DNA of 64,000 bases from Treponemataceae bacterium (GTDB lineage: Bacteria > Spirochaetota > Spirochaetia > Treponematales > Rectinemataceae): the NCBI GenBank assembly GCA_963667725.2, contig CAXXHO010000003.1, positions 352,001-416,000 of the forward strand. The letters are read 5' to 3'. This document shows, one piece after another, positions 1 through 64,000 of this stretch; positions within the stretch are counted from its first letter, which is position 1; each line of letters begins with the position of its first letter. Under the pieces are notes generated by a model. That model worked only from the letters and a program-made list of their open reading frames with translations, made no database searches and was not told the origin of the DNA. Both the position numbers and the translations under genes were made by a program.

Positions 1-139
1 GCTAGGCATAGTCATATCTTCTTAAAGATTCAAGAAAACATTTTCTGTTTCCGGATGATGCGCCTTGATTGCTTTATAATTTGAATATACTGAACAGTAT
101 ATACTCTAGTAATTGAATGGGAACTTTTTACAAATATTT

Positions 140-237
140 ATGTTAGATTGCTTTATTCTTAGAATCATCTGGTTACATTGTTCATCCTAACCGACTCTCA
201 AAGTATTTTATATAGAACTGTATAATTGATGTTAGGC
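140..237 (+). promoter_or_regulatory. Candidate attI-like primary recombination site at the head of the cassette array
   Basis: GTTAGGC at 231-237 is the reverse complement of GCCTAAC (941-947) ending cassette 1. Further IntI-box-like heptamers occur at 142 (GTTAGAT), 172 (GTTACAT) and inverted at 185 (TCCTAAC). There is no attC-type L''/L' palindrome, and a TATAAT lies at 221-226. Confidence 0.5.
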
Positions 238-271
238 ATATTAAGTATTGTTAAAAATTAGGGTTTAATAA

Positions 272-946
272 ATGATAAAAAAAATAGATTGTTTTACTGG
301 TCATCATAATTTAGAGAAATGTATAAATAAGACTAATTCGGAATATCGTCTATTTGACCCAGGCTTATATCTATATAATTTATTATGTAATACTTCTCAA
401 GATGAAAAGTACAAATCAGAATATATAAAACTTGTATATACAACACTTGTTGCTTGGGGAATGAATTCTCGGGGTGCAAAACTAAGTAAATATGACGTTT
501 TTGAAGCTTCAATTCTTGACAACCAATCAGTATTTGAAAGACTATCAATCAATAAAATAGAAAAATGTACAATTGAAAGTATAAAAAGTGATCTGAAAAT
601 ACTGTTTAAAAATTTAAATCTTGTAAGGAAAGGGAATCCGAAATTAGTTACATTTACAAAGACCGTACATTTTTTCTTAACAGATTTAATAGTTCCAATG
701 GACCGAACATATACAATACCATTTTTTCACACTTCATGGAGGTCAGAATATATCAAACAGTTTGATCTGTTATGTAAAATGGAGAATTTGTTCATGGATT
801 TTGCAGCAAACAATTATGAAAATATAAATAAATTTAAAGATGAAAAATGGAATAGAAATATTCCTAAAATAATAGATAGTTTAGTAATTGGATATGAATA
901 TTTTGAAAAAGCAAATAAGAAAAGACATAAAAAGAAAAATGCCTAA
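272..946 (+). CDS. Gene cassette 1: hypothetical protein, possibly HhH-GPD glycosylase-like
   Basis: 224-aa ORF whose stop codon lies inside the attC R'' box (GCCTAAC). The motif TKTVHFFLTDLIVPMD resembles the K-x-x-H...P-x-D segment of HhH-type glycosylase-like proteins; the function is inference. Confidence 0.75.
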   Translation: MIKKIDCFTGHHNLEKCINKTNSEYRLFDPGLYLYNLLCNTSQDEKYKSEYIKLVYTTLVAWGMNSRGAKLSKYDVFEASILDNQSVFERLSINKIEKCTIESIKSDLKILFKNLNLVRKGNPKLVTFTKTVHFFLTDLIVPMDRTYTIPFFHTSWRSEYIKQFDLLCKMENLFMDFAANNYENINKFKDEKWNRNIPKIIDSLVIGYEYFEKANKKRHKKKNA

Positions 947-1064
947 CAAATGCTTCAACCTTATAAATCCTTTAGCACGTTTTGTGCAGAAATCTCATGC
1001 ACAAAACGCGCCAAGCCTTCGCAGTAGCTCAGGCACGCATTTAAAGGTTAAGCCAATGTTAGAT
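941..1064 (+). repeat. attC site 1
   Basis: GCCTAAC-AAATG-CTTCAACC ... GGTTAAG-CCAAT-GTTAGAT. R''/L''/L'/R' layout with an extra base in L'' and an internal palindrome (CGTTTTGTGCA/TGCACAAAACG). Confidence 0.92.
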
Positions 1065-1160
1065 TGTCGCCTTCGGCGCAAAAGTAGACATGTTGAATAA
1101 AATATCAATTATATTAAATCTATGCTAGATGAACGCCAAGTGGTAGGATAGGAGATCAAA

Positions 1161-2612
1161 ATGTACTTTAGTGATTTATTTGGTATCGATCAGAAACAAT
1201 TAGATGATTATGGTGCTTTAAATGTCTCACTAATAAATGATCTTCCACTCTTTATTGATCCTTTCTTGTTATTCAATAGCAAGAAAACAGAGTATATACG
1301 CTTACATGAAGAAATAATAAAGTATGTTATCTTTTTACGAGATGAAGCGTTAGCTGGGAAAATTGATAAAGGTTTAATAAGGCGATGGTTTTATTTTTCT
1401 GAGGTTAAACAAAACTGGCTTGGTTTCTGTTTAACTGGAAATTCAGGTACTGGACTTGGTGATGATTTTGCAGAAAGTTTATACGCAAACTTCTCTACAG
1501 TATTAAAAGATTTTGGCAATGAGACAATAGCAAAAAGCCATATTGAGAAATTATGCCTGTTTAAAGAAGGGATTGGAAAAGACAATATTAGTGATTTTAC
1601 AACAAACCTAATAAAACAATATTTACTTGAATACACTCAAGCATTTGCAAAGAAATATCTACAGGCTGATAGATGTAAAGAAATAATTGTTGATAAAGTA
1701 TATTTCAATTATAAGACTAGATCTTGGGTACAGCAAAAATATTTTCTACCCTATTTTGCTAATGACTATGTACTTCTTACACCACTTGATATCTTAACAA
1801 AAGATGATACTTGGATTAATAAAGCGTCATTATTTAGTACATTCAATAGTGTAGTAAGCTCGATTGAAAACATCGAATTGCGTTCACAATTAAATGACTA
1901 CTTCAGAAGCCGACTTCCCAAAGCACCAAGATCAAGAGATATTGAAGCTGCAAAGAGTTCTGTTCTTGCTAAGTATCCTGAGCTTATTGACTACTTTATC
2001 CGGTATAAGGAAAAGTATGGGAATCAAGCTGAAAGAATTAGTAAGAAAAAAGTTGCTGATACATATCAAAAGTTTGTAGCTGAATTAAGTGCATTTAGCT
2101 CAGTTCTGAAAGAAAGTACCAATTTTTATAATACTCCAACAGATTCGTATCAGGAAGCTCTAAAGAGAGTTATGTATCTAAAACAAGTGATTGAGAAAAA
2201 TGATGGATATAGACTTTTCTACCATAAGAATGAAGTAGTTGGAAATGAAAAAGATTTACATATTCTCTTTAGATTAGCTTGGTTCAATACTGTTTTTTCT
2301 GTTGATAGTGAGGTTAATAATGGTAGAGGTCCAGTAGATTATAAGATATCTAAAGGATTTTCTGACTCAACTTTAGTTGAATTCAAATTGGCTAGTAATA
2401 CTAAGCTTGAACAAAATATTAAAAAACAGCTGGAAATATATTTAGATGTAAATGCAACAAAAAAAGGAATAAAGGTAATTCTATTTTATACATTACATGA
2501 AGAAATTAAAGTAAAAGAACTATTAAAAAAATTGAAGATAGATAATAAAGAGAATGTTATTCTAATTGATGCACGAAAAGATAATAAGAAAAGCGCTTCA
2601 AATGTAAAATAA
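1161..2612 (+). CDS. Gene cassette 2: hypothetical protein with a C-terminal PD-(D/E)xK nuclease-like domain
   Basis: 483-aa ORF with RBS GGAG. The C-terminus E-V-N-N-G-R-G-P-V-D-Y-K...V-E-F-K fits the E...PxD...ExK restriction-endonuclease pattern. Flanked by attC sites. Confidence 0.75.
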   Translation: MYFSDLFGIDQKQLDDYGALNVSLINDLPLFIDPFLLFNSKKTEYIRLHEEIIKYVIFLRDEALAGKIDKGLIRRWFYFSEVKQNWLGFCLTGNSGTGLGDDFAESLYANFSTVLKDFGNETIAKSHIEKLCLFKEGIGKDNISDFTTNLIKQYLLEYTQAFAKKYLQADRCKEIIVDKVYFNYKTRSWVQQKYFLPYFANDYVLLTPLDILTKDDTWINKASLFSTFNSVVSSIENIELRSQLNDYFRSRLPKAPRSRDIEAAKSSVLAKYPELIDYFIRYKEKYGNQAERISKKKVADTYQKFVAELSAFSSVLKESTNFYNTPTDSYQEALKRVMYLKQVIEKNDGYRLFYHKNEVVGNEKDLHILFRLAWFNTVFSVDSEVNNGRGPVDYKISKGFSDSTLVEFKLASNTKLEQNIKKQLEIYLDVNATKKGIKVILFYTLHEEIKVKELLKKLKIDNKENVILIDARKDNKKSASNVK

Positions 2613-2620
2613 AGCAATTC

Positions 2621-2725
2621 ATCTAATAAAAGCTTCAATCTTATAACACTCTTTGTCATGGTTTGTGCAGAACAACAATGCACAAACCATGACAAAGAGT
2701 GTTAAGGGTTAAGCCAATGCTCTAC
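2621..2725 (+). repeat. attC site 2 (degenerate core)
   Basis: ATCTAAT-AAAAG-CTTCAATC ... GGTTAAG-CCAAT-GCTCTAC with a perfect 26-bp inverted repeat (TAACACTCTTTGTCATGGTTTGTGCA). AAC is changed to AAT and GTT to GCT. Confidence 0.88.
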
Positions 2726-2788
2726 GGAACCTTTGTGCAAAAATTAAAAATACTTTATATTATCATTATAATATTGAAGGAGCAGTAA

Positions 2789-4237
2789 ATGAGCTGCAAT
2801 TTTAAAGAAATTGATTGGGGTCCAGATGAAGCAAAAAATGATCATAATCTTGAGAAGTATTTTGTAAAGATTCCCCAATATCAAGATATTTTATTGGGGA
2901 AAAAAAGGTATATAATTGGAAGAAAAGGAACAGGAAAAACAGCAATACTAGAGAGTATTCGAATAGAATCAGAAAAGAATCCATTATGGCAGTTTGCTGA
3001 TATATCATTAAAGAATTTTCCATTATCTATAATTAGAAACCTTAGAGATAAAAATTATCGTGATAAATCACAATATGTTCCAGCATGGTCATTCCTGTTG
3101 TTAATTGAATTAGCTAAAATGATATGTTCTGATGAATCCTCTAAGCCATTTGAAGAAGTCTTTCGTCTTAAAGAATTCTTGATTAGCAATAGATTCCTTG
3201 AGGGTACAATAACAGAAACAGCAACATTTCTTGAAGAAAATGAAGCCAAAGTTAATGTTGCATCTGAATGGTTAGGAGCTGAATATACAAAAAAGTATGG
3301 AAAAGAAATTAATACTTCAATTGTGTATCATAGAGTATTAGAAATTCTTATTGCGAAAATTAATCGAATTAATTCTGACTCAACTTATTTTTTATTGGTT
3401 GACGAGTTAGATGAAGGTTATAAAGCGAAAGATTCTAATATTAGGTTGTTAATATTGTCCTTATTGTGGAGCATAGAAAATTTAGCATTACTATTTAAAT
3501 ATGATAATATTAGGCTTCGATGTGTATTAGCGTTAAGATCAGATATTTATGAGACTTTAGAAGATAATGATTTAAATAAATATGATGATTACTTAATAAA
3601 ACTAATTTGGAATCCAAAACTGTTAGGGAATTATTCTATTTTAGAAATTGTTAATAAGAGAATAGTAGCTTCTTATCCTCAATTAGCTGATGATGAAAAT
3701 CCATGGTTGAAAATAGCAAATCAATATGATAGAAGTATTCCAATAAGAAGAGGTGGGCTTTGGGAGTTTATGTATAATAGAACATATGAAAGACCAAGAG
3801 ATATAATTAAATTTTTGAAGATCTGTCAAAACAAAACAAGAAGTAGAATATTAGATTATTCTATAGTAAAAGATACAGAACTAGATTATTCTACATGGCT
3901 TTGGGGAGAAATAAGAGATGAATTACATTCTCATTTAGCAGTATGGCAAGAAGCTTTACAGGCTATAACAAGAGTAAATAAAGGTAAATTTACCAGAGAA
4001 GAATATACCTATCAATTACAAGCTAGTTTAAAAATTGTTAAATGGCTTGAGGCAAATTACAAGACAGTAGATGATCTTATTGAAATTCTATTTGATTATA
4101 GTATAATTGGTAATTACTATCCAGAGACGGAAAGATGGATATTTAAATATAAAGATACAACATTAGCATGGGATCGTGATGCAAATATAATTGTTCACTT
4201 TGGCCTAGTTAAAAAATTAAGAATAAGGACTTATTAA
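2789..4237 (+). CDS. Gene cassette 3: P-loop ATPase (Sll1717/FunZ-like)
   Basis: Walker A GRKGTGKT, Walker B LLVDELDE, RSDIY and RPRDII motifs, RBS AGGAG; flanked by attC sites. Confidence 0.8.
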   Translation: MSCNFKEIDWGPDEAKNDHNLEKYFVKIPQYQDILLGKKRYIIGRKGTGKTAILESIRIESEKNPLWQFADISLKNFPLSIIRNLRDKNYRDKSQYVPAWSFLLLIELAKMICSDESSKPFEEVFRLKEFLISNRFLEGTITETATFLEENEAKVNVASEWLGAEYTKKYGKEINTSIVYHRVLEILIAKINRINSDSTYFLLVDELDEGYKAKDSNIRLLILSLLWSIENLALLFKYDNIRLRCVLALRSDIYETLEDNDLNKYDDYLIKLIWNPKLLGNYSILEIVNKRIVASYPQLADDENPWLKIANQYDRSIPIRRGGLWEFMYNRTYERPRDIIKFLKICQNKTRSRILDYSIVKDTELDYSTWLWGEIRDELHSHLAVWQEALQAITRVNKGKFTREEYTYQLQASLKIVKWLEANYKTVDDLIEILFDYSIIGNYYPETERWIFKYKDTTLAWDRDANIIVHFGLVKKLRIRTY

Positions 4238-4245
4238 AACAAGAC

Positions 4246-4368
4246 GAAGAACAACTGCTTCTACCTTATAAATCCTTTGGTATGGTTTGTGTATAAATGT
4301 CATGCACAAACCACGCTAAGCCTTCGCTTCGCTCAAACGCTGATTTAAAGGTTAAGCCAATGTTATGT
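4246..4368 (+). repeat. attC site 3
   Basis: GAAGAAC-AACTG-CTTCTACC ... GGTTAAG-CCAAT-GTTATGT; clearly homologous to attC1 and attC4. Confidence 0.9.
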
Positions 4369-4439
4369 AGACCCTTCGGGAAATAAAATATTATAAAAAA
4401 ATAAATTTAAGTGTATACATACTAATCTAAGGATGTTGT

Positions 4440-5285
4440 ATGAATCAACCAGGTCCAGTATTTAATATTTTAGTACATCATGTAGAGCTAAGTCCAAGTC
4501 TGAGTGGGCTTGATATTGGATATGAATCTGGTAATTGGAGAAATGATCAATTAGCAGAATTTGTAATGGATTGGTTACCAGAATTTGCATTACCACTTCA
4601 GGAATGTGAAAAAATAGGTCATTATAATGCTGTTTCGTTTATTCGAAGAGCTGCAAGAATTGTTTATGAAACAGAAAAATTTTCAAAACGAGGAGAATTT
4701 GGAGAATTATTTTTACATATAGCAATGAGACAAATATTTAATTCATTGCCCGCAATATCTAAAATATATTATAAATCTGCTAATAATGATACTGTAAAGG
4801 GATTTGATGCTGTACATGTAGTTCCAATGCAAGATGGGCTTGAACTCTGGATAGGAGAAGCGAAATTTTATAGCGATATTAATGCTGCAATTCATGATGT
4901 AGTTAATGAACTAACTATACATACACAAATTGATTATTTACGAACTGAGTTTACATTAATAACAAATAAGATTGATGAAAAATTCCCACATTATGAAGTA
5001 TTAAAAAATTTGATGGATCCAAGAACATCACTAGATGAAATATTTAAAAGAGCTTGTATTCCTGTTCTACTGACTTACAATAGTGAAGTAATAAATAAAT
5101 ATAATAGAAATGATGGCGACTACATAGAAGATTTTAGAAAAGAAATATTAAGTAATTATAAGAAATTCTCAGAAAGCAAATTGCCTGAAAATATTCATAT
5201 ACATTTATTCCTTTTTCCAATAAAAGAAAAGGAACGACTTATTGAAGCATTAGATGCGAGGTTGAAAAAATGGCAACAAATTTAA
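4440..5285 (+). CDS. hamA: Hachiman anti-phage protein HamA (DUF1837)
   Basis: Motifs GEFGELFLH, KGFDAVH and LWIGEAKFY are typical of DUF1837; overlaps the downstream SF2 helicase gene. Confidence 0.88.
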   Translation: MNQPGPVFNILVHHVELSPSLSGLDIGYESGNWRNDQLAEFVMDWLPEFALPLQECEKIGHYNAVSFIRRAARIVYETEKFSKRGEFGELFLHIAMRQIFNSLPAISKIYYKSANNDTVKGFDAVHVVPMQDGLELWIGEAKFYSDINAAIHDVVNELTIHTQIDYLRTEFTLITNKIDEKFPHYEVLKNLMDPRTSLDEIFKRACIPVLLTYNSEVINKYNRNDGDYIEDFRKEILSNYKKFSESKLPENIHIHLFLFPIKEKERLIEALDARLKKWQQI

Positions 5286-7405
5286 GCTATTCGCAGATGA
5301 TAGAAACGTTTAATAGTATTGAAAGTATTAGAAAACAAGAATTTAATTTACTGAAAAATATATCTTCAATATGTAATAATCCAGAAAAACAAGACGAAGG
5401 TAGAGAACTTGTTTTGAGAGTTCTTGAAAATAGAAATACTTTTATTAATACAAAACAAATAGTTAACTCACTAGTTTCTGCAGTAGGACTCTATCCATAT
5501 CTAGATCAGTCTATTATTGATTATAAAGATGCACTTTTGTATGAATACAATCGTCCACTATCATTTAGTAAAAGTAATATTGTATTTCATAAAGAGCAAA
5601 ATGAAATATATCGACGTCTACTTAAAGGTGATAGTGTAATATTAAGTGCTCCAACTAGCTTTGGAAAAAGCAAAATAATTGATGCAATAATTGCTTCTGA
5701 AAAATACAATAACATTGCAATTATTGTACCTACACTAGCTCTTATAGATGAAACAAGAAAAAGAGTATATAACATAGCTGAAAAGTATAAAGTTATTACT
5801 CATACTTCACAAAAGGCTAGTACTTATAATATTTTTGTCTTCACAGCAGAGAGGGCTGTAGCTTATGAAGAATTTCCCAAAATTGATTTTTTTGTCGTAG
5901 ATGAGTTTTATAAAATTGACGCAATTGAAGAAGATAATAGTAGGACAGTAGCATTAAATATTGCCTTCCGTAAGTTGCTTAGTTTTGGTGGTCAGTTTTA
6001 TATGTTGGGTCCAAGTATAGAAAAAATTCCTAAAGGTATAGAAGAAAAGTATCGGTGTTTTTTTTATCCTACAAAATTTAGTACAGTAGTATCTGAAACT
6101 CATTTTGTAAAAAAAAGCGGTAATGATATTTTTGATCTGGTTAAATTATGTTCTGAATTAAAAGATCCTACGCTAATCTATTGTAGATCACCAGCAAGAG
6201 CAAATGAAATAGCAAAAGCTTTTTGTGAATTCTATCCAAATAAGAAAAGTAAGATTTTAGATGGCGCTTCATCATGGGCTTCTAAAAATTACCATCCTGA
6301 ATGGATATGGGCTAAGGCAATTTCAAAAGGTATAGGCATTCATCATGGTAGAATACCAAGATCACTTGCACAGTTTACAATAAAAATGTTTAATGATTTA
6401 ATAATTGATTTCTTAATTTGTACAACAACTTTAATTGAAGGTGTAAATACTAAAGCCAAAAATGTCATAATATTTGATGATACAATAGGTAAAAAAGCAT
6501 TTGATTTTTTTACTTTCAATAATATAAGAGGTAGATCTGGTAGAATGTTTGAACACTTTATTGGACATGTATATCTGTTTTCTGCTCCTCCGTCCAAAGA
6601 ATTGCCTTTTGTAGACTTTCCTTTAGTAACACAAAATGAAAGAGTTCCTGATAGTTTACTAGTTCAATTAGATGAAATAGAGTTAAATCCTAACACAATT
6701 AGTCGTACAAGGCTCTGGACAGAACAAACAATTCTTCCGATTACAATTCTTCGACAAAATGCAACAATTGACCCAGAATCTCAAATAGAATTAGCGGAGG
6801 AAATTATTAATGATATTGATACTGTATATGAATTATTAAATTGGATTGGAATACCTAAATATAGACAATTAAAATATTCATGTGAAATAATATGGAAATA
6901 TTTTTATAAAGAAAATAGAAGTTTCGCGGTCTATTCGGCTAATCAGTTAACTTTTAAAATCAATCAATTGCAAAGAGATCCAAGTATTCCCACAAGAGTA
7001 CTCCAAGAACTAAATCAAGGAAAGTATTCAGCAAAAGACCCCGACGATGCAGTCGAAAAAGTATTATTTTTTGATCGAAATTGGGCAGGATTTGAATTAC
7101 CCAAATCGTTAATGGCACTTTCTAGAATACAGGAGTTTATTTTTAAAAGCAGGGGATTATCAGGAGGAGATTATAGTTTCTTTGCAAGTCAAATAGAATC
7201 ATTATTTCAAGAGCCAATACTTATTTCTTTAGAGGAATATGGATTACCGATGCAATTGACAAAAAAAATAATTCAATATATAGGGACGGATAATGACCTT
7301 GATATTGCTTTAAAATATTTAAAAAGAGTTGATATTGAAAAATTACCAATAAATGAGTTTGAAAAACTATTGGTAAGTGATGTAAAACATTACTTATCAA
7401 AATAA
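5270..7405 (+). CDS. hamB: Hachiman SF2 (Ski2-like) helicase HamB
   Basis: SAPTSFGKS (motif I), VPTLAL, DEFY (motif II), HHG, TTTLIEGVN and GRSGR (motif VI); paired with hamA. Confidence 0.88.
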   Translation: MATNLSYSQMIETFNSIESIRKQEFNLLKNISSICNNPEKQDEGRELVLRVLENRNTFINTKQIVNSLVSAVGLYPYLDQSIIDYKDALLYEYNRPLSFSKSNIVFHKEQNEIYRRLLKGDSVILSAPTSFGKSKIIDAIIASEKYNNIAIIVPTLALIDETRKRVYNIAEKYKVITHTSQKASTYNIFVFTAERAVAYEEFPKIDFFVVDEFYKIDAIEEDNSRTVALNIAFRKLLSFGGQFYMLGPSIEKIPKGIEEKYRCFFYPTKFSTVVSETHFVKKSGNDIFDLVKLCSELKDPTLIYCRSPARANEIAKAFCEFYPNKKSKILDGASSWASKNYHPEWIWAKAISKGIGIHHGRIPRSLAQFTIKMFNDLIIDFLICTTTLIEGVNTKAKNVIIFDDTIGKKAFDFFTFNNIRGRSGRMFEHFIGHVYLFSAPPSKELPFVDFPLVTQNERVPDSLLVQLDEIELNPNTISRTRLWTEQTILPITILRQNATIDPESQIELAEEIINDIDTVYELLNWIGIPKYRQLKYSCEIIWKYFYKENRSFAVYSANQLTFKINQLQRDPSIPTRVLQELNQGKYSAKDPDDAVEKVLFFDRNWAGFELPKSLMALSRIQEFIFKSRGLSGGDYSFFASQIESLFQEPILISLEEYGLPMQLTKKIIQYIGTDNDLDIALKYLKRVDIEKLPINEFEKLLVSDVKHYLSK

Positions 7406-7426
7406 TTATGATGATAGAATAGAGAT

Positions 7427-7550
7427 GCATAACAACCGCTTCAACCTATTAAGCCTTTTGTCATGGTTTTTTCGAGAAGATGACGCAAAAACCACGCCAA
7501 TCCTTCGCTTCGCTCAGGAGCAGGCGTTAAGGGTTAAGCTAATGTTAGGA
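7427..7550 (+). repeat. attC site 4
   Basis: GCATAAC-AACCG-CTTCAACC ... GGTTAAG-CTAAT-GTTAGGA. R'' matches the GTTATGT at the start of the hamAB cassette with one G:T. Confidence 0.92.
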
Positions 7551-7994
7551 TATGGATTATAAAACAATAGAGTATTTATAATGATCCATTATATAAAAAA
7601 ATGGCAACTGTCCAAGATGAGGAGTTAGCTTTTTCCATAATATGAAGCTTTAACAAGACTGGATTTAGCACTTTTAAAACTAGAATAATTGTTAATTAAA
7701 ACAAATTAAAATAAATAATGATAAATTGAAAAGATGATAAATTTAATGAACCCTATGGTACCTCCTTCACCAATACAATTTAACAACTCCTTACATATAT
7801 TTCTAAGCCTCAATTCTGTATACATGTTAGATGCATTCTAGTCTAAACCTGTTTCCATATGGAGGATTGCTATATCCCCTTTATAAGATGTATAAGCTTA
7901 TTATAAATAGGACTTCCGTAACTTATTCATTGGGACAGTAGGATAGATAATGAACCATTATATGGGGGAATGTATATCTCCATCCTGTATATAC

Positions 7995-8093
7995 CCCTTC
8001 ACCATTTCACCAATGATACTAATTACATAACATACAATAAAATAATAATGGTGAAAGGGGGTTAGCATATTTTCAGCACCTTCCTTTCACCAT
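7995..8093. repeat. Iteron-like TTCACCA repeats flanking an AT-rich stretch (candidate replication origin)
   Basis: TTCACCA at 7998, 8006 and 8086, inverted at 8049, and another copy at 7766. ATGGTGAAAGG/CCTTTCACCAT form an inverted pair. Lies directly downstream of the helicase-like gene. Confidence 0.55.
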
Positions 8094-8116
8094 AAAAATC
8101 TATTCCTTGAGTTGGC

Positions 8117-9718
8117 CTATGCAGCTAGTTTGCGCCTGATTGAGTAAAAACGTTCCCGAGCATGACCTGTCTCGTAGGTAATATCATACCCATCGGAGTT
8201 CCCAACCATTTTTGACCACTTCTGCGCAAACCAATTCGCATTGTACCGATATGACAGTTGCTGACTCTTCATATACTCAGCAAAATACTTTGCAAGGGCA
8301 TTTGCCTTGTACTTCTCAGACTCAAGGGATGGGCTGAAACGTTCATAAAGGTAGTCAACAAAGCCTTGGAAGTTCGACATTTCGCTATCAAAAGACTTGT
8401 CTTCTTGTGAAAGGCTAAAGTCAAAGCAGTCAACCTCTGGATAGAAGATGGAAAGGAGTTTAGAAATTTGATATGACCAAGCTTCAAACTTTACTGCTGG
8501 ATGGACAACCTGAGTATGTGATTCATCCCCTCTTTCTGCCAACAGTTTTAACCCTGCAAAGATATCAGCAAGAACTCCCTCTCTCGCCTTAAGCAACTCC
8601 TCCAGTTTCTTCATCACCTCCGCACCATCCCCTTCCTTCATCAACCCCCTATCTTTCATCCTTATCACTACCAGCCGAGCTAAAAGATCTTCATTAATTG
8701 ATTCCTCAGTATTAAACGTCGCAAGGTACACCTTGTTATTAGGAGCCTTGAGATGTGCTTGGAGGAAGAACCATGCCTTGATGGTTGGATCGGTAATAGA
8801 TCGAGATATCCGAGTAAGCTTTTGGGGATTAGGCTTTACTATATTGTCAAAGAGGGCAAAGCGGTTCGAGAGGCCGGGAATGCCATTAACAATAGCATCG
8901 TCTTTTCCATCCCCTTCCATGTTAAGTGGCATGAAGCCTTGCACTATATGACTAGCATATTCAGCAACAGTCGTCTTCCCTGCTGATCGTGATGGAGCTA
9001 CGATCCCAAACAAAGGCCTTTTGCCATCATAGTATCGGGTAAGGAATGGTGACAGCAGTGCGGCTGCTAGCCTGTACTCATCTTTTATGGAGGCAGTTGT
9101 GAATGTACTCATTAGCTTCCTGAATTCGCCTGTGAACTGGCATGCATCCCCTTCGAATCGATCCTGACAGTTGCCAAGGTAGAAGGTCTGTGGGTCTTGG
9201 ACAATCTCCGGGACACAAGAGAATCGATTTATGGTCTTGGCATTCATCTTCAGGAACTCGAAGTACTTTAGTTCGGTAATTGGCATACCTGACTTGAATT
9301 CAAGGAGGAATCCCTTATTGCTGAGCCAAGGATGCATCTGGTTGAGATTCTTGAAGAAAGTACTGGGGTCATTACTATCCATGAGGTAGCGATGCCCTGA
9401 GCTGTCTTGAAAGGCCATAAGGAAAGGGAGAGGGGCTTTCATGTCATCTGTATAGTCAGTGAAGGCAGTCTGTTCAGTCTTGATCGTCGTTTTCGAGCTG
9501 TCCTTTTTATCAGGGGAGAGCCGGAAATCTTTTCTATAGTTTCGAATTATCAACTTCCCAGAATCAGTGCGGTTACTTTCCGGCTCCTGATGCTCGTCGG
9601 CTTCATCTGGGGCTAGGTCTTGTTCTGGTGCATCAGGCGTCTTTTGCATAGTTGGCTGTATTGCATCGCTACACTGAACGTCATTAGAACGTTCACCCCC
9701 ATCATTTTTTTCATTCAT
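8117..9718 (-). CDS. Mobile-element P-loop NTPase, SF3/D5-like replication helicase candidate
   Basis: 533 aa with a Walker A-like APSRSAGKT, Walker B FALFDN, motif-C-like LATFN and RBS AGGAG; position typical of pri/rep in integrative elements. Confidence 0.65.
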   Translation of the reverse strand: MNEKNDGGERSNDVQCSDAIQPTMQKTPDAPEQDLAPDEADEHQEPESNRTDSGKLIIRNYRKDFRLSPDKKDSSKTTIKTEQTAFTDYTDDMKAPLPFLMAFQDSSGHRYLMDSNDPSTFFKNLNQMHPWLSNKGFLLEFKSGMPITELKYFEFLKMNAKTINRFSCVPEIVQDPQTFYLGNCQDRFEGDACQFTGEFRKLMSTFTTASIKDEYRLAAALLSPFLTRYYDGKRPLFGIVAPSRSAGKTTVAEYASHIVQGFMPLNMEGDGKDDAIVNGIPGLSNRFALFDNIVKPNPQKLTRISRSITDPTIKAWFFLQAHLKAPNNKVYLATFNTEESINEDLLARLVVIRMKDRGLMKEGDGAEVMKKLEELLKAREGVLADIFAGLKLLAERGDESHTQVVHPAVKFEAWSYQISKLLSIFYPEVDCFDFSLSQEDKSFDSEMSNFQGFVDYLYERFSPSLESEKYKANALAKYFAEYMKSQQLSYRYNANWFAQKWSKMVGNSDGYDITYETGHARERFYSIRRKLAA

Positions 9719-10424
9719 TTTGAACTCCTTTGTGTGTTTACACTGATTTATCCTTTTTGTAGTGCATATAATTGGCGGTGGCTTGGGATTTTAGTACATT
9801 TACCCAGTCGCCTTCTGATACACTTACCTCACCAAACATAGTAAATCTCATAAATCTCGTCAACTGGTTTATGCATAAAATATACAAATATCTCTCATGC
9901 CCAGTGAGAAATAAAAAGAAAATAATCATAGTTATTTATATTTATACAATAATTAAAATCCCTATCTTATTATAGCAAAGCAGTAAATAAATATGCATAT
10001 TGAATGCATGATTATGCATTAATGTGATTTTATCGGAACAAAAATATTTTGCTGAAAAGATTGGAATATGGAGATCATTACTGTGGGGAGGTGTCATAAA
10101 ACCGATTACTGTTTACATGAATATACCGCATATAATAACATATATATGTATATGGTGTATTTGATGTATTTTGTTAACACATAAGAAATTTGAGGAAGGT
10201 TTCACAATACTTGGGGGAAAAATATCTAGTTAAAGAAAATAAATGTTTCTAAGCATAGAAACATAGGCTATATAATATGAACTTTCACAGGAAAGAATTC
10301 ATATCGGATTTGGCGTGAGGGCGAGACAGGAAATTGAACCTTTTGATTTATTTTTCTTTTAAAGGCCTGCTAAGGCTTATAATGATAAAATAATAATAAA
10401 AATAAATATTGACAGTTATGGTAA

Positions 10425-10464
10425 ACTAATACGGATTACTCTGAGATGTGTAATCCGTATTAGT
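10425..10464. terminator. 15-bp perfect inverted repeat downstream of the xis-like gene
   Basis: ACTAATACGGATTAC-N10-GTAATCCGTATTAGT; could be a terminator or an operator. Confidence 0.5.
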
Positions 10465-10503
10465 AGGTTTCAGTCACCTGTGCAAACTATAATAAAATAT
10501 TTC

Positions 10504-10758
10504 TCAGTTATTGATAGGTATTAGATTTTCATCAGTAAGGGTAAGCCAGTTAATAACAGTTGCCCTGCTGTACTTTTTCCTTCCTCCGATCTTCGCTTCA
10601 GACTTTCCACCGTTTGGCTGTAAATAGGTTTTATTACATGAAGTTTTGTAGTTCAGTCCTTTTAGCGTACAAGCCTCCTCAAGGGAGAACCATTGTTTTG
10701 GTGGGATGAACGCCTGATCCATAGGGAGTGAAGTACTATTTTCTAATTTTTCTTGCAT
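10504..10758 (-). CDS. Small HTH DNA-binding protein (excisionase/AlpA-like)
   Basis: 84 aa with the pattern WFSLEEAC...GRKKYSRATVINWL and RBS GGAG; immediately downstream of the integrase. Confidence 0.65.
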   Translation of the reverse strand: MQEKLENSTSLPMDQAFIPPKQWFSLEEACTLKGLNYKTSCNKTYLQPNGGKSEAKIGGRKKYSRATVINWLTLTDENLIPINN

Positions 10759-10823
10759 AAAATGATCTCCATACTTATATAGTTAAATGCTTGAAAACTT
10801 TACTCCCAGAGATTCCTGAGGAT

Positions 10824-12212
10824 TTAACTAATTAAGCTGATAGGAATTGTTCCATTTCCCCCCTTGAGCTGGGTGCTCTGCTCTTCTGGAAAAATGAAGG
10901 GAAGCAGTTTTGTCCTGAATATTTTGCGATACAGCTCCCCTTGTTCAGGTGTAACATGATAATAATAATCTGTCATCTCTTCTGAAGAATGGCCAATTGA
11001 TTGCCTCAATACTTCATCAGGCATTTCTCCTCGATACTCTGAATTATTAAGATGCCGCCATGCATGGAAATCTAAATCGCGTCTTTGTTGCTCCTTTCGG
11101 CTAATACCAATAGTCTCAAGTACTTTTCGCAAATGATCAAGAAATAAGTCTGGATTCATAGGACAGTCCTTATTATTGATATCCCAAAAGATAAAATTGT
11201 TTTTATGGGGGTTTTGAGAGTATAGCCATTTCAGTCGATTAAGTAGTATCAAATCGGTATATACTACTCGTGATTTTTTATTTTTCGTTGTCTTTAGCTC
11301 TTGCTCTTGACGTTCCCAATTATGCCTGATAAAGAGACGCACACCATTGAAGTCAAGGTCTTGAATTTGCAGTGCAGCCACTTCCCCTGCACGCAACCCA
11401 TGACTTGCCGCTATCTGTGATGCAAGCTTAGATCGCTCATCTGGCCAATCTGCCGCTAAGACTTTTTTCATCTCATCCAGAGTAAGTATCTCCCTATGTT
11501 TTGTTGAAAGAGCGAGTTTCCGCATGTTAGCTGAAGGGTTTTCATGGATGATCCCCAACCTTGTAGCTTCACCTAATGGTGTGGTGACACATCCGAGAAT
11601 TGTATTGATTGTTCGTGGCTTCAACCCTTTAGGGTTAGAGGGGGAATATCGAGGGAGTTGATTTTTGAACTCCTCAAGGCTAACCGTGGTTATTGATCGT
11701 ATACGCATCTCTTTGAGGAATGGCTTTGCATATCGTTCGATGTAAGCTTTATTAGCTCTACAATATTGCTTTCCAATACTCTGGCCGCTCTCCCGCTTGT
11801 CCCGAATGTAGGGGGACGTGTCCCAGTCCCAAAATGCTAGAAGGTACTCTAAAAAGACTGGATTAGCTCTATTCATATCGACTCCTGACAATACAAGTGA
11901 TGTCTTAGAAAGGAGGTCATCGACCGATAGAACTTGTCCGGCTTCTATTATACCTTTCCCTAGAAGAAAGCGCGTTAGGTAAGTCTTAACCTGTCCGTCA
12001 GTAATGATATTGGTTTTTTCTGGTTTGGGAGGGAGGCCTCCATAGGAGGTTAGCCAACTCTGTGCCATTCGCTCAGCATCACGTTTATTTGTTTTTCCGG
12101 TAGAGTGGCCGGGCAAGTAGCAATGAAGTTCTTTATCCCAAAATTGAACATAGATATAAGGGGAGTCATCTCGCGTATAGAGAGAGTAAAAATTGTGTAC
12201 AGTGTTTTCCAT
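10824..12212 (-). CDS. Tyrosine recombinase (phage-type integrase)
   Basis: Catalytic set GLRAGE (R), TKNKK (K), FHAWRH (HxxR), IGHS and Y. Start placed at the ATG at 12212 with RBS AAGGA. Adjacent to the tRNA-Ala 3' end and lacks the IntI-specific insertion. Confidence 0.93.
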   Translation of the reverse strand: MENTVHNFYSLYTRDDSPYIYVQFWDKELHCYLPGHSTGKTNKRDAERMAQSWLTSYGGLPPKPEKTNIITDGQVKTYLTRFLLGKGIIEAGQVLSVDDLLSKTSLVLSGVDMNRANPVFLEYLLAFWDWDTSPYIRDKRESGQSIGKQYCRANKAYIERYAKPFLKEMRIRSITTVSLEEFKNQLPRYSPSNPKGLKPRTINTILGCVTTPLGEATRLGIIHENPSANMRKLALSTKHREILTLDEMKKVLAADWPDERSKLASQIAASHGLRAGEVAALQIQDLDFNGVRLFIRHNWERQEQELKTTKNKKSRVVYTDLILLNRLKWLYSQNPHKNNFIFWDINNKDCPMNPDLFLDHLRKVLETIGISRKEQQRRDLDFHAWRHLNNSEYRGEMPDEVLRQSIGHSSEEMTDYYYHVTPEQGELYRKIFRTKLLPFIFPEEQSTQLKGGNGTIPISLIS

Positions 12213-12228
12213 AACTATCCTTTGCAAG

Positions 12229-12252
12229 GTGACTCTTACAGTCACTCTTACA
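12229..12252. repeat. 12-bp tandem repeat, candidate arm-type integrase binding sites
   Basis: GTGACTCTTACA followed by GTCACTCTTACA, between the integrase start and the tRNA. Confidence 0.55.
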
Positions 12253-12344
12253 GCTAGATAGTTACAGGAAGAAAAACATTGCTTTCAAAATCAGTAGGTT
12301 TTCGTAAACCTTTATAGTATAAAAACTTACGAAGAAAAAAATAG

Positions 12345-12417
12345 TGGAGAATAGGGGATTCGAACCCCTGACCTATAGATTGCGAACCTATCGCTCTACC
12401 AACTGAGCTAATTCCCC
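12345..12417 (-). tRNA. tRNA-Ala(CGC)
   Basis: GGGGAATTAGCTCAGTTGGTAGAGCGATAGGTTCGCAATCTATAGGTCAGGGGTTCGAATCCCCTATTCTCCA; cloverleaf with anticodon CGC, CCA tail not encoded. Confidence 0.96.
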
Positions 12418-12549
12418 AGGGCGAAGTGCCGGAAAGATGACTGTCGGCATATTTCCGGACCGAAGCCACTATAATATACAGCTGGACGGTTGATCAAGAG
12501 CTTTTTCTTGAACAGCGTCCCCCGGAGCCGTTCGTCGCGTTCAAATCAT

Positions 12550-13017
12550 CTAAATCCGGTATTTTTTCGTCAGCCCTGCCAGGAAATTCCGCAGAAACTG
12601 GTCGCCGCAAAGGCGAAAATTTTCCTGGTCCTTTTTCCTGAACAGCGCGTTGATCTCTGATTTGGATGCCTCGACGTCGGCCAAACGCAATATGGCCACA
12701 ATATCATCGTCCCGCAGCTGGAGAGCGATGCGAATCGCCTTCAGCACATCGTTGTTCGTCGGATTCCTCATCCATTCCTGGCTCGCCGGCGCAGCGCCTT
12801 CCTTTCGGCCGCGCCTGCTTGTCACAAGACCATCAAGAAAAGCCCCGAGGGTTGGGCCATCGCACTCGCGAAATCCCTCATCATCTTCCTTGAGGAAAAA
12901 TGGGCGAAGTTCTTCCGCCGACATAGGTTTCCCGGCGAGGGTGAAAAGTTCAACGAGCTTGAGGTCGGTAATATTGAGGGCATATCGCAGCCGTATCAGG
13001 ATATCGCTGTTGATCAT
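12550..13017 (-). CDS. DUF1456 (YehS-like) family protein
   Basis: MINSDILIRLRYAL...FLDGL...NNDVLKAIRIAL...CGDQFLRNFL duplicated-domain pattern; start moved to the internal Met. Confidence 0.85.
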   Translation of the reverse strand: MINSDILIRLRYALNITDLKLVELFTLAGKPMSAEELRPFFLKEDDEGFRECDGPTLGAFLDGLVTSRRGRKEGAAPASQEWMRNPTNNDVLKAIRIALQLRDDDIVAILRLADVEASKSEINALFRKKDQENFRLCGDQFLRNFLAGLTKKYRI

Positions 13018-13332
13018 GCCCTGAATCATGAACCACTTTTCCGTTCTTGCGCAAGACCGCGCTTTTTGGCCCATCTCTTTTCGGCAGATAGGCGGATAGC
13101 CCTTTCTGCTCCAGTTTCCGCGCTAAAGCAAAATAGTATCGAGACGATTTTCAAAATTATTGAGCAAGTAGTTTGCGTAGAATTTTTCGCTTGGTACTAT
13201 TTTACTCGTGTAGTCCCTAATAGCTGCTAAATTACATTGTAATTTTTAAATTTCCTTGACAATAGCTAGAAACTAGCGACTAATTGAAGTTAGCTGACAC
13301 CTAAGTGAGCTTTCAAAATACAGGAGAGAACG

Positions 13333-14829
13333 ATGAAAAGAATTTTATCGCTGATCTTAGCTTTAGTTCTCCTCGGCAGCGGATTTGTATTCGCTAGTGG
13401 GATTCCCAATCATAAAGCGGAGTTGGTAATTGGCTCGGCTGCTGATATCAACAACCTTGATCCCCAAGGCCAATCAGACCAGATAAATAACATTGTCCTG
13501 AAACTTACCCATCAGACACTGGTTTTTTTCACCAACGAGGCAACCTTTGAACCCTCTTTGGCTACAAGCTGGGAGTTCAGAGATGATACCCACGTCGTCT
13601 TTCACCTGGTAAAGAATGCCAAATTCAGCGATGGTAGCCCCCTTACTGCTGATGATGTGAAATTTACTATCGATATGGCGATGAAGAGTTATGTGGCAAA
13701 CAGCCTAACCGGACTCATTAGTACCTCGGTAATCGACCCCTATACTATCGAGATGAAAACCACATCCTATAACAACGAGTTTGTACAGACTTTCGCAAGC
13801 GTGTCTTTTGCGATTCTTTCCAAGAAAGCCTATGCGAGCGGTATGAAACAACCGTATCTGGTAGGTTCCGGACCTTATAAGTTTGATAAATGGGTTCAGG
13901 GAGAATATGTCAGAGTTGTTAAGAATCCGAACTACTGGGGCACCAATCCCGGCGTAAGCGATGCGATTGTCTTTAAACCGATCATTGAAGATTCTTCCCG
14001 CGTAATTGCCCTCCAGACCGGTGAGATTGATGTATGCATCAATCCCCCTATTAACGAGTTGCCCTTCCTTCAGAAAGACAAGAACATCACCGTGTTCGAG
14101 AGGCCAGGCAGTCGATTATTTTATTTCGCTTTCAATGTTGCCAAAGCTCCCTGGAACAACCAAAAGCTTCGCCAGGCAGTAGCGTGCGCTATCGACCGGA
14201 AAAGTGTGCTCGAGGTTGCCGTATCTGGAAAAGGTACTCCGCAGAAAACCATTCTCAACAGAGGACTCTGGGGTTTCTATGATGAGATGCCAGGATTCAA
14301 CTACGACGTGGCTCGCGCAAAGAAACTCATGGCAGAAGCCGGCTATCCTAATGGCGGTATCCGAACTTCACTGCTGATTGCCAATAGCAGCCCATACACA
14401 GGCATCGCTCAGGTAATCCAGGCTAATCTGAAAGCCATAGGGATAACCGTGGACATTCAGACTGTAGACGATGCAACCCTGAAGGCTACTTCCAAGAGCG
14501 GCACCCAAGAACTCTACCTGTGGCGCTGGAATGAGGACTCAATGGTAGACTTCGTTTATCGCGACTTGTTCTATTCCGGCTCGGGAAGCAATTACCACCA
14601 TTACAGCGACAAAAAAGCCGACGCTTTGATCGATATGGTTGCTACGGAGAAAGACAAGGCCAAACGTCTACAAGCCGGTATTGATCTTCAGAAGTATCTG
14701 GTTGAAGCCTGCCCACAGGTGCCTCTTTACATCGCTAACCTGGTAATTGCCTATAACAAGAACCTTAAGGGTGAGTATCTTTTTGGTGGCGGAAATCACG
14801 ACTGGAAAAACGCTTACATTGCAAAGTAA
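13333..14829 (+). CDS. Peptide/nickel ABC transporter substrate-binding protein (family 5)
   Basis: Signal peptide and LATSW, FSDGSPLTADDVKFT, GSGPYKF, NPNYWG motifs. Confidence 0.93.
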   Translation: MKRILSLILALVLLGSGFVFASGIPNHKAELVIGSAADINNLDPQGQSDQINNIVLKLTHQTLVFFTNEATFEPSLATSWEFRDDTHVVFHLVKNAKFSDGSPLTADDVKFTIDMAMKSYVANSLTGLISTSVIDPYTIEMKTTSYNNEFVQTFASVSFAILSKKAYASGMKQPYLVGSGPYKFDKWVQGEYVRVVKNPNYWGTNPGVSDAIVFKPIIEDSSRVIALQTGEIDVCINPPINELPFLQKDKNITVFERPGSRLFYFAFNVAKAPWNNQKLRQAVACAIDRKSVLEVAVSGKGTPQKTILNRGLWGFYDEMPGFNYDVARAKKLMAEAGYPNGGIRTSLLIANSSPYTGIAQVIQANLKAIGITVDIQTVDDATLKATSKSGTQELYLWRWNEDSMVDFVYRDLFYSGSGSNYHHYSDKKADALIDMVATEKDKAKRLQAGIDLQKYLVEACPQVPLYIANLVIAYNKNLKGEYLFGGGNHDWKNAYIAK

Positions 14830-14857
14830 TTTTTTCTGGTGAATACTTGCTTTTCAA

Positions 14858-14892
14858 CGGTACCAAGTGCGGATTTATCGCACTTGGTACCG
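14858..14892 (+). terminator. Intercistronic stem-loop after the SBP gene
   Basis: CGGTACCAAGTGCG-N7-CGCACTTGGTACCG, 14-bp perfect stem. Confidence 0.65.
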
Positions 14893-14924
14893 ATTTAATT
14901 CCCCCCGTTTGAGGAGTATCCCTC

Positions 14925-15860
14925 ATGTTTCGTTATATTCTGAAACGCTTATTATTGATGATTCCGGTTATCCTTGTTACCAGCCTCGTCATCTATTTTG
15001 CCATGAGCCTTACTGGCGGTGACCCAGCGATATACTTAGCTCCTGAAAACGCATCGGATGCTCAGATCCAACAAATACGAGTGGATTTGGGGCTGACGGA
15101 AAGTTTTCCGATCAGATACTTGAAGTATATGACCGGAATGTTCCGAGGTAATATGGGAACCTCCTATGTCACCAAGCGGGATGTTTTCAATACTTTCATG
15201 ACTCGCCTTCCCAATACGCTCCAGCTTGCGGGGGCTTCGGTTCTCATCGCCACGCTCATAGCGATTCCCCTTGGCATCTACACTGCCATTCACCAGAATA
15301 CTTGGAAAGATACCGCTGGGATGATTTTTGCACTCTTTGGCGTTTCTATGCCGAACTTCTGGCTTGGCCTTATGCTCATTATTTTATTTTCTCTGAAATT
15401 AGGATGGTTGCCCTCAGGCGGCAAGACCGGGCTTTTAAGCCTGGTCTTGCCGGCTATGACCGTGGGGCTTGGACTCGCTGCCCTGATTACCCGTACGACT
15501 CGTTCTTCGATGCTTGATGTAATCCGTGAAGATTATATCCGTACCGCAAGGGCTAAAGGCTGCTCGGAAAAGCGTGTAATACGCAAACATGCCATGGGCA
15601 ATGCCCTGATCCCCATCATTACGGTTATCGGAATGCAGCTGAGCAACGTGCTCACCGGTTCCGTTCTTGCGGAAACCGTGTTTTCCTGGCCAGGTATCGG
15701 GCGCCTGATCTTTGATTCCATTTCAAAACGCGATACGCCGATGGTGACCGGATCTATAATTCTTTGCTCCGTATTGATGGTTGCGATAAATCTATTGGTC
15801 GATGTCATATATGCGTTTTTTGATCCTCGGATCAAGGCGCAGTTTATGAGAAAGGTTTAG
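14925..15860 (+). CDS. Peptide ABC transporter permease (OppB/DppB-like)
   Basis: GDPA, SMPNFWLG and EAA loop DYIRTARAKG; hydrophobic. Confidence 0.93.
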   Translation: MFRYILKRLLLMIPVILVTSLVIYFAMSLTGGDPAIYLAPENASDAQIQQIRVDLGLTESFPIRYLKYMTGMFRGNMGTSYVTKRDVFNTFMTRLPNTLQLAGASVLIATLIAIPLGIYTAIHQNTWKDTAGMIFALFGVSMPNFWLGLMLIILFSLKLGWLPSGGKTGLLSLVLPAMTVGLGLAALITRTTRSSMLDVIREDYIRTARAKGCSEKRVIRKHAMGNALIPIITVIGMQLSNVLTGSVLAETVFSWPGIGRLIFDSISKRDTPMVTGSIILCSVLMVAINLLVDVIYAFFDPRIKAQFMRKV

Positions 15861-15864
15861 TGGT

Positions 15865-16761
15865 ATGGTTGATATATCTATAAACTCTATTTCCGGAGAA
15901 CAAGAGCTTAAGAGTCGCTCATTAGGGCAGGAAACTTTACGCCGCCTGCTCAAGAATAAAGGCGCCATAATCGGCATGCTATTCTTGCTGATACTAATTA
16001 TCGCCGCTGTCCTCAGCGGTTTTATCTATGATTATGACACAGATGTTATCTCCCAAAATATCGGCGAGCGACTTCAATGGCCTTCTAGGGCACATATTTT
16101 TGGAACCGATGAACTTGGTCGAGATATTTTTATCAGGATTCTCTATGGCGCACGGTATTCTCTGACAATTGGAAGCGGCAGCGTATTGATTGGACTGATT
16201 GTCGGCGTCATTTTTGGCTCTATTGCGGGATTTTATGGTGGGATGGTCGACCAAGTGATCATGCGAACCAATGATATCCTCTATGCGGTTCCCAATATCA
16301 TGATTGCCGTGGTTATCGTCTCATTGCTGGGCACCAGTACTTTTAATTTGCTTCTTGCTCTATGCGTTTCTGCTTCCTCGAGTTTCGTGCGTATTGCCAG
16401 GGCTTCAGTCATGACTATTCGCGGTCAAGAGTATATAGAGAGCGCCTATGCCATGGGTCTTCCTACCTGGAAAATTATCCTTAAGCATGTCATCCCTAAT
16501 AGCTTGTCGCCGATTATCGTACAGGTAACGTTGCTTATTGGAACCACCATCATTTCGGCTTCCTCTCTTTCTTTTTTGGGTATTGGCGTTCCTTCTCCCG
16601 CTCCGGAGTGGGGAGCCATGTTGTCCGCGGGCAGAAGCCAGATCCGTAATGCGAGCTATATCTGTGTTATCCCTGGGCTTGCCATTATGTTCACCGTGCT
16701 CGCGCTTAATTTGCTGGGCGATGGACTTCGTGATGCTCTCGACCCGAAATTGAAGAAGTAG
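15865..16761 (+). CDS. Peptide ABC transporter permease (OppC/DppC-like)
   Basis: [29 protein letters not shown] and [10 protein letters not shown] motifs. Confidence 0.93.
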
Positions 16762-16768
16762 GCATACT

Positions 16769-17779
16769 ATGGCAGATGAAAAAATGGACTACATGCTGGA
16801 AGTCAAGGATCTCAAGGTTCAATACAATACAGATGCTGGTATTGTCTACGCTGTCAATGGACTGGACTTGTGCATTACGAGTAAAAAAACATTGGGGCTG
16901 GTTGGGGAGACAGGGGCAGGGAAAACGACGACGGCGCTATCCATACTAAACCTGGTTCCCAATCCTCCCGGGAAGATCACCAGCGGGGAGATTTTTCTTG
17001 CTGGGAAGAGTGTGCTGGGAATGAGCATCAATGAACTTGAGAAGATGCGCGGCAACGAAGTTGCGATGATTTTTCAGGACCCAATGACCGCTCTTAATCC
17101 GGTCATGACCGTAGGTGACCAGATAGCAGAATCGATCATGTTGCACAACAAAGTCAGTGAAACCGAATCGATGTCTAGGGCGAAAGAGATGCTCAGGCTC
17201 GTAGGCATCGATGAAGGTCGAATTCATGACTATCCTCATCAGTTCTCCGGGGGAATGCGCCAGAGAGTTGTCATCGCGATCGCTCTTGCCTGCCATCCCA
17301 AGTTCCTGATTGCTGATGAGCCGACCACTGCACTGGATGTGACAATTCAGGCCCAGGTACTGGAATTAATTAAGCAGCTAATTTCCAAGAGCGATATGTC
17401 AGTGTTGCTTATCACCCATGATTTAGGTGTGGTCGCTGAAATCTGCGATGAAGTTGCTGTAATGTATAGCGGAAGGATCGTGGAAAAGGGCACGACCGAC
17501 GACGTGTTCAACCATATATTGCACGTCTACACCGAAGGGTTATTCAACTCGCTGCCGAATCTCCGGGAACGGGGCGAGGAGCTGCAGCCAATCAAGGGCA
17601 TGATGCCAAATCCGATGGAAAAGATAGTTGGCTGCAGCTTCGCCCCCCGGTGTCCGTATGCCACCAAGCGCTGCCTTAGCGAAATACCGGCTTTACGCAA
17701 GATGAGCGATACACATTTTGTTGCCTGTCATGCGTATGACGATAAGACCTTTACGCTAAAAGGGAATATAAATGGCTGA
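16769..17779 (+). CDS. Peptide ABC transporter ATP-binding protein (OppD-like)
   Basis: [25 protein letters not shown] and a C-terminal Cys cluster. Confidence 0.93.
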
Positions 17780-18773
17780 ATCACCCATCCTGAAGGTTGA
17801 GAATCTTACGAAATATTTCCATACTCCCAGAGGATTGCTGCATGCTGTGGATGATGTGAACTTTTCGATCAATAAAGGCAAGACGCTGGGAATAGTGGGG
17901 GAATCTGGTTGCGGGAAATCGACCACCGGACGCTTGATCCTCAAGCTCACTAATCCTACCCGGGGAAAGATCTTTTTTGAGGGCAATGACATCTCCGGCT
18001 ATAGCGTGTCAAAGATGCGGCCCCTTCGCAGCGAGATGCAGATGATCTTCCAAGATCCTTTCTCCTCCCTCGATCCCCGTCAAAGTGTGATGCAATTAAT
18101 AAGCGAGCCGATCATCGAATACAAGTTGCTCAGGAGCAAGCAGGAAGTAGAGAAACGTACCCTGGAATTAATGGATATCGTTGGCTTGGCAAGCCGCTAT
18201 ATGAACACTTACCCTCATGAACTCGATGGAGGCAGGCGGCAGCGTATTGGTGTTGCCCGGGCATTGGCGCTCAATCCGAAGCTGATTGTCTGCGACGAAC
18301 CCGTCTCAGCCCTGGATGTTTCGATTCAGGCCCAGATTCTAAACCTGCTCAAGAATTTGCAGAAGGATATGTTCCTAACCTATGTGTTTATTACGCACAA
18401 CTTATCGGTGGTCAAATATTTCAGCGATGATATCGCGGTCATGTACCTTGGACAATTGATTGAAAAGGCACCCTCGGAGGTCATTTTCCGACATCCAATG
18501 CATCCTTATACTAAAGCTTTACTTGCAGCTGTTCCTGTCCCGGTGGTCGGTAAGGAAAGATCAGTTCGACAGCTGATTCGAGGCGAAATTACCAGCCCTG
18601 TGAATCTCCCGGACGAATGTCGGTTCGCTAACCGCTGCGATTACTGTGCGGCGATCTGTCGTGAAAGGAATCCTCTGCTTAGGGAAGTTGAGCCGAACCA
18701 TTTTGTCGCATGCGCCAGGGTCGCCAATCCGGAGGATGCTTACCTGCTGTCTCCCGCAGCTTTGAAACCGTAG
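17772..18773 (+). CDS. Peptide ABC transporter ATP-binding protein (OppF-like)
   Basis: [25 protein letters not shown] and HPYT. Confidence 0.93.
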
Positions 18774-19552
18774 AAGTGTAAAATGTTCATATCCTCCGGG
18801 CTATCGCAAAAGTGGTTGCCGTCACCTAGGATGGTCTTGTGGATTCCATGATCTGGGGCAAACAGGAAGAGGGTGTCATATTGCTGCCAAGCTTTGCAGG
18901 CGCAGTCTACCAATTTGGCAAAATCCCTGATATGACGGCACATTGCCTCGTATGAACTCTTGGATTCTGGCTCGGTATCATGAATACTGTCGTCATAATC
19001 CATGTTGTAGACCACCACGACATCATGTTGGTCCTCAGAAATGGCCCTCAGACCTTGCTGTGTGATTTCTTCATCGTTGTCGTAGTTGTGGTAATCGATC
19101 GGCCGCCCCGTAAAAATTGTGCCCATGGAACTGTCGGTACGAGCGATCAGGGTTGTCCTTTTCCCTTGCCGAGGCAGAGCATCGAACAGCGTATCGATTT
19201 TGACTAATTTTTTCTCATACACTTCAATCCCATGCACCTTAGGGATAGCTCCACTGAACATAGTGGCAAAGCATACAGGAGTAACAGGGGGAAATGAAGC
19301 AAGCATGGGAATTGTCATCCTGGTCCGTTCCATAACAGGCGCGAATTCGGCTGTGTATTTCTGATAGAGCCACTGGGCAATAGCATCAGGATTATAGATC
19401 AATACGCGCTGGCATTTTCCGCTTTTTGAGTATTTTTTCACGAGGCTCAAGACTTGTTCGATCGGTTCTCCGGCCAGTTTTGGGGACTCAATACCCATAG
19501 CTTGGGCGAGGGTAGCAGCAGTACTGGTCATTTGCACGGAATTGAATGCCAT
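18740..19552 (-). CDS. Alkaline phosphatase/phosphodiesterase superfamily protein
   Basis: Metal-site motifs PDAI, PPVTPVCF, YDDSIH and APDHG. Start set at MAFNS with RBS AGGAG. Confidence 0.75.
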   Translation of the reverse strand: MAFNSVQMTSTAATLAQAMGIESPKLAGEPIEQVLSLVKKYSKSGKCQRVLIYNPDAIAQWLYQKYTAEFAPVMERTRMTIPMLASFPPVTPVCFATMFSGAIPKVHGIEVYEKKLVKIDTLFDALPRQGKRTTLIARTDSSMGTIFTGRPIDYHNYDNDEEITQQGLRAISEDQHDVVVVYNMDYDDSIHDTEPESKSSYEAMCRHIRDFAKLVDCACKAWQQYDTLFLFAPDHGIHKTILGDGNHFCDSPEDMNILHFYGFKAAGDSR

Positions 19553-19701
19553 AAATACTCTCCTCGTTCTATATCTTTTGTTTTTTATAGTATGCTGTCT
19601 TCTCATAAAATAATAGACATCATGTGGAAGTAATCTTAGGTGGTTATCTTAAGCGAATGTAGAGTGGTAGCTAAAAGCATGGTATGATTTGCCCGTAAAT
19701 T

Positions 19702-20181
19702 ATGGATGACACTCTATATCTTTTATTTTTTCCGCTCGTCTTCCTTATTGGAAGTATCTATGCGCTGTATGTCTCAGTCATTGAACGTGAGGTAAAGTTG
19801 TCGGGTCTCAACGCTGAAGCCAGGGTGATCAAGGTTGAAAGGGCAATCCCTTCTGGCCTAAGTTCAATTTTTCATAATAAAAAAGGCGTCTTTGAATGTG
19901 ATTACTTACTCCGACTTTCTTACACGAAACTTTCGGGTACGCAGATGCAGGTGTGTACCACTGTCGCTGCGAGAATGAAGGTGGTGAAAGGTATGCGATT
20001 TCCATTTTTTTCGGAGGGCGACACTTTGTCGATTCGGTATAGCGAAAAAAATCCTCAAAGCGTAGTCGTACTTCTCGATACGATAAAGCAGAGACAGGGC
20101 GGAGCCTTTCCCGTTATCCTGTGGTTTTTTTGCACGTGTCTTTTAGCTGCGATCGTCATAGCGACTTTGATTTTTTTTTAG
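19702..20181 (+). CDS. Membrane protein (DUF3592-like: TM, beta domain, TM)
   Basis: N- and C-terminal hydrophobic helices; GDTLSIRYSEKNP resembles the G...V.Y.P.NP motif. Confidence 0.6.
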   Translation: MDDTLYLLFFPLVFLIGSIYALYVSVIEREVKLSGLNAEARVIKVERAIPSGLSSIFHNKKGVFECDYLLRLSYTKLSGTQMQVCTTVAARMKVVKGMRFPFFSEGDTLSIRYSEKNPQSVVVLLDTIKQRQGGAFPVILWFFCTCLLAAIVIATLIFF

Positions 20182-20244
20182 AAAGTCTGGCTAACAGTAT
20201 TCCAACCGCCATCTCCATGCTATTGTTATATTGGAGGATATTTA

Positions 20245-20862
20245 ATGCACCTAGTTTGCCTGGATCTTGAAGGAGTACTCGTACCTGAAATCTGGATTAC
20301 TTTCTCTGAAGTTACGGGAATTCCGGAATTGCGACGCACTACCCGCGATGAACCGGACTATGACAAGCTGATGAAGTATCGCTTGAGAATCCTAGCCGAA
20401 CACAACCTCAAGCTTAAGGATATACAGAAAGTCATCGGATCCATGTCTCCGCTCGATGGAGCTTCTGGGTTTCTAGCAGCGCTCAAGGAACAAACACAGG
20501 TTGTGATCCTATCTGATACATTTTCTGAATTCGCTAAACCGTTAATGGCCAAGCTTGGCTATCCGACCCTCTTCTGCAATAGCCTCATCATCGACAGCGA
20601 AGGTTCCATCAAAGATTATCTGATGAGGCAAAAAGACGGTAAGCGGAAATCGGTTGAGGCGTTAAAATCCCTGAATTTCAAAATCTTCGCGGCAGGTGAT
20701 TCCTTCAACGACTTGTCGATGATTCGCGCCGCCGACGCCGGCTGTCTTTTCCGCCCGCCTGCCTCAATTCGTACCCAATGCCCCGATCTCCCAAGCGTGG
20801 AGGACTATGAAGGGCTTTTAGAGCATATTGAAGAGCATATAGCGAATAGAAGAGCTGAATAA
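20245..20862 (+). CDS. thrH: Phosphoserine phosphatase/homoserine phosphotransferase ThrH
   Basis: CLDLEGVLVPEIW, TTRDEPDYDKLM, LSDTF and AAGDSFND. Confidence 0.93.
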   Translation: MHLVCLDLEGVLVPEIWITFSEVTGIPELRRTTRDEPDYDKLMKYRLRILAEHNLKLKDIQKVIGSMSPLDGASGFLAALKEQTQVVILSDTFSEFAKPLMAKLGYPTLFCNSLIIDSEGSIKDYLMRQKDGKRKSVEALKSLNFKIFAAGDSFNDLSMIRAADAGCLFRPPASIRTQCPDLPSVEDYEGLLEHIEEHIANRRAE

Positions 20863-20899
20863 CAAACTGGATGAACTTATCTTTGCGAAAGGATAATTT

Positions 20900-20944
20900 A
20901 GCCGAAGCCGGGAATCGAACCCGGTACCTGCGCATTACGAGTGC
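20900..20944 (-). repeat. att direct repeat: copy of the tRNA-Thr(CGT) 3' part
   Basis: 45-bp exact match to 57576-57620 (AGCCGAAGCCGGGAATCGAACCCGGTACCTGCGCATTACGAGTGC). Confidence 0.95.
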
Positions 20945-21078
20945 ATATTCTATAAAGCATGCAGTAGCTTATACTACTATAGTATTTACATAATTCGTTT
21001 CAGTCAATAGATATAATATCTATAGCGTTACTTATAATTACTTAGCTTTGCTCTATTAATTATGCAATTTTAGCCAAC

Positions 21079-21098
21079 TTTGCTACCGAATTTGCTAC
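21079..21098. repeat. Arm-type repeat pair, left end of the tRNA-Thr island
   Basis: TTTGCTAC-N4-TTTGCTAC, the same motif and 12-bp period as 57483-57502. Confidence 0.6.
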
Positions 21099-21252
21099 AA
21101 GTATCTTTAGGGGTTTTATCCGTTGGGCTCAGTATAGTTCCTGGTAAGGGGACTCATGGAAGTAGCATGAGAGGAGTTGAGGTCTACCTTATTTTTGATT
21201 CTTTTCTGTCTATATGGTGGGCTCATTATACTGCAGTAAAGTTACTTGCCAT

Positions 21253-23124
21253 TTAATCATCGATTGCTATAGGAAGCGTTATTAAAAATTGGCACCCTGA
21301 CTCTTCAAGATTCTTAACGCTTATTGTACCATCATGTCGCTTGATGATGCCATAACAGATAGAAAGTCCTAACCCTACATTATCCCCTTTTCCTTTATGA
21401 GTTGAATAGAATGGTATGAACACGTTATTTAGGTTTTCGCTTTGAATTCCCGTGCCTGTATCAGTGAATTCAATAGTGGCACGGGATTGTCCCTGAGGGT
21501 CAACAATCGATGAAGTTCTGATCCTGATATCACCTCCTTCTGGCATGGCTTCGAAACTGTTCTTCACTAAATTGAGGATCACCTGCTTTATCTCGTTTCG
21601 GTTTACCATGACCGAGATCTCTTGTTCGCTGGAGTTGAAGGTGATGGCAATTTTTTTGTCACGGGCGCTGATACGAAGCAGGCTGATTATATTCTCGATT
21701 ATTGTGTTCAAGCTGGTTTTCTCACGTCCTGTCTCGGCGGTGCTAGAGAGTGAGAGCAGGTCGCTGACAATGCCAGCGATGTAAGTGATCTCCTCATGGA
21801 GCTCGTCAACTGTCTTATGTAGCTTCACGTCATCGAAAGAAATTTTTATATACTTCAGATAATTATAGATAATCTCGAGAGGATTGTTAATCTCATGCGC
21901 GACTCCTGCAGCGAGGAGCCCGACGGAGGCGAGCTTTTCGGAAAGGATAACCTGCTTCTGAAGCTTGTCGAACTCAGAGATATCCTCAATGGTGATGATG
22001 TTGCCAATACGCTGGTTGTCGTCGAATATTGGGAGGGTTCTCACATTGCTTATTGTTTCGGTTCCGTTGATCGTCAGGGGGACCTGGTAGAACACACCAC
22101 CGTCATCGGTGTGGAGCGACTCGCGGACTAAAGCCAGAACTTTATGGTTTTCCTCCCCGAGGAGCTCCAAAAGGGGACGATTAGCGAAAGTCCCTTCTTC
22201 GAGATGGAAGTATTCCCTGCACAGTTCGTTTACTATCTTCGCCCGTTCCTCCACATCTACAACTATGAGGTTTATGGGCAGCTTCCGGAGGATCGCTTCA
22301 TTATACTTCAGGTACTGGTTGAATTCGCGTTTGTTATTATCGGAATCTGTCAAGGAATAAACCTGTGTATAGGTCAAACGTAGCAGATTCATCTTGTCGA
22401 TGTGGCCGACTTCGTCGGTCATAAGAATTTCACCGTTCTTCACGATGCTCACCCTGTCGGCGAAGTCGTAGACATCTTCGATGCGATGGGTGATGAAGAG
22501 TATCGCCATACCTTTAAGCCGCATCGAGTCCAGGATGTGGAGCACTTTGGGGAGATTGGAGGATGAGAGCTTTTCAAGAGCTTCATCCAGGATCAGGAGC
22601 CTGGGCTTTTTCTGGAGAGCGGCAAGTATCGAGATGAGGGTTCTGTCGGACAGGTTGAGATTGCTTACGATTTCGTTTGGGTTCAGGTTAAAGCTATGGA
22701 GGTCAAATAATACCTGGGCTTGGTTGCTAGAATCCCTCTTTCGCAACATGCCGTGGCGGGCGATTCCTCTGTTTAGAAAGTAGATGTTCTCGGCGACAGT
22801 GAAAAAAGCATTGAGCTGTACCTGTTGATAGACCATCTCGATACCCAGCCGATGGGCGATCGGTATGCTGAGCGATTCAAACGTTTGACCGGCGAACTCT
22901 ATTGTCCCCTTATTAGGCCGTAAATTACCGCTTAGGATCATGCCGAGGGAAGACTTGCCCGCGCCATGTTCGCCGACCAAAGCGTGGATTCGATAGGGAT
23001 AGAGCGTGAGGTTAACGTCTTTGAGCGCCGCGATTTGGCCATAATTATAGGAGATGAATGAAAGACGAGCCAATACGCTTTTTTCGAGGGGGGCAACATT
23101 GGGCTGCTCAGATATTGAGGCCAT
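21253..23124 (-). CDS. Hybrid sensor: sugar-ABC ATPase domain, PAS and histidine kinase
   Basis: N-terminal GEHGAGKS, MVYQQ, LLILDEA and FITHR; central PAS-like segment; H-box GVAHEINNPL, N-box QVILNLVKNS, DTGTG and GLGLS. No transmembrane helix. Confidence 0.88.
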   Translation of the reverse strand: MASISEQPNVAPLEKSVLARLSFISYNYGQIAALKDVNLTLYPYRIHALVGEHGAGKSSLGMILSGNLRPNKGTIEFAGQTFESLSIPIAHRLGIEMVYQQVQLNAFFTVAENIYFLNRGIARHGMLRKRDSSNQAQVLFDLHSFNLNPNEIVSNLNLSDRTLISILAALQKKPRLLILDEALEKLSSSNLPKVLHILDSMRLKGMAILFITHRIEDVYDFADRVSIVKNGEILMTDEVGHIDKMNLLRLTYTQVYSLTDSDNNKREFNQYLKYNEAILRKLPINLIVVDVEERAKIVNELCREYFHLEEGTFANRPLLELLGEENHKVLALVRESLHTDDGGVFYQVPLTINGTETISNVRTLPIFDDNQRIGNIITIEDISEFDKLQKQVILSEKLASVGLLAAGVAHEINNPLEIIYNYLKYIKISFDDVKLHKTVDELHEEITYIAGIVSDLLSLSSTAETGREKTSLNTIIENIISLLRISARDKKIAITFNSSEQEISVMVNRNEIKQVILNLVKNSFEAMPEGGDIRIRTSSIVDPQGQSRATIEFTDTGTGIQSENLNNVFIPFYSTHKGKGDNVGLGLSICYGIIKRHDGTISVKNLEESGCQFLITLPIAIDD

Positions 23125-24430
23125 ACTTTTCCATTTTGTTGTAGAGGGTTTTACGGCTCATGTTTAGAATCTCCGCTGTCTTGGAACGATTGTATTTTGT
23201 GTTCTGGAGAATTCTGATGATCAAGTCCTTGTCCATGTCCTGACGAATATCGACCGACTCGTAATTATCGCCTTTGCCGAATAGATTTACAGGCAGATCT
23301 TCCATTTCGATACAAGCTCCTCGGGACATTGCGGTAGCATAGCTAAGGACATTCTTCAGCTCACGCACATTCCCCGGCCAGCTGTAATCTAAAAACCTTT
23401 TCGCGACATCGTGCGATAATTCTTTACGGCAATTGCCGATGTGCTCAGCAAGGAAGTGATCGACAAGAAGGGGGATATCTCCCTTGCGTTCCCTGAGTGG
23501 AGGGACGGTGAGGACGGCGGCGTTGAGGCGATAGTACAAGTCCTCACGGAAAAGGTTTTTTCGGATTAAATCGAGCAGGTCTTTGTTTGTCGCGGCGATG
23601 AATCGCACATCGATCTTTATTGTCGCGCTTCCTCCCAGTCGCCGTATTTCGCTATTCTGCAGCGTTCTGAGGATCTTGGCTTGGATGCTGAGAGGCATGT
23701 CACCTATCTCATCAAGGAAGAGCGTACTTTTATCAGCTTTTTCAAAAAGGCCTTTGAAGATCGAATCAGCGCCGGTATATGCTCCCTTTTCGTGCCCGAA
23801 AAGCTCGTTGTCTAAAAGGGTTTCTGCGAAGGCTACGCAGTTGATCTTGACCATTGGCAGAGCGCTACGCGACGAAGCAGCGTGAATATAATCGGCTAAT
23901 ACTTCCTTTCCGGTTCCGCTTTCGCCTAAAACTAAAACGGGGAGATCCGTCTGCGCAAGTCTGTCCATCTTATTTCTGAGTTCAGTCATGTGGGAATCAG
24001 AGGAGATGATAGTAACTGAAAGCTCCCGAAGCCGGGATTTTAGATTGGTATTCTCGGTTTGGAGCCTGGAGAATTCGAGAGCTTTCTCAACAATTATCAA
24101 GAGTTCGTCGAAATCGATGGGTTTTTTGACATAGTCGAATGCGCCGAGTTTGAGGGACTGCACTGCCGTCTCTACTGAGGCGAAAGCGGTGATCATGATC
24201 ACGGGAATGGCTTTGTTGATGGCTTGTAGGTTCTTCAATAGGTCGATGCCACTTTCCTTGCCGAGCATTATATCAAGAAGCACAACATCGATTCCGCCAG
24301 CGGAGAATGCTGAAAGCGCTTCCTTAACGCCGGTGACGATCACTGTGTGATAATCCAGATGTTCGAAATTCTGCGCTAAGCTGACGCAGACCTTCACCTT
24401 GTCGTCGACGATAAGGATGGTTTTTTTCAT
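23108..24430 (-). CDS. Sigma54-dependent response regulator (NtrC/AtoC family)
   Basis: REC domain (VDD, LLDI), AAA+ GESGTGKE, GAYTGA, FLDEIG, FREDLYYRL, WPGNVREL and a Fis-type HTH. Confidence 0.95.
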   Translation of the reverse strand: MKKTILIVDDKVKVCVSLAQNFEHLDYHTVIVTGVKEALSAFSAGGIDVVLLDIMLGKESGIDLLKNLQAINKAIPVIMITAFASVETAVQSLKLGAFDYVKKPIDFDELLIIVEKALEFSRLQTENTNLKSRLRELSVTIISSDSHMTELRNKMDRLAQTDLPVLVLGESGTGKEVLADYIHAASSRSALPMVKINCVAFAETLLDNELFGHEKGAYTGADSIFKGLFEKADKSTLFLDEIGDMPLSIQAKILRTLQNSEIRRLGGSATIKIDVRFIAATNKDLLDLIRKNLFREDLYYRLNAAVLTVPPLRERKGDIPLLVDHFLAEHIGNCRKELSHDVAKRFLDYSWPGNVRELKNVLSYATAMSRGACIEMEDLPVNLFGKGDNYESVDIRQDMDKDLIIRILQNTKYNRSKTAEILNMSRKTLYNKMEKYGLNI

Positions 24431-24468
24431 TTTTCTCCATCAACATTACTCACTTCGATATCGCAGAA

Positions 24469-24485
24469 TGAGTAAAAATTACTCA
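24469..24485. promoter_or_regulatory. Candidate enhancer (UAS) palindrome
   Basis: TGAGTAA-AAA-TTACTCA with an extra half-site TTACTCA at 24446, ~115-130 bp upstream of the sigma54 promoter. Confidence 0.6.
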
Positions 24486-24599
24486 ATTAGTATGAGGGCC
24501 CAAAATCATACTGTCAATCTTTATTTTTTGCACTAATTTAAAAGGTTATGCTACAGTGGATTGATAAGCAATCATATTATTACTGCTATTTTGCTTCCA

Positions 24600-24615
24600 T
24601 GGCATGTTTCTTGCT
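24600..24615 (+). promoter_or_regulatory. Sigma54 (-24/-12) promoter
   Basis: TGGCAT-GTTTC-TTGCT matches TGGCAC-N5-TTGCW; divergent from a sigma54 activator gene. Confidence 0.85.
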
Positions 24616-24677
24616 ATGTACTTTGCTGTGACTATCGGAAGTTTTCCGACGAATAATCGAGAAGGAGGAAACAACTA

Positions 24678-25637
24678 ATGAAAAGGATTCGGTCTCTTGT
24701 GTTCATCCTGACCGCGGTCGCGATGGTATTCTCAGCCATGGCCGTAGGCGCTCAGGCAAAGCAAGTCAAGATCGCCGTAGTAAACCTCGCGCAGAGCAGC
24801 CCATACTTCATCGGTATGGCCGAGGCGATTAAACAGGAGGGGGCCCACTTTTCCAACATCAAGGTTATCGTTACCGATGCCAAGGGAGACGCGCAAAAAC
24901 TGACTTCCGACGTAGAAGATGTTCTCGCACAGAACGTCGACGGAATAATCCTGAGCGGTGCCTGGCTCGAATCGGCTCCTGAGGTTTTAGATTCTATCCA
25001 AAGGGCTAAGGTTCCCGTAGTACTCGTCGACAGAATGTTTACGGGGCCAAGTAGCGATAAATACACTAGCTGGGTTGGCCCGGACAATTACCTAATTGGG
25101 CAACAGGTCGGCGCTTATATTGCGAAACGTCTCAAGGGAGTCGGAACCGTCGTAATCCTGAAAGGTGGACCCGCAGACAATTCGATCGGTTATAACCGGA
25201 CCAATGGTGTCCTCTCCGAGCTTAAAAAAACTAAAATCGTAACGATAGCGGCTCCAAACTATGGTGGATGGAGTTCGGATGGCGGCTTTAAGCTCATGGA
25301 AGATCTCCTTGCTAAATACAAGCAGATAGACGCAGTTTTTGCAGAGAACGATTCCATGGCTCTCGGCGCCCAGAAAGCAATTGCTGATGCGAAACGCACC
25401 GATAAAATATTCATTTGTGGCGTCGATGGCGAAAAGGCAGCCCTCGAAGAGATTGCCAAGAAAACAAATTATGCTGCCAGCGGACTCAATAGCTCTGATC
25501 AGATCGGCCGTGCCGGCTTCACGCGCCTCATGACCATACTCGCTGGAGCCGTCCCTGAAAAGAACACAGTTATGGCATCCCCAATAATTACTATCGACAA
25601 TGTCCAGAGGTTCTATTTCCCTGAGAGCGTGTTCTGA
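24678..25637 (+). CDS. Sugar ABC transporter substrate-binding protein (RbsB-like)
   Basis: Signal peptide and PVVLVDR, VGPDN, FAENDSMALGA, GVDG motifs. Confidence 0.92.
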   Translation: MKRIRSLVFILTAVAMVFSAMAVGAQAKQVKIAVVNLAQSSPYFIGMAEAIKQEGAHFSNIKVIVTDAKGDAQKLTSDVEDVLAQNVDGIILSGAWLESAPEVLDSIQRAKVPVVLVDRMFTGPSSDKYTSWVGPDNYLIGQQVGAYIAKRLKGVGTVVILKGGPADNSIGYNRTNGVLSELKKTKIVTIAAPNYGGWSSDGGFKLMEDLLAKYKQIDAVFAENDSMALGAQKAIADAKRTDKIFICGVDGEKAALEEIAKKTNYAASGLNSSDQIGRAGFTRLMTILAGAVPEKNTVMASPIITIDNVQRFYFPESVF

Positions 25638-25646
25638 TCTTCATCC

Positions 25647-25668
25647 AGGCCCCCTCTTTAGGGGGCCT
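25647..25668 (+). terminator. Stem-loop after the SBP gene
   Basis: AGGCCCCCT-CTTT-AGGGGGCCT. Confidence 0.55.
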
Positions 25669-25697
25669 CTGCATCTATCCCAATGGAGAGATTCTAT

Positions 25698-27164
25698 ATG
25701 AAAATGCTCATAGATAGCCAATGGACAGATTCGGCCAACCATCAAACCAAGGTTGTCAAAAATCCTGGTACAGGGGAAGTTATCGACGAGGTTCCCCAGG
25801 CGACCGAAGGCGATATCGATCGAGCTCTCAAGGCAGCAGAGGAAGGCAAGAAGAGGATGAGCGCGACACCAGCGTATCGTCGAACCGAGATACTTACACG
25901 CGCAGCCGAAATAATTCACGAACGTAAGGAAGAGCTTGCGACGCTTTTAGCCAAAGAAAACGGCAAACCAATAGGCCAAACACGCGCCGAAGTCGAGGTT
26001 GCGGGACGTCTTTTTAGCGGATTTGCCGAGGAAGGTCGACGTATGTTCGGTCGTACCATCCCCATGGATTCGGTCCCTGGCAATGAGCGCCACTTTGCGA
26101 TGACCATCAGACAGCCGATCGGCGTTGTTGCCGCGATCGTTCCGTTCAACTATCCAGTGGAGTTGTTTGCCCATAAAGTCGCAGCAGCTTTAGCAGCTGG
26201 CAACGCAGTGATTACAAAACCACCAAGTGCTTGTCCCCTTACGCTCCTTAAAATCGCAGAGATTCTTGAGAATGCGGGACTACCGCGCGGAGTGCATCAA
26301 ATGATAACGGGACCGGGCGAGCTGGTAGGGGAGCGTCTTGCCTTAAGCCCTATAGTGCGCCTTCTATCGCTCACTGGAAGTGTCCCTGTCGGTATCAAGC
26401 TTGCGGAACTCGGTGCGAAGAATCTCCAGAAAATCCACCTGGAACTCGGCGGCAACGATGCCATGATAGTATGTGTAGATGCCGATATTGAGAAAGCGAC
26501 CGATGCTGTCATCCTGGGGCGACTCGCTCGAGGGAATGGCCAAATCTGTTGCGCAGTCAAACGGATTTTTATAGACCGTCGTATCTATAAAGATTTCTGC
26601 GCAATGTTAGTTTTAAAAGCCTCTCACCTCAAGGTTGGGGATCAATTAGCTGAGGATACCGATTGTGGACCCTTAATTTCAGAAAACGCCGCAAGAAAGG
26701 TTGAGAATTCCATAATCGAAGCGGTGAGGGCAGGTGCGAAGCTTCTCTATGGAGGATCGCGCAACGGCGCTTTCATTATACCTACTGTTCTTGCCGAGGT
26801 TTCCCCCTCGATGCCCTTGTTCCAGGAAGAGACCTTTGGGCCGGTGGCCCCTCTTGTGGCATTTCAAAATGTGGAGGAGGCGATACGAATGGCTAATGAT
26901 AGCCAGTTCGGATTACAAGCTTCCGTTTTTACAAACGATATCTCCCAAGCTATGACCATTGCCCGCCAATTGGAAGCTGGAGGCATCATCATCAACTGGT
27001 CTTCAGCGCTACGAGCTGAGAATGTACCTTTCGGGGGGATTAAGTTGAGCGGTCATGGCCGAGAAGCATTGCATGACACCCTTACCGGAATGACTGAAGA
27101 GAAAGCGATCATTATTCACAATGCTTTTCCGCAAGCTCTAAACCGAGAGGTGGTGGAGCCATGA
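25698..27164 (+). CDS. NAD(P)-dependent aldehyde dehydrogenase
   Basis: PFNYP, LTGS, LELGGND, GQICC, EETFGP and PFGGIK. Start set at the second Met downstream of GGAG. Confidence 0.93.
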   Translation: MKMLIDSQWTDSANHQTKVVKNPGTGEVIDEVPQATEGDIDRALKAAEEGKKRMSATPAYRRTEILTRAAEIIHERKEELATLLAKENGKPIGQTRAEVEVAGRLFSGFAEEGRRMFGRTIPMDSVPGNERHFAMTIRQPIGVVAAIVPFNYPVELFAHKVAAALAAGNAVITKPPSACPLTLLKIAEILENAGLPRGVHQMITGPGELVGERLALSPIVRLLSLTGSVPVGIKLAELGAKNLQKIHLELGGNDAMIVCVDADIEKATDAVILGRLARGNGQICCAVKRIFIDRRIYKDFCAMLVLKASHLKVGDQLAEDTDCGPLISENAARKVENSIIEAVRAGAKLLYGGSRNGAFIIPTVLAEVSPSMPLFQEETFGPVAPLVAFQNVEEAIRMANDSQFGLQASVFTNDISQAMTIARQLEAGGIIINWSSALRAENVPFGGIKLSGHGREALHDTLTGMTEEKAIIIHNAFPQALNREVVEP

Positions 27165-28720
27165 ATGCGGCGGCTTTTCTGCGAATGGAGGGGATTACAA
27201 AAAAGTATGGTGGCACGACTGCACTAAAGAATGTAAGCCTGTCTGCTGGGCTTGGTGAAGTTCATGCCATCGTCGGCGAAAATGGTGCCGGCAAATCCAC
27301 GTTGATGAATATCCTCTCTGGCGCTATCGAGCCCGACTTAGGAAGCATTTCCCTGGGGGCTACAACGGTGACGATTCGTTCTCCGCACCATGCCAATTCC
27401 TTGGGTATACGAGCCGTACACCAGGAGTTCAGCCTTGTGCCGCAACTGACTATCGCGGAGAACATTCTCATGGGGAAGTTGCCTACCCGTGGCAAGAGGC
27501 ACATAGTTATCGACTGGCCAAAGGCTTATGAAAAGGCGCGAGGGATTCTCGCCGAATTGGGCTTCGCAGGCATCGATGAACGTACCCGCGTTTTTCGCTT
27601 AAGTGTTTCTCAACAGCAGGTAGTGGAGATTGCCAAGGCTCTCGCCGAAAAGCCGAGCGTCTTGATTCTGGACGAACCTTCAGCGGTCCTATCGAAGGAA
27701 GAGCTCTCTCTCCTCTTTGCTCTGATACGGCGGCTCAAGGCTGAGAAGACGCTGATACTCTACATCTCACATAGGCTCGAAGAAGTATTCGAGATCGCTG
27801 ACCGTATCACTGTTCTCAGAGATGGTGAAGTGATCGATACTGTGATGTGCGATTCCATCGATCAAAATGATCTAATCCGCATGATGGTCGGGCGCTCTTT
27901 TGAGGAAATCTATCCTAAGCGCACGACGAAGATCGGGAAAGAAGTGCTTACCATCCATAATCTCTCTCGCGAGGGGGAATTCAGTGATATCGATTTTTCA
28001 CTTCATCGCGGAGAGGTCCTGGGTATGTTCGGCCTCGTCGGAAGCGGAAGGACCGCTATCGCGAGGAGCATTTTCGGGGCTGATCCCCCAACATCAGGAA
28101 GCATCGAAGTAGATGGTAAAGTATTACGGTTGCATACGCCCCATAATGCAGTGAACACAGGTATTTCCCTTGTGACGGAGGATCGTAAGCGGGATGGGCT
28201 GGTGTTGACGGGCACGATTTGTGACAACGTGAGCCTAGCTTCTTACCCCCGAATGAGCAACGGTATATTCTTGAACCGAAAGCTCCAAGAAAAGCTAGTG
28301 GAGGAAAAGATAAGGGCGCTTGCGCTGAAGCCCCAAAAAATCAAGGCTTTTGTGAAAACATTAAGTGGCGGCAATCAACAGAAAGTAATTCTTGCGAAGT
28401 GGTTGTTGTGTAATACAAAAGTACTCATTCTCGATGAACCTACGAGGGGCGTGGATATCGGCGCGAAAGTCGAGATCTACCATCTCATCAACGTCCTTGT
28501 CGAATCAGGAGTTGGGGTGTTGCTTATATCCTCGGAGATGCCCGAGGTCCTTGGTATGAGTGATAGGATACTTGTGATGCGTGAAGGGCGGCTCGTAGGC
28601 GATATCAGCCGGGATAAAGCCAGTGAAGAGAGAATTCTTCAGCTCGCGGCGGGTGTATCGCGTGAAGCTGATGGGTTAAATATTGCGCTAAGCGGAATTA
28701 CGATGGAGGGTAAGGCATGA
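27161..28720 (+). CDS. Sugar ABC transporter ATP-binding protein (RbsA-like, double NBD)
   Basis: GENGAGKS, ILDEP, ISHR; second half has EDRK, LSGGNQQK and DEPTRGVD. Confidence 0.95.
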   Translation: MNAAAFLRMEGITKKYGGTTALKNVSLSAGLGEVHAIVGENGAGKSTLMNILSGAIEPDLGSISLGATTVTIRSPHHANSLGIRAVHQEFSLVPQLTIAENILMGKLPTRGKRHIVIDWPKAYEKARGILAELGFAGIDERTRVFRLSVSQQQVVEIAKALAEKPSVLILDEPSAVLSKEELSLLFALIRRLKAEKTLILYISHRLEEVFEIADRITVLRDGEVIDTVMCDSIDQNDLIRMMVGRSFEEIYPKRTTKIGKEVLTIHNLSREGEFSDIDFSLHRGEVLGMFGLVGSGRTAIARSIFGADPPTSGSIEVDGKVLRLHTPHNAVNTGISLVTEDRKRDGLVLTGTICDNVSLASYPRMSNGIFLNRKLQEKLVEEKIRALALKPQKIKAFVKTLSGGNQQKVILAKWLLCNTKVLILDEPTRGVDIGAKVEIYHLINVLVESGVGVLLISSEMPEVLGMSDRILVMREGRLVGDISRDKASEERILQLAAGVSREADGLNIALSGITMEGKA

Positions 28721-29670
28721 AAACGACTACACCATTAATCGAGAAGACCAGGTGGATGTTCAAGATACGCTCATCCGATATCATTTTTATCGTGACTTTC
28801 GCGATTTTGTTCCTTGTAAGTTCCCTACTTTTGGACACGTTTTTTACGGCGAGGAATCTCTTCAATATTTCTCGACAAATCGTCACGAACGGCTTTATAA
28901 GCATTGGAATGCTCATCGTCATCCTCGCGGGCGGTGTTGACTTATCGGTAGGTTGTACCGTGGCGCTCTGTGGCATTATGGCTACGGGGCTCCAGAAGAT
29001 GATGCCGACACCTTTTGCGATCCTCGTCGCACTGGCTGTGGGCCTTTTTATCGGGTTCATAAATGGTTTCTTTATCGCGCAATTAAAGCTTCAACCCTTT
29101 ATCGTTACTCTTGCCTCCATGGGCGTCATTCGTGGGGCAACCTATGTCTTCTCCGAGGTTCCACAGTCTCCTGTCGATCCACTCTTTCGTTCCCTTCTCG
29201 GTGGAGGATTCATCGGTGCGGTTCCTGTCGCACCGCTCATCATGATTGTCTTTTATTTTTTAGCCTGGTTCTTCCTCAACCGGACAATCCCGGGCAGAGC
29301 GATCACTGCGATCGGCGGCAACAAGGAAGCCGTAAGGCTGGCGGGAATCAACGTCAAAGGCCATCTTATCCTCGCCTATATGCTCTGCGGATTCTTTGCT
29401 AGTGCTGCGGGCATCATTCTGGCTTCGCGGCTGGGCATCGCTCAACCGAGTGTCGGAGCCGGATTCGAACTGGATGCGATCGCGGCCGTGGTGATCGGCG
29501 GAGGTGTAATGACTGGCGGAAGCGGCGGGGCTGTTGGTACCTTCTTCGGTGTGCTCGCTCTCGGCTTTATCGACAACTTGCTCAATCAGTTCAATGTCCA
29601 GTCCTATTATCAGCAAATTGTTAAGGGAATCATTATCCTTGTGGCGGTAGTCTCGCGCAGGAAGAGCTGA
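28717..29670 (+). CDS. Sugar ABC transporter permease (RbsC-like)
   Basis: GGVDLSVG, PFIVTL, IGGNKEAVRLAGI and ELDAIAAVVIGG. Confidence 0.94.
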   Translation: MKTTTPLIEKTRWMFKIRSSDIIFIVTFAILFLVSSLLLDTFFTARNLFNISRQIVTNGFISIGMLIVILAGGVDLSVGCTVALCGIMATGLQKMMPTPFAILVALAVGLFIGFINGFFIAQLKLQPFIVTLASMGVIRGATYVFSEVPQSPVDPLFRSLLGGGFIGAVPVAPLIMIVFYFLAWFFLNRTIPGRAITAIGGNKEAVRLAGINVKGHLILAYMLCGFFASAAGIILASRLGIAQPSVGAGFELDAIAAVVIGGGVMTGGSGGAVGTFFGVLALGFIDNLLNQFNVQSYYQQIVKGIIILVAVVSRRKS

Positions 29671-29712
29671 TTGGTCTGCTCTCCTCTCCGGCTTCACAAG
29701 AAAGGGCACTTT

Positions 29713-30171
29713 ATGAATGCGTATGAGAATTTGAAGAAACTCGGGTATTCTCTTCCAGACCTGCCACCGCTCGCAGGACTCTATGTAAAGCTGAAACGTA
29801 TCGACCATATGGCCTATGTTTCCGGACAAGGTTGCACTCTCAAAGGACGGCCTGCCTATATGGGGAAAGTGGGGGCCAATCTATCTTTGGAAGAGGGACA
29901 GGAAGCGGCGAGAATCTGCACTCTTAATGCATTGGCAATATTGGATGATTCGCTTGGTTCGCTTGATAAGGTGAAAAACGTGGTGAAGGTGCTCGGTTTT
30001 GTCGCGAGTGCCCATGATTTCAACAGTCAGCCGGCGGTTATCAATGGTTGTTCCCAGCTTCTCATAGATGTGTTCGGCGAAGCGGGGAGGCACGCGCGCT
30101 CCGCTATAGGCGTCAGTGAGTTGCCTGGAAATATCCCTGTCGAAATTGAGTTCATATTCGAGGTGGAGTAA
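29713..30171 (+). CDS. RidA/YjgF family protein
   Basis: YVSGQ, VVKVLGFVAS, INGCS, GRHARSAIG and VEIE; start set at MNAYE. Confidence 0.9.
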   Translation: MNAYENLKKLGYSLPDLPPLAGLYVKLKRIDHMAYVSGQGCTLKGRPAYMGKVGANLSLEEGQEAARICTLNALAILDDSLGSLDKVKNVVKVLGFVASAHDFNSQPAVINGCSQLLIDVFGEAGRHARSAIGVSELPGNIPVEIEFIFEVE

Positions 30172-30272
30172 AGTCATTACGGAGGCATACCTATCATTCT
30201 CCAGCCACTGAATGGATTGAGTCTATATGGATAGGTGAATATCTTCTGCCGACGGACAATCTGACTAGACTA

Positions 30273-30775
30273 TGTATTTCGTCAAGCCGAAATACGCCAA
30301 AAAATCGTACAAAAGTACCCATCAGCTCGTGGGTAATTTTACCTGACCTTTCTGCCGCATGAGGGCGTGTTTCATTCGGTAGCTTTCGCCCTCGAAGAGT
30401 AGAATGTGGCCATGGTGGGCAAGCCTGTCGATCATCGCGGCAGCCATCTGATCATCAGTAAAGATCGTCCCCCACTTGGAGAACTCAAGATTGGTCGTGA
30501 GAATAACGCTTCGGCGCTCATAGGAATCTGCAATTATCCTGAACAGGAGCTGAGCTCCTTGCCGGTCGACGAGAACATAGCCCCATTCGTCAATGATCAA
30601 GAGATCAGCCCTTGCGATGTACTTTATAAGCCGCTCAAGAGATCCTTCCTTGAGGGCTTCGGAAAGCTTTACCACGAGTTCTGCCGCGGTAAAGAACTTG
30701 GTACGGAAGGAGCGAAAGCACGCGGCAACGCCAAGGGCAGTAGCAAGATGTGTCTTCCTGGTTCCTACGGGGCCA
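30273..30775 (-). pseudogene. istB: IS21-family IstB helper ATPase fragment with probable right end
   Basis: LLIIDEWGY, ILTTNL, IDRLAHH and GESYR; Walker A reads GPVGTRKT; 5' part missing. Confidence 0.85.
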
Positions 30776-30908
30776 CTCCTCTTTTACTGCTTCGAGGGCA
30801 ACCATTGCCTTATACTGCTCGTCGAACTTCTTCCTCATGGTGGACTCTCCTTCTTCTAGGATATTCCACCTTATTCAGTTTCTGTAGTGGTCCGGCCCGT
30901 TGGGCTCA
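30776..30908 (-). pseudogene. IS3-family left end with the start of orfA
   Basis: MRKKFDEQYKAMVALEAVK; terminal TGAGCCC...GACCA...AATAAGGTGG is similar to the IS end at 55267-55310. Confidence 0.75.
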
Positions 30909-31168
30909 GCATAATGATTTTTGATCACCTGCCATGTTGGACTATTTATTTTAAGCGCAGGGATTCTACGTTTTGCTCGCTTATCAGTAGTCCGCTGCGC
31001 GAGAAATGGGTTATATAAGCCTCTATCGTGTCCCTTTTTAAGTTCACGCGATATGGTTGACTTTGAAAAACCCATCATTTTAGCGATAGCCCCTTGGCTA
31101 TTCCCAAGATTTAGGTAAACGGTAATCTCTTCACGATCTTTGTTCGTGATTCTTCTGTATTTTCCCAC
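30909..31168 (-). pseudogene. IS30-family transposase N-terminal fragment
   Basis: YRRIT..DREEI...SQGAIAKMMGFSKSTISRELKK HTH, truncated by the IS3 end. Confidence 0.8.
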
Positions 31169-31607
31169 GTTCCCATCCTAACACTTTATGCGTTAGGAGT
31201 TACTGAGTACCAGTTTTTAATTTCCTGGCTTCATTGAATAGAGTTTTAAAAGGGCTCATATATATAAATAAATTTACTCCAAAAGTTGGTTATTTTACTT
31301 GCGCATAAAAAATAGTGGGTGTATAAGTAGCAGGAGAAAGAATAATTTGGCTCGTGTGCCCATAGTGTATCGCTCAACGCACGGTAGCATGTTTTAATAT
31401 ATATATAAAAAAAGAAGTTATTGGCTTTGCTTTAGAACTTAACATGCATCCGTTTTTACAAGGATACTCATTTGCAGGCATGAGTGGTCTCTTATTTGAA
31501 TCGCTTTGCTGAGAATTCATACCTCTCTGATGAAGAGAACGTGAGTAGGCGGTAGTGTAACCGTTCTTATTTTTAGCTGACTTAGAATAGGAAGGAAGGA
31601 AAAGATC

Positions 31608-32255
31608 ATGAAAAAACCGGCAACCAAATTCCTAATCGCACTCCTCGCAATCCTGATGGCTTTCGTTGGCATGGTTAGCGCCGATGAGCCGCCCAAGGCA
31701 GGACTTCCCGTGCTCACTACTTCTGCAGGGCAGAGCACTGGTGTTGTCATCGTCAATGCGCTCTCCGATCGGATAGGCTTGAAGTACGACTATTGCGATG
31801 TGCCCACAGTCGAACAGTTCGCGGCCGGTGTCGGGTTAGGCAATTTCCATGAAGCGGAGGGTTTTCACCTTACATCGAAATCCGAAGCGAAAAAAGGCAC
31901 GCCCTACAAGACGATAATCTTCGCTGTTGGCGCCAGTCTTAAAGGCATGGGCGCATCTGGATTGTCTATGGATGATGAGATATCGCGGATCAAAAAAATA
32001 GTGGATTACTGCAAAAAAAATAAGATATTAGTGGTCGCAGTCCATGTGGAAGGAAAGTCTCGGCGCGGTAAACCGGGTAGTGATAATGAACTGATCATCG
32101 ATGCTATCGTTCCCAGGGCTGACTACATTATCGTGACTACCGATGGTAATTTCGACGGTCGTTTCAATGAAATCGCCAAGAAAAGCGGTGCTCCGCTATC
32201 CATTATAAAAAAATCTACCGAGCTGACCACCATTCTGCAAACGATGTTTATGTAG
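31608..32255 (+). CDS. Exported protein, DUF6305-like
   Basis: Signal peptide and TSAGQS, GASLKGMGASG, VHVEGKSRRG, GNFDG motifs. Confidence 0.7.
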   Translation: MKKPATKFLIALLAILMAFVGMVSADEPPKAGLPVLTTSAGQSTGVVIVNALSDRIGLKYDYCDVPTVEQFAAGVGLGNFHEAEGFHLTSKSEAKKGTPYKTIIFAVGASLKGMGASGLSMDDEISRIKKIVDYCKKNKILVVAVHVEGKSRRGKPGSDNELIIDAIVPRADYIIVTTDGNFDGRFNEIAKKSGAPLSIIKKSTELTTILQTMFM

Positions 32256-32328
32256 GGAGGTGAACTCCCGCATTCTGATCACCTCGTTCCCGATCATCGA
32301 TCGGATTTAGGGGAAAGGAGTATCTAGC

Positions 32329-33612
32329 GTGTTCCTCCATGTTGCTCTTTTGCTTCTGGCGATGGTGGTAGCTTTCGCCTTTGCCAAGCTGTTGAAACTA
32401 TCCATTGAACTCTGCATTCTGGTCACAGCCCTCGTTGGTGCGTTGTTGGGCGGAGCAGGGATTCCCTTCAGACACATCGCGGAAGGCGCGACCGCCTATC
32501 TCGACCTCTGCCTCATCTTCATAACTGCGACGGTTTTCATGAATATCGTCAAGGAAAGTGGGGGAATCGACTACCTAGTGAAGAAGGTCCTAAAGCGCTT
32601 TTTCCGGCAGCGAGTCATACTTTTGATCATTCTCATGTTCCTCATGCTAATTCCGGGCGCACTCACCGGAGCGGGCTCTGTGTCGGTTCTCGTTGTCGGT
32701 GGCACGGTCGCTCTCGTATTGAAGAGTCTTGGAATCAAGGAGGAACGGGTAGCTGCGATGGTCTTTCTTCTCGCGGGCCTGAGCGCCGTGGCTCCTCCCG
32801 TCAACATCTGGGCGATGATCACCACGGCGGGAACGGCCATCCCCTATGTCGGCTTTGAATTACCTCTCGGGATACCCGTCCTCGTGCTCGGACTTTTTGT
32901 GACCTTCTGGTTTGGCCTTCGCGGCAAGCCCGAAGATCTCGACGTTATTCTTCTGCGCATCCCCGAGCCCCCCGCCAAGATGAACGGCTGGCGTGTCGGA
33001 CTTCCTTTTCTCGTCGTGCTCCTCTTTATAGTCGTCCCGCGTATCTGGCCTTTCGCTCTCCCGACATTCGGACTTCCGATGGTCTTTACCATTGCGGCCC
33101 TTCTAACATGGGCGCTCAGTCCTCGTAAGATCAATGTGATTAAGGTCTCCACTGATACCTTCGAGCAGTTGCTGCCCCTCATCGGGACGGTCATCGTCGT
33201 AGGCATTCTCCTTCAAATCATGACTCTGAATGGTGTGCGCGGCCTCATTTCCCTGTCGATCATTTCCTTCTCGCCTCTCGTTATTTTTCTTCTTCTTCCC
33301 CTTGCATTGCCGTTTTCCGAGGGAATACTCGCGGTGGGAGGCGCTGCGGTGATCGGGATCCCTCTCACATGGACGCTCAACTCGATAGGTCTCCATCCCA
33401 CGGTGGCCATCGCAGGGATGAGTCTTCTCTGGATGCTCGGAGGAGCGTTGCCGCCAACTGCCCTCATCGGGAGGCTTTCCGTGCAGACCGCTGGATATAC
33501 CGGCTCCTACTGGAAATTCTTGCGCAGCTGCTGGCTGCCCTGGGGCCTGATATCCGTGACTGGAACACTTATGGTCGTTTTCAGCAAGCAATTGAGTTTC
33601 CTGGTCCGTTAG
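32329..33612 (+). CDS. Ion-transporter-superfamily permease (TRAP DctM/GntP-like)
   Basis: 427 aa with many TM helices, PGALTG, APPVN and PPTA; GTG start with RBS AAGGAG. Confidence 0.8.
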   Translation: MFLHVALLLLAMVVAFAFAKLLKLSIELCILVTALVGALLGGAGIPFRHIAEGATAYLDLCLIFITATVFMNIVKESGGIDYLVKKVLKRFFRQRVILLIILMFLMLIPGALTGAGSVSVLVVGGTVALVLKSLGIKEERVAAMVFLLAGLSAVAPPVNIWAMITTAGTAIPYVGFELPLGIPVLVLGLFVTFWFGLRGKPEDLDVILLRIPEPPAKMNGWRVGLPFLVVLLFIVVPRIWPFALPTFGLPMVFTIAALLTWALSPRKINVIKVSTDTFEQLLPLIGTVIVVGILLQIMTLNGVRGLISLSIISFSPLVIFLLLPLALPFSEGILAVGGAAVIGIPLTWTLNSIGLHPTVAIAGMSLLWMLGGALPPTALIGRLSVQTAGYTGSYWKFLRSCWLPWGLISVTGTLMVVFSKQLSFLVR

Positions 33613-33646
33613 TGGCACAGGATACGAAGCAATCGAGAGGTGAGCT

Positions 33647-33802
33647 GTGGCATTTGTAATTACAACCGTCTATTACGCATTATGCGTTTACGCGATCGCC
33701 TTTCTGGCTATCAATTTCGTCAAAACCAAAGATTGGCAGAAGGCGACGCTCCAATTGATCGTAATTCTGCCCTTTCTTCTGCGCGTCCTACGTCTGAAAT
33801 AG
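33647..33802 (+). CDS. Small membrane protein (51 aa), absent from the ORF track
   Basis: GTG start with RBS GAGG; MAFVITTVYYALCVYAIAFLAINFVKTKDWQKATLQLIVILPFLLRVLRLK has two hydrophobic segments and fills the operon gap. Confidence 0.75.
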   Translation: MAFVITTVYYALCVYAIAFLAINFVKTKDWQKATLQLIVILPFLLRVLRLK

Positions 33803-33817
33803 GGAGGTGCGATTAAA

Positions 33818-34975
33818 ATGACGCGCCTAAAAATAGGTAAAATTGTTCTACTCTGTCTCTTTGTGCTCTGTTTCGTCGTCGCCGGCGTCGAGATGCGGAC
33901 ACTGAGGAATTACAGAGAAACTCTCGTCAAAGGCCCCGGCGTAACCGGCTCGGGCCGTTTGAGCGACTACCTTCCTGAGCTCAAGGGAACCTGGGCTGAT
34001 ACTAATGTCTACTATTTCGATAGCGGCAAGCCCGGCGCTACGGCCCTCCTCCTCGGCGGGACCCACCCCAACGAACCTTCCGGCATCATCGCTGCGTTCC
34101 TTATGGTGGAGAACGCCAAAGTGGAGACGGGGCGGCTCATCGTCATCCCTCACTATAATAGAAGTGGCTCCACGGCCACTCAACCTCTGGGCGCCTATCC
34201 TCAATTCATCTCCATCAAGACCGGCTGGGGCAAACAGACCTTCCGTATGGGGGATCGACTTATCAATCCCCTCGACCAGTGGCCTGATCCCGAGGTCTAT
34301 ATCCACTACCCGAGCAAGCAGATGCTCTCCAATGTCGACATGCGCAACGTAAACCGCACCTGGCCAGGACGGGCCGATGGTGCGCTCGGGGAGCAAATCG
34401 GCTTCGCCGCGATGGAACTCATTCGTAATGAGAAAGTTGACTGGGTCGTTGATTTCCATGGCGCTGAACTCCTCTATCCTGTTACGAACTGCATCGTTGT
34501 GCCCTCGCAATCGACGGTGATCGCGCAACTTGCGGCAATAAATCTTACGGCAACTGATTTCGAAGTTCATGTAGAGCCTTCGCCAACGAATTTCCGCGGC
34601 GTATCGCACCGCGAAATCGGGGACCATTCTCCGGCGCTTCCTTTCCTCCTCGAATCCCCCGATCCCTTCCTTGACCAGCCTACAGGCCCCAAAACCGAAG
34701 CCCTTGAGCTCGATGGCAAGGACGAATTTCTTCTGGCAGCTTCAAAACGCGGTCTTCTTTTCACTGACTACGACGAGAATGGAAAATCTATGGAACAGAG
34801 GGCGGGCCGCCATATCACCATCGTGAAACAACTTGCTGAGGAATGGAATAATATGTTCCCCGACAAGCCTATTGATTTCTCTTCGCCGGGGTACACCGAG
34901 TTCGAAGCAGAAGGTTTGGGAGCTTATTTTACAGACCCGTCCTCCGTGGAGGAAAATAGGCTCTCTCTGGAATGA
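33818..34975 (+). CDS. Succinylglutamate desuccinylase/aspartoacylase-like (M14) Zn hydrolase, exported or anchored
   Basis: GGTHPNE (HxxE), NVNRTWPG and VDFH; N-terminal hydrophobic segment. Confidence 0.85.
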   Translation: MTRLKIGKIVLLCLFVLCFVVAGVEMRTLRNYRETLVKGPGVTGSGRLSDYLPELKGTWADTNVYYFDSGKPGATALLLGGTHPNEPSGIIAAFLMVENAKVETGRLIVIPHYNRSGSTATQPLGAYPQFISIKTGWGKQTFRMGDRLINPLDQWPDPEVYIHYPSKQMLSNVDMRNVNRTWPGRADGALGEQIGFAAMELIRNEKVDWVVDFHGAELLYPVTNCIVVPSQSTVIAQLAAINLTATDFEVHVEPSPTNFRGVSHREIGDHSPALPFLLESPDPFLDQPTGPKTEALELDGKDEFLLAASKRGLLFTDYDENGKSMEQRAGRHITIVKQLAEEWNNMFPDKPIDFSSPGYTEFEAEGLGAYFTDPSSVEENRLSLE

Positions 34976-35047
34976 GCGCATCAAGGCCGGCCAGGTACAC
35001 GTGATCGCGTCCCCGCCAGGCTATGCAATATCAGGAGGTAAGGAGAA

Positions 35048-36676
35048 ATGATGACAACGTTCAGAATGAAAGGCATTGGCAGAAGGGCCTGGGTGTGTGG
35101 GGTTCTCTTCCTTGCAATGGCATTCGCTGGCTATGGCAATGCCTTCGCCTGTACTTCGGTCACGGTTGGCTCTCTTGCCTCCGTCGATGGTTCCGTTATG
35201 ACTTCCCACACCGCAGATGGCGGGTTCTGCGATTTCCGTATTACCCGAAAGCCTGCCGCTGACCACAAGCCCGGCGAGATGCGACAGGTTTACCTGAACT
35301 CAACCCTGCGCGCTCCCGAGGACGTTCGCTTCGAGCCTCTCATCCTCAAGGGCGAGATCCCCGAAGTCGCACACACTTACGCTTATGTCAGTGGTGTTTA
35401 CGGCCTCCAGAACGAGCACCAGCTCTCGATAGGCGAGACGACCATAAGCGGTCGCCGCGAACTCCAGGACCCCGAGAGTATGTTCGACATCGTCGAGCTG
35501 TCCCACCTCGCAATGGAGAGGTGCACTACTGCCCGTGAAGCGGTACGGCTCATGGGTGAACTCGCCGAAATGTATGGCTATTGTGACTATGGCGAATGCC
35601 TTACTGTGGCCGACAGCAGAGAAGTCTGGCAGTTCGAGATATTCGGCGCCACTCCAACCGTAAAGTCCGCCACCTGGGCTGCCCAGCGCGTTCCGGACGA
35701 CCAAATTTGCGTAAGCGCCAATCGCGCCCGTATCGGCGAGATCGACCTTAAGAACAAAGACTATTTTATGGCTTCGAAAAATGTGTTCAGCCTAGCCGAG
35801 GAAAAGGGCTGGTACAATCCCAAGTCCGGAGCCCCCTTCCTGTATTATGCTGCATACTGCCCGACTACCGGCTACTATAACGCACGCCGTGAGTGGCGCG
35901 TGTTCAGTCTCCTCGCTCCTTCGCTCAATCTCGATGCATGGGCCGATCGCTACCCCTTCTCCGTAAAGCCAGACAAAAAGGTCTCGGTCGAGTCCATAAC
36001 CTCCGTACTCCGGGATCACTACGAGGGAACGCCCTTCGACCTCACCAAAGGCACAGCCGCCGGTCCTTTCGGCACTCCTAACCGCTATGCTACTCAGCGT
36101 AGTTTCTCTGGAACTTGGGAACGGGCTCTTTCCATCTTCCGCTGTGAGTATAGTTTTGTGTCGCAGTCCCGTTCATGGCTTCCCGACGCTGTCGGAGGCG
36201 TGCTCTGGTTCGGCTGGGATGCGCCGCACAGCACCGTCTACATGCCCCTCTACTGCGGTGCTACTGCGCTTCCCGCAAGTTTCAGCATCGGCAATCGGGG
36301 CGAGTTCAACCGCAAATCGGCCAACTGGGCCTTCGCGTTCGTCTCCAACTGGGCCGATCTCCGCTATAATGCGATGATTGTCGACATCCAGGCTAAGTAC
36401 AAGGCGATCGAATCCGCCGAGTACGTGATGCAGCCTGCGATAGAGAAGACCGCCGCCGAGCTCTATGCGAAGGATAAAGACCTTGGAGCCCAGTACCTTA
36501 CCAAGTATATGATCGACAACGCCAATTCCATTGTTGACCAGTGGTGGACCTTCGGCGACTTCCTCGTCGGCAAGTACCACGACGGCTACGACAACAATCC
36601 GAAGATTGGTATGACCATAGGATATCCCGAAGGATGGCTCAAAACCGTCGGGTACGGTCCGATCCAGAAGCCTTGA
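35048..36676 (+). CDS. Peptidase family C69 (Ntn-hydrolase dipeptidase)
   Basis: Signal peptide followed by CTSVTVG..AS.DGSVMTSHT, NEHQLSIGETT, SANRARI and RDHYEGT. Confidence 0.88.
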   Translation: MMTTFRMKGIGRRAWVCGVLFLAMAFAGYGNAFACTSVTVGSLASVDGSVMTSHTADGGFCDFRITRKPAADHKPGEMRQVYLNSTLRAPEDVRFEPLILKGEIPEVAHTYAYVSGVYGLQNEHQLSIGETTISGRRELQDPESMFDIVELSHLAMERCTTAREAVRLMGELAEMYGYCDYGECLTVADSREVWQFEIFGATPTVKSATWAAQRVPDDQICVSANRARIGEIDLKNKDYFMASKNVFSLAEEKGWYNPKSGAPFLYYAAYCPTTGYYNARREWRVFSLLAPSLNLDAWADRYPFSVKPDKKVSVESITSVLRDHYEGTPFDLTKGTAAGPFGTPNRYATQRSFSGTWERALSIFRCEYSFVSQSRSWLPDAVGGVLWFGWDAPHSTVYMPLYCGATALPASFSIGNRGEFNRKSANWAFAFVSNWADLRYNAMIVDIQAKYKAIESAEYVMQPAIEKTAAELYAKDKDLGAQYLTKYMIDNANSIVDQWWTFGDFLVGKYHDGYDNNPKIGMTIGYPEGWLKTVGYGPIQKP

Positions 36677-36696
36677 TTAACGTTTAAAGTACGCTC

Positions 36697-36729
36697 GTGA
36701 GGTTGCCTGGGTAAAACAGGCAGCCTCAC
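36697..36729 (+). terminator. Stem-loop between the C69 paralogues
   Basis: GTGAGGTTGCCTG-N7-CAGGCAGCCTCAC. Confidence 0.55.
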
Positions 36730-36770
36730 AATGAAGCCTATCGCTTATAAGAGCGAAAAGGGAGATTTTT

Positions 36771-38417
36771 GTGAGAACCAAGAAGATTTTCTTCATCGTG
36801 CTCACGGCGCTTATCGCTGTCTCTATGCTCGGCGCTCAGACAGAACCGCCGGAAGCCGGCGAATGCACATCTATTCTTGTAGGAAAACTAGCCTCGGTCG
36901 ATGGTTCTGTCATGACCACCCATACATGCGATGGATGGGATGATTCGCGAGTGACTGTCGTTCCTCACGGAACGCATAAAGCTGGCGAAATGGTTCAGAT
37001 CTGGAAAACATGGAAGGACCAGGGCTACGGAGCCCCGGCGGAGGTTCGAGGCGAGATTCCCCAGGTGAGTGAGACCAATTCCTACATCCAGTCAGCTTAC
37101 CCCTTCATGAACGAGTACCAGGTAAGCATAGGTGAAAGTACCTTCAGTGGCCGTCGCGAACTGGTTAACGCCGATGAAGGTTTGTTCTATCTTGAGCCTC
37201 TAATGGCCATCGCTCTCCAACGCGGTAAGACCGCGCGCGAAGTTGTACAGATCATGGGAAACCTTGCCGAGAAATACGGCTACGCCGATGGAGGCGAGTG
37301 CCTCACCGTGGCCGATCCCAATGAAGGCTGGGTCTTCGAAATTGTGGGTCCTGGCCCTCTTTGGACGGCCGATTCCGGGACTCCGGGCGCCGTATGGGTA
37401 GCCCAACGCATTGCCGACGATCGCATATTCGTATCGGCGAATCGCTCTCGTATCGGTGAGATCGATCTTTCCAAGCCTGACTGGTTCATGGCCAGTTCTA
37501 ACATTTTCGAAACCGCCAAGACCTACTCGTTCTGGGATGGTAAGAAAGTCTTCAGGTTCAACGATGTCTATGCGCCCAAGGATACCTTCTATAATAGTAG
37601 GCGCGAGTGGCGAGTTTTCAGTATCCTGGCTCCTTCCAGAAATTTCGACGCCTGGGTGAAACGCTATCCGTTTTCTGTGAAGCCTGATAAAAAAGTCTCC
37701 GTTCGCGATATCATCGCGATTACTCGCGATCATTACGAAGGTACGGAATTCGACCTCACCAAAGGACTCGACGCGGGACCTTTCGGATCGCCTGGCCGCT
37801 GGGCTTCGAAAAACCCCACTGGCACCACTGGATGGGAACGCTCTATCTCAATTTACCGCTGCGCCTATACTTTCGTTTCACAGAGCAGGTCCTGGCTTCC
37901 TGATGCTATCGGCGGTTGCGCCTGGTTTGGCGAGGGAGCTCCCCATTCCACCGTCTATATGCCTATCTATGCTGGCATTACCGAGGTTCCGAAATCCCTC
38001 AGCACCCATGAGCGTTTCGAATATAGCCGTTCATCGGCCAGGTGGGCATTTGACTTCGTGGAGAATTGGTCTCAGCTCTCATATTCGTACATGATCAAAG
38101 ATATTCAGGCGAAGCAAGCCAAGTATGAGAACGAGTTCTTCGATATGCAGTCCGCCATTGAAGGCGCGGCTCTCGCAATGTACAACAACAAGAGTCCTGA
38201 ACTAGCGAAGAACTTCCTTACCAGCTATTCCAGCGATGCGATTAGCCGCGCCGTAAATGGTTGGTGGGTTTTTGCGGATGAGTTGGTCGCAAAATATAAC
38301 CAGGGCGGGATTTTCTTGAAGTCCAAAGGTTATCCCGAGGAATGGTTGAAAGCCGTCAAGTTTGGCGAATCCAGCAACATAAAGCTGTACAAGGACATAG
38401 TGTATCCCGACGACTGA
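36771..38417 (+). CDS. Peptidase family C69, second paralogue
   Basis: CTSILVGKLASVDGSVMTTHT, NEYQVSIGEST, SANRSRI and RDHYEGT. Confidence 0.88.
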   Translation: MRTKKIFFIVLTALIAVSMLGAQTEPPEAGECTSILVGKLASVDGSVMTTHTCDGWDDSRVTVVPHGTHKAGEMVQIWKTWKDQGYGAPAEVRGEIPQVSETNSYIQSAYPFMNEYQVSIGESTFSGRRELVNADEGLFYLEPLMAIALQRGKTAREVVQIMGNLAEKYGYADGGECLTVADPNEGWVFEIVGPGPLWTADSGTPGAVWVAQRIADDRIFVSANRSRIGEIDLSKPDWFMASSNIFETAKTYSFWDGKKVFRFNDVYAPKDTFYNSRREWRVFSILAPSRNFDAWVKRYPFSVKPDKKVSVRDIIAITRDHYEGTEFDLTKGLDAGPFGSPGRWASKNPTGTTGWERSISIYRCAYTFVSQSRSWLPDAIGGCAWFGEGAPHSTVYMPIYAGITEVPKSLSTHERFEYSRSSARWAFDFVENWSQLSYSYMIKDIQAKQAKYENEFFDMQSAIEGAALAMYNNKSPELAKNFLTSYSSDAISRAVNGWWVFADELVAKYNQGGIFLKSKGYPEEWLKAVKFGESSNIKLYKDIVYPDD

Positions 38418-38426
38418 TGCGGATCG

Positions 38427-38468
38427 AAACGGGGCTGTCCTATTTGTTGGGCAACCCCGTTTTTTTTA
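38427..38468 (+). terminator. Rho-independent terminator
   Basis: AAACGGGGCTGTCC-loop-GGGCAACCCCGTTT followed by a T run. Confidence 0.8.
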
Positions 38469-38737
38469 TGTTTTCTAGCTTTATACTCTACAGGCTTAAC
38501 CTCTATTAGTTTATTTACCCGCAGCTTGCTGCGTCGGGTATAATATAAGAGTGAGTGAGTATATACATAATAGTTATAATGTGTCTGTATGAGTTAACCA
38601 TATTTTGACAGTAGGTGAATTTCGTTCACTAGATATCATATGCGCATGTAACCTTTTAATAATCTATAAGATAGAGACTCTACAATCCTGCTCTATAATT
38701 AAAGAAATTTCCCAATAATTTGTGGAATTTAGCATTT

Positions 38738-39457
38738 CTATTTAATAATGTAAAACTTAAATTTGTCACCAACCACATACTGTAAAGAACGATGTGCTGG
38801 TATTCCATCATTATCACAGGAAAGACTGTAAACATATAACAAAGGGTAACAATCAGGGAGCGAAAGGTATTTAGCCATTTCGTAGCTTGAGTAGACTAAT
38901 TCAATGACTTTTGTGCAACAGGTGAAAGAAATATTATACTTTTCTACTAGCAAGCTGATTAAAGAGACATCATTCAAATTTTCATTGAGTAAGAAAGCGT
39001 AACTCTCTGGAAAGCGTGATATTTCTATTGCGACAGGAATATTGTCGGCATAGCGGATGCGCTCAATTACTATCACTTTTGACTTTTCAGGCAATTTAAG
39101 TTCCGCAATATCCGCTTCATTAGCATCTTCGATTAGCGATTTTATAACTTTGGCACCTGGTATCTGTCCATTTTCCATGCATATCTGTGTGAAGCTAGAA
39201 CCGCGAGAAATGTCTCTTTGAAACTTCTCTCGTGCTATAAAGGTACCTATTCCGCGTTTTCTTGTGAGCAGATGTTCTTTGGCCAACTCATCAAGTGCAT
39301 TACGAACTGTTATCCGGCTTACCTCGTATATTTTACATAGTTCTTTTTCTGTAGGTATTTTTTCGCCTTTCTTATACCTTCCATTTTCAATATCGAAGCG
39401 AAGCTGATTAGCGACTTGTGCGTATAGGGGAATACTATTGTCAGCACTTCGTTCCAT
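38738..39457 (-). CDS. GntR family regulator (HutC/UTRA subfamily)
   Basis: PLYAQV, IPTEKEL...VSRITVRNAL...GIGTFI and a C-terminal UTRA domain. Confidence 0.93.
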   Translation of the reverse strand: MERSADNSIPLYAQVANQLRFDIENGRYKKGEKIPTEKELCKIYEVSRITVRNALDELAKEHLLTRKRGIGTFIAREKFQRDISRGSSFTQICMENGQIPGAKVIKSLIEDANEADIAELKLPEKSKVIVIERIRYADNIPVAIEISRFPESYAFLLNENLNDVSLISLLVEKYNISFTCCTKVIELVYSSYEMAKYLSLPDCYPLLYVYSLSCDNDGIPAHRSLQYVVGDKFKFYIIK

Positions 39458-39782
39458 TTTCCCACCCGTCCTTTATTCTGTAATACAATCTTGTAATAAC
39501 ATAGCATGTGTTGAAAATCAACGGTAGCTATTACAAAAATTTATAAAACTTGTGGCAAATTATCAATTCTATACCCATATCAGAATAGGCGATAGAACCT
39601 TTTTATACAATCCTTTAGTTTATCGTTTACTATTTAATTTCTATTATAATATATAATAAACGCTTATAAATGCTTTCTTCATCACAAAAAAAGCACCTTT
39701 AGTTGGAGCTTTCTTGAAAATTGAGCAGGCTTATACTTTTCTTGTTAACCGTCTAGCTGTGAAATATTTTTACTATTTTATC

Positions 39783-39811
39783 TTGACAGGTAAAATAAAC
39801 AGTGGTGTAAT
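39783..39811 (+). promoter_or_regulatory. Sigma70-type promoter of the BtpA-HyuAB-TRAP operon
   Basis: TTGACA, 17-bp spacer and TGTAAT, with an extended -10 TG. Confidence 0.65.
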
Positions 39812-39994
39812 AAATAACAATATATGACAAAGATGTATTCATATTGTATTAAGGCTAGTTCGTAAAGTTATAACATTGTTTATGTTTCTTTACTAAAGGT
39901 TAGTATAGAGCTGCTACGATATTGATGGAGTAATGGATTCAATGCTGAAGCTAAAAACCGGTGGGAATAAGGCTCAGCTTTTAGGGAGTATAAT

Positions 39995-40807
39995 ATGTGG
40001 ACTGAAAGTGTATTTGGAGTAAACAAGCCTATAATCGCTTTGCTTCATCTTCGTGCAATGCCTGGGGACCCTAAGTTTGATAAAAATGGAGGCATGTCTG
40101 CGGTTGTCTCGGCTGCGAAGCGCGAACTCGATGCCCTTCAAGATAGCGGTGTAGATGGTATCCTATTCGCCAATGAATTCAGTTTACCCTATCAGCATAA
40201 AGTAGCTCATGTAACAACGGCTGCAATGGCAAGGATTATAGGTGAATTACTTAAGGATATTAAAGTGCCTTATGGCGTAAACGTTATTTTAAATCCGATG
40301 GCCGCAATAGACTTGGCTGCAGCAACAGGAGCGAGCTTTATTCGAAGCACCTTCACTGGAGCCTACATAGGGGAAAGCGGAATAACCAACACTGATGTTG
40401 CTTCCTATGTTCGAAGAAAGATGGAATTAGGTTTGGATGATCTTAAGTTGCTTTATAAAGTAAACCCTGAGTCAGATGTATATATAACCGAGCGAAATAT
40501 TACGAAAATTACAAAGTCCATAATATTCCATTGCGATCCTGATGGTCTTTGCGTCTCTGGTGATAGTGCGGGTCTGGAAACCAATTCGAAAAGCATAACA
40601 ATAGTAAAATCGGCAGCTGGAAATATTCCTGTTTTTTGTAGCACTGGATGCACTTCTCACAATATCGTTGATAAGTTGGAATGTTCTGATGGTGCATTCG
40701 TAGGTACTTCATTGAAGGAGAATGGCAAGTTTGACAATTTCGTTGATGCTCAGCGCGTTTCGGAATTCATGGGAATCGTAAAGAAATATAGAAAAGAACA
40801 TAGCTAA
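39995..40807 (+). CDS. BtpA/SgcQ family TIM-barrel protein
   Basis: KPIIALLHL..MPGDP, DGILFANEFSLPY, DGLCVSG and DGAFVGT. Confidence 0.9.
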   Translation: MWTESVFGVNKPIIALLHLRAMPGDPKFDKNGGMSAVVSAAKRELDALQDSGVDGILFANEFSLPYQHKVAHVTTAAMARIIGELLKDIKVPYGVNVILNPMAAIDLAAATGASFIRSTFTGAYIGESGITNTDVASYVRRKMELGLDDLKLLYKVNPESDVYITERNITKITKSIIFHCDPDGLCVSGDSAGLETNSKSITIVKSAAGNIPVFCSTGCTSHNIVDKLECSDGAFVGTSLKENGKFDNFVDAQRVSEFMGIVKKYRKEHS

Positions 40808-40837
40808 AATTTTTCCACTAAAAGGACTTGAACACAT

Positions 40838-42361
40838 ATGAGCGATGAAAAGCTATTCTATATGGGCATCGATATTGGCACTTTCGAAACGAAAGGTGTA
40901 ATTATCGATCAAAGTTGTTCGATCATCGTGACTCATGTGGAAAAACATGGGCTAGAAAACCATAGACCCGGCTATTATGAACATGATGCGGAGAAGGTCT
41001 GGTGGCATGACTTTTGTGCGACGAGCCGTGCGCTCTTGAAAAAAGCTGCTGTATCAAATAGTCAGATTGCCTGTATTGGAGCGAGCACCTTAGGCTGCGA
41101 CTGCCTACCTGTGGATGAAGACTGCCAACCGTTGCGTAAAGCAATTCTGTATGGGATTGATTCGAGGGCTCAGAAGGAAATCGCCTATCTCGCCGATTAC
41201 TATGGCGAAAAAGACGTAAAGCGTATTTTTGGACGTCCAATCTGCACCGGAGATGTGGCGCCGAAGATTCTGTGGCTAAAGAACAACGAGCCAGATGTCT
41301 ACAAAAATGCAAAAAAATTTCTTACGGGAGTCTCCTATATCGTCGCAAAACTCACAGGCGAGTATAAGTTGGATGGCTTTCTTGGTAGAGCCTCCTTCCG
41401 TCCATTTTACCGCGAGGATGGAAGCATTGATAAGAAAGCATGTAGTATTTTTTGCAGTCCTGATCAAATCGCAAGGACGGCTAAATCTACCGATATTGCT
41501 GGATATGTAACGGATCGGGCAGCAGACCAAACTGGATTAGCCGTAGGTACATCGGTCATCGTTGGTACTGGCGATTCTGCCGCCGAAGCGATCAGTACGG
41601 GGATACTAAACGCTGGCGATCTGATGCTCCAATTTGGCTCATCTCTATTTATCTATTGTTGCACCGATCATCTAGTCGAGGATGATAGAATACGGGGCAA
41701 TAATTATACAATTCCCGGGATGTTTAGCGTCGCTGCTGGTACCAATACATGCGGAACCTTAACGAGATGGTACCGCGACACAATTTTCCCCGATTTTTTG
41801 GCGAATGAATTGGCTGGAGGCGAGAATGCCTTTGGTACAATGCTCTCTGGTTTAGAAAAAATCCCCGCCGGATCTGACGGACTCGTCACATTGCCTTATT
41901 TCGCAGGTGAAAGGACTCCCATCAATGATCCGAACGCTAAAGGCATGATATTTGGATTAAATCTCAAGCATACGCGCTCTCATCTATATAAATCCGCTTT
42001 AGAATCAGTTGGATATTCTGTAAGTCAGCATATCGAGATTTTGCATGAGCTCGGGATAAAAATTGGCAAGGTAATGGCTGTCGGGGGCGGCACAAAAAGC
42101 CGTGTTTGGATGCAAATCATTGCCGATGTCATCGGTATGGATATCGGAATCGCTAAAGTGACTCTAGGCGCCGCATATGGGGACGCTCTTATGGCAGCTT
42201 TGGGAACCGGAAGGTTTAATAATTTTTCAGAATTGGAGAAAGTAATTAAGCTCGAAACTGTTATTACTCCCAACTTACGAAACCATGAAAAATACAAGGA
42301 ATTTAGGAGAATTTTCGATGTGCTTTATTTAAACAACAAAGAATTGATGCATCGCATTTAA
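40838..42361 (+). CDS. FGGY-family carbohydrate kinase (xylulokinase-like)
   Basis: GIDIGT, ILYGIDSR, PKILWL, LPYFAGERTP and GGGTKS. Confidence 0.92.
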   Translation: MSDEKLFYMGIDIGTFETKGVIIDQSCSIIVTHVEKHGLENHRPGYYEHDAEKVWWHDFCATSRALLKKAAVSNSQIACIGASTLGCDCLPVDEDCQPLRKAILYGIDSRAQKEIAYLADYYGEKDVKRIFGRPICTGDVAPKILWLKNNEPDVYKNAKKFLTGVSYIVAKLTGEYKLDGFLGRASFRPFYREDGSIDKKACSIFCSPDQIARTAKSTDIAGYVTDRAADQTGLAVGTSVIVGTGDSAAEAISTGILNAGDLMLQFGSSLFIYCCTDHLVEDDRIRGNNYTIPGMFSVAAGTNTCGTLTRWYRDTIFPDFLANELAGGENAFGTMLSGLEKIPAGSDGLVTLPYFAGERTPINDPNAKGMIFGLNLKHTRSHLYKSALESVGYSVSQHIEILHELGIKIGKVMAVGGGTKSRVWMQIIADVIGMDIGIAKVTLGAAYGDALMAALGTGRFNNFSELEKVIKLETVITPNLRNHEKYKEFRRIFDVLYLNNKELMHRI

Positions 42362-42396
42362 GCAGGGACATTTCAGCTTTAAAGCGGAGGTGATGT

Positions 42397-43242
42397 ATGC
42401 TGAATTTATCTAGGAATCAACTTTCCGGAATGAATTGTCATTATATTCGGCATTCCTTCAAGTTTTTCTTGGATTCCATGCAGAAGATCGGTCTACAAAA
42501 TATTGAGTTATGGGGCGCATCTCCACATTATTTCGCAGAATACTTCGACAATAGCATGGTTTTGAATATGAAGCGTCAAATATCTGATAGAAAGCTGAAG
42601 CTCGTCTGCCTGACTCCCGAACAAGTTACTTATCCCATCAATATTGCAGCACGTGAAGAATATTTACGTAAACTGAGCGTACAAAATCACCTAAAAACGC
42701 TTGAACATGCCGCGATATTGGAAAGCCCGTTGATGCTGCTGACGCCTGGGTATGGAAACCTTGACGAGGATAGGAACGAAGCTTGGAAGCGTTCCGCCGA
42801 CTCCATTTCGAAGATCGCCAAAAGAGCGGAAGAGTTGGGCATAGTAGTCGCTCTTGAGCACCTTTCCCCCATCAGCTCAAACTTGATAAATACTGCTTCT
42901 CAATTGAAGGAAATGCTGGATGAAATCAATTCTAAAAGTTTAAAAGCAACGATGGATGTGGTTCAAGTTGGAATTGTAAACGAGACCGTGGATAAATATT
43001 TCATGTTGCTTGGTAATGACATTGTTCATATTCATTTCATTGATGGAACTCCGGGGGGGCACCTAGCATTAGGTGAAGGAGAATTACCGCTAGAAGATGA
43101 TCTTATCAGTATTTCGAAGAATGGGTACAAAGGTTTTCTTTCAATGGAAATTGCTGATAGAAGGTATTTCGCACATCCTGAAGAAGCAGACCTTTTATCC
43201 AAAATAAAATTCAAGTACTGGATTGACAATTTAACTGATTAA
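42397..43242 (+). CDS. Sugar isomerase/epimerase, FrlC-like TIM barrel (1 of 3)
   Basis: IELWGASPH, TPEQVTYPINIA, LEHL, HIHFIDG, HLALGEG and SMEI. Confidence 0.82.
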   Translation: MLNLSRNQLSGMNCHYIRHSFKFFLDSMQKIGLQNIELWGASPHYFAEYFDNSMVLNMKRQISDRKLKLVCLTPEQVTYPINIAAREEYLRKLSVQNHLKTLEHAAILESPLMLLTPGYGNLDEDRNEAWKRSADSISKIAKRAEELGIVVALEHLSPISSNLINTASQLKEMLDEINSKSLKATMDVVQVGIVNETVDKYFMLLGNDIVHIHFIDGTPGGHLALGEGELPLEDDLISISKNGYKGFLSMEIADRRYFAHPEEADLLSKIKFKYWIDNLTD

Positions 43243-43325
43243 TAAAACTGCCATGATTTAGCAGGATTTTTAGTGAATGTTTTATAAAGCATTATAGCCG
43301 AATGAGGCGATAGAGGTGGAATATT

Positions 43326-45392
43326 ATGGGTTATATGATTGGAGTTGATGTTGGGGGTACATTCACTGATTTTTCAGTGTTCGACACGAAAACAAAGAGA
43401 CTATTTCATTATAAGCAGAGTACTACGTCGGAAGACCCTTCTAAAGCGATCGTGAGTGGTATCGAACACATCCTAGAGCAGGAAAGAATTAACCCAGACG
43501 AAGTGATATATCTTGCTCACGGTACTACCGTGGCGACTAACGCGCTCATCGAAAAAAAAGGCGCCAAAATTGGTCTCATAACAACAAAAGGTTTCAAGGA
43601 TTTAATGGAAATAGGTTGGCAAAAACGTCCGTCTTTGTATGACCTTCTCAAGAAGAAACCTGAAAGCTTAATACAAGCTGGTCTAAAATGCGAAGTGAAT
43701 GAGAGGATCATGTTTGACGGAACAGTAAGGACTCCTCTTGATGAAAACGATGTTCGTAAAGTCGTGAAATATCTTAAGTCACAGAATGTTCAGGCTATTG
43801 CTATATGTACTTTATTCTCTTTTATCAATCCGTTACATGAAAAGAGAATAAAGGATATCGTTGAAGAAGAATTCCCTGAGGTTTATGTATCTGCATCACA
43901 TGAACTAGTTCCCGAATTTCGCGAATATTCACGCATGAGCACTACGGTCCTGAATGCATATCTCGGGCCGGTCATGAAAAAGTACGTGCACAATTTCGAG
44001 AAATCGATTTTCGCTTCCGGAATTAGAGTTGCTCCTTACGTTACACAGTCAAACGGGTCAGTAATCTCAATTTCTGAAACCATAGGTTGTCCGATAAGGA
44101 CCGCGGTGTCTGGTCCAAGCGCCGGTGTAATTGGTGCGATCACTGTTGGTCAGCATTGTGGGATTAATAAGATTATCTCTTTTGACATGGGAGGAACAAG
44201 CACTGATGTAAGCTTGATAGAGAATGGCGTGGCACAGCTTTCAAACGAACGTCTCGTTGAAGGATATCCGGCTCGTATTCCTATGATCGATATAGTGACG
44301 GTCGGTGCTGGTGGTGGATCAATCGCCCGAATTGACGAAGGCGGCGCACTAAAAGTTGGACCGGACAGCGCTGGTGCAACACCTGGACCTGCCTGTTATA
44401 TGCGCGGAGGAGAAAAGCCGACTGTGACTGACGCCAATATTATCTTGGGGAAACTAAATCAACACAAGATATTGGGTGGCAGGATGAACGTTGACCTAAA
44501 TCTTGCTAAAGATGCGATGAAAAGAAATATCTGCGATAAATCGATGCTTGATCTGAAAAAGGCAGCCGCGGGCATAATATCGGTAGTTAACTCAAATATG
44601 ATGCGAGCTATACGTCTTGTCTCTGTAGAGCGTGGATACGATGCGCGTGAGTTCAATTTAATGGCATTCGGCGGTGCTGGCCCGCTACATGCATGTGAAG
44701 TGGCTCAAAATATGGGTATAAGCACAGTACTGATACCTCCTTCGCCCGGAACTTTATGTTCGCTTGGTTTACTTATGGCTGACACAAAATTCGATATAAG
44801 CCGCTCGAATATAATGATCGCGCAGGAAGAGAGTCTTCCTAGAGTCCAGAAAATATTCAAAGAGCTAATATTAGAAGGGAAAAAAGACCTCGACAAGGAA
44901 AAGGTCGCTGAAAAAGATCGTACGTATAAGTGTGCTATTGAATGTCGATATGAACGACAAAATTATGAGATCTCTATAGAAGTAGACCCTTCAATGACAA
45001 TGGAAATAATGGATCGAATGATGGCTAAATTTCATGAGGAGCATAACCGTTCTTATGGTTACTATAATAGAAAAATGCGAATACAGATGGTTAATTACCA
45101 TGTTACAGCCATCGGATCGATAATCAAGCCTAATTTTGATGGATGCTCTGTAGGTAAAGTCGTAACTCTTCCTAAACCCTTAGAGGAACGCGATGTACTG
45201 TTTGAAGGTAATGATGATTTTATTCTGACAAAAGTATATCAGAGGACAGACATCAAACCGGGATGCACCATCAGTGGACCAGCTATCATTGAACAGATGG
45301 ATTCGACATCGATCATCCCACCTGGCTGGGATGCATATACCGATGGGTTTAACAATATTATTGCATCCTACAGCGGGAGTGTAAAAGCATGA
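43326..45392 (+). CDS. Hydantoinase/oxoprolinase subunit A (HyuA-like)
   Basis: GVDVGGTFTD, HGTTVATNAL, SGPSAG, DMGGTSTD, GAGGGSI and GPACY. Confidence 0.94.
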   Translation: MGYMIGVDVGGTFTDFSVFDTKTKRLFHYKQSTTSEDPSKAIVSGIEHILEQERINPDEVIYLAHGTTVATNALIEKKGAKIGLITTKGFKDLMEIGWQKRPSLYDLLKKKPESLIQAGLKCEVNERIMFDGTVRTPLDENDVRKVVKYLKSQNVQAIAICTLFSFINPLHEKRIKDIVEEEFPEVYVSASHELVPEFREYSRMSTTVLNAYLGPVMKKYVHNFEKSIFASGIRVAPYVTQSNGSVISISETIGCPIRTAVSGPSAGVIGAITVGQHCGINKIISFDMGGTSTDVSLIENGVAQLSNERLVEGYPARIPMIDIVTVGAGGGSIARIDEGGALKVGPDSAGATPGPACYMRGGEKPTVTDANIILGKLNQHKILGGRMNVDLNLAKDAMKRNICDKSMLDLKKAAAGIISVVNSNMMRAIRLVSVERGYDAREFNLMAFGGAGPLHACEVAQNMGISTVLIPPSPGTLCSLGLLMADTKFDISRSNIMIAQEESLPRVQKIFKELILEGKKDLDKEKVAEKDRTYKCAIECRYERQNYEISIEVDPSMTMEIMDRMMAKFHEEHNRSYGYYNRKMRIQMVNYHVTAIGSIIKPNFDGCSVGKVVTLPKPLEERDVLFEGNDDFILTKVYQRTDIKPGCTISGPAIIEQMDSTSIIPPGWDAYTDGFNNIIASYSGSVKA

Positions 45393-47134
45393 AAAGGAGC
45401 ATTGATCCGGTCACGGTCGAAATCGTAGGCAATCTTATCTTATCAATCGCAGAAGAGATGGGTGTAGCGATTATTAAGAGCGCATATTCTACGAATATCA
45501 AAGAACGAAGAGATATATCAACAGCAGTATTCGATCCCGAGGGTAATATGGTAGCACAGGCGGAACATGTCCCTATGCATTTGGGTTCGCTACTCGGAAT
45601 TATCAAGGAAATCTACAAGAAACATCCGCTTGAGGAAATCAAGCCAGGTGACATGTTCATGGGTAACGATCCCTACAATGGGGGAGGGACACACCTGCCC
45701 GACATTACAGTGGCCGTTCCTGTTTTTGTGAGCGAGATGCTTGTTGGATGGGCCGCGAATTGTGCGCATCACAGCGATGTCGGTGGGAAAGTTCCTGGTT
45801 CTGTTGCAGGTGACGCTAATAGTATTTTTCAGGAAGGAATAAAGATTCCTCTTGTAAGGGTATGCCAGAACAATAAAGTGAATGAAGACATCATCGGTTT
45901 TGTAATGACTAACAGTCGCATTCCCGGCGAACGTTACGGTGATCTTCAGGCGCAAATCGCGGCTAACCATGTTGGCATGCGACGCATGACAGAAGCCTAT
46001 GAGCGTTATGGTGATCTCATGATCGACTGTATGCACGAACTCCAAGACTACGCTGAACGCAGGCTCCGTGCTGGTATCGCGAAAATCCCGACAGGCACTT
46101 ATGAGTTTACAGATTATATGGATGATGGTGGATCAGCTTGCCCTAATCCGCTACAGATAAGCGTAAAGATCAATATTCATGGCGATATGATGGATCTCGA
46201 TTTTGCTGGAACCCATGAGCAGGTGGAAGGGCCAATTAACATGACTTTCAACGGTCTGCTCGCAACGGTATTCTATTCCCTTAAAACATTAATTGATCCC
46301 GGTATCCCATCAAATGCAGGAATTTATAGAGCATTCCATGTCATCGCGGAACCAGGTCTAATCGTCAATGCGGTGAACCCCGCGCCCGTTGGCGAGAGGA
46401 TCGATACAGCGATGCGCGTTGCCGACGTTATTTTTGGTGCGCTAGCTTCGGCCATTCCTGAGCGAGCCATTGCGGGATGTAACAGTTCTTGCACTTCCGC
46501 GCTATTTAGCGGCAACGATCCGATAGACAAGGAACATTATTATGTTTACTTGGAAACAATAGCTGGCGGCTCCGGGGCGACAAAGCATTCAGATGGATTG
46601 AGTGGTGTTCAAGTCCATATGACAAATACTTCGAATCTACCCATAGAAGCGCTAGAAATGGAATTTCCTTTAATACTTGTAAAGAAATATTCTCTGAGAC
46701 CTGACAGCGGTGGAGCTGGAAAATATCGCGGTGGGTTAGGAATTGAACGCGAATTCGAGGCTATGTTCGACAATATCACCTATACAGGTCTTGGCGACAG
46801 ACAAATATTTGCGCCTTGGGGCCTGGAAGGTGGCCTCGATGGATATGGTGGTGCTTATTATCTTACGCGCAAGGACGGGGAGCCTCAGCGCCTGCCGTCT
46901 AAAAGCACCAACATCCTGCTGAATAAAGGCGATACAGTAAACGTTCTGACTCCCGGAGCAGGTGGGTACGGAAAAGCGCGCGAACGCGATGAATTAGCAG
47001 TCTTGTGCGATGTCATTGAAGGGAAAGTGTCGGTAGAAAAAGCGGGAGAATTCTACGGTGTCGCCATAATAGATGTGGGTGGAAGCTACTCTATCAACAA
47101 AGAAGAAACAGAGAGAATGAGAAAAGCGATGTAG
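45389..47134 (+). CDS. Hydantoinase/oxoprolinase subunit B (HyuB-like)
   Basis: NDPYNGGGTHLPD, HHSDVGG, FQEG, DSGGAGKYRGG and TPGAGGYG. Confidence 0.94.
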   Translation: MKRSIDPVTVEIVGNLILSIAEEMGVAIIKSAYSTNIKERRDISTAVFDPEGNMVAQAEHVPMHLGSLLGIIKEIYKKHPLEEIKPGDMFMGNDPYNGGGTHLPDITVAVPVFVSEMLVGWAANCAHHSDVGGKVPGSVAGDANSIFQEGIKIPLVRVCQNNKVNEDIIGFVMTNSRIPGERYGDLQAQIAANHVGMRRMTEAYERYGDLMIDCMHELQDYAERRLRAGIAKIPTGTYEFTDYMDDGGSACPNPLQISVKINIHGDMMDLDFAGTHEQVEGPINMTFNGLLATVFYSLKTLIDPGIPSNAGIYRAFHVIAEPGLIVNAVNPAPVGERIDTAMRVADVIFGALASAIPERAIAGCNSSCTSALFSGNDPIDKEHYYVYLETIAGGSGATKHSDGLSGVQVHMTNTSNLPIEALEMEFPLILVKKYSLRPDSGGAGKYRGGLGIEREFEAMFDNITYTGLGDRQIFAPWGLEGGLDGYGGAYYLTRKDGEPQRLPSKSTNILLNKGDTVNVLTPGAGGYGKARERDELAVLCDVIEGKVSVEKAGEFYGVAIIDVGGSYSINKEETERMRKAM

Positions 47135-47191
47135 TAATTGGTAATTTAGGCCCTCATATTTTAAAACTTATAAATCAGGAGGTGACGAGCT

Positions 47192-47737
47192 ATGCAGAGC
47201 GGTAAAATTCATACGATTCATTCTGCTTTGGGGAAAGCCAATTCTTTTATACACAGTATCGCAGCTTGCTTAACAGGACTGTTTCTTGCGATTTTATTTA
47301 TCCAAGTATTTATGCGATATGTTTTCAAGAGCCCAATATATGGCCTCGATGAGCTTGTCATCGCACTGATGGTCTGGTCCATGTCGCTGGGGTTCGCCGT
47401 AGTATATTGGGAAAACGAACATGCAACTATAGAATTATTATTAAAATATTTTCCAAAATCTGGCAAAAAAGCTGTCTACTATCTCACGAATATTATTGTC
47501 TTAATGTGCTCAGTTTCTCTTGTGCCTGGAGGTATCAAATTATTTATTCTCCAATCGAGAACAATTTCGCTTGGAGGTTTATTTTTCTCGCGAGCATATT
47601 ACTATGCGTTACCAATCATCGTTCTGGGATTTTTGCTCTCCATTATGAGCGCTTTTCGAACCTTAGAGTATGCAATCACTGGTGATGATTCGATAATGAC
47701 CTCGAAACCTGCTGAAGGAGGAGTAAATGTTGATTGA
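47192..47737 (+). CDS. TRAP transporter small permease DctQ
   Basis: Four TM helices with QVFMRYVF, DEL and H..IE; upstream of DctM. Confidence 0.88.
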   Translation: MQSGKIHTIHSALGKANSFIHSIAACLTGLFLAILFIQVFMRYVFKSPIYGLDELVIALMVWSMSLGFAVVYWENEHATIELLLKYFPKSGKKAVYYLTNIIVLMCSVSLVPGGIKLFILQSRTISLGGLFFSRAYYYALPIIVLGFLLSIMSAFRTLEYAITGDDSIMTSKPAEGGVNVD

Positions 47738-49019
47738 TCCTATTGTTCTGGTCTGCTTCGGCTTGTTCATCGTGTTGCTCATGATCGAGGTTCCAATTCC
47801 TTTTGGTATGCTCTTCTCTAGTATTCTTTATGCGTTGGTTAAAGGTCAGAGTTTTATGATGTTCGCACAAAAGATAGCCAGCTCGTTTGCTGACTTCTCC
47901 ATGCTTGCAGTTCCAGCGTTCCTATTTGTCGGAATTTTCATGAACGAGATAGGGCTTACGGAGATTATCTTCCGTTTTTGTGAAAAATGGTTAGGGCACA
48001 TTACGGGTGGTTTGGCTCATGCAAACATCCTTGGTAGCATGATCTTTGCGGGAATGTCGGGATCTGCTCTTGCTGATGCTGGTGGTATGGGCGTCATCGA
48101 AGTTAACGCCATGCGCGAAGCTGGCTATGATGAAAATTTTTCCGTGGCTTGTTCCGCTGCCTCCTCGACGATAGGACCAATCATTCCGCCGAGCATAAAC
48201 TTTGTAATATGGGCTTTTCTCTCGCAAACTTCAACACTGGCAATGTTCCTGGGTGGTCTTGTACCGGGAATACTAATGGGCTTAGCGATGATGGTATGGG
48301 TCGCTATCGCAATACCTAAATACCATATAAAAGTGCCAACTCTTAAAAAAGCGACTTGGAAAGAAAGATGGGTAGCCACTATAAAGGCTCTTCCTGCTAT
48401 TGGAGGACCAGCGATTCTTATTGGTGGTATGATGTCGGGAGCTTTTACACCCACTGAATGTGGAGTTGTTGGTGCCGCTTATTGCTTTATCTTAGCGATT
48501 GTCTATAAAAAAATGAATTTTAAGATGCTCAGCAGGGTATTGAGAAGCACATTGTCTTCTTCAGCTATGGTGATGGCGCTCTGTGCAACCGGCTTGGTTT
48601 TCAACTGGATGATAGTGACAAGCGGACTCCTCAGTACTTTGGCTCAGGGACTGCTTGCTTTGGGTAATCCTTATCTCGTCTTGTTTCTTATAAACGTGCT
48701 CTTCGTCTTTCTAGGGTGCTTTATCGGATCGATGCAAATTTTAATAATGATGGCTCCTCTTTTAATATCCCTCTCTGACGGATTCGGCTTCAGTCTTGTG
48801 CACATTGGCGTCATGGCTGTTTTTAATTTAGTCATTGGACTCATTACACCACCAATGGCACCTGCCCTTTTCGTCACATGTAAGGCAACCAACGTTTCTT
48901 TTAACAAGTCGTTGAAATACACAGTGCAATTCTTGGTTCCCCTTGTGTTAATGCTGCTCGTCATCACGTATGTCCCTGAAGTTGTGCTTTGGCTTCCAAG
49001 GATTATGGGAGCTTTATGA
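47727..49019 (+). CDS. TRAP transporter large permease DctM
   Basis: FAGMSGSALAD, GPIIPPS, FTPTE and GLITPP. Confidence 0.93.
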   Translation: MLIDPIVLVCFGLFIVLLMIEVPIPFGMLFSSILYALVKGQSFMMFAQKIASSFADFSMLAVPAFLFVGIFMNEIGLTEIIFRFCEKWLGHITGGLAHANILGSMIFAGMSGSALADAGGMGVIEVNAMREAGYDENFSVACSAASSTIGPIIPPSINFVIWAFLSQTSTLAMFLGGLVPGILMGLAMMVWVAIAIPKYHIKVPTLKKATWKERWVATIKALPAIGGPAILIGGMMSGAFTPTECGVVGAAYCFILAIVYKKMNFKMLSRVLRSTLSSSAMVMALCATGLVFNWMIVTSGLLSTLAQGLLALGNPYLVLFLINVLFVFLGCFIGSMQILIMMAPLLISLSDGFGFSLVHIGVMAVFNLVIGLITPPMAPALFVTCKATNVSFNKSLKYTVQFLVPLVLMLLVITYVPEVVLWLPRIMGAL

Positions 49020-49050
49020 TCAATGTTTTGAGAGAATAGGAGGCAATGGT

Positions 49051-50040
49051 ATGAAAAGGTCACTATCGGTCGTTCTTGCTATGTTCTTGTGCTTCGCCAC
49101 AGTATCCATAGGAGCACAAAATAAAGGTGTCATGGTTTTTAAAATAGGTGCCGCGTCTACGCCTAAAGAAGCCATGGCAATAGCTGGACAAAAGTTCTGC
49201 GACCTCGTCAACGAGCGTCTCGCCGGGAAAGTAAAGTTCGAGTATTATCCAGGGGAGCAACTCGGAAACGAGACGACCATGTTCGAGAACATGCAGGTGG
49301 ATCTTCAGCAGGGATTGACGAACGCTTTCGATTCTTACGGCAATTTTTCAAGAGATCTGAATATCATGAGCATGGCATTCGCGTTTGAAAGCCATGAGCA
49401 TCTATTCAGGTATCTTAAATCCGATCTTGGAAAGAAAGCCCTGGAAAAGCTCGAGAAACAGGGTATCCACGTTTTGAATTATAATTTCAGGAAGAATGCG
49501 CGCTGCGTTTTTGGGAAAAAACCGATCACCAAGCCAGAAGATCTCAAGGGTGTTAAATTCAGAATCGCGAATATTCCCATATGGGAAAAAAATTTCAGGA
49601 CGCTCGGTGCTGTTCCCACAGTTGTCGCCTGGTCTGAATATCCGTACGCACTCATCCAAGGCGTTGTTGATGCTGGTGAATGCACGCGTGAGAACATCTA
49701 CCCCATGGGATTCTACAAGTCATGTCCTTACATTACGCTGGTCGACTACGCGTATCCGCTAGAATGTATTAGCCTTTCGACTGCCGCATGGAATCGGCTG
49801 AATTCCGAGCAGCAGAAAGTAGTCCAGCAGTGCGCGGACGAAGCATCGGATTATTATAACAGCGTGATAAACACTAAATGGGAAGAGGATAAATCGAAGA
49901 TCATAAAAGAAGGCGGCCATTTCGTCGATTTCGACAAAAACCTATTCATAAAGAAGATGGCTCCATTGGCGGCTGAATTGGAAAAGAGCAAATTCTGGGA
50001 CACGCCTGGATTGTATGATTCTGTACAGGCACTTCGTTGA
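49051..50040 (+). CDS. TRAP substrate-binding protein DctP (1)
   Basis: Signal peptide from MKRSL (RBS GGAGG), YPGEQLG, DLKGVKFR and QGVVD. Confidence 0.92.
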   Translation: MKRSLSVVLAMFLCFATVSIGAQNKGVMVFKIGAASTPKEAMAIAGQKFCDLVNERLAGKVKFEYYPGEQLGNETTMFENMQVDLQQGLTNAFDSYGNFSRDLNIMSMAFAFESHEHLFRYLKSDLGKKALEKLEKQGIHVLNYNFRKNARCVFGKKPITKPEDLKGVKFRIANIPIWEKNFRTLGAVPTVVAWSEYPYALIQGVVDAGECTRENIYPMGFYKSCPYITLVDYAYPLECISLSTAAWNRLNSEQQKVVQQCADEASDYYNSVINTKWEEDKSKIIKEGGHFVDFDKNLFIKKMAPLAAELEKSKFWDTPGLYDSVQALR

Positions 50041-50049
50041 TATAAACGT

Positions 50050-50076
50050 TCTGGCCGCTTATGAAAAGCGGCCAGA
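50050..50076 (+). terminator. Stem-loop after dctP1
   Basis: TCTGGCCGCTT-ATGAA-AAGCGGCCAGA. Confidence 0.55.
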
Positions 50077-50112
50077 GATTAGTGTTTTATAATAAATTTA
50101 GGGAGATGGAAA

Positions 50113-51102
50113 ATGAAAAAACCACTGTTACCAGTTTATATCATTTTTTTATGTTTTACTGTTTTAACCATGACTGCTCAAACAAAAAATATCATGGTCT
50201 TAAAAATCGGTTCCGCTTCGACCACCAAGGAACCTCTGGCCATATCGACGCAAAAGTTTTGCGACCTTGCCAACGAACGTCTCGCGGGACAAATAAAGTT
50301 TGAATATTATCCTGGCGAACAGCTCGGCAATGAAACGACCATGTTTGAAAATCTTCAGGTAGATCTTCAGCAAGGTATCGCGAACGCGCTCGATTCCTAC
50401 GGAAACTTTTCAAAGGATCTGAACATCATGGGAATGGCCTTTGCTTTCGAGAACCAGGATCATCTTTTCAAGTATCTCAAATCGGATCTTGGCAAGAAGG
50501 CGCTGGATAAGCTCGAAAAGCAAGGATTCCATATCCTGACTTACAACTGCAAGAGAAATCCACGTTGCATTTTCTCGAAAAAGCCCATATCAAAACCAGA
50601 AGACCTCAAGGGCGTGAAATTCAGAGTTCCGAATATTCCGATATGGGAGAAAAATTTTAGAACCCTCGGGGCGATTCCGGTTTTTGTCGCATGGTCGGAA
50701 GCTCCCTATGCGCTTATCCAAGGTGTCGTGGATGCCGGCGAATCCACACGCGAGCTTTTATACCCTATGGGATTTTATAAATCATGTCCCTATATTACCC
50801 TAGTTGATTACGCATATCCCCTCGACTGCATAACTCTATCGACGTCGGCATGGAATCGCCTAGCTCCTGAACAGCAGAAAATCATACAACAATGTGCCGA
50901 CGAGGCATCAGAAGTCTACAACTCTATTGTGAAGACGAAATGGGAAGAAGACAAGACGAAAATCGTGAAGGAAGGCGGGCGTTTCGTCGATTTTGACAAG
51001 AATCTCTTCATCAAGAAAATGGCGCCATTGGCCGCCGAATTGGAAAAAGTAAAGTTTTGGGATACTCAGGGATTGTATGAAATGGTGCAAGCGTTGCGCT
51101 GA
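50113..51102 (+). CDS. TRAP substrate-binding protein DctP (2), close paralogue of the preceding gene
   Basis: Long identical stretches shared with DctP1 (FEYYPGEQLGNETTMFEN, YPMGFYKSCPYITLVDYAYPL). Confidence 0.92.
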   Translation: MKKPLLPVYIIFLCFTVLTMTAQTKNIMVLKIGSASTTKEPLAISTQKFCDLANERLAGQIKFEYYPGEQLGNETTMFENLQVDLQQGIANALDSYGNFSKDLNIMGMAFAFENQDHLFKYLKSDLGKKALDKLEKQGFHILTYNCKRNPRCIFSKKPISKPEDLKGVKFRVPNIPIWEKNFRTLGAIPVFVAWSEAPYALIQGVVDAGESTRELLYPMGFYKSCPYITLVDYAYPLDCITLSTSAWNRLAPEQQKIIQQCADEASEVYNSIVKTKWEEDKTKIVKEGGRFVDFDKNLFIKKMAPLAAELEKVKFWDTQGLYEMVQALR

Positions 51103-51143
51103 TCTCTTCATGTAATGTGTTGGTGAAAAGCATGGAATTCTGG

Positions 51144-51170
51144 TGGGAACGGCAGATTATGCCGTTCCCA
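51144..51170 (+). terminator. Stem-loop after dctP2
   Basis: TGGGAACGGCA-GATTA-TGCCGTTCCCA. Confidence 0.55.
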
Positions 51171-51201
51171 TTGCCCGTGATAAATGCCCATGGAGTAAAA
51201 G

Positions 51202-52035
51202 TTGAAAAATTTAACTGAATCGCAATTCGCCGGCTCTAATTTTCATTACATAAAACACACATTCGATTATTTTCTGAAATCCATGGATACGCTGGATGTC
51301 CATATCGTTGAGTTTTATATGGCATGTCCCCATTTTAGCGTGTTCGATGCGACCATAGAAGATGTGAAACGGATAAAGAAAGCTTTCGATAGTCGCGATA
51401 TTAAGCTTTGTTGTACGACTCTGGAGCAATGCACATATCCGATAAACATCGCCACTGAGGATGATGCTATACGCGAGAGAAGTATCGCCGAGCTAGAGAA
51501 AACCATCGAATTTACTGCAATATTAGGTTGTCCTTATACCCAGGTTTTGGGCGGAAGAGGTAGCTACGATCTTCCGGAAGAAGATGCGTGGAAGCGTTCT
51601 GTTGAATCGTTCATGAGATTAGCGGAAAAAGGGCGACAGTGTGGTGTTACAATGGTAATAGAAGAAGCCTCATGGTTCACCACTAATACTGTATACACGA
51701 CTCCATTAACTAGAAATATTTTGGATGAAGTGAATAGCCCCTTCTTCAAGGCAATGCTCGATAACTGTGCGACAGAAACAGCAAGAGAAGATTTTATAGA
51801 ATGTCTGAAAATATTGAAAGACGATATGCGCCATATTCATTTTGCAGACGGAAACCCAAGCGGGCATTTCATCCCAGGCGAAGGAAATCTTCCTTTGAGC
51901 AAATATTTGGGGGCATTGGATGAATGCGGCTATACAGGTGCGCTAACCTTCGAACTATATAATCGCAAATATGAACTTGATCCTCATCTTTATATGACGA
52001 AGTGTTTTGATTATATCAGAGATATATTTAGATAA
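51202..52035 (+). CDS. Sugar isomerase/epimerase, FrlC-like (2 of 3)
   Basis: PH, EQCTYPINIA, HIHFADG, HFIPGEG and TFEL; TTG start with RBS GGAG. Confidence 0.82.
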   Translation: MKNLTESQFAGSNFHYIKHTFDYFLKSMDTLDVHIVEFYMACPHFSVFDATIEDVKRIKKAFDSRDIKLCCTTLEQCTYPINIATEDDAIRERSIAELEKTIEFTAILGCPYTQVLGGRGSYDLPEEDAWKRSVESFMRLAEKGRQCGVTMVIEEASWFTTNTVYTTPLTRNILDEVNSPFFKAMLDNCATETAREDFIECLKILKDDMRHIHFADGNPSGHFIPGEGNLPLSKYLGALDECGYTGALTFELYNRKYELDPHLYMTKCFDYIRDIFR

Positions 52036-52058
52036 TATCTTCGAGGAAGGTAATTGCA

Positions 52059-52892
52059 ATGCAAAAAATCAATATCAACCAGATTTCTGCTATGAATATT
52101 TCCTATCAATTTTTTTCGTTTGAGTACTTTCTTGATTCCATGGTGACAATTGGGTGTAAAAATATTGATATATGGACAGGTTATCCACATTTTCTCGTGG
52201 ATGACGATTATGAGACAAAAGCACGTAAAATACGAGATCAGTGCGATTCGGTGGGGATCAATGTAAGAAACATCACTCCGAAGGTAATCGGATGGCCGCT
52301 GAATATCGCGGACAAGAGCGAAAAGATTCGAGGGAATGCTATAAGATATATTAAACGATGTATCGACGCAGCAGAAATACTCGGCGCACCTTCTCTCCAG
52401 CTCGTTCCAGGAACCGGCCTCTACGATGAGCCAGTGGAAGATGCCTGGAAACTATCCAGGGAATCGCTAAGCATCTTATCGGAGTACGCACTGAATAGAA
52501 AAAAACAATTAGCGCTAGAAGCAATACAAATACTTGAATCAAATTTAGTGGGAAATAAATCTCAGCTAAAAAAAATGGTAGAGGAAGTTAATTCTCCCGC
52601 GCTTGGAGCCGTTGTGGATACCACACATATGGAAAAAAATGGAGAAACCCTCGACGAATATTTCGATATTCTTGGCGAAAAAATAAAGCGTGTTCACCTA
52701 AACGAAAGCAATCAACTTCCATGGGGTGAAGGCAATAACCCACTTAATGTTTATATTAGCCAGCTCAATCGGCATCAATATAATGGACCCATCACGATAG
52801 AAATCTGTTCTAAGGTCCATTATCTTAACCCTCACAATGCAATGAAAAAAACCTTTGATTACGTTATTGATGCATTAGCGAGGCAGATTTAG
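52059..52892 (+). CDS. Sugar isomerase/epimerase, FrlC-like (3 of 3)
   Basis: IDIWTGYPH, WPLNIA, LEAI..ESNL, DTTH, VHLNE, PWGEG and TIEI. Confidence 0.82.
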   Translation: MQKININQISAMNISYQFFSFEYFLDSMVTIGCKNIDIWTGYPHFLVDDDYETKARKIRDQCDSVGINVRNITPKVIGWPLNIADKSEKIRGNAIRYIKRCIDAAEILGAPSLQLVPGTGLYDEPVEDAWKLSRESLSILSEYALNRKKQLALEAIQILESNLVGNKSQLKKMVEEVNSPALGAVVDTTHMEKNGETLDEYFDILGEKIKRVHLNESNQLPWGEGNNPLNVYISQLNRHQYNGPITIEICSKVHYLNPHNAMKKTFDYVIDALARQI

Positions 52893-52948
52893 CTAGCCAA
52901 TTGTATGGATATCAAGACTCCTCTTCAAGTTCAGATTAATTATTTGAT

Positions 52949-54871
52949 CTGACGTTGTACAGCGTGTGGTATAATACAGTAAGCAATAAAGCAGCTTAAT
53001 ATATTATACTGACAACAAATAACTAAAAACGGACTGTACAAAAAGCATGATGCAAATGCGGTATAAGATATTTATAAATATTCGAAATAAAACTTTACAG
53101 ATAAAACACTATGTTGTATAATTAGCGGTATAATGAACGTACGGAAATGTACCCTAAAGAATGCTCAAGGCGGTACCTATACGTACCTTCAACTTGTGCA
53201 CAACTACCGCGTCAAGGAAACAGGAAAGACCAAAACCAATGTCCTTATGAAGCTCGGACGGGAAGATCAGATCGAGCCTTCCTACATCCAGGCGATCATC
53301 AAGGCACTGTCTGCGGTCTTAGGCGAATATCCTTCTGAAGTCCCCGCCGGATTTGACTTCCATTCAAGTCGGGAGCTTGGGGGCACCTGGCTTCTAGATG
53401 CCCTATGGAATCGTCTTGGCATGGCAAAGGCTATCAAAGGGCTTCTTAACGAACGCCAGTTCGCCACACCCGTCGAACGGCTCTGCTTTGCCATGGTTGC
53501 AGGCAGGATCCTGGCTCCGGGTTCGAAGCTTTCTCTTGAACACTGGGTTTCAAAGAAAGCATATATCAGGGATCTTGTGAACGTCGATGTTCACAATCTT
53601 TACCGGGCGATGGATCTTCTTGTGGAGTCGAGCGAAGAACTCCAGAAGCACATATTTACCGAAGTATCAAAGAATGCCCACCTTGATGTGGATCTTATCT
53701 TTCTTGATACGACGAACACCTATTTCGAGACCGACGAAGATGCTTCCGGTTCAGGGCTTTTAAAACGTGGCCACAGTAAAGATGGACACCCCGAGCTACC
53801 GTTGGTTTCGATTGCCTTTGCGGTGACGCGTAGCGGCATTCCTATTCGCTGCTGGGTATTCCCGGGCAACACGAGCGACCAGACGATCGTCGAGCAGGTG
53901 AAAGGTGATCTAGGACAGTGGAATCTTGGTCATGTCGTCATGGTCCAAGATGCAGGATTCAATAGTGCCGACAACAGAAGAATCCTTTTACGGGAATGCG
54001 GTGACTATATCATCGGCGAAAAGCTCCGCGTTGGTACCGATGGCGCCGCGGTAGAAGCCCTACACCGGAAAGGGCGATTCAGGATCCTGGAAAGTGGCCT
54101 CGCGATTAAAGATGTCGTCCTCGATGCAGGGAAAGCCACGGAGCGCCGATTCATCATCGTCAAGAATCCGGAAGCCGAAACGCGCGACCATGTCATACGC
54201 GAACAAATCGTCGATGCTACGAAGCGCAAGCTTGATGAACTGTCGCAGTATACGGGGAAAGCACACACGAAAGCGGCGTGTGCGCTACGCTCTCATTCCG
54301 CCTATGGCAGATACATTAGGCAGGATACGAAGGGTGTCTTGCACCTCGACACCGCCAAGATAGCCTCAGAGGAACTCCTTGATGGCAAGTTTCTAGTGTC
54401 GACGTCCAGCATGAAGCTGGATGCTGCCGATATTGTTGCCGGCTATAAGCAGCTCTGGGCCATAGAGCGGGTATTCAAGGATATGAAAAACACCTTGGAT
54501 ATTCGTCCCATATACCACCGACTTGATGATCGTATTCGAAGCCATATTCTTATTTGCTGGCTTGCCATGGTGCTGGTACGGTATGCAGAGAATATGGCGG
54601 ACCGGTCGTGGTACCAGATTGAAAAAGTTCTGTCCGATGTTACTGCAGGGCTTATTGAGAGCGACAATGTAAGCCTCTGGTATTGCTCTGATATTTCCGA
54701 CGAGGCGAAGGACATTTTCAAGCGCTTAACTATTGAATTACCAAAGAAAGTTCTTGCTACAGTAGCAAGAGATCCTGTTGCGGTATAAAAGATTTTCGAC
54801 TGCAATCGTATAACTCTATTATTTATAGAGTATTAGCAAGATTTTCTATACCGCGCACTGTACAACGCCAG
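52949..54871 (+). mobile_element. Complete IS1634-family insertion sequence
   Basis: IRL CTGACGTTGTACAGCGTGTGGTATA and IRR reverse complement CTGGCGTTGTACAGTGCGCGGTATA; 5-bp target duplication TTGAT (52944-52948 and 54872-54876). Confidence 0.92.
53133..54788 (+). CDS. IS1634-family DDE transposase
   Basis: PGSKL, LYRAMD, LDTTNTYFE, GHSKD, FPGNTSD, QDAG and YKQLWAIERVFKDMK...RPIYH. Confidence 0.93.
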   Translation: MNVRKCTLKNAQGGTYTYLQLVHNYRVKETGKTKTNVLMKLGREDQIEPSYIQAIIKALSAVLGEYPSEVPAGFDFHSSRELGGTWLLDALWNRLGMAKAIKGLLNERQFATPVERLCFAMVAGRILAPGSKLSLEHWVSKKAYIRDLVNVDVHNLYRAMDLLVESSEELQKHIFTEVSKNAHLDVDLIFLDTTNTYFETDEDASGSGLLKRGHSKDGHPELPLVSIAFAVTRSGIPIRCWVFPGNTSDQTIVEQVKGDLGQWNLGHVVMVQDAGFNSADNRRILLRECGDYIIGEKLRVGTDGAAVEALHRKGRFRILESGLAIKDVVLDAGKATERRFIIVKNPEAETRDHVIREQIVDATKRKLDELSQYTGKAHTKAACALRSHSAYGRYIRQDTKGVLHLDTAKIASEELLDGKFLVSTSSMKLDAADIVAGYKQLWAIERVFKDMKNTLDIRPIYHRLDDRIRSHILICWLAMVLVRYAENMADRSWYQIEKVLSDVTAGLIESDNVSLWYCSDISDEAKDIFKRLTIELPKKVLATVARDPVAV

Positions 54872-54876
54872 TTGAT

Positions 54877-55010
54877 GAGCCTGTAAATATTCTTGTGTAA
54901 ACGGCTCGATTCATAGCGGCACACGGTCGCCATAGAGAATCGCAAATTGATCCATAGCCGAACCCCAGTCATGTATCGGCATCATCCACCTTTTCGAGAT
55001 ACTCTGCAAG
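54877..55010 (-). pseudogene. IS256-family 3' fragment with terminal IR
   Basis: Translates as ...[56 protein letters not shown]. Confidence 0.8.
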
Positions 55011-55266
55011 TGGACCTTATCCGATTTAGTGGAGACTAAGCTAAGCCTCTCCGAAAATAAGAGGAGGAGAGGATATGGGAAAGGCCAAAAGGACCTATAC
55101 CGAAGAGTTCAAGCGAAATGCCCTTGAAATGCTGAAAAAGCCAGGGAAAACAGGAGCAGACGTCGCCGGAGATCTTGGGATCGGCTCAGGCGAGATCAAT
55201 CGCTGGCGCTGTGCCGCAGAGCAAGAGCAACGAGGAGAAGGCATAGCCTTCCCAGGGAAAGTATTC

Positions 55267-55860
55267 TGCGCCCTCAAATCAAGACCAAAAACTTGAAATA
55301 AATAAGGTGGTAATTCACGCTGCCAATTCCCTTATCTGTAATGATTGGTATTGCTGGTCAGGCGTTTCGTAATCCAGATTTTGATGAAACCTATGCTGAT
55401 TGTAAAATGTAAAGTATGAAACAAGACCTCGTTTCAAAGACCGTAGATTTTCATAGCCTTGAAGGTAGATATCTTCATACTTCACTGTTCTCCACAGTCG
55501 TTCGATATGGACATTGTCTCTCAAACGACCTCGTCCATCCATACTGATTCGAATGCCATGATCCTGAAGAATCTGCGTAAACGTATTCGATGTAAACTGA
55601 CTTCCTTGATCGGTATTGAATATAGAAGGGGCTCCATAGCGTGCTATAGCCTCTTTTAGAGCTTCTTCACAGAATCATGAATCCATGCTGTTAGAAACAC
55701 GCCAGGAAAGCACCTTGCGGCTATACAGATCCATTATTGCCACGAGATATACGTAGCCGATCCCCGGCAACTTGATATACGTCAAATCAGAAATCCATAC
55801 CTGGTTTGGATAGCGTATGACCTTATGTTTCAGCAGATATGGGTATATCGGGTTTTCAAA
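55267..55860 (-). pseudogene. Second IS3-family orfB 3' fragment with its right end
   Basis: [22 protein letters not shown] and DNVHIERLWRTVKYE, with an internal stop. Confidence 0.8.
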
Positions 55861-55874
55861 CGTTATGCAGGATT

Positions 55875-56277
55875 CCAGGCTCTTCTTTCCACCCGGTTCA
55901 AGGATCTTCTTGAAGCCTTGCAGGTCTATCGAGACAAGGACATTGTTGAGAAATGCTTTGATGATCTGAAAAATTCTCTGGACATGAAACGCTTACGAAT
56001 GCATTCGATTGAAACTGTTGATGGCAGATTATTTGTCCAGTTTATTGTGCTCATCTTTATGAGTGCTTTACGAAAAGAAATGCGGGCTACGAAACTTATC
56101 GAGAAATATACGGTGCGGGAACTTCTCTTGGAAATGGATCTTTTGACCAAGATTCGCTACGCGGGTAAATACGGCCAGATGCTCACTTAGATAACCAAGC
56201 CTCAGCGTGATATCCTAAAGGCTCTAAATATTGAGCCTCCTCAGGCTGCTTAGCTACAAAAGTTGCGGGAATTCAGG
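55875..56277 (+). pseudogene. IS1634-family transposase C-terminal fragment
   Basis: [23 protein letters not shown]; premature TAG at 56188; ends GCGGGAATTCAGG. Confidence 0.75.
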
Positions 56278-56866
56278 TAACAACGAATTCTAATCATCAC
56301 GAGCCAGTAGCGGAAAATGTCCTGGATCAGCAGTTTTTCGCATCCGCGCCTGGAAAGGTATGGGTATCCGACATCACCTACTGCGCAACGAAAGAAGGAT
56401 GGATGTACCTATGCGTCATTATCGACCTATGGAATCGTCAGGTCGTGGGATGGTCAGTCAGGAATGATATGACGGCACAGATCGTTATCGATGCTTTCAA
56501 GATGGCCAACTTCGGTATGAGTGCTCTGAAGAATTACTTTTCCACTCAGTCCGCGGCATACAGTATTGTTGATCAGCATTCAGATCAGTAATCGCTCATT
56601 CCGGCAAAACGGTAGTTCAGAACATGAGCAGAAAAGGCAATTTCTAGGACAATGCCTGTGCCGAATCATTCTTTAAAACCTTAAAGCGTGAATTGGACTG
56701 CCTTGACGGTCGCAGCGCTCGAGCCGCTATACGAACAGAGCTTTTCGAATATATCGAGGTCTATTATAATTGGCTTCACAGGCACTCGTCGAATGCCATG
56801 ATGGTTCCGGCAGAGATGTTTAACAGAGTGGCTAAATTGACCCCCCATCAAATCGGGTGAGGTCCA

Positions 56867-57463
56867 AGTTGCAGCTTCATCCATTTCCAAGATGCCCCGC
56901 TGCTTCTTTACGCCAGAAAAGGACATGAGGCCAGTAAATGGGCTATTCGTAGTGATTTCGTTCTCTTTTGCCCATTTTAAGGGCACTGTCCCTGCCAGCA
57001 TTATTTTATTGATGGTTGTCGCTGCAAGAGCTTTCTTCGCTAATCCCAGGTAGTGAAGACGTTTATCTTCTATATATGGTGATTTGTCATAGTCCCAGAA
57101 ATTTTCAAGCCGTATGATGAAATCTGTATTAGTCACGTTCTTTTTTTCTATGTTTACATCGATAAGCTTTCGTTCCTTCAAAATCGTCACAATCGTCGCC
57201 GCATCCTCCTCATAGAGAGATGCTTTCCTAATGCCAGCGATCAGATCTTTCACTTCAAGCATCGTATCGATAGGTTGTGGAGATTTTGTGTCTTTTATTG
57301 GAATACCGTTTTTCAGCCAGTCGGTGATCACGAGCATAGCGTCTCGCTCGTTTTTCTTCTTAGTGTTGATTCCGCTACCGAAAGTTCCTCTACTATTTCG
57401 GAATCTTACATAATAAACGCCATTTCGAAGATAAAAGTTGTAAGAAGCCCCGAATGTGCTCAT
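56867..57463 (-). pseudogene. Truncated tyrosine integrase of the tRNA-Thr island
   Basis: Homologous to the 10824-12212 integrase (FWDYDKSPYIEDK vs FWDWDTSPYIRDK; TINKI vs TINTI; RGILEMDE vs REILTLDE). Internally shortened and cut by the IS3 end before the catalytic domain. Confidence 0.85.
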
Positions 57464-57482
57464 TGCACCCCCTCATAGCTAG

Positions 57483-57502
57483 TTTGCTACGGAGTTCGCT
57501 AC
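57483..57502. repeat. Arm-type repeat pair, right end of the tRNA-Thr island
   Basis: TTTGCTAC-N4-TTCGCTAC. Confidence 0.6.
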
Positions 57503-57575
57503 AGCATGGGTTCGGGATAAGAGTAACCATCGTCTGGCTACTCTTACATTTACTGCTCTCGTAAAGAATTACTTA

Positions 57576-57648
57576 AGCCGAAGCCGGGAATCGAACCCGG
57601 TACCTGCGCATTACGAGTGCGCCGCTCTGCCTGGTGAGCTACCTCGGC
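57576..57648 (-). tRNA. tRNA-Thr(CGT)
   Basis: GCCGAGGTAGCTCACCAGGCAGAGCGGCGCACTCGTAATGCGCAGGTACCGGGTTCGATTCCCGGCTTCGGCT; anticodon CGT, CCA not encoded. Confidence 0.95.
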
Positions 57649-57732
57649 GATACGTGCACGAATATATCAGGTTAAGAGGTTTTGAATCAAGCGGTTTTCG
57701 GCTGATGAGGATGCGTTGCTAGGGAAAGATGG

Positions 57733-58266
57733 CTATGCCTTACTGTCTTCGGCGGCGGCGGTCTGGCTATGGGGCTCAATCGGTTCCGAAAACTTGGGCG
57801 GATTGCGATAGACGGTTTTTATAAGATAATAGTAGTCGTCATCCTGGCCATAATAGCCGGGTATATGGCCGATCATCTTGTAGCCGGCTTCCAGAAAGGC
57901 TTCGGGCTTCAGATTTTCCAGCTTCTTCCCTGAGGTCTCGAGACGGATCACCGCATAGGAGCTTTTTTTCAGCAGGTCTTCGTCCAGCATCTCAAGCAGG
58001 TGTTTCCCGCCTTCCGTCGACTTATAGTCTCTGTCTACAACAATATAGCGGATGTCAAAAGTGGATTCCCTGCCGTTTATCCTGCCGATGATGGCAAAAG
58101 CGACGAGGGTTTTCCCATCGCGCAGTTCGAGCACGGTATATGGATCTCCGGGAGAGCTTTTCCATGAGAGAAGCGTTTCGTGGAGAAGATCGATTTCCAC
58201 GCCTTTAAAGGCGCCGGTGTAGGAGGCAACCTGCTCAAATTCCTGCATGTTTACATAATCAGGCAT
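57733..58266 (-). CDS. GNAT-family N-acetyltransferase-like protein
   Basis: FDIRYIVVDRDYKSTEGGKHLL (degenerate motif A), IRLETS and F...GY..IG.IPGYY. Confidence 0.7.
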   Translation of the reverse strand: MPDYVNMQEFEQVASYTGAFKGVEIDLLHETLLSWKSSPGDPYTVLELRDGKTLVAFAIIGRINGRESTFDIRYIVVDRDYKSTEGGKHLLEMLDEDLLKKSSYAVIRLETSGKKLENLKPEAFLEAGYKMIGHIPGYYGQDDDYYYLIKTVYRNPPKFSEPIEPHSQTAAAEDSKA

Positions 58267-58490
58267 TTTTTTCCCTTAGTTCCAGTATAGAAGTATTTCC
58301 TGCTTTAAAGCAAATTTCTTTTCGAATAGAAGATATGAAAATCACTATCTTTCACTTTATTCTATTCAATAGAAAGCATAACGGCCGGAATTAATCAAGG
58401 GATACAGGGGGGTACGGGGCGGAGGTCAAGGATTTGAGACAGGGCCATCCAGCTTTTTGGCTGATGGTCCCGTCTCATTTCAGAAGGTTG

Positions 58491-59507
58491 TCAGCGGATA
58501 GATATTCCCAAGAAAGGTTCAATAGTGGCGAATTTTCCGGGCAGTACATCGAAATCCGTTTCGAAGCGAAGGTCGCCGAGCATCAGCGTAAATCTATGAG
58601 TCCCGGGAATCACTTTGCCGAAGGGACTGTCCAGGCGTCTTCCATCCAGGTAGATCGTCATGTCCTGGAAACCGATGGGCCTTCCCGCGAGAGTCGCGAA
58701 CAGTTCGGGTATCGCAATCTGATAATCCACGAAGTTCGGGGAGAGGGATAGTTGCATGGTAAGCGGTCCGTTCAGGGAAATTCTGTCTATGTAATCGGTA
58801 TAGCCCGGGGCGACGATGCGTATCGTATAGTTCCCCGGCATCCATTCGCCACGGTAAGGCAGGCTTCCGATGTACGTGGAATCTCTGTAGAGGCTTGCTC
58901 CGGTAACATTCGTTGCACTGATGTATACGGGCAGGGATATTGGGTTGAGGTTGGCGCGGATCTGATAGGAGCCGTTAAGCTTGATGGTTCGCGTATAGTC
59001 TTCATAGCCGTCGAGTCGGACGGTGACGGAATAGGTGCCGGGGTGCAGGTAAGAAACGAATGGGGTGTTCCCCGAATAGGAGCCATTCAGATAAACTTGC
59101 GCTCCCCCCACATTCGATTCTATGGAAAGCTGGTATCTGGGAGCGGGAGGTACGGGCTGCGGAAATGGCGGCTTCTGCGGCTGCGGAGCGGGCGGCTGGG
59201 GTGGGGGCGCGGGAGGCTGTGATGGCCTGCCGCCCAGATTGGCATATACGGTGATGGGTGTGTTTCCTACATGGATCGTTGTCGAGAAATCGGAGAATCC
59301 GTCTTTAGCGACTTTGATCTTATAGGTTCCCGGCACCACCAAGGTGGAAAAATTTGGGGACGCATAACCTGCCAATTTATCGTTGAGATAGACGGTGGCT
59401 CCCGTCTGGTTGCTCTGCACATTGAGGGAGGTCTTCGCCTGCGCGAAGATCAGGCCCGGCAGCGCGACAAGGAGCACGAAAGCCGCTAGGAAGGTTCGTT
59501 TTCTCAT
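58491..59507 (-). CDS. Exported PEGA-domain protein
   Basis: Signal peptide, repeated SN..GA.VYLN...G..P...PGTY.I...GY.D units and a Pro-rich linker. Confidence 0.85.
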   Translation of the reverse strand: MRKRTFLAAFVLLVALPGLIFAQAKTSLNVQSNQTGATVYLNDKLAGYASPNFSTLVVPGTYKIKVAKDGFSDFSTTIHVGNTPITVYANLGGRPSQPPAPPPQPPAPQPQKPPFPQPVPPAPRYQLSIESNVGGAQVYLNGSYSGNTPFVSYLHPGTYSVTVRLDGYEDYTRTIKLNGSYQIRANLNPISLPVYISATNVTGASLYRDSTYIGSLPYRGEWMPGNYTIRIVAPGYTDYIDRISLNGPLTMQLSLSPNFVDYQIAIPELFATLAGRPIGFQDMTIYLDGRRLDSPFGKVIPGTHRFTLMLGDLRFETDFDVLPGKFATIEPFLGISIR

Positions 59508-59905
59508 GATTGTTTCCTCTCTTGTATCTAGACAAAAATAACACGCTTCACCTTTCACGACAATGCAGGCGGATATTTTGCGTGAATTGGCGAGCGCTTC
59601 AATATTAAAATAGTCGATTGCGGCCTGAATTCAAAGTTTTCGCTCGAATCGAAGGCGATTTTATCGGATAAAGGTAATTCTATAATTATTTAGCTTTTAA
59701 GACGAACTGTCTATCTTTTGCATCCAGGCCGCAAAATGCGGTCTCTTTTTTTAAAAATTATGCATTTTTTGACTGTCGCGCGTTTCATATAGTGAACCTT
59801 CCGTATCGATTATTGTCTTGACGGTTAGTGGAAACCAAGGGATGATGGACTTCGACAAAACAGGATAATTGCTTTGCCAATTTATCTTTATCGTGGGGGT
59901 TTGCC

Positions 59906-60946
59906 ATGTCCATGGGGGATAGATACGGTACGCATAGAGTGATCGAGCCTGCGGGAGCCATGCCTCAGACGGCTTTGCGCCTGGATAACGATATGTCCAA
60001 ATTGTTCGACAACGAGATGCTGATCGACGTGATGGCGCTCAATGTCGATTCCGCCAGCTTCACCCAGATTGAGCAGGAGGCTGGCGGCGATGAGGAAAAA
60101 ATCAAATCGATCATTCTCAGTATCGTGGGAACGAGGGGCAAGCAGCAGAACCCCGTCACCGGTTCAGGTGGCATGCTGATCGGCACGGTGGCGAAAATCG
60201 GACCCACGCTGAAGGACAGGGATCTGAAAGTTGGAGACAAGATCGCCAGCCTAGTCTCTCTTTCCCTTACGCCTTTGAGGATACGTCGCATCATCGCGGT
60301 ACATAAGGAAATCGACCGCGTGGAAGTCGAGGCAGAGGCTATTCTCTTTGAATCGGGAATCTACGCGAAACTGCCGGCTGATATGGATGAGGGTCTGGCC
60401 TTGGCCGCTTTGGACGTCGCGGGCGCTCCGGCCCAGACCGCCAAGCTCGTCAGGCCGGGGGATTCGGTTCTGGTTCTCGGCGCCGGAGGAAAATCCGGCA
60501 TGCTTTGCTGTTACGAGGCCATGAAACGCGTGGGGCCGACGGGCAGGGTCGTCGCGAATATTCATTCAGAGCGTTCGAAAAAGATACTCGAAGAGCTTCA
60601 CCTGGCCCACGAAGTCGTTCTGGCTGACGCGTCACGGCCTGTGGAGTTTCTCAAAAAGGTGCTTCCGGCGAACGGCGGCAAGGAATTCGATATCTCCATC
60701 AATTGCGTGAATATTCAGGGCGCCGAGATGGCATCCATTCTTCCCGTGCGCGATGGGGGCATCGTCTACTTTTTCTCGATGGCGACGAGCTTCACGAGGG
60801 CGGCCCTCGGCGCCGAGGGTATAGGCAAAGACGTGACTATGATCATCGGAAATGGCTACACGAAGGACCATGCCGAGATCACGCTTTGGGAACTTCGCGA
60901 AAATGAGGCGCTCAGGAAATATTTCGAGGCTCAGTACGTGAAGTGA
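59906..60946 (+). CDS. kdd: L-erythro-3,5-diaminohexanoate dehydrogenase
   Basis: YGTHRVIEP, LNVDSASF, GKQQNPVTGSGG, LDVAGAPAQ, GAGGKSG, FFSMAT and IGNGY. Confidence 0.93.
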   Translation: MSMGDRYGTHRVIEPAGAMPQTALRLDNDMSKLFDNEMLIDVMALNVDSASFTQIEQEAGGDEEKIKSIILSIVGTRGKQQNPVTGSGGMLIGTVAKIGPTLKDRDLKVGDKIASLVSLSLTPLRIRRIIAVHKEIDRVEVEAEAILFESGIYAKLPADMDEGLALAALDVAGAPAQTAKLVRPGDSVLVLGAGGKSGMLCCYEAMKRVGPTGRVVANIHSERSKKILEELHLAHEVVLADASRPVEFLKKVLPANGGKEFDISINCVNIQGAEMASILPVRDGGIVYFFSMATSFTRAALGAEGIGKDVTMIIGNGYTKDHAEITLWELRENEALRKYFEAQYVK

Positions 60947-62244
60947 GGAGGCATCCATTGTCCGCGAAAGAATTTCCCCATCTGGTTCTTGATCGTTCCA
61001 TGGCTCTCTTCGAAGAAGCCCAGAAGCTGTCTCCCGGCGGAGTGATGGGAATAAGGCGGCCTTATAATTTTATTCAAGGCGAATATCCAATTTTCATAGA
61101 TCGCGGCTACAAGGGGCATATCGTCGATGTCGACGGCAACGATTACATCGATATGCTCTGCGCTTACGGGCCCATAATCCTGGGTTACGACGAGGCGGAG
61201 ATAAATGACGCCGTGAAAAAGCAAATAGATGAAAAGGGTTTCTGCTTCTCTCTGGTGCAGAAAATCCAGAACGATCTCGAAAGGCGGCTGACCGAGCTTA
61301 TCCCCTGCGCCGAGCAGGTCATTCTCGTGAAGACCGGTTCGGACGCCACGAGCCTGGCGACGCGGATCGCCCGCGGGTATAACGACAAACGCTATATTCT
61401 ACGCTGCGGCTACCATGGCTGGCACGATTGGTGCGTGGAAGTGCACGGCGGCGTGCCCGACGAGATTTCCTCGCTGACCGACGAGTTCGAATACGGATCC
61501 CTCGAAAACCTCGAGGAAAAGCTGAAGGCGCATCGCGGGGATGTCGCCTGCATCATCCTGACGCCGGTCGGGCATCCGCTGGCCAAGCCCGTGATGGCGC
61601 CTCCTCCGGGTTATCTGGAAGGCGTCAGGAAACTGGCCGACGAATATGAGGCCGTTCTCATCTTCGATGAAGTGCGCACGGGATTCAGGGTGTCGATGGG
61701 AGGCGCGCAGGAGCGCTATGGCGTGACGCCCGACCTGGGTACGTTCGGGAAGGCGCTCGCGAACGGTTATCCCATCAGCGCGGTCGCGGGAAAGAGAGAA
61801 TTCATGGGGGTGGCTGAAAAGAAGGTCTTTGTCTCTTCGACTTTCTTCCCCAACAGCCTGGAGATGGTCGCCGCCATGAAGTGTCTCGATATTCTGGAGC
61901 GGGAAATGGTTCCCGAATCCATATGGCGGCGTGGCACGGTTTTTCTGGAACGTCTCAGGGCGATCGCGGCGGCATCGGGCGTGCCCCTCACTGTTTCCGG
62001 GATTCCGTCGATGCCCTTCATGACCTTCGACAAGGCGGAGTGCGACGGGGAAAAGACCTACAAGGCGAGAAGGGAATATTTCTATACGCAGACCATCAGG
62101 CGAGGGCTCTTCATCCAACCTTTCCATCATTGGTATATCGCGCATCGTCATACCGACGCCGACCTCGATCGCGCCCTGGGCGTCATTACGGAGTCCCTGG
62201 AATTGACGGCGAAGCGATTCCCGGCCAACCAGGGCGGCAGATAA
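60943..62244 (+). CDS. kat: Class III PLP aminotransferase, probable 3-aminobutyryl-CoA aminotransferase
   Basis: DVDGNDYID, KTGSDAT, YHGWHDW, IFDEVRTGFR and FGKALANG; located between kdd and kce. Confidence 0.75.
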   Translation: MRRHPLSAKEFPHLVLDRSMALFEEAQKLSPGGVMGIRRPYNFIQGEYPIFIDRGYKGHIVDVDGNDYIDMLCAYGPIILGYDEAEINDAVKKQIDEKGFCFSLVQKIQNDLERRLTELIPCAEQVILVKTGSDATSLATRIARGYNDKRYILRCGYHGWHDWCVEVHGGVPDEISSLTDEFEYGSLENLEEKLKAHRGDVACIILTPVGHPLAKPVMAPPPGYLEGVRKLADEYEAVLIFDEVRTGFRVSMGGAQERYGVTPDLGTFGKALANGYPISAVAGKREFMGVAEKKVFVSSTFFPNSLEMVAAMKCLDILEREMVPESIWRRGTVFLERLRAIAAASGVPLTVSGIPSMPFMTFDKAECDGEKTYKARREYFYTQTIRRGLFIQPFHHWYIAHRHTDADLDRALGVITESLELTAKRFPANQGGR

Positions 62245-63066
62245 ATGGCAAAGAAAATCGTCATAACCTGCGCCTGTACCGGCGCCGAGACCACGAGGGA
62301 ACAGAATCCCTCCCTTCCACTGACTCCCGAAGAAATAGCCGATGCGGCATACGAAGCCTGGCTCGCGGGCGCGGCAATTCTCCATCTTCATGTGCGCGAC
62401 GAAACCGGAAAGCCGACGCAGGATCCCGCCGTATTCAGGCGCGCGATCGAGCTCATCAGGCGTAAATGCGATATTGTCGTGGAGATAACGACGGGCGGCG
62501 CCGTGGGCGACGGCGCCGAGGAGCGGCTGCGCCCCGTCATGGAAATAGAGCCGGAAATGGCCAGTCTCGACTGCGGAACCGTCAATTTCGGCAACGATTT
62601 CATCGTGAATACGCTCCCGACCATGCGACGCTTCGCGGCGGAATTCAAGGCGAGGAAGGTTAGGCCTACCTTGGAATGTTTCGATCTTGGCCATATCTGG
62701 GCATCGCGGATCCTCATCGAGGAAGGGCTTTTGGAAGCGCCATATCACTATGGTTTCGTCATGAACGTTCCCGGTTCGGTTCCGTATAACGTCGACAATC
62801 TCGAGGTATTCAGGAGGGCTTTGCCGGAAGACGCGTTTTTTACGGTGATGGGCATCGGGAAATCATCCTTGTCTGCCCAATATGGCGCGATAGCATGCGG
62901 AGGGTGGATACGTGTCGGTTTCGAGGACAATGTCTATTACGCGAAGGGAATCCCCGCCAAATCTAACGCGGAACTCGTAGAACGAGCGGCAAGAATCGCC
63001 CGGGAAGCCCAGCTCGATATCGCGACCAGCGATGAAGTGAGATCGTTCCTTCGATTGAGGGGGTAG
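62245..63066 (+). CDS. kce: 3-keto-5-aminohexanoate cleavage enzyme (DUF849)
   Basis: ITCACTGAE, HLHVRD, TTGGA, ASLDCGTVNFG and RVGFED. Confidence 0.93.
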   Translation: MAKKIVITCACTGAETTREQNPSLPLTPEEIADAAYEAWLAGAAILHLHVRDETGKPTQDPAVFRRAIELIRRKCDIVVEITTGGAVGDGAEERLRPVMEIEPEMASLDCGTVNFGNDFIVNTLPTMRRFAAEFKARKVRPTLECFDLGHIWASRILIEEGLLEAPYHYGFVMNVPGSVPYNVDNLEVFRRALPEDAFFTVMGIGKSSLSAQYGAIACGGWIRVGFEDNVYYAKGIPAKSNAELVERAARIAREAQLDIATSDEVRSFLRLRG

Positions 63067-63070
63067 AACA

Positions 63071-64000
63071 ATGCATGATTTCTTGTCCTACGATTATCGC
63101 CGCATTCCTCTCTATGAAAATGTTAACCCCGAGGATTGGAACGATTGGCATTGGCAGATACGGAACAATATAAAAGATGTTGCAGCGCTATCGCGCGTAA
63201 TACCGCTTTCGGCGCAGGACAAAGAAGACATAGAGGAAGTGCTCAAGGTTTTCCGCATGGCGATCACTCCTTATTACGCGTCTCTCATCGATCCGGTCAA
63301 TCGTCTCTGCCCCGTCAGGCTGCAGGCTGTGCCGAGGCGCCAGGAAGCATTCACCGATAAATCGGACCAGTATGATCCTCTCCATGAGGATATCGATTCT
63401 CCGGTTCCTGGGCTCACCCACCGCTATCCCGACAGAGTGCTTCTCCTCGTTACCCATATCTGCTCGATGAACTGCAGGCACTGTACGCGAAGGCGGCTTG
63501 TCGGCGTCGAGGACCTAAGCCTGGACGACGCGAACCTCGACGCGGCCGTGGAGTATATAAGGAAAACGCCAATTATCCGCGACGTCCTGATTTCCGGAGG
63601 CGATCCATTCGTCCTGTCGACCGAAAGGCTCGAAAACATTATCTCAAGGATACGTGCCGTACCTCACGTGGAGATCATAAGGATCGGGACGAGAACGCCT
63701 GTCGTCTTGCCCATGAGAATTACGGATGACCTTGTAGCGATGCTGCGGAAATACGAACCGATCTATGTGAACACGCATTTCAACCATCCCAAGGAAATTA
63801 CGGCCGAAGCGCGGGAAGCTTGCAGGAAGTTGGCCGATGCCGGAATTCCATTGGGAAATCAGAGTGTCCTGCTCCGCGATGTCAACGATTGCCCTGTTCT
63901 CATGAAAAAGCTCGTGCAGAAACTCCTCTGCGTCAGGGTGAAGCCTTATTACATCTATCAGTGCGACATGTCGCGCGGCATCTCCCACTTCAGGACGACA
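63071..64000 (+). CDS. kamA: Lysine 2,3-aminomutase (radical SAM), partial and running off the window
   Basis: Not in the ORF track. Translates as MHDFLSYDYRRIPLYENV..DWNDWHWQ...ITPYY...THRYPDRVL...CSMNCRHCTRRR...SGGDP...NQSVLL. Confidence 0.93.
   Translation, partial: MHDFLSYDYRRIPLYENVNPEDWNDWHWQIRNNIKDVAALSRVIPLSAQDKEDIEEVLKVFRMAITPYYASLIDPVNRLCPVRLQAVPRRQEAFTDKSDQYDPLHEDIDSPVPGLTHRYPDRVLLLVTHICSMNCRHCTRRRLVGVEDLSLDDANLDAAVEYIRKTPIIRDVLISGGDPFVLSTERLENIISRIRAVPHVEIIRIGTRTPVVLPMRITDDLVAMLRKYEPIYVNTHFNHPKEITAEAREACRKLADAGIPLGNQSVLLRDVNDCPVLMKKLVQKLLCVRVKPYYIYQCDMSRGISHFRTT

Follow-up and report, generated by a model that had tools for sequence, protein, structure and literature searches.

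A probable minimal integron platform, carrying Hachiman, on a tRNA-Ala integrative element of a Treponemataceae bacterium

How does a row of gene cassettes come to be loaded on an integrative element that has no integron integrase of its own, and how might its last genes be expressed? In the standard integron model, as given in the available part of bioRxiv 10.1101/2024.07.02.601686, promoter-distal cassettes are poorly expressed and need reshuffling. The window discussed here is a stretch of 64,000 nucleotides of a Treponemataceae genome; C3 coordinates refer to its own contig. We consider it reasonably probable that it holds a minimal integron platform (promoter, leader, attI and cassettes) on a 27-kb element, served by IntI in trans and by LoaP-dependent read-through. 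The features are listed in Table 1.

Table 1. Features of the platform and of the element that carries it (positions in the window unless marked C3)
Feature	Position	Strand	Remarks
Promoter	C3:351856-351883 (predicted)		upstream of window
LoaP-type hairpin	about C3:351912-351963		upstream of window
Untranslated leader, 3' part	1..206	+	from promoter-hairpin module to attI
attI-like site	207..234	+	crossover between G231 and T232; matrix score 15.7 bits
Cassette 1 gene	272..946	+	224 aa; helix-hairpin-helix DNA glycosylase-like fold; Dag-like candidate
attC1	941..1064	+	124 nt
Cassette 2 gene	1161..2612	+	483 aa; DUF8370/DUF8371
attC2	2621..2725	+	105 nt; short, both core triplets degenerate
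Cassette 3 gene	2789..4237	+	482 aa; P-loop ATPase, Sll1717 family; NF047389 272 bits, cut-off 75
attC3	4246..4368	+	123 nt
hamA (Hachiman), cassette 4	4440..5285	+	Pfam HamA E 1e-64
hamB helicase (Hachiman), cassette 4	5270..7405	+	PADLOC match
attC4	7427..7550	+	124 nt; final site of the array
Element gene	8117..9718	-	533 aa; Walker A-like motif, without clear family
Gene adjoining integrase	10504..10758	-	84 aa; excisionase-like by position only; retained in sister element
Tyrosine integrase	10824..12245	-	phage-type, not IntI (profile searches)
Attachment core	12339..12386		48 bp; tRNA-Ala 3' half (tRNA 12344-12417, minus strand); second copy C3:337282-337329

The array sits in a 27.1-kb integrative element (C3:337282-364386) bounded by 48-bp tRNA-Ala direct repeats. 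Both hallmarks of a tRNA-targeting integrative element are present, namely a tyrosine integrase and a direct repeat of the tRNA 3' end. An earlier, sequence-only reading had called this integrase phage-type and not IntI, which is borne out by its score of 17.6 bits against the IntI profile TIGR02249 (cut-off 265); a profile search of the entire element returned no IntI match. The same integrase-less platform occurs on two more integrated elements of this genome, which has four such platforms spread over the three elements; a search of the 519-kb element for its left attachment repeat gave none of more than 15 bp. A sister element is represented by one metagenome contig of 2.8 kb in which the last cassette differs and its attC is of the same family, while the viral contigs searched held no sister elements. 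At nine further loci of the family, where the integrase match is weaker (29-53% identity), neither hairpin nor attC was seen in the stretches examined.

The four imperfect palindromes reported earlier are attC sites, an assignment which rests on box anatomy, on folding and on identity to attC sites beside intI. Every site has a 4-nt spacer and an L'' box with one base more than L', the extrahelical base. R' has GTT and R'' has AAC in attC1, attC3 and attC4, the corresponding triplets of attC2 being GCT and AAT. The bottom strands of attC1 to attC4 fold with z scores of -7.7, -9.4, -5.2 and -4.1, and none of 200 shuffles did as well. The sites are 87-94% identical to those of three IntI-bearing chromosomal integrons of the host. 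Each closes, on the same strand, one promoterless gene block whose first heptamer is complementary to its own R'', and the pairs read earlier (GTTAGGC/GCCTAAC, GTTAGAT/ATCTAAT, GCTCTAC/GAAGAAC and GTTATGT/GCATAAC) match at 7/7, 6/7, 5/7 and 6/7 positions in cassettes 1 to 4. The view that the cassettes were inserted independently, and that they form an integron array on a tRNA-Ala integrative element without intI, is upheld. Having at least two attC sites and no neighbouring intI, the array is a CALIN; with no adjoining intI it is not a complete integron.

A site resembling attI was recognized at the head of the array by its letters, with a matrix built solely from 19 intI-adjacent sites. Among 89,514 genomic GTT positions it ranks sixth; the three resident sites stand at the top, followed by four heads of integrase-less arrays together with one site inside such an array. 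Its score is half that of the resident attI (33 bits), a point against our main reading. With an attI at the head of the array, and with three intact IntI genes and attC sites of this family at other places in the genome, the element can do without an IntI gene. In the resident integrons intI is co-oriented with the cassettes and attI lies behind intI, as in the "reverse" chromosomal integron of Treponema denticola (PMC4909258); unlike the latter, the window platform lacks intI, and the available part of that paper does not mention a leader hairpin. The platform probably descends from such a co-oriented (Treponema-type) integron after loss of intI, and we are largely confident that it was loaded by an IntI of the host type.

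The nearest published arrangement is found in Shewanella prophage M16-3, where a CALIN comes with an attI of its own (Qi et al. 2023, PMC9892861, as far as the available text goes). In both cases an integrated mobile element bears attI and a cassette array with no intI beside them. M16-3, however, also carries a complete integron, whereas the window element has no intI at all; and here the design is common to three elements of one genome, with a promoter-hairpin leader conserved alongside. An integrase-less, attI-bearing prophage array is thus already on record, and what is new is the promoter and covarying hairpin leader at cassette platforms.

This module lies outside the window, 40-145 bp before its first base, and hence beyond the view of the sequence-only reading. 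The hairpin is of the UNCG type. Compared by eye with the supplement of PMC12691694, its apical 10 nt agree base for base with the LoaP-binding dfn hairpin of Bacillus, and both single-base bulges share the register of that hairpin, which makes it a dfn-like hairpin in a 5' leader. The alignment has 93.9% of cells paired and 92 double-sided changes (0/500 shuffles); the unpaired bases are invariant while the stems covary freely. The combined pattern of promoter plus hairpin has seven matches in this genome, which are all seven cassette platforms, and none in the reversed control. Across the family the hairpin is present at 23 of 40 intI loci, against 0.06 in shuffles, and absent by the same scan from 17, with the reservation that 10 of the 23 helped to define the motif and that kin are not independent. 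At 10 of the 23 it sits behind intI, encoded on the other strand and facing the way the cassettes do (2 loci checked); its orientation tracks the cassettes and not intI. It also precedes three cas operons and four polysaccharide operons.

Scanning 400 other spirochaete genomes with the pattern gave only nine matched genomes, of which about three look real, and viral contigs gave nothing; the hairpin 17-mer had one viral match, with AT-rich cargo and without attC, and most of the 52 exact matches of this 17-mer in named genomes look like chance. A search of Rfam gave no family for the leader. In a simple scan, which may miss weak NusA-dependent sites, neither the leader nor the array showed an intrinsic terminator on its sense strand, and this counts against our main reading.

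A LoaP-like protein is encoded at C3:1093753-1094250 on the minus strand; its best profile is NF033641 (118.7 bits, below the cut-off of 125). Its best solved relative is 8F5G (E 1e-14), the LoaP-RNA structure. The gene heads a separate operon of its own; because the protein is near-universal in the family, its co-occurrence with the hairpin cannot test the link between them. No connection of LoaP with integrons was found in the literature searched. In the LoaP system of Bacillus velezensis a UNCG hairpin lies in the dfn/mln 5' leader (available part of PMC12691694), and the likeness extends to the leader position, the apical 10 nt and a NusG paralogue encoded elsewhere. The known targets of LoaP are operons for antibiotic synthesis whose leaders contain terminators, whereas here the hairpin heads integron arrays and cas operons and a terminator was not found.

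The earlier reading held all four cassettes to be defence modules, and this stands in part. Hachiman is certain, and is the only established defence system in the array: hamAB was correctly named from the letters, Pfam and PADLOC agree (HamA and HamB, PADLOC E 1e-121 and 8e-245), the matches are full-length, and the intact, adjacent genes are packed as one 3.2-kb cassette. Cassette 1 is a likely defence gene. DNA glycosylases fill 16 of the top 17 rows of its fold comparison, the best with Z 6.3 and rmsd 5.0 over 159. Foldseek gave nothing at E<=0.001, and a sequence search of solved structures was likewise empty. Its invariant residues K130, D144 and D202 may be set beside K118, D132 and D184 of Dag1 (bioRxiv 10.1101/2025.10.29.685425, in the part available); a helix-hairpin-helix glycosylase fold in a cassette would be common to both. 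For cassettes 2 and 3 a role in defence is only plausible. The N-terminal half of the cassette 2 protein is a partial match to the PADLOC candidate PDC-M36A, and inspection by eye suggests a PD-(D/E)xK-like motif at the C-terminus; its single-sequence structure model was unusable (pLDDT 37). Cassette 3 encodes the Sll1717-family ATPase, and nothing relevant on Sll1717 and defence was found in the literature. Defence genes in cassettes are also a feature of the anti-phage integron libraries of Vibrio, where, in the available part of Darracq et al. (bioRxiv 10.1101/2024.07.02.601686), cassettes are short and distal defence cassettes are poorly expressed until moved to attI. Here, unlike Vibrio, three of the four cassettes exceed 1.6 kb and a putative read-through signal heads the array.

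From these features we infer antitermination and the action of IntI in trans. Host IntI enzymes would insert cassettes at the attI of the element, which would thereby sample the host cassette pool and have kept long, defence-type cassettes. The leader hairpin would be a loading site for LoaP on the transcript from the cassette promoter; binding of the hairpin by the LoaP-like protein is likely. RNA polymerase loaded with LoaP might then resist pausing or termination and read through the strongly folded attC sites, so that the whole 7.3-kb array, last-position Hachiman included, could be expressed without reshuffling; for read-through as the effect of that binding the balance is only slightly favourable. 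The presence of the hairpin at the head of many integrons of related species suggests a way to express distant cassettes.

An unlikely alternative is a frozen relic, an integron piece captured once that lost intI and became a fixed defence island, its hairpin being baggage or merely driving expression. The degenerate core triplets of attC2, the lower score of the window attI and the likeness, 81% over 54 nt, of the leader to that of the intI on C5, which has a 153-kb array, fit such a history. So does the lack of excision junctions: four read runs gave no clean cassette circles or junctions but joints only inside attC repeats, with short sides, which we take as repeat artefacts, and assembled contigs cannot reveal rare circles. 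No homologue of any of the five cargo proteins turned up in the resident arrays, nor did these queries retrieve cassette 2, cassette 3 or hamA from 68 relatives; taken with the half-score attI and attC2, this counts against our main reading, and the array may be frozen or have been loaded in another host. Against a relic, four integrase-less platforms on three elements have kept promoter, hairpin and attI although the intervening DNA has diverged, which implies selection, and the last cassette of the sister element differs. The swappable hotspot proposed earlier likewise draws on this one short contig only, and no excised circle was seen.

It is improbable, too, that the platform is active while the hairpin, instead of being a LoaP site, serves the stability or processing of long AT-rich transcripts or binds some other protein. 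The missing downstream terminator and a LoaP-like protein that falls below its profile cut-off and heads another operon would suit it; the ten apical bases and bulges shared with a tested LoaP ligand, the invariant unpaired bases amid covarying stems and the occurrence before long polysaccharide and cas operons do not. A reading in which REP/MITE-like elements or terminators account for the repeats, and the genes form an ordinary defence island, is very improbable. The repeat has 262 copies in the genome, but 258 of them have a same-strand neighbour within 4.5 kb and three of the arrays adjoin intI, so that the family is not dispersed; the closure signature and attI are further points against, and we reject this explanation as contradicted by the array organisation.

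If the platform with LoaP read-through is real, a dedicated antitermination signal at the cassette promoter would give integron control a further, new layer, long arrays being transcribed processively rather than silenced by promoter distance; one protein and a 40-nt RNA would be enough for a direct test. Anti-phage immunity would join metabolite and polysaccharide operons within the scope of LoaP. More tentatively, and with somewhat less than an even chance, LoaP may be a trans-acting master antiterminator of immunity in the family, serving integrons, CRISPR-cas, surface-polysaccharide operons and integrase-less platforms through one hairpin. A 400-bp module (promoter, hairpin and attI) would suffice for mobile elements to borrow the host integrase and antiterminator, and such a minimal parasite module would define how they tap the host cassette pool. 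The array also supplies three candidate defence genes.

The window corresponds to G000:C3:352001-416000, and its array lies on an integrated element of 27.1 kb, bounded by a 48-bp repeat of the 3' half of a tRNA-Ala gene and contiguous in an independent assembly save for breaks at repeats. It had been read as an element with a phage-type integrase and no IntI, and this was borne out, an IntI match being absent from it. The type I restriction-modification operon is divergent from the cassette array, and no virion genes were seen in the subset of the element's ORFs scanned. A sister contig from a metagenome (L122, 2.8 kb) possesses an integrase 84% identical and the same tRNA site, and ends in an attC of the same family closing a gene other than that of the window. 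The proposed hotspot for swappable cargo thereby gains different cargo at the same place, in a single case.

Features of the tRNA-Ala element, of genome G000 and of relatives' loci
Feature	Location	Details
tRNA-Ala element	C3:337282-364386	
Rest of element	C3:337282-352000 (L011:5282-20000)	type I restriction-modification, AbiGi, radical SAM/SPASM, BspA-type repeat protein, primase-polymerase-like gene
GTTAG ... CTAAC pair	window 144-190	~40 bp apart, directly upstream of attI; may be a site that has decayed
Cassettes 1-4	window	827, 1661, 1643, 3182 bp
533-aa gene	window 8117-9718	Walker A-like motif, no family; missing at the matching position in L122
attI-like site	C3:352231 (window 231)	15.7 bits
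attI-like site	C3:518927	16.1 bits
attI-like site	C3:521195	12.1 bits
attI-like site	C3:1641048	23.3 bits
attI-like site	C3:1654064	12.2 bits
519-kb element	G000:C3:518495-532000 (L013)	integrase-less platform
1636-kb element	C3:1635000-1656150 (L016, L017)	tandem promoter-hairpin-attI modules, C3:1654476 and 1641463
attC arrays with adjoining intact intI	C5, C1, C7	169, 38, 31 sites
attC arrays without intI	C3	4, 5 and 13 sites
attC singletons	G000	two
UpxY-like gene	G000:C5:65380-65850 (L021)	
Integron, second clade	G041:C7:231000-251000 (L188)	
Prophage	G014:C3:806000-826000 (L261)	
Locus with intI apparently lost	G046:C50:172598 (L254)	

The four attC-type repeats stood at the positions assigned to them in the sequence-only reading, their bottom strands folding well beyond shuffles (z -4.1 to -9.4). 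All possess R and L boxes and one extra base in L''; in site 2 both core triplets are altered. Identity to resident attC is 87–94% (site 2 compared across 75 nt only), and RNA folding gave -32 to -52 kcal/mol. The first heptamer of each cassette does approximate the reverse complement of its own R'' box, with closures of 7/7, 6/7, 5/7 and 6/7. The same bias is seen in the resident, IntI-bearing arrays; in that of C5 the four variable bases fully match the own cassette in 84 of 156 cases versus 10 of 156 for the next.

A profile made from the four window sites revealed 262 related sites in the genome. An attI weight matrix trained on 19 sites that lie behind intI was scored on its 89,514 GTT positions. 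The three resident sites, which were in the training set, ranked highest (33 bits), followed by five sites on C3, all within integrase-less arrays; the next position scored 8.1 bits. The other two such arrays also reside on integrated elements, which encode an integrase, ParB and replication or repressor functions; a 44-bp tRNA-Pro repeat borders one of them.

Comparison of the array heads revealed a common module, which here lies outside the window on its upstream side. It consists of a sigma-70-like promoter followed some 50 nt on by a hairpin with an invariant top. The genome has seven copies, three ahead of the intI genes and four ahead of integrase-less attI sites (reversed control, 0). 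No Rfam family matches the hairpin. Its ten apical bases, CTGTTTCGGC, are those that the supplement of PMC12691694 gives for the dfn hairpin of Bacillus velezensis, and by eye two single-base bulges share the same register. LoaP antitermination requires the dfn hairpin, and LoaP is reported from Spirochaetota (PMC12691694). A LoaP-like NusG paralogue is encoded in the genome (118.7 bits, slightly below the cut-off of 125). Among 24 hairpins picked by a pattern fixing the top bases and leaving pairing free, the stems covary: 93.9% of cells are paired, with both-side changes in 8 of 11 pairs (shuffles, 0/500); slid controls paired far less.

In 38 relatives the hairpin was found at 23 of 40 intI loci (shuffles, 0.06) and not at 17 in the same scan. 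It lies upstream of a co-oriented intI in 13, ten of which helped to define the motif, and in ten it follows intI downstream, lies on the other strand and has a compensated 2-bp stem. In both of the latter loci checked the attC sites share the hairpin's strand, so the module appears to track cassette transcription rather than intI. In G000 intI has the same orientation as the cassettes, as likewise described for Treponema denticola (PMC4909258). In a second integron clade of the family (L188, L164-L174) intI is opposite to the cassettes and the cassette promoter and hairpin lie behind its 3' end; the transcript would therefore cross intI antisense. Among named records that share the leader and carry a related intI, most are spirochaetes of the Rectinemataceae and Treponemataceae, which points to a spirochaete host.

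The hairpin also heads three CRISPR-cas operons in relatives (L193-L195; type III cas or cas1-cas2), so that CRISPR-Cas is possibly under antitermination control, and with a promoter it precedes four polysaccharide synthesis operons of other spirochaetes (L201, L202, L209, L258); these gene functions were judged from translations alone. Another genus has a prophage, with terminase and portal genes, in which it precedes an attC, with no intI in the 20 kb covered and no clear attI seen. In prophage L261 the promoter-hairpin is followed by attC sites broken up by group II intron remnants. In viral contig L023 the hairpin lies between a repressor gene and three unknown AT-rich genes, and attC is absent; here the same signal serves a cargo slot. 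Locus L254 retains the promoter-hairpin, has apparently lost intI, and continues with cassette-like genes in which the attC profile detects no site.

The suggestion that all four cassettes are defence modules holds for cassette 4, Hachiman; cassettes 1–3 are candidate defence genes. The cassette 1 protein has six homologues, and its model (pLDDT 87) gives a weak yet consistent match to HhH DNA glycosylases (Z 6.3). Its invariant K130/D144, moreover, have the spacing of Dag1 K118/D132 (bioRxiv 10.1101/2025.10.29.685425), so a base-excision activity against modified phage DNA is a reasonable conjecture. Cassette 2 encodes a widespread DUF8370/8371 protein partially matching a PADLOC candidate, and cassette 3 an Sll1717-family ATPase in which no effector domain was recognised. 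At E≤1e-8, and with ORFs across locus borders missed, PADLOC matched 3/5 ORFs of the window array, 4/11 of the 519-kb element (NucC-like, DUF4297-HerA, a kinase), 4/18 of the 1636-kb element (three being generic methyltransferase matches) and 15/196 resident ORFs of ≥100 aa, only 3 strongly. By these counts defence genes are favoured in both short mobile arrays, the third showing no such bias. Compared with the four window cassettes of 827 to 3182 bp, spacing in the resident arrays has a median of 786 bp, 7% being ≥1.6 kb (n=231).

The likeliest arrangement is a minimal platform on which the host's IntI and LoaP would act in trans. Several points count against it: no cassette circles were obtained, the window cargo has no homologue among resident-array proteins, and LoaP occurs too widely for co-occurrence to serve as a test. 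Nor was a sense-strand terminator found in the leader or array, though strongly folded attC RNA could pause polymerase. A prophage integrase-less array with its own attI has already been published (Shewanella M16-3, PMC9892861), and defence genes in cassettes are well known (bioRxiv 10.1101/2024.07.02.601686; 10.1101/2025.10.29.685425). Literature searches including full text found no link between LoaP and integrons; supplements of the primary LoaP papers might name spirochaete targets. This regulatory link is apparently undescribed, and testable.

The assembly has a contamination of 6%, of which the region of the UpxY-like gene, whose neighbours look foreign to a spirochaete, is possibly a part. 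The upstream genes of the C1 and C7 integrons are similar to each other, and the resident IntI proteins (L001-L003; 410–431 aa) carry an N-terminal extension of ~100–120 aa.

Follow-up and report, generated by a model that had tools for sequence, protein, structure and literature searches.

What does a soluble sensor kinase read when its input domain resembles the motor of a sugar importer? This question is raised by a histidine kinase gene in the window, the whole stretch of 64,000 nucleotides analyzed here from a Treponemataceae bacterium (Table 1). An earlier note on this DNA proposed that the N-terminal nucleotide-binding domain (NBD) docks on the neighboring permease or pairs with the transporter ATPase, and that the kinase is a candidate flux sensor. 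The evidence gathered here favors, with a probability of roughly 60%, a kinase that docks on the CUT2 permease, most simply as a dimer replacing RbsA, with the transporter as the receptor. Calling it a "flux sensor" is doubtful, because RbsA itself has to sit at the site predicted for the kinase. More probably, the kinase forms a parallel complex and reads the state of the binding protein and permease, not the turnover of ATP.

Table 1. Features of the kinase locus, in positions of the window
Feature	Position	Strand	Basis
Soluble histidine kinase, NBD-PAS-HisKA-HATPase	21253..23124	-	623-aa ORF, one frame, Pfam domains
RbsA-N-half-like ABC NBD, kinase residues 18-252	22369..23073	-	Motif and homology comparison
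PAS domain, kinase residues 280-385, predicted helix 264-280 ahead of it	21970..22287	-	Pfam, structure model
HisKA (phospho-His410) and HATPase_c kinase core	21265..21921	-	Pfam, conservation
NtrC/AtoC-type response regulator (REC, Sigma54_activat, HTH_8; Fis HTH)	23108..24430	-	Pfam; overlaps kinase start
Further half-site of palindrome	24446-24452		Sequence
Perfect 7-3-7 palindrome, candidate upstream activator site	24469..24485	.	Sole exact copy in genome
Sigma54 -24/-12 promoter motif, oriented to ABC operon	24600..24615	+	Motif
RbsB-like periplasmic binding protein	24678..25637	+	Peripla_BP_4
Aldehyde dehydrogenase	25683..27164	+	Top NCBIfam lactaldehyde dehydrogenase, under cut-off
RbsA/AraG-like two-domain CUT2 ATPase	27161..28720	+	Pfam, NCBIfam
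RbsC-like permease, 317 aa; coupling-helix region 188-211 is predicted docking site	28717..29670	+	BPD_transp_2, co-fold
RidA/YjgF-family protein, probably final operon gene	29671..30171	+	ORF, Pfam

Domain architecture of the kinase

Pfam recovers ABC_tran (residues 34-183), PAS_4 (280-385), HisKA (402-461), and HATPase_c (509-620) in the kinase, each above its cut-off (full-length numbering). The hydropathy maximum in 19-residue windows is only 1.39, which indicates that there is no transmembrane helix. These results bear out the earlier reading of PAS, HisKA, and HATPase in one frame without a membrane segment. The motifs are also as the note described them: Walker A (GEHGAGKS), Walker B (LLILDE), and the H-loop (H213) are intact, while the signature (LNLSD) and the D-loop (DEALEKL) are degenerate. 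Q100 of the Q-loop is retained as well. The full set of Walker A, Walker B, Q-loop, and H-loop is found in the window kinase and in 143 of the 179 family kinases (177 for Walker A, 171 for Walker B DE, 157 for Q, and 158 for H singly). None of the 179 has a canonical signature, and just three have the D-loop proline.

The kinase core is of the HisKA type, with a phospho-accepting His and a HATPase_c with N and G boxes. His410 is kept in 179/179 family kinases, and N518, N522, D555, G557, G584, and G586 are invariant. In the monomer model (pTM 0.45) the link at residues 253-264 has low confidence. When this model was compared with the PDB by Foldseek, the NBD and the PAS-kinase part were matched separately, and none of the matches listed spanned both.

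Regulator, promoter, and ABC operon

The kinase gene directly follows that of an NtrC-type activator in 103 of 107 loci. Distances among regulator parts correlate with one another at 0.60-0.77, as against -0.04 to 0.16 with transporter parts. From this adjacency and these co-varying distances, autophosphorylation and phosphotransfer to the partner regulator would be expected. The activator is divergent from a sigma54 ABC operon, as had been noted before: its gene overlaps the kinase start, and the promoter motif faces the operon (Table 1). A REC-AAA+-HTH regulator, a sigma54 promoter, and an upstream palindrome, the components of an NtrC-type system, are thus all found, and rpoN is present in the genome. 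The activator loop is of the GAFTGA type, with GAYTGA, GAFTGA, and GAFTDA as variants among family regulators. Of 67 divergent loci, 48 carry the sigma54 motif, and it faces the regulator in none. Strong palindromes occur in 18 of 53 loci, compared with 0.53 in shuffles. The binding protein and the dehydrogenase score under all NCBIfam cut-offs, and profiles give no substrate assignment.

Reality, origin, and spread of the fusion

The window exists as one gap-free contig in three of four sequencing runs. Two of these three were made from a single sample, and the DNA of the window may itself derive from either of them. The remaining run has low depth and is fragmented over the window. The contigs intact across the fusion, together with a large homologous family, rule out an assembly artefact or a unique fusion, two of the conditions under which the earlier proposal was to be abandoned. 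The architecture and neighborhood search found many relatives beside CUT2 importers.

The kinase N-terminus shares 33% identity over 245 aa with the N-half of the neighboring ATPase, including the GEILMTDEV stretch. The earlier note had pointed to this likeness, which does extend to the linker. It is, however, a general likeness to RbsA N-halves: other ATPases in the genome score 136, 132, and 130 bits and the adjacent one 130, and none of 77 kinases is nearest to its own neighbor's ATPase. In a tree, the NBDs of 105 kinases group together (support 0.999), separate from 96 RbsA N-halves, which rules out recent local duplication of the adjacent ATPase. Judged by homology, the input domain descends from the N-terminal half of CUT2 ATPases. 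Since RbsA N-halves also have a degenerate signature, this trait is inherited, while the D-loop change is specific to the kinases.

The kinase has diverged from its presumed ancestors. It has one NBD instead of a tandem pair and lacks the composite site of CUT2 ATPases, in which LSGGNQQ comes from the second NBD. Its best CUT2 ATPase family score, 153 of 850 bits, lies far beneath every family cut-off. The site-rate profile of the NBD tracks that of RbsA N-halves (rho 0.69), except for the C-terminal helix 240-252, which evolves about three times more slowly and is conserved across the family.

On its phylogeny, the family is large and of single origin; it is found in Spirochaetia and KSB3, with a second paralogue in the same genome. 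Single named matches also occur in Desulfomarina and Smithellaceae. With this query and only six candidates scored per genome, no family member was found among 301 genomes from the phylum to which L011 (Desulfosarcina) belongs or among 301 from that of L025 (Bradyrhizobium). A pattern-based genome scan returned mostly ordinary kinases, with family members at 5 of 80 loci. An ABC_tran-SpoIIE fusion in L175 recovered itself alone in a homologue search.

Linkage to CUT2 importers

A CUT2 ATPase or permease is present in 97 of 107 loci, and in 66 of the 68 that have 7 kb or more of flanking sequence in each direction. All six further KSB3 loci, one of them a repeat of L004, have a CUT2 importer. 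None of the 16 other kinases of this genome has a CUT2 (RbsABC-type) importer nearby. Among all 18, the only two with an RbsC gene 9 kb or less away are the family members, against a random baseline of 7%.

The transporter partner is exchanged within this class. Close kinases are paired with distant permeases in 62 cases, and the reverse is found in 21. The regulator pair seems to have been re-paired with unrelated CUT2 systems while keeping to the class, which fits a class-specific rather than a substrate-specific need. No co-evolution of the NBD with RbsC was found in 29 non-redundant cassettes (rho -0.08, p 0.77), a weak test, as RbsA-N against RbsC reaches only 0.13. In the same 29 cassettes, and by an equally weak test, neither half of the cognate RbsA co-evolves with the kinase NBD. 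A weak mirror-tree signal between NBD and permease in 77 cassettes (rho 0.15) was rejected, being gone in the non-redundant set.

Predicted docking on the permease

A co-fold of the kinase ABC domain with the permease dimer reaches an ipSAE of 0.75, against 0.00 for the best of three controls. Of 157 solved complexes, 116 attain this value, as do 2 of 215 mismatched pairs; these figures are only roughly valid here. The runs share at least 97% of contacts, with a partner pLDDT of 84. In the predicted pose of one ABC domain, permease residues 188-211 contact kinase residues 65, 67, 87-91, 97-108, and 116-128, which form the cleft known from MalK (PMC7658222, PMC3971661). The co-fold, which the earlier note had called for, thus places the domain on the coupling helix. 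This may come from general NBD-permease likeness, and a former partner would pass too. A PDB sequence search found no relative of the CUT2 permease.

Four kinases that form a single clade (support 0.998) share a 12-residue deletion over the 87-91 groove. In the three of the four with sufficient sequence, the sigma54 operon encodes enzymes only; a CUT2 operon lies 11-13 kb off in two of three assessable loci. By its distribution on the tree the deletion is one evolutionary event, which limits its weight. The clade retains Walker A/B and the H-loop, implying that an ABC domain can persist after the groove is gone, and this counts against docking. So do the 23 RbsA-type systems of the genome, since cross-talk among them would be a hazard for a docking domain of low specificity. 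Several kinases beside CUT2 systems (L167, L170, L127) have poorly conserved grooves too. A groove-likeness score was discarded as a separator of transporter and no-transporter loci, four CUT2-adjacent kinases falling below the deletion clade. Docking as first proposed is partly supported, by the CUT2 linkage, the coupling-helix co-fold, and the groove deletion, and is itself a prediction.

Alternative explanations

It is rather unlikely, though worth weighing, that the kinase senses in the cytoplasm without contact. PAS, or PAS with the NBD, would bind the imported sugar or a metabolite, the ABC domain would be an ATP/ADP dimer switch gating the kinase by energy state, and the CUT2 linkage would reflect sugar-type catabolic operons as targets. 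Compared with RbsA, the kinases show slightly faster evolution at the positions of the predicted interface (log ratio +0.19; matched positions -0.09 +/- 0.12). This mild relaxation and the lack of kinase-transporter co-evolution count against docking and fit such sensing, as does the deletion clade, which drives an enzyme-only operon with its ATP motifs retained. CbrA is a precedent that likewise weighs against docking, its fused transporter domain being reported as dispensable for signaling (PMC7096432). PAS is the most variable part of the kinase (mean identity 25%), as a ligand sensor might be, but its distances are unlinked to those of the binding protein (rho 0.08, partial -0.05), and kinases that accompany nearly identical transporters can have PAS domains with only 14-26% identity. 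Moreover, sensing without contact leaves the near-constant CUT2 partnership unexplained, and the groove still co-folds onto the permease.

Flux or state sensing is improbable. Here the kinase domain would bind RbsA (at its signature-bearing C-half or its side) or share the permease, reporting ATP turnover like BceS-BceAB. The two proteins are indeed complementary: Walker A/B and the H-loop are present in the kinase domain, which lacks a signature and retains the catalytic Glu and His, while in the RbsA C-half LSGGNQQ is invariant and the Walker A lysine is mostly arginine. In CUT2 ATPases, however, the N-half is covalently joined to the C-half and already tethered to that site, which makes pairing with the kinase awkward. 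Single-domain ATPases replace the two-domain RbsA at six loci, the kinase D-loop has diverged, and neither RbsA half co-evolves with the kinase domain; all three speak against this reading.

That the ABC domain is merely left over from an ancient gene fusion and has no signaling role, as loss of the H-loop His in the second paralogue and drift of the groove and helical subdomain away from RbsA might suggest, is very improbable given ATP-binding residues retained down to about 28% family identity, the new constraint in the C-terminal helix, and a long history from a single origin.

Proposed mechanism

Docking in place of RbsA can be put in a more specific form, which is tentative and somewhat short of even odds: the two ABC domains of a kinase dimer would act as a decoy motor on the RbsC dimer, and the same binding protein and permease would serve as transporter or as receptor. 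In the favored docking reading itself, the kinase dimer would offer its two RbsA-N-like domains to the two coupling helices, giving a putative 2:2 complex. The substrate-loaded binding protein would move the permease, and the ABC domains would then close or open around bound ATP. Because neither has the signature motif, they probably hydrolyze ATP poorly. Movement could pass through the conserved C-terminal helix and the 264-280 helix to PAS and the kinase core. The phosphorylated NtrC-type partner would bind the upstream palindrome and switch on the uptake and catabolic operon from its sigma54 promoter.

Comparison with known systems

PhoR is a membrane-anchored kinase that contains, like the window kinase, a PAS domain. 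In PstSCAB-PhoU-PhoR, a binding-protein-dependent ABC importer is the receptor, with PhoU bridging PstB and PhoR (PMC6978683). PhoR is not known to have an NBD. PhoU, PstSCAB, and an OmpR-type PhoB are absent from the ten window genes scanned by Pfam, and the regulator is NtrC-type. In BceRS-BceAB of Firmicutes, a kinase without a ligand-binding extracellular domain signals via the adjacent ABC transporter and controls its genes (PMC6978683, PMC3023708, PMC4513084). This kinase, BceS, is of the intramembrane-sensing type and is a protein distinct from the transporter, which confers resistance and has a large extracytoplasmic loop. Unlike it, the window kinase is soluble, has its own NBD, signals to a sigma54 activator, and is encoded next to a CUT2 importer that depends on a binding protein. 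It has no hydrophobic segment, and its permease is a 317-aa BPD_transp_2 protein with a binding protein.

The SLC5/STAC kinases CbrA, CrbS, and RpuS also fuse a transporter-derived domain to PAS and a kinase core, by the accounts cited (PMC9100948, PMC7096432), and CbrA is described as governing nutrient use via the regulator CbrB (PMC7096432). Their fused membrane symporter is reported to transport alone and to be dispensable for signaling (PMC7096432), while the soluble ATPase domain of the window kinase needs a partner. The window kinase has no Pfam match to an SLC5 symporter or STAC domain and no membrane segment. Its ABC domain shares an intact Walker A and a degenerate signature with the N-halves of RbsA, AraG, XylG, MglA, AlsA, and YtfR, from which it differs in being single-domain and kinase-fused, with an altered D-loop and C-terminal helix. 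The top NCBIfam matches are AtoS for the PAS-kinase part (222 bits, cut-off 646) and AtoC for the regulator (421 bits, cut-off 714). The N-terminal part of AtoS is unmatched, and the ABC domain takes its place.

Implications

A literature search found no description of such an NBD-fused sensor kinase. Even if docking fails, an ABC NBD as the input domain of a kinase seems undescribed in the literature searched. If docking is true, the kinase, being soluble and modular, could be used to build ligand-induced reporters and to study CUT2 permeases. It would also represent a new wiring from transport to gene control, in which a kinase has captured the transporter's motor domain and reads the permease at the motor's docking site. 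In the more specific decoy form, ATP-driven closure of the NBDs would convert directly into kinase output, and one soluble kinase family could be re-paired with any CUT2 importer for a new sugar-like substrate. Docking would account for the way in which free-living spirochaetes and bacteria of KSB3, rich in sugar importers, regulate each importer by a sensor without a substrate pocket.

The kinase gene and its locus

The kinase has an N-terminal ABC ATPase domain (NBD) ahead of its PAS and kinase domains. The earlier note read these as lying in one frame without a membrane segment, and both points hold: Pfam recovers each domain, and the hydropathy of the sequence shows no hydrophobic segment. 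Its likeness to the N-half of the neighbouring RbsA-like ATPase is also confirmed (33% identity over residues 20-256 in an alignment). A gene for a REC-AAA+-HTH regulator lies directly upstream. Divergent from it, across 247 intergenic bases, are genes for a binding protein, an aldehyde dehydrogenase, the RbsA-like ATPase, an RbsC-like permease and a RidA-family protein. A sigma54 motif lies in between and rpoN is present in the genome, in line with the proposed coupling to an NtrC-type activator of a divergent sigma54 operon. The whole stretch, fusion included, lies within one contig in three of four sequencing runs, two of them of the same sample and either of these a potential source of the DNA itself; the fourth has low depth, and the stretch is fragmented there. 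G+C is about 29-30% at window 1-8000, which suggests a foreign island, compared with 55-56% in the main contigs and 44-51% at the kinase locus.

Features of the kinase locus in the window
Feature	Position	Strand or orientation	Description
NBD-PAS-kinase ORF	21253-23124	(-)	623 aa; ABC_tran, PAS_4, HisKA, HATPase_c, each above Pfam cut-off
Perfect 7-3-7 palindrome	24469-24485		Intergenic; candidate activator site; single occurrence in genome
Sigma54 motif	24600-24615	facing ABC operon	Motif search of intergenic region
Short ORF	30322-30675	(-)	Just past operon; presumably an IS21 IstB helper-ATPase fragment, which it resembles

Distribution and origin of the family

The architecture is real and widespread, and the fusion is not unique. 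Among the top 120 homologues retrieved with residues 1-400, the NBD and kinase core occur together in 114 (the query among them); the matches are named Spirochaetia, KSB3 or Desulfomarina or bear automatic composite labels. The full architecture is found in 77 of 148 further representatives (50% identity). In the organism's own class, 79 of 401 genomes have a match at E <= 1e-40, giving at least 121 matches, four of them NBD-only; this is a lower bound because four candidates were scored per genome. The family is present in 7 of 9 KSB3 genomes, and the same query did not find it in two samples of 301 genomes each from other phyla. A second paralogue in the window's genome (L001:9817-13057, G000:C5), 28% identical, likewise has an activator and an operon for a CUT2 (RbsABC-type) importer. 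The H-loop His is lost in this paralogue, and its regulator pair follows the CUT2 genes in the same orientation.

A tree of 308 domains places all 105 kinase NBDs in a single clade (support 0.999), which groups weakly (0.61) with RbsA N-halves and apart from C-halves, implying one old fusion. The single clade rules out local duplication of the neighbouring ATPase as the NBD source. A second NBD-signalling fusion is found two genes from an NBD-kinase: a 613-aa protein (L175:3879-5717, minus strand) joins a degenerate ABC_tran (E 2.5e-4, below cut-off) to a SpoIIE phosphatase, and a homologue search returns only itself.

Gene neighbourhood and output

One hundred regions were fetched, which take in 101 of the class survey's 120 non-own matches. 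The remainder comprises the four NBD-only matches and 15 that were for the most part weak or located on short contigs. The window, the second paralogue and five loci from a genome pattern scan were added. This gives 107 intact kinase entries (two duplicates; the split gene L195 excluded). As related genomes are not independent, the counts are descriptions rather than tests. An NtrC-type gene lies within 200 bases ahead of the kinase in 103 of 107 entries, a CUT2 ATPase or permease within the fetched stretch in 97, and CUT2 importer genes in 66 of the 68 loci with 7 kb on both sides. Six KSB3 loci show a matching arrangement. In the window's genome, 2 of 18 kinases lie within 9 kb of an RbsC gene, compared with 7% of random positions, and both belong to this family. 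Of 67 divergent loci, 48 have a sigma54 motif that points towards the transporter, and none has one pointing towards the regulator; a TGT-N11-ACA-type palindrome precedes the motif in 18 of 53 loci (0.53 in shuffles). On this linkage, motif and palindrome evidence, the predicted output from activator through sigma54 promoter to uptake operon is well supported. At L183:7006-13856, two full NtrC/NBD-kinase pairs stand back to back, each directed into its own CUT2 operon; at L135:10885-11544, the partner regulator is REC-HTH_8 alone, lacking AAA+.

The ABC domain

Of the 179 family sequences compared (some redundant), 177 have an intact Walker A, 171 the Walker B DE, 158 the H-loop and 157 the Q-loop. 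The canonical signature is found in none and the D-loop proline in three; in RbsA N-halves the signature is likewise missing, whereas the proline is retained (99%). Since hydrolysis requires a signature from the partner domain (PMC3971661), ATP is expected to bind to a kinase homodimer but to be hydrolysed only poorly. Site rates track those of RbsA N-halves (rho 0.69), except in the last strands and helix 240-252, which evolve two to three times more slowly in kinases. Y252 is kept in 98% of the family, and helix 240-252 is likely the output path into a predicted helix 264-280 and PAS.

Predicted contact with the permease

The earlier note proposed that the NBD docks on the permease or pairs with the transporter ATPase. 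We put docking at roughly 0.6. A co-fold of kinase residues 14-258, the permease dimer, ATP and Mg scores 0.75 (ipSAE), whereas none of three controls exceeds 0.00. Of 157 solved complexes 116 attain this mark, as do 2 of 215 mismatched pairs, counts that carry over roughly to the present case. Runs agree in 97% of contacts (pLDDT 84). The permease's conserved GGNxEAARLSG helix is predicted to sit in the Q-loop cleft, as in MalK (PMC7658222). This pass may reflect general likeness to ABC transporters, even though a sequence search of the PDB returns no CUT2 permease relative.

Four kinases of one genus, which form a clade (L171, L174, L169 and L212, in G198, G091, G170 and G113), carry a 12-residue deletion in the stretch from position 73 to 100 (16 residues versus 28 in 163 of 179) that removes the best-predicted permease contacts, 87-91. 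Where enough sequence is available, in three of the four, the sigma54 operon encodes two zinc dehydrogenases and a glycyl radical enzyme with its activase, and no transporter. G113 has no CUT2 system within about 30 kb of the kinase; G198 and G091 each have one 11-13 kb off in a separate operon. Such groove loss together with a transporter-less operon would favour docking, though as a single event it is only suggestive.

Other observations count against docking. Predicted interface positions are mildly relaxed in kinases, some kinases beside CUT2 systems have poorly conserved grooves, and the genome's 23 RbsA-type systems could cross-talk with a docking kinase. Distance comparison detects no partner-specific co-evolution with the cognate transporter; this weighs less because NBDs serving several permeases are known (PMC7658222). 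CbrA shows that fusion to a transporter domain does not by itself make that domain the sensor (PMC7096432). That the kinase senses a cytoplasmic ligand or ATP instead is less likely than docking; this reading would gain from the lack of co-evolution and the relaxed interface, and lose from the co-fold.

The regulator pair has repeatedly changed its CUT2 importer without leaving that class, and PAS divergence does not track binding-protein divergence. The simplest account of both is that specificity would come from binding protein and permease, and the docked kinase would read a class-wide feature, the coupling helix. Both coupling helices of the permease are occupied by RbsA's two halves, so a kinase docked at that site would shut RbsA out. 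Placed on the two-fold permease, a kinase dimer with two-fold symmetry would be a receptor parallel to the transporter; the receptor role proposed earlier fits docking, and the exclusion of RbsA argues against flux metering. The E. coli ribose transporter reportedly forms complexes without RbsA (Clifton 2015), which would leave room for the kinase. This full form, with the dimer's two ABC domains in place of RbsA, falls somewhat short of even odds. Pairing of the kinase with RbsA is improbable, and an ABC domain that is only a relic is scarcely credible.

Relation to known systems

If docking holds, the kinase would work like BceS-BceAB or Pst-PhoU-PhoR (PMC6978683), but it lacks features that mark members of these systems, as it lacks features that mark SLC5/STAC kinases (PMC9100948) and CUT2 ATPases. 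No match among the top 25 listed from NCBIfam spans both halves, and no description of the fusion was found in openly searchable full text, which misses most subscription papers, or in the available text of the KSB3 genome paper (PMC4312070). Public annotations already display both domains as composite labels; the architecture is apparently uncharacterised so far. Family kinases at L184, L190, L193, L194 and L195 lie beside CUT2 systems with a single-domain ATPase (about 270 aa, signature intact), a natural test case for homodimer replacement. The NBD-kinase would be a new variant of transporter-coupled sensing.
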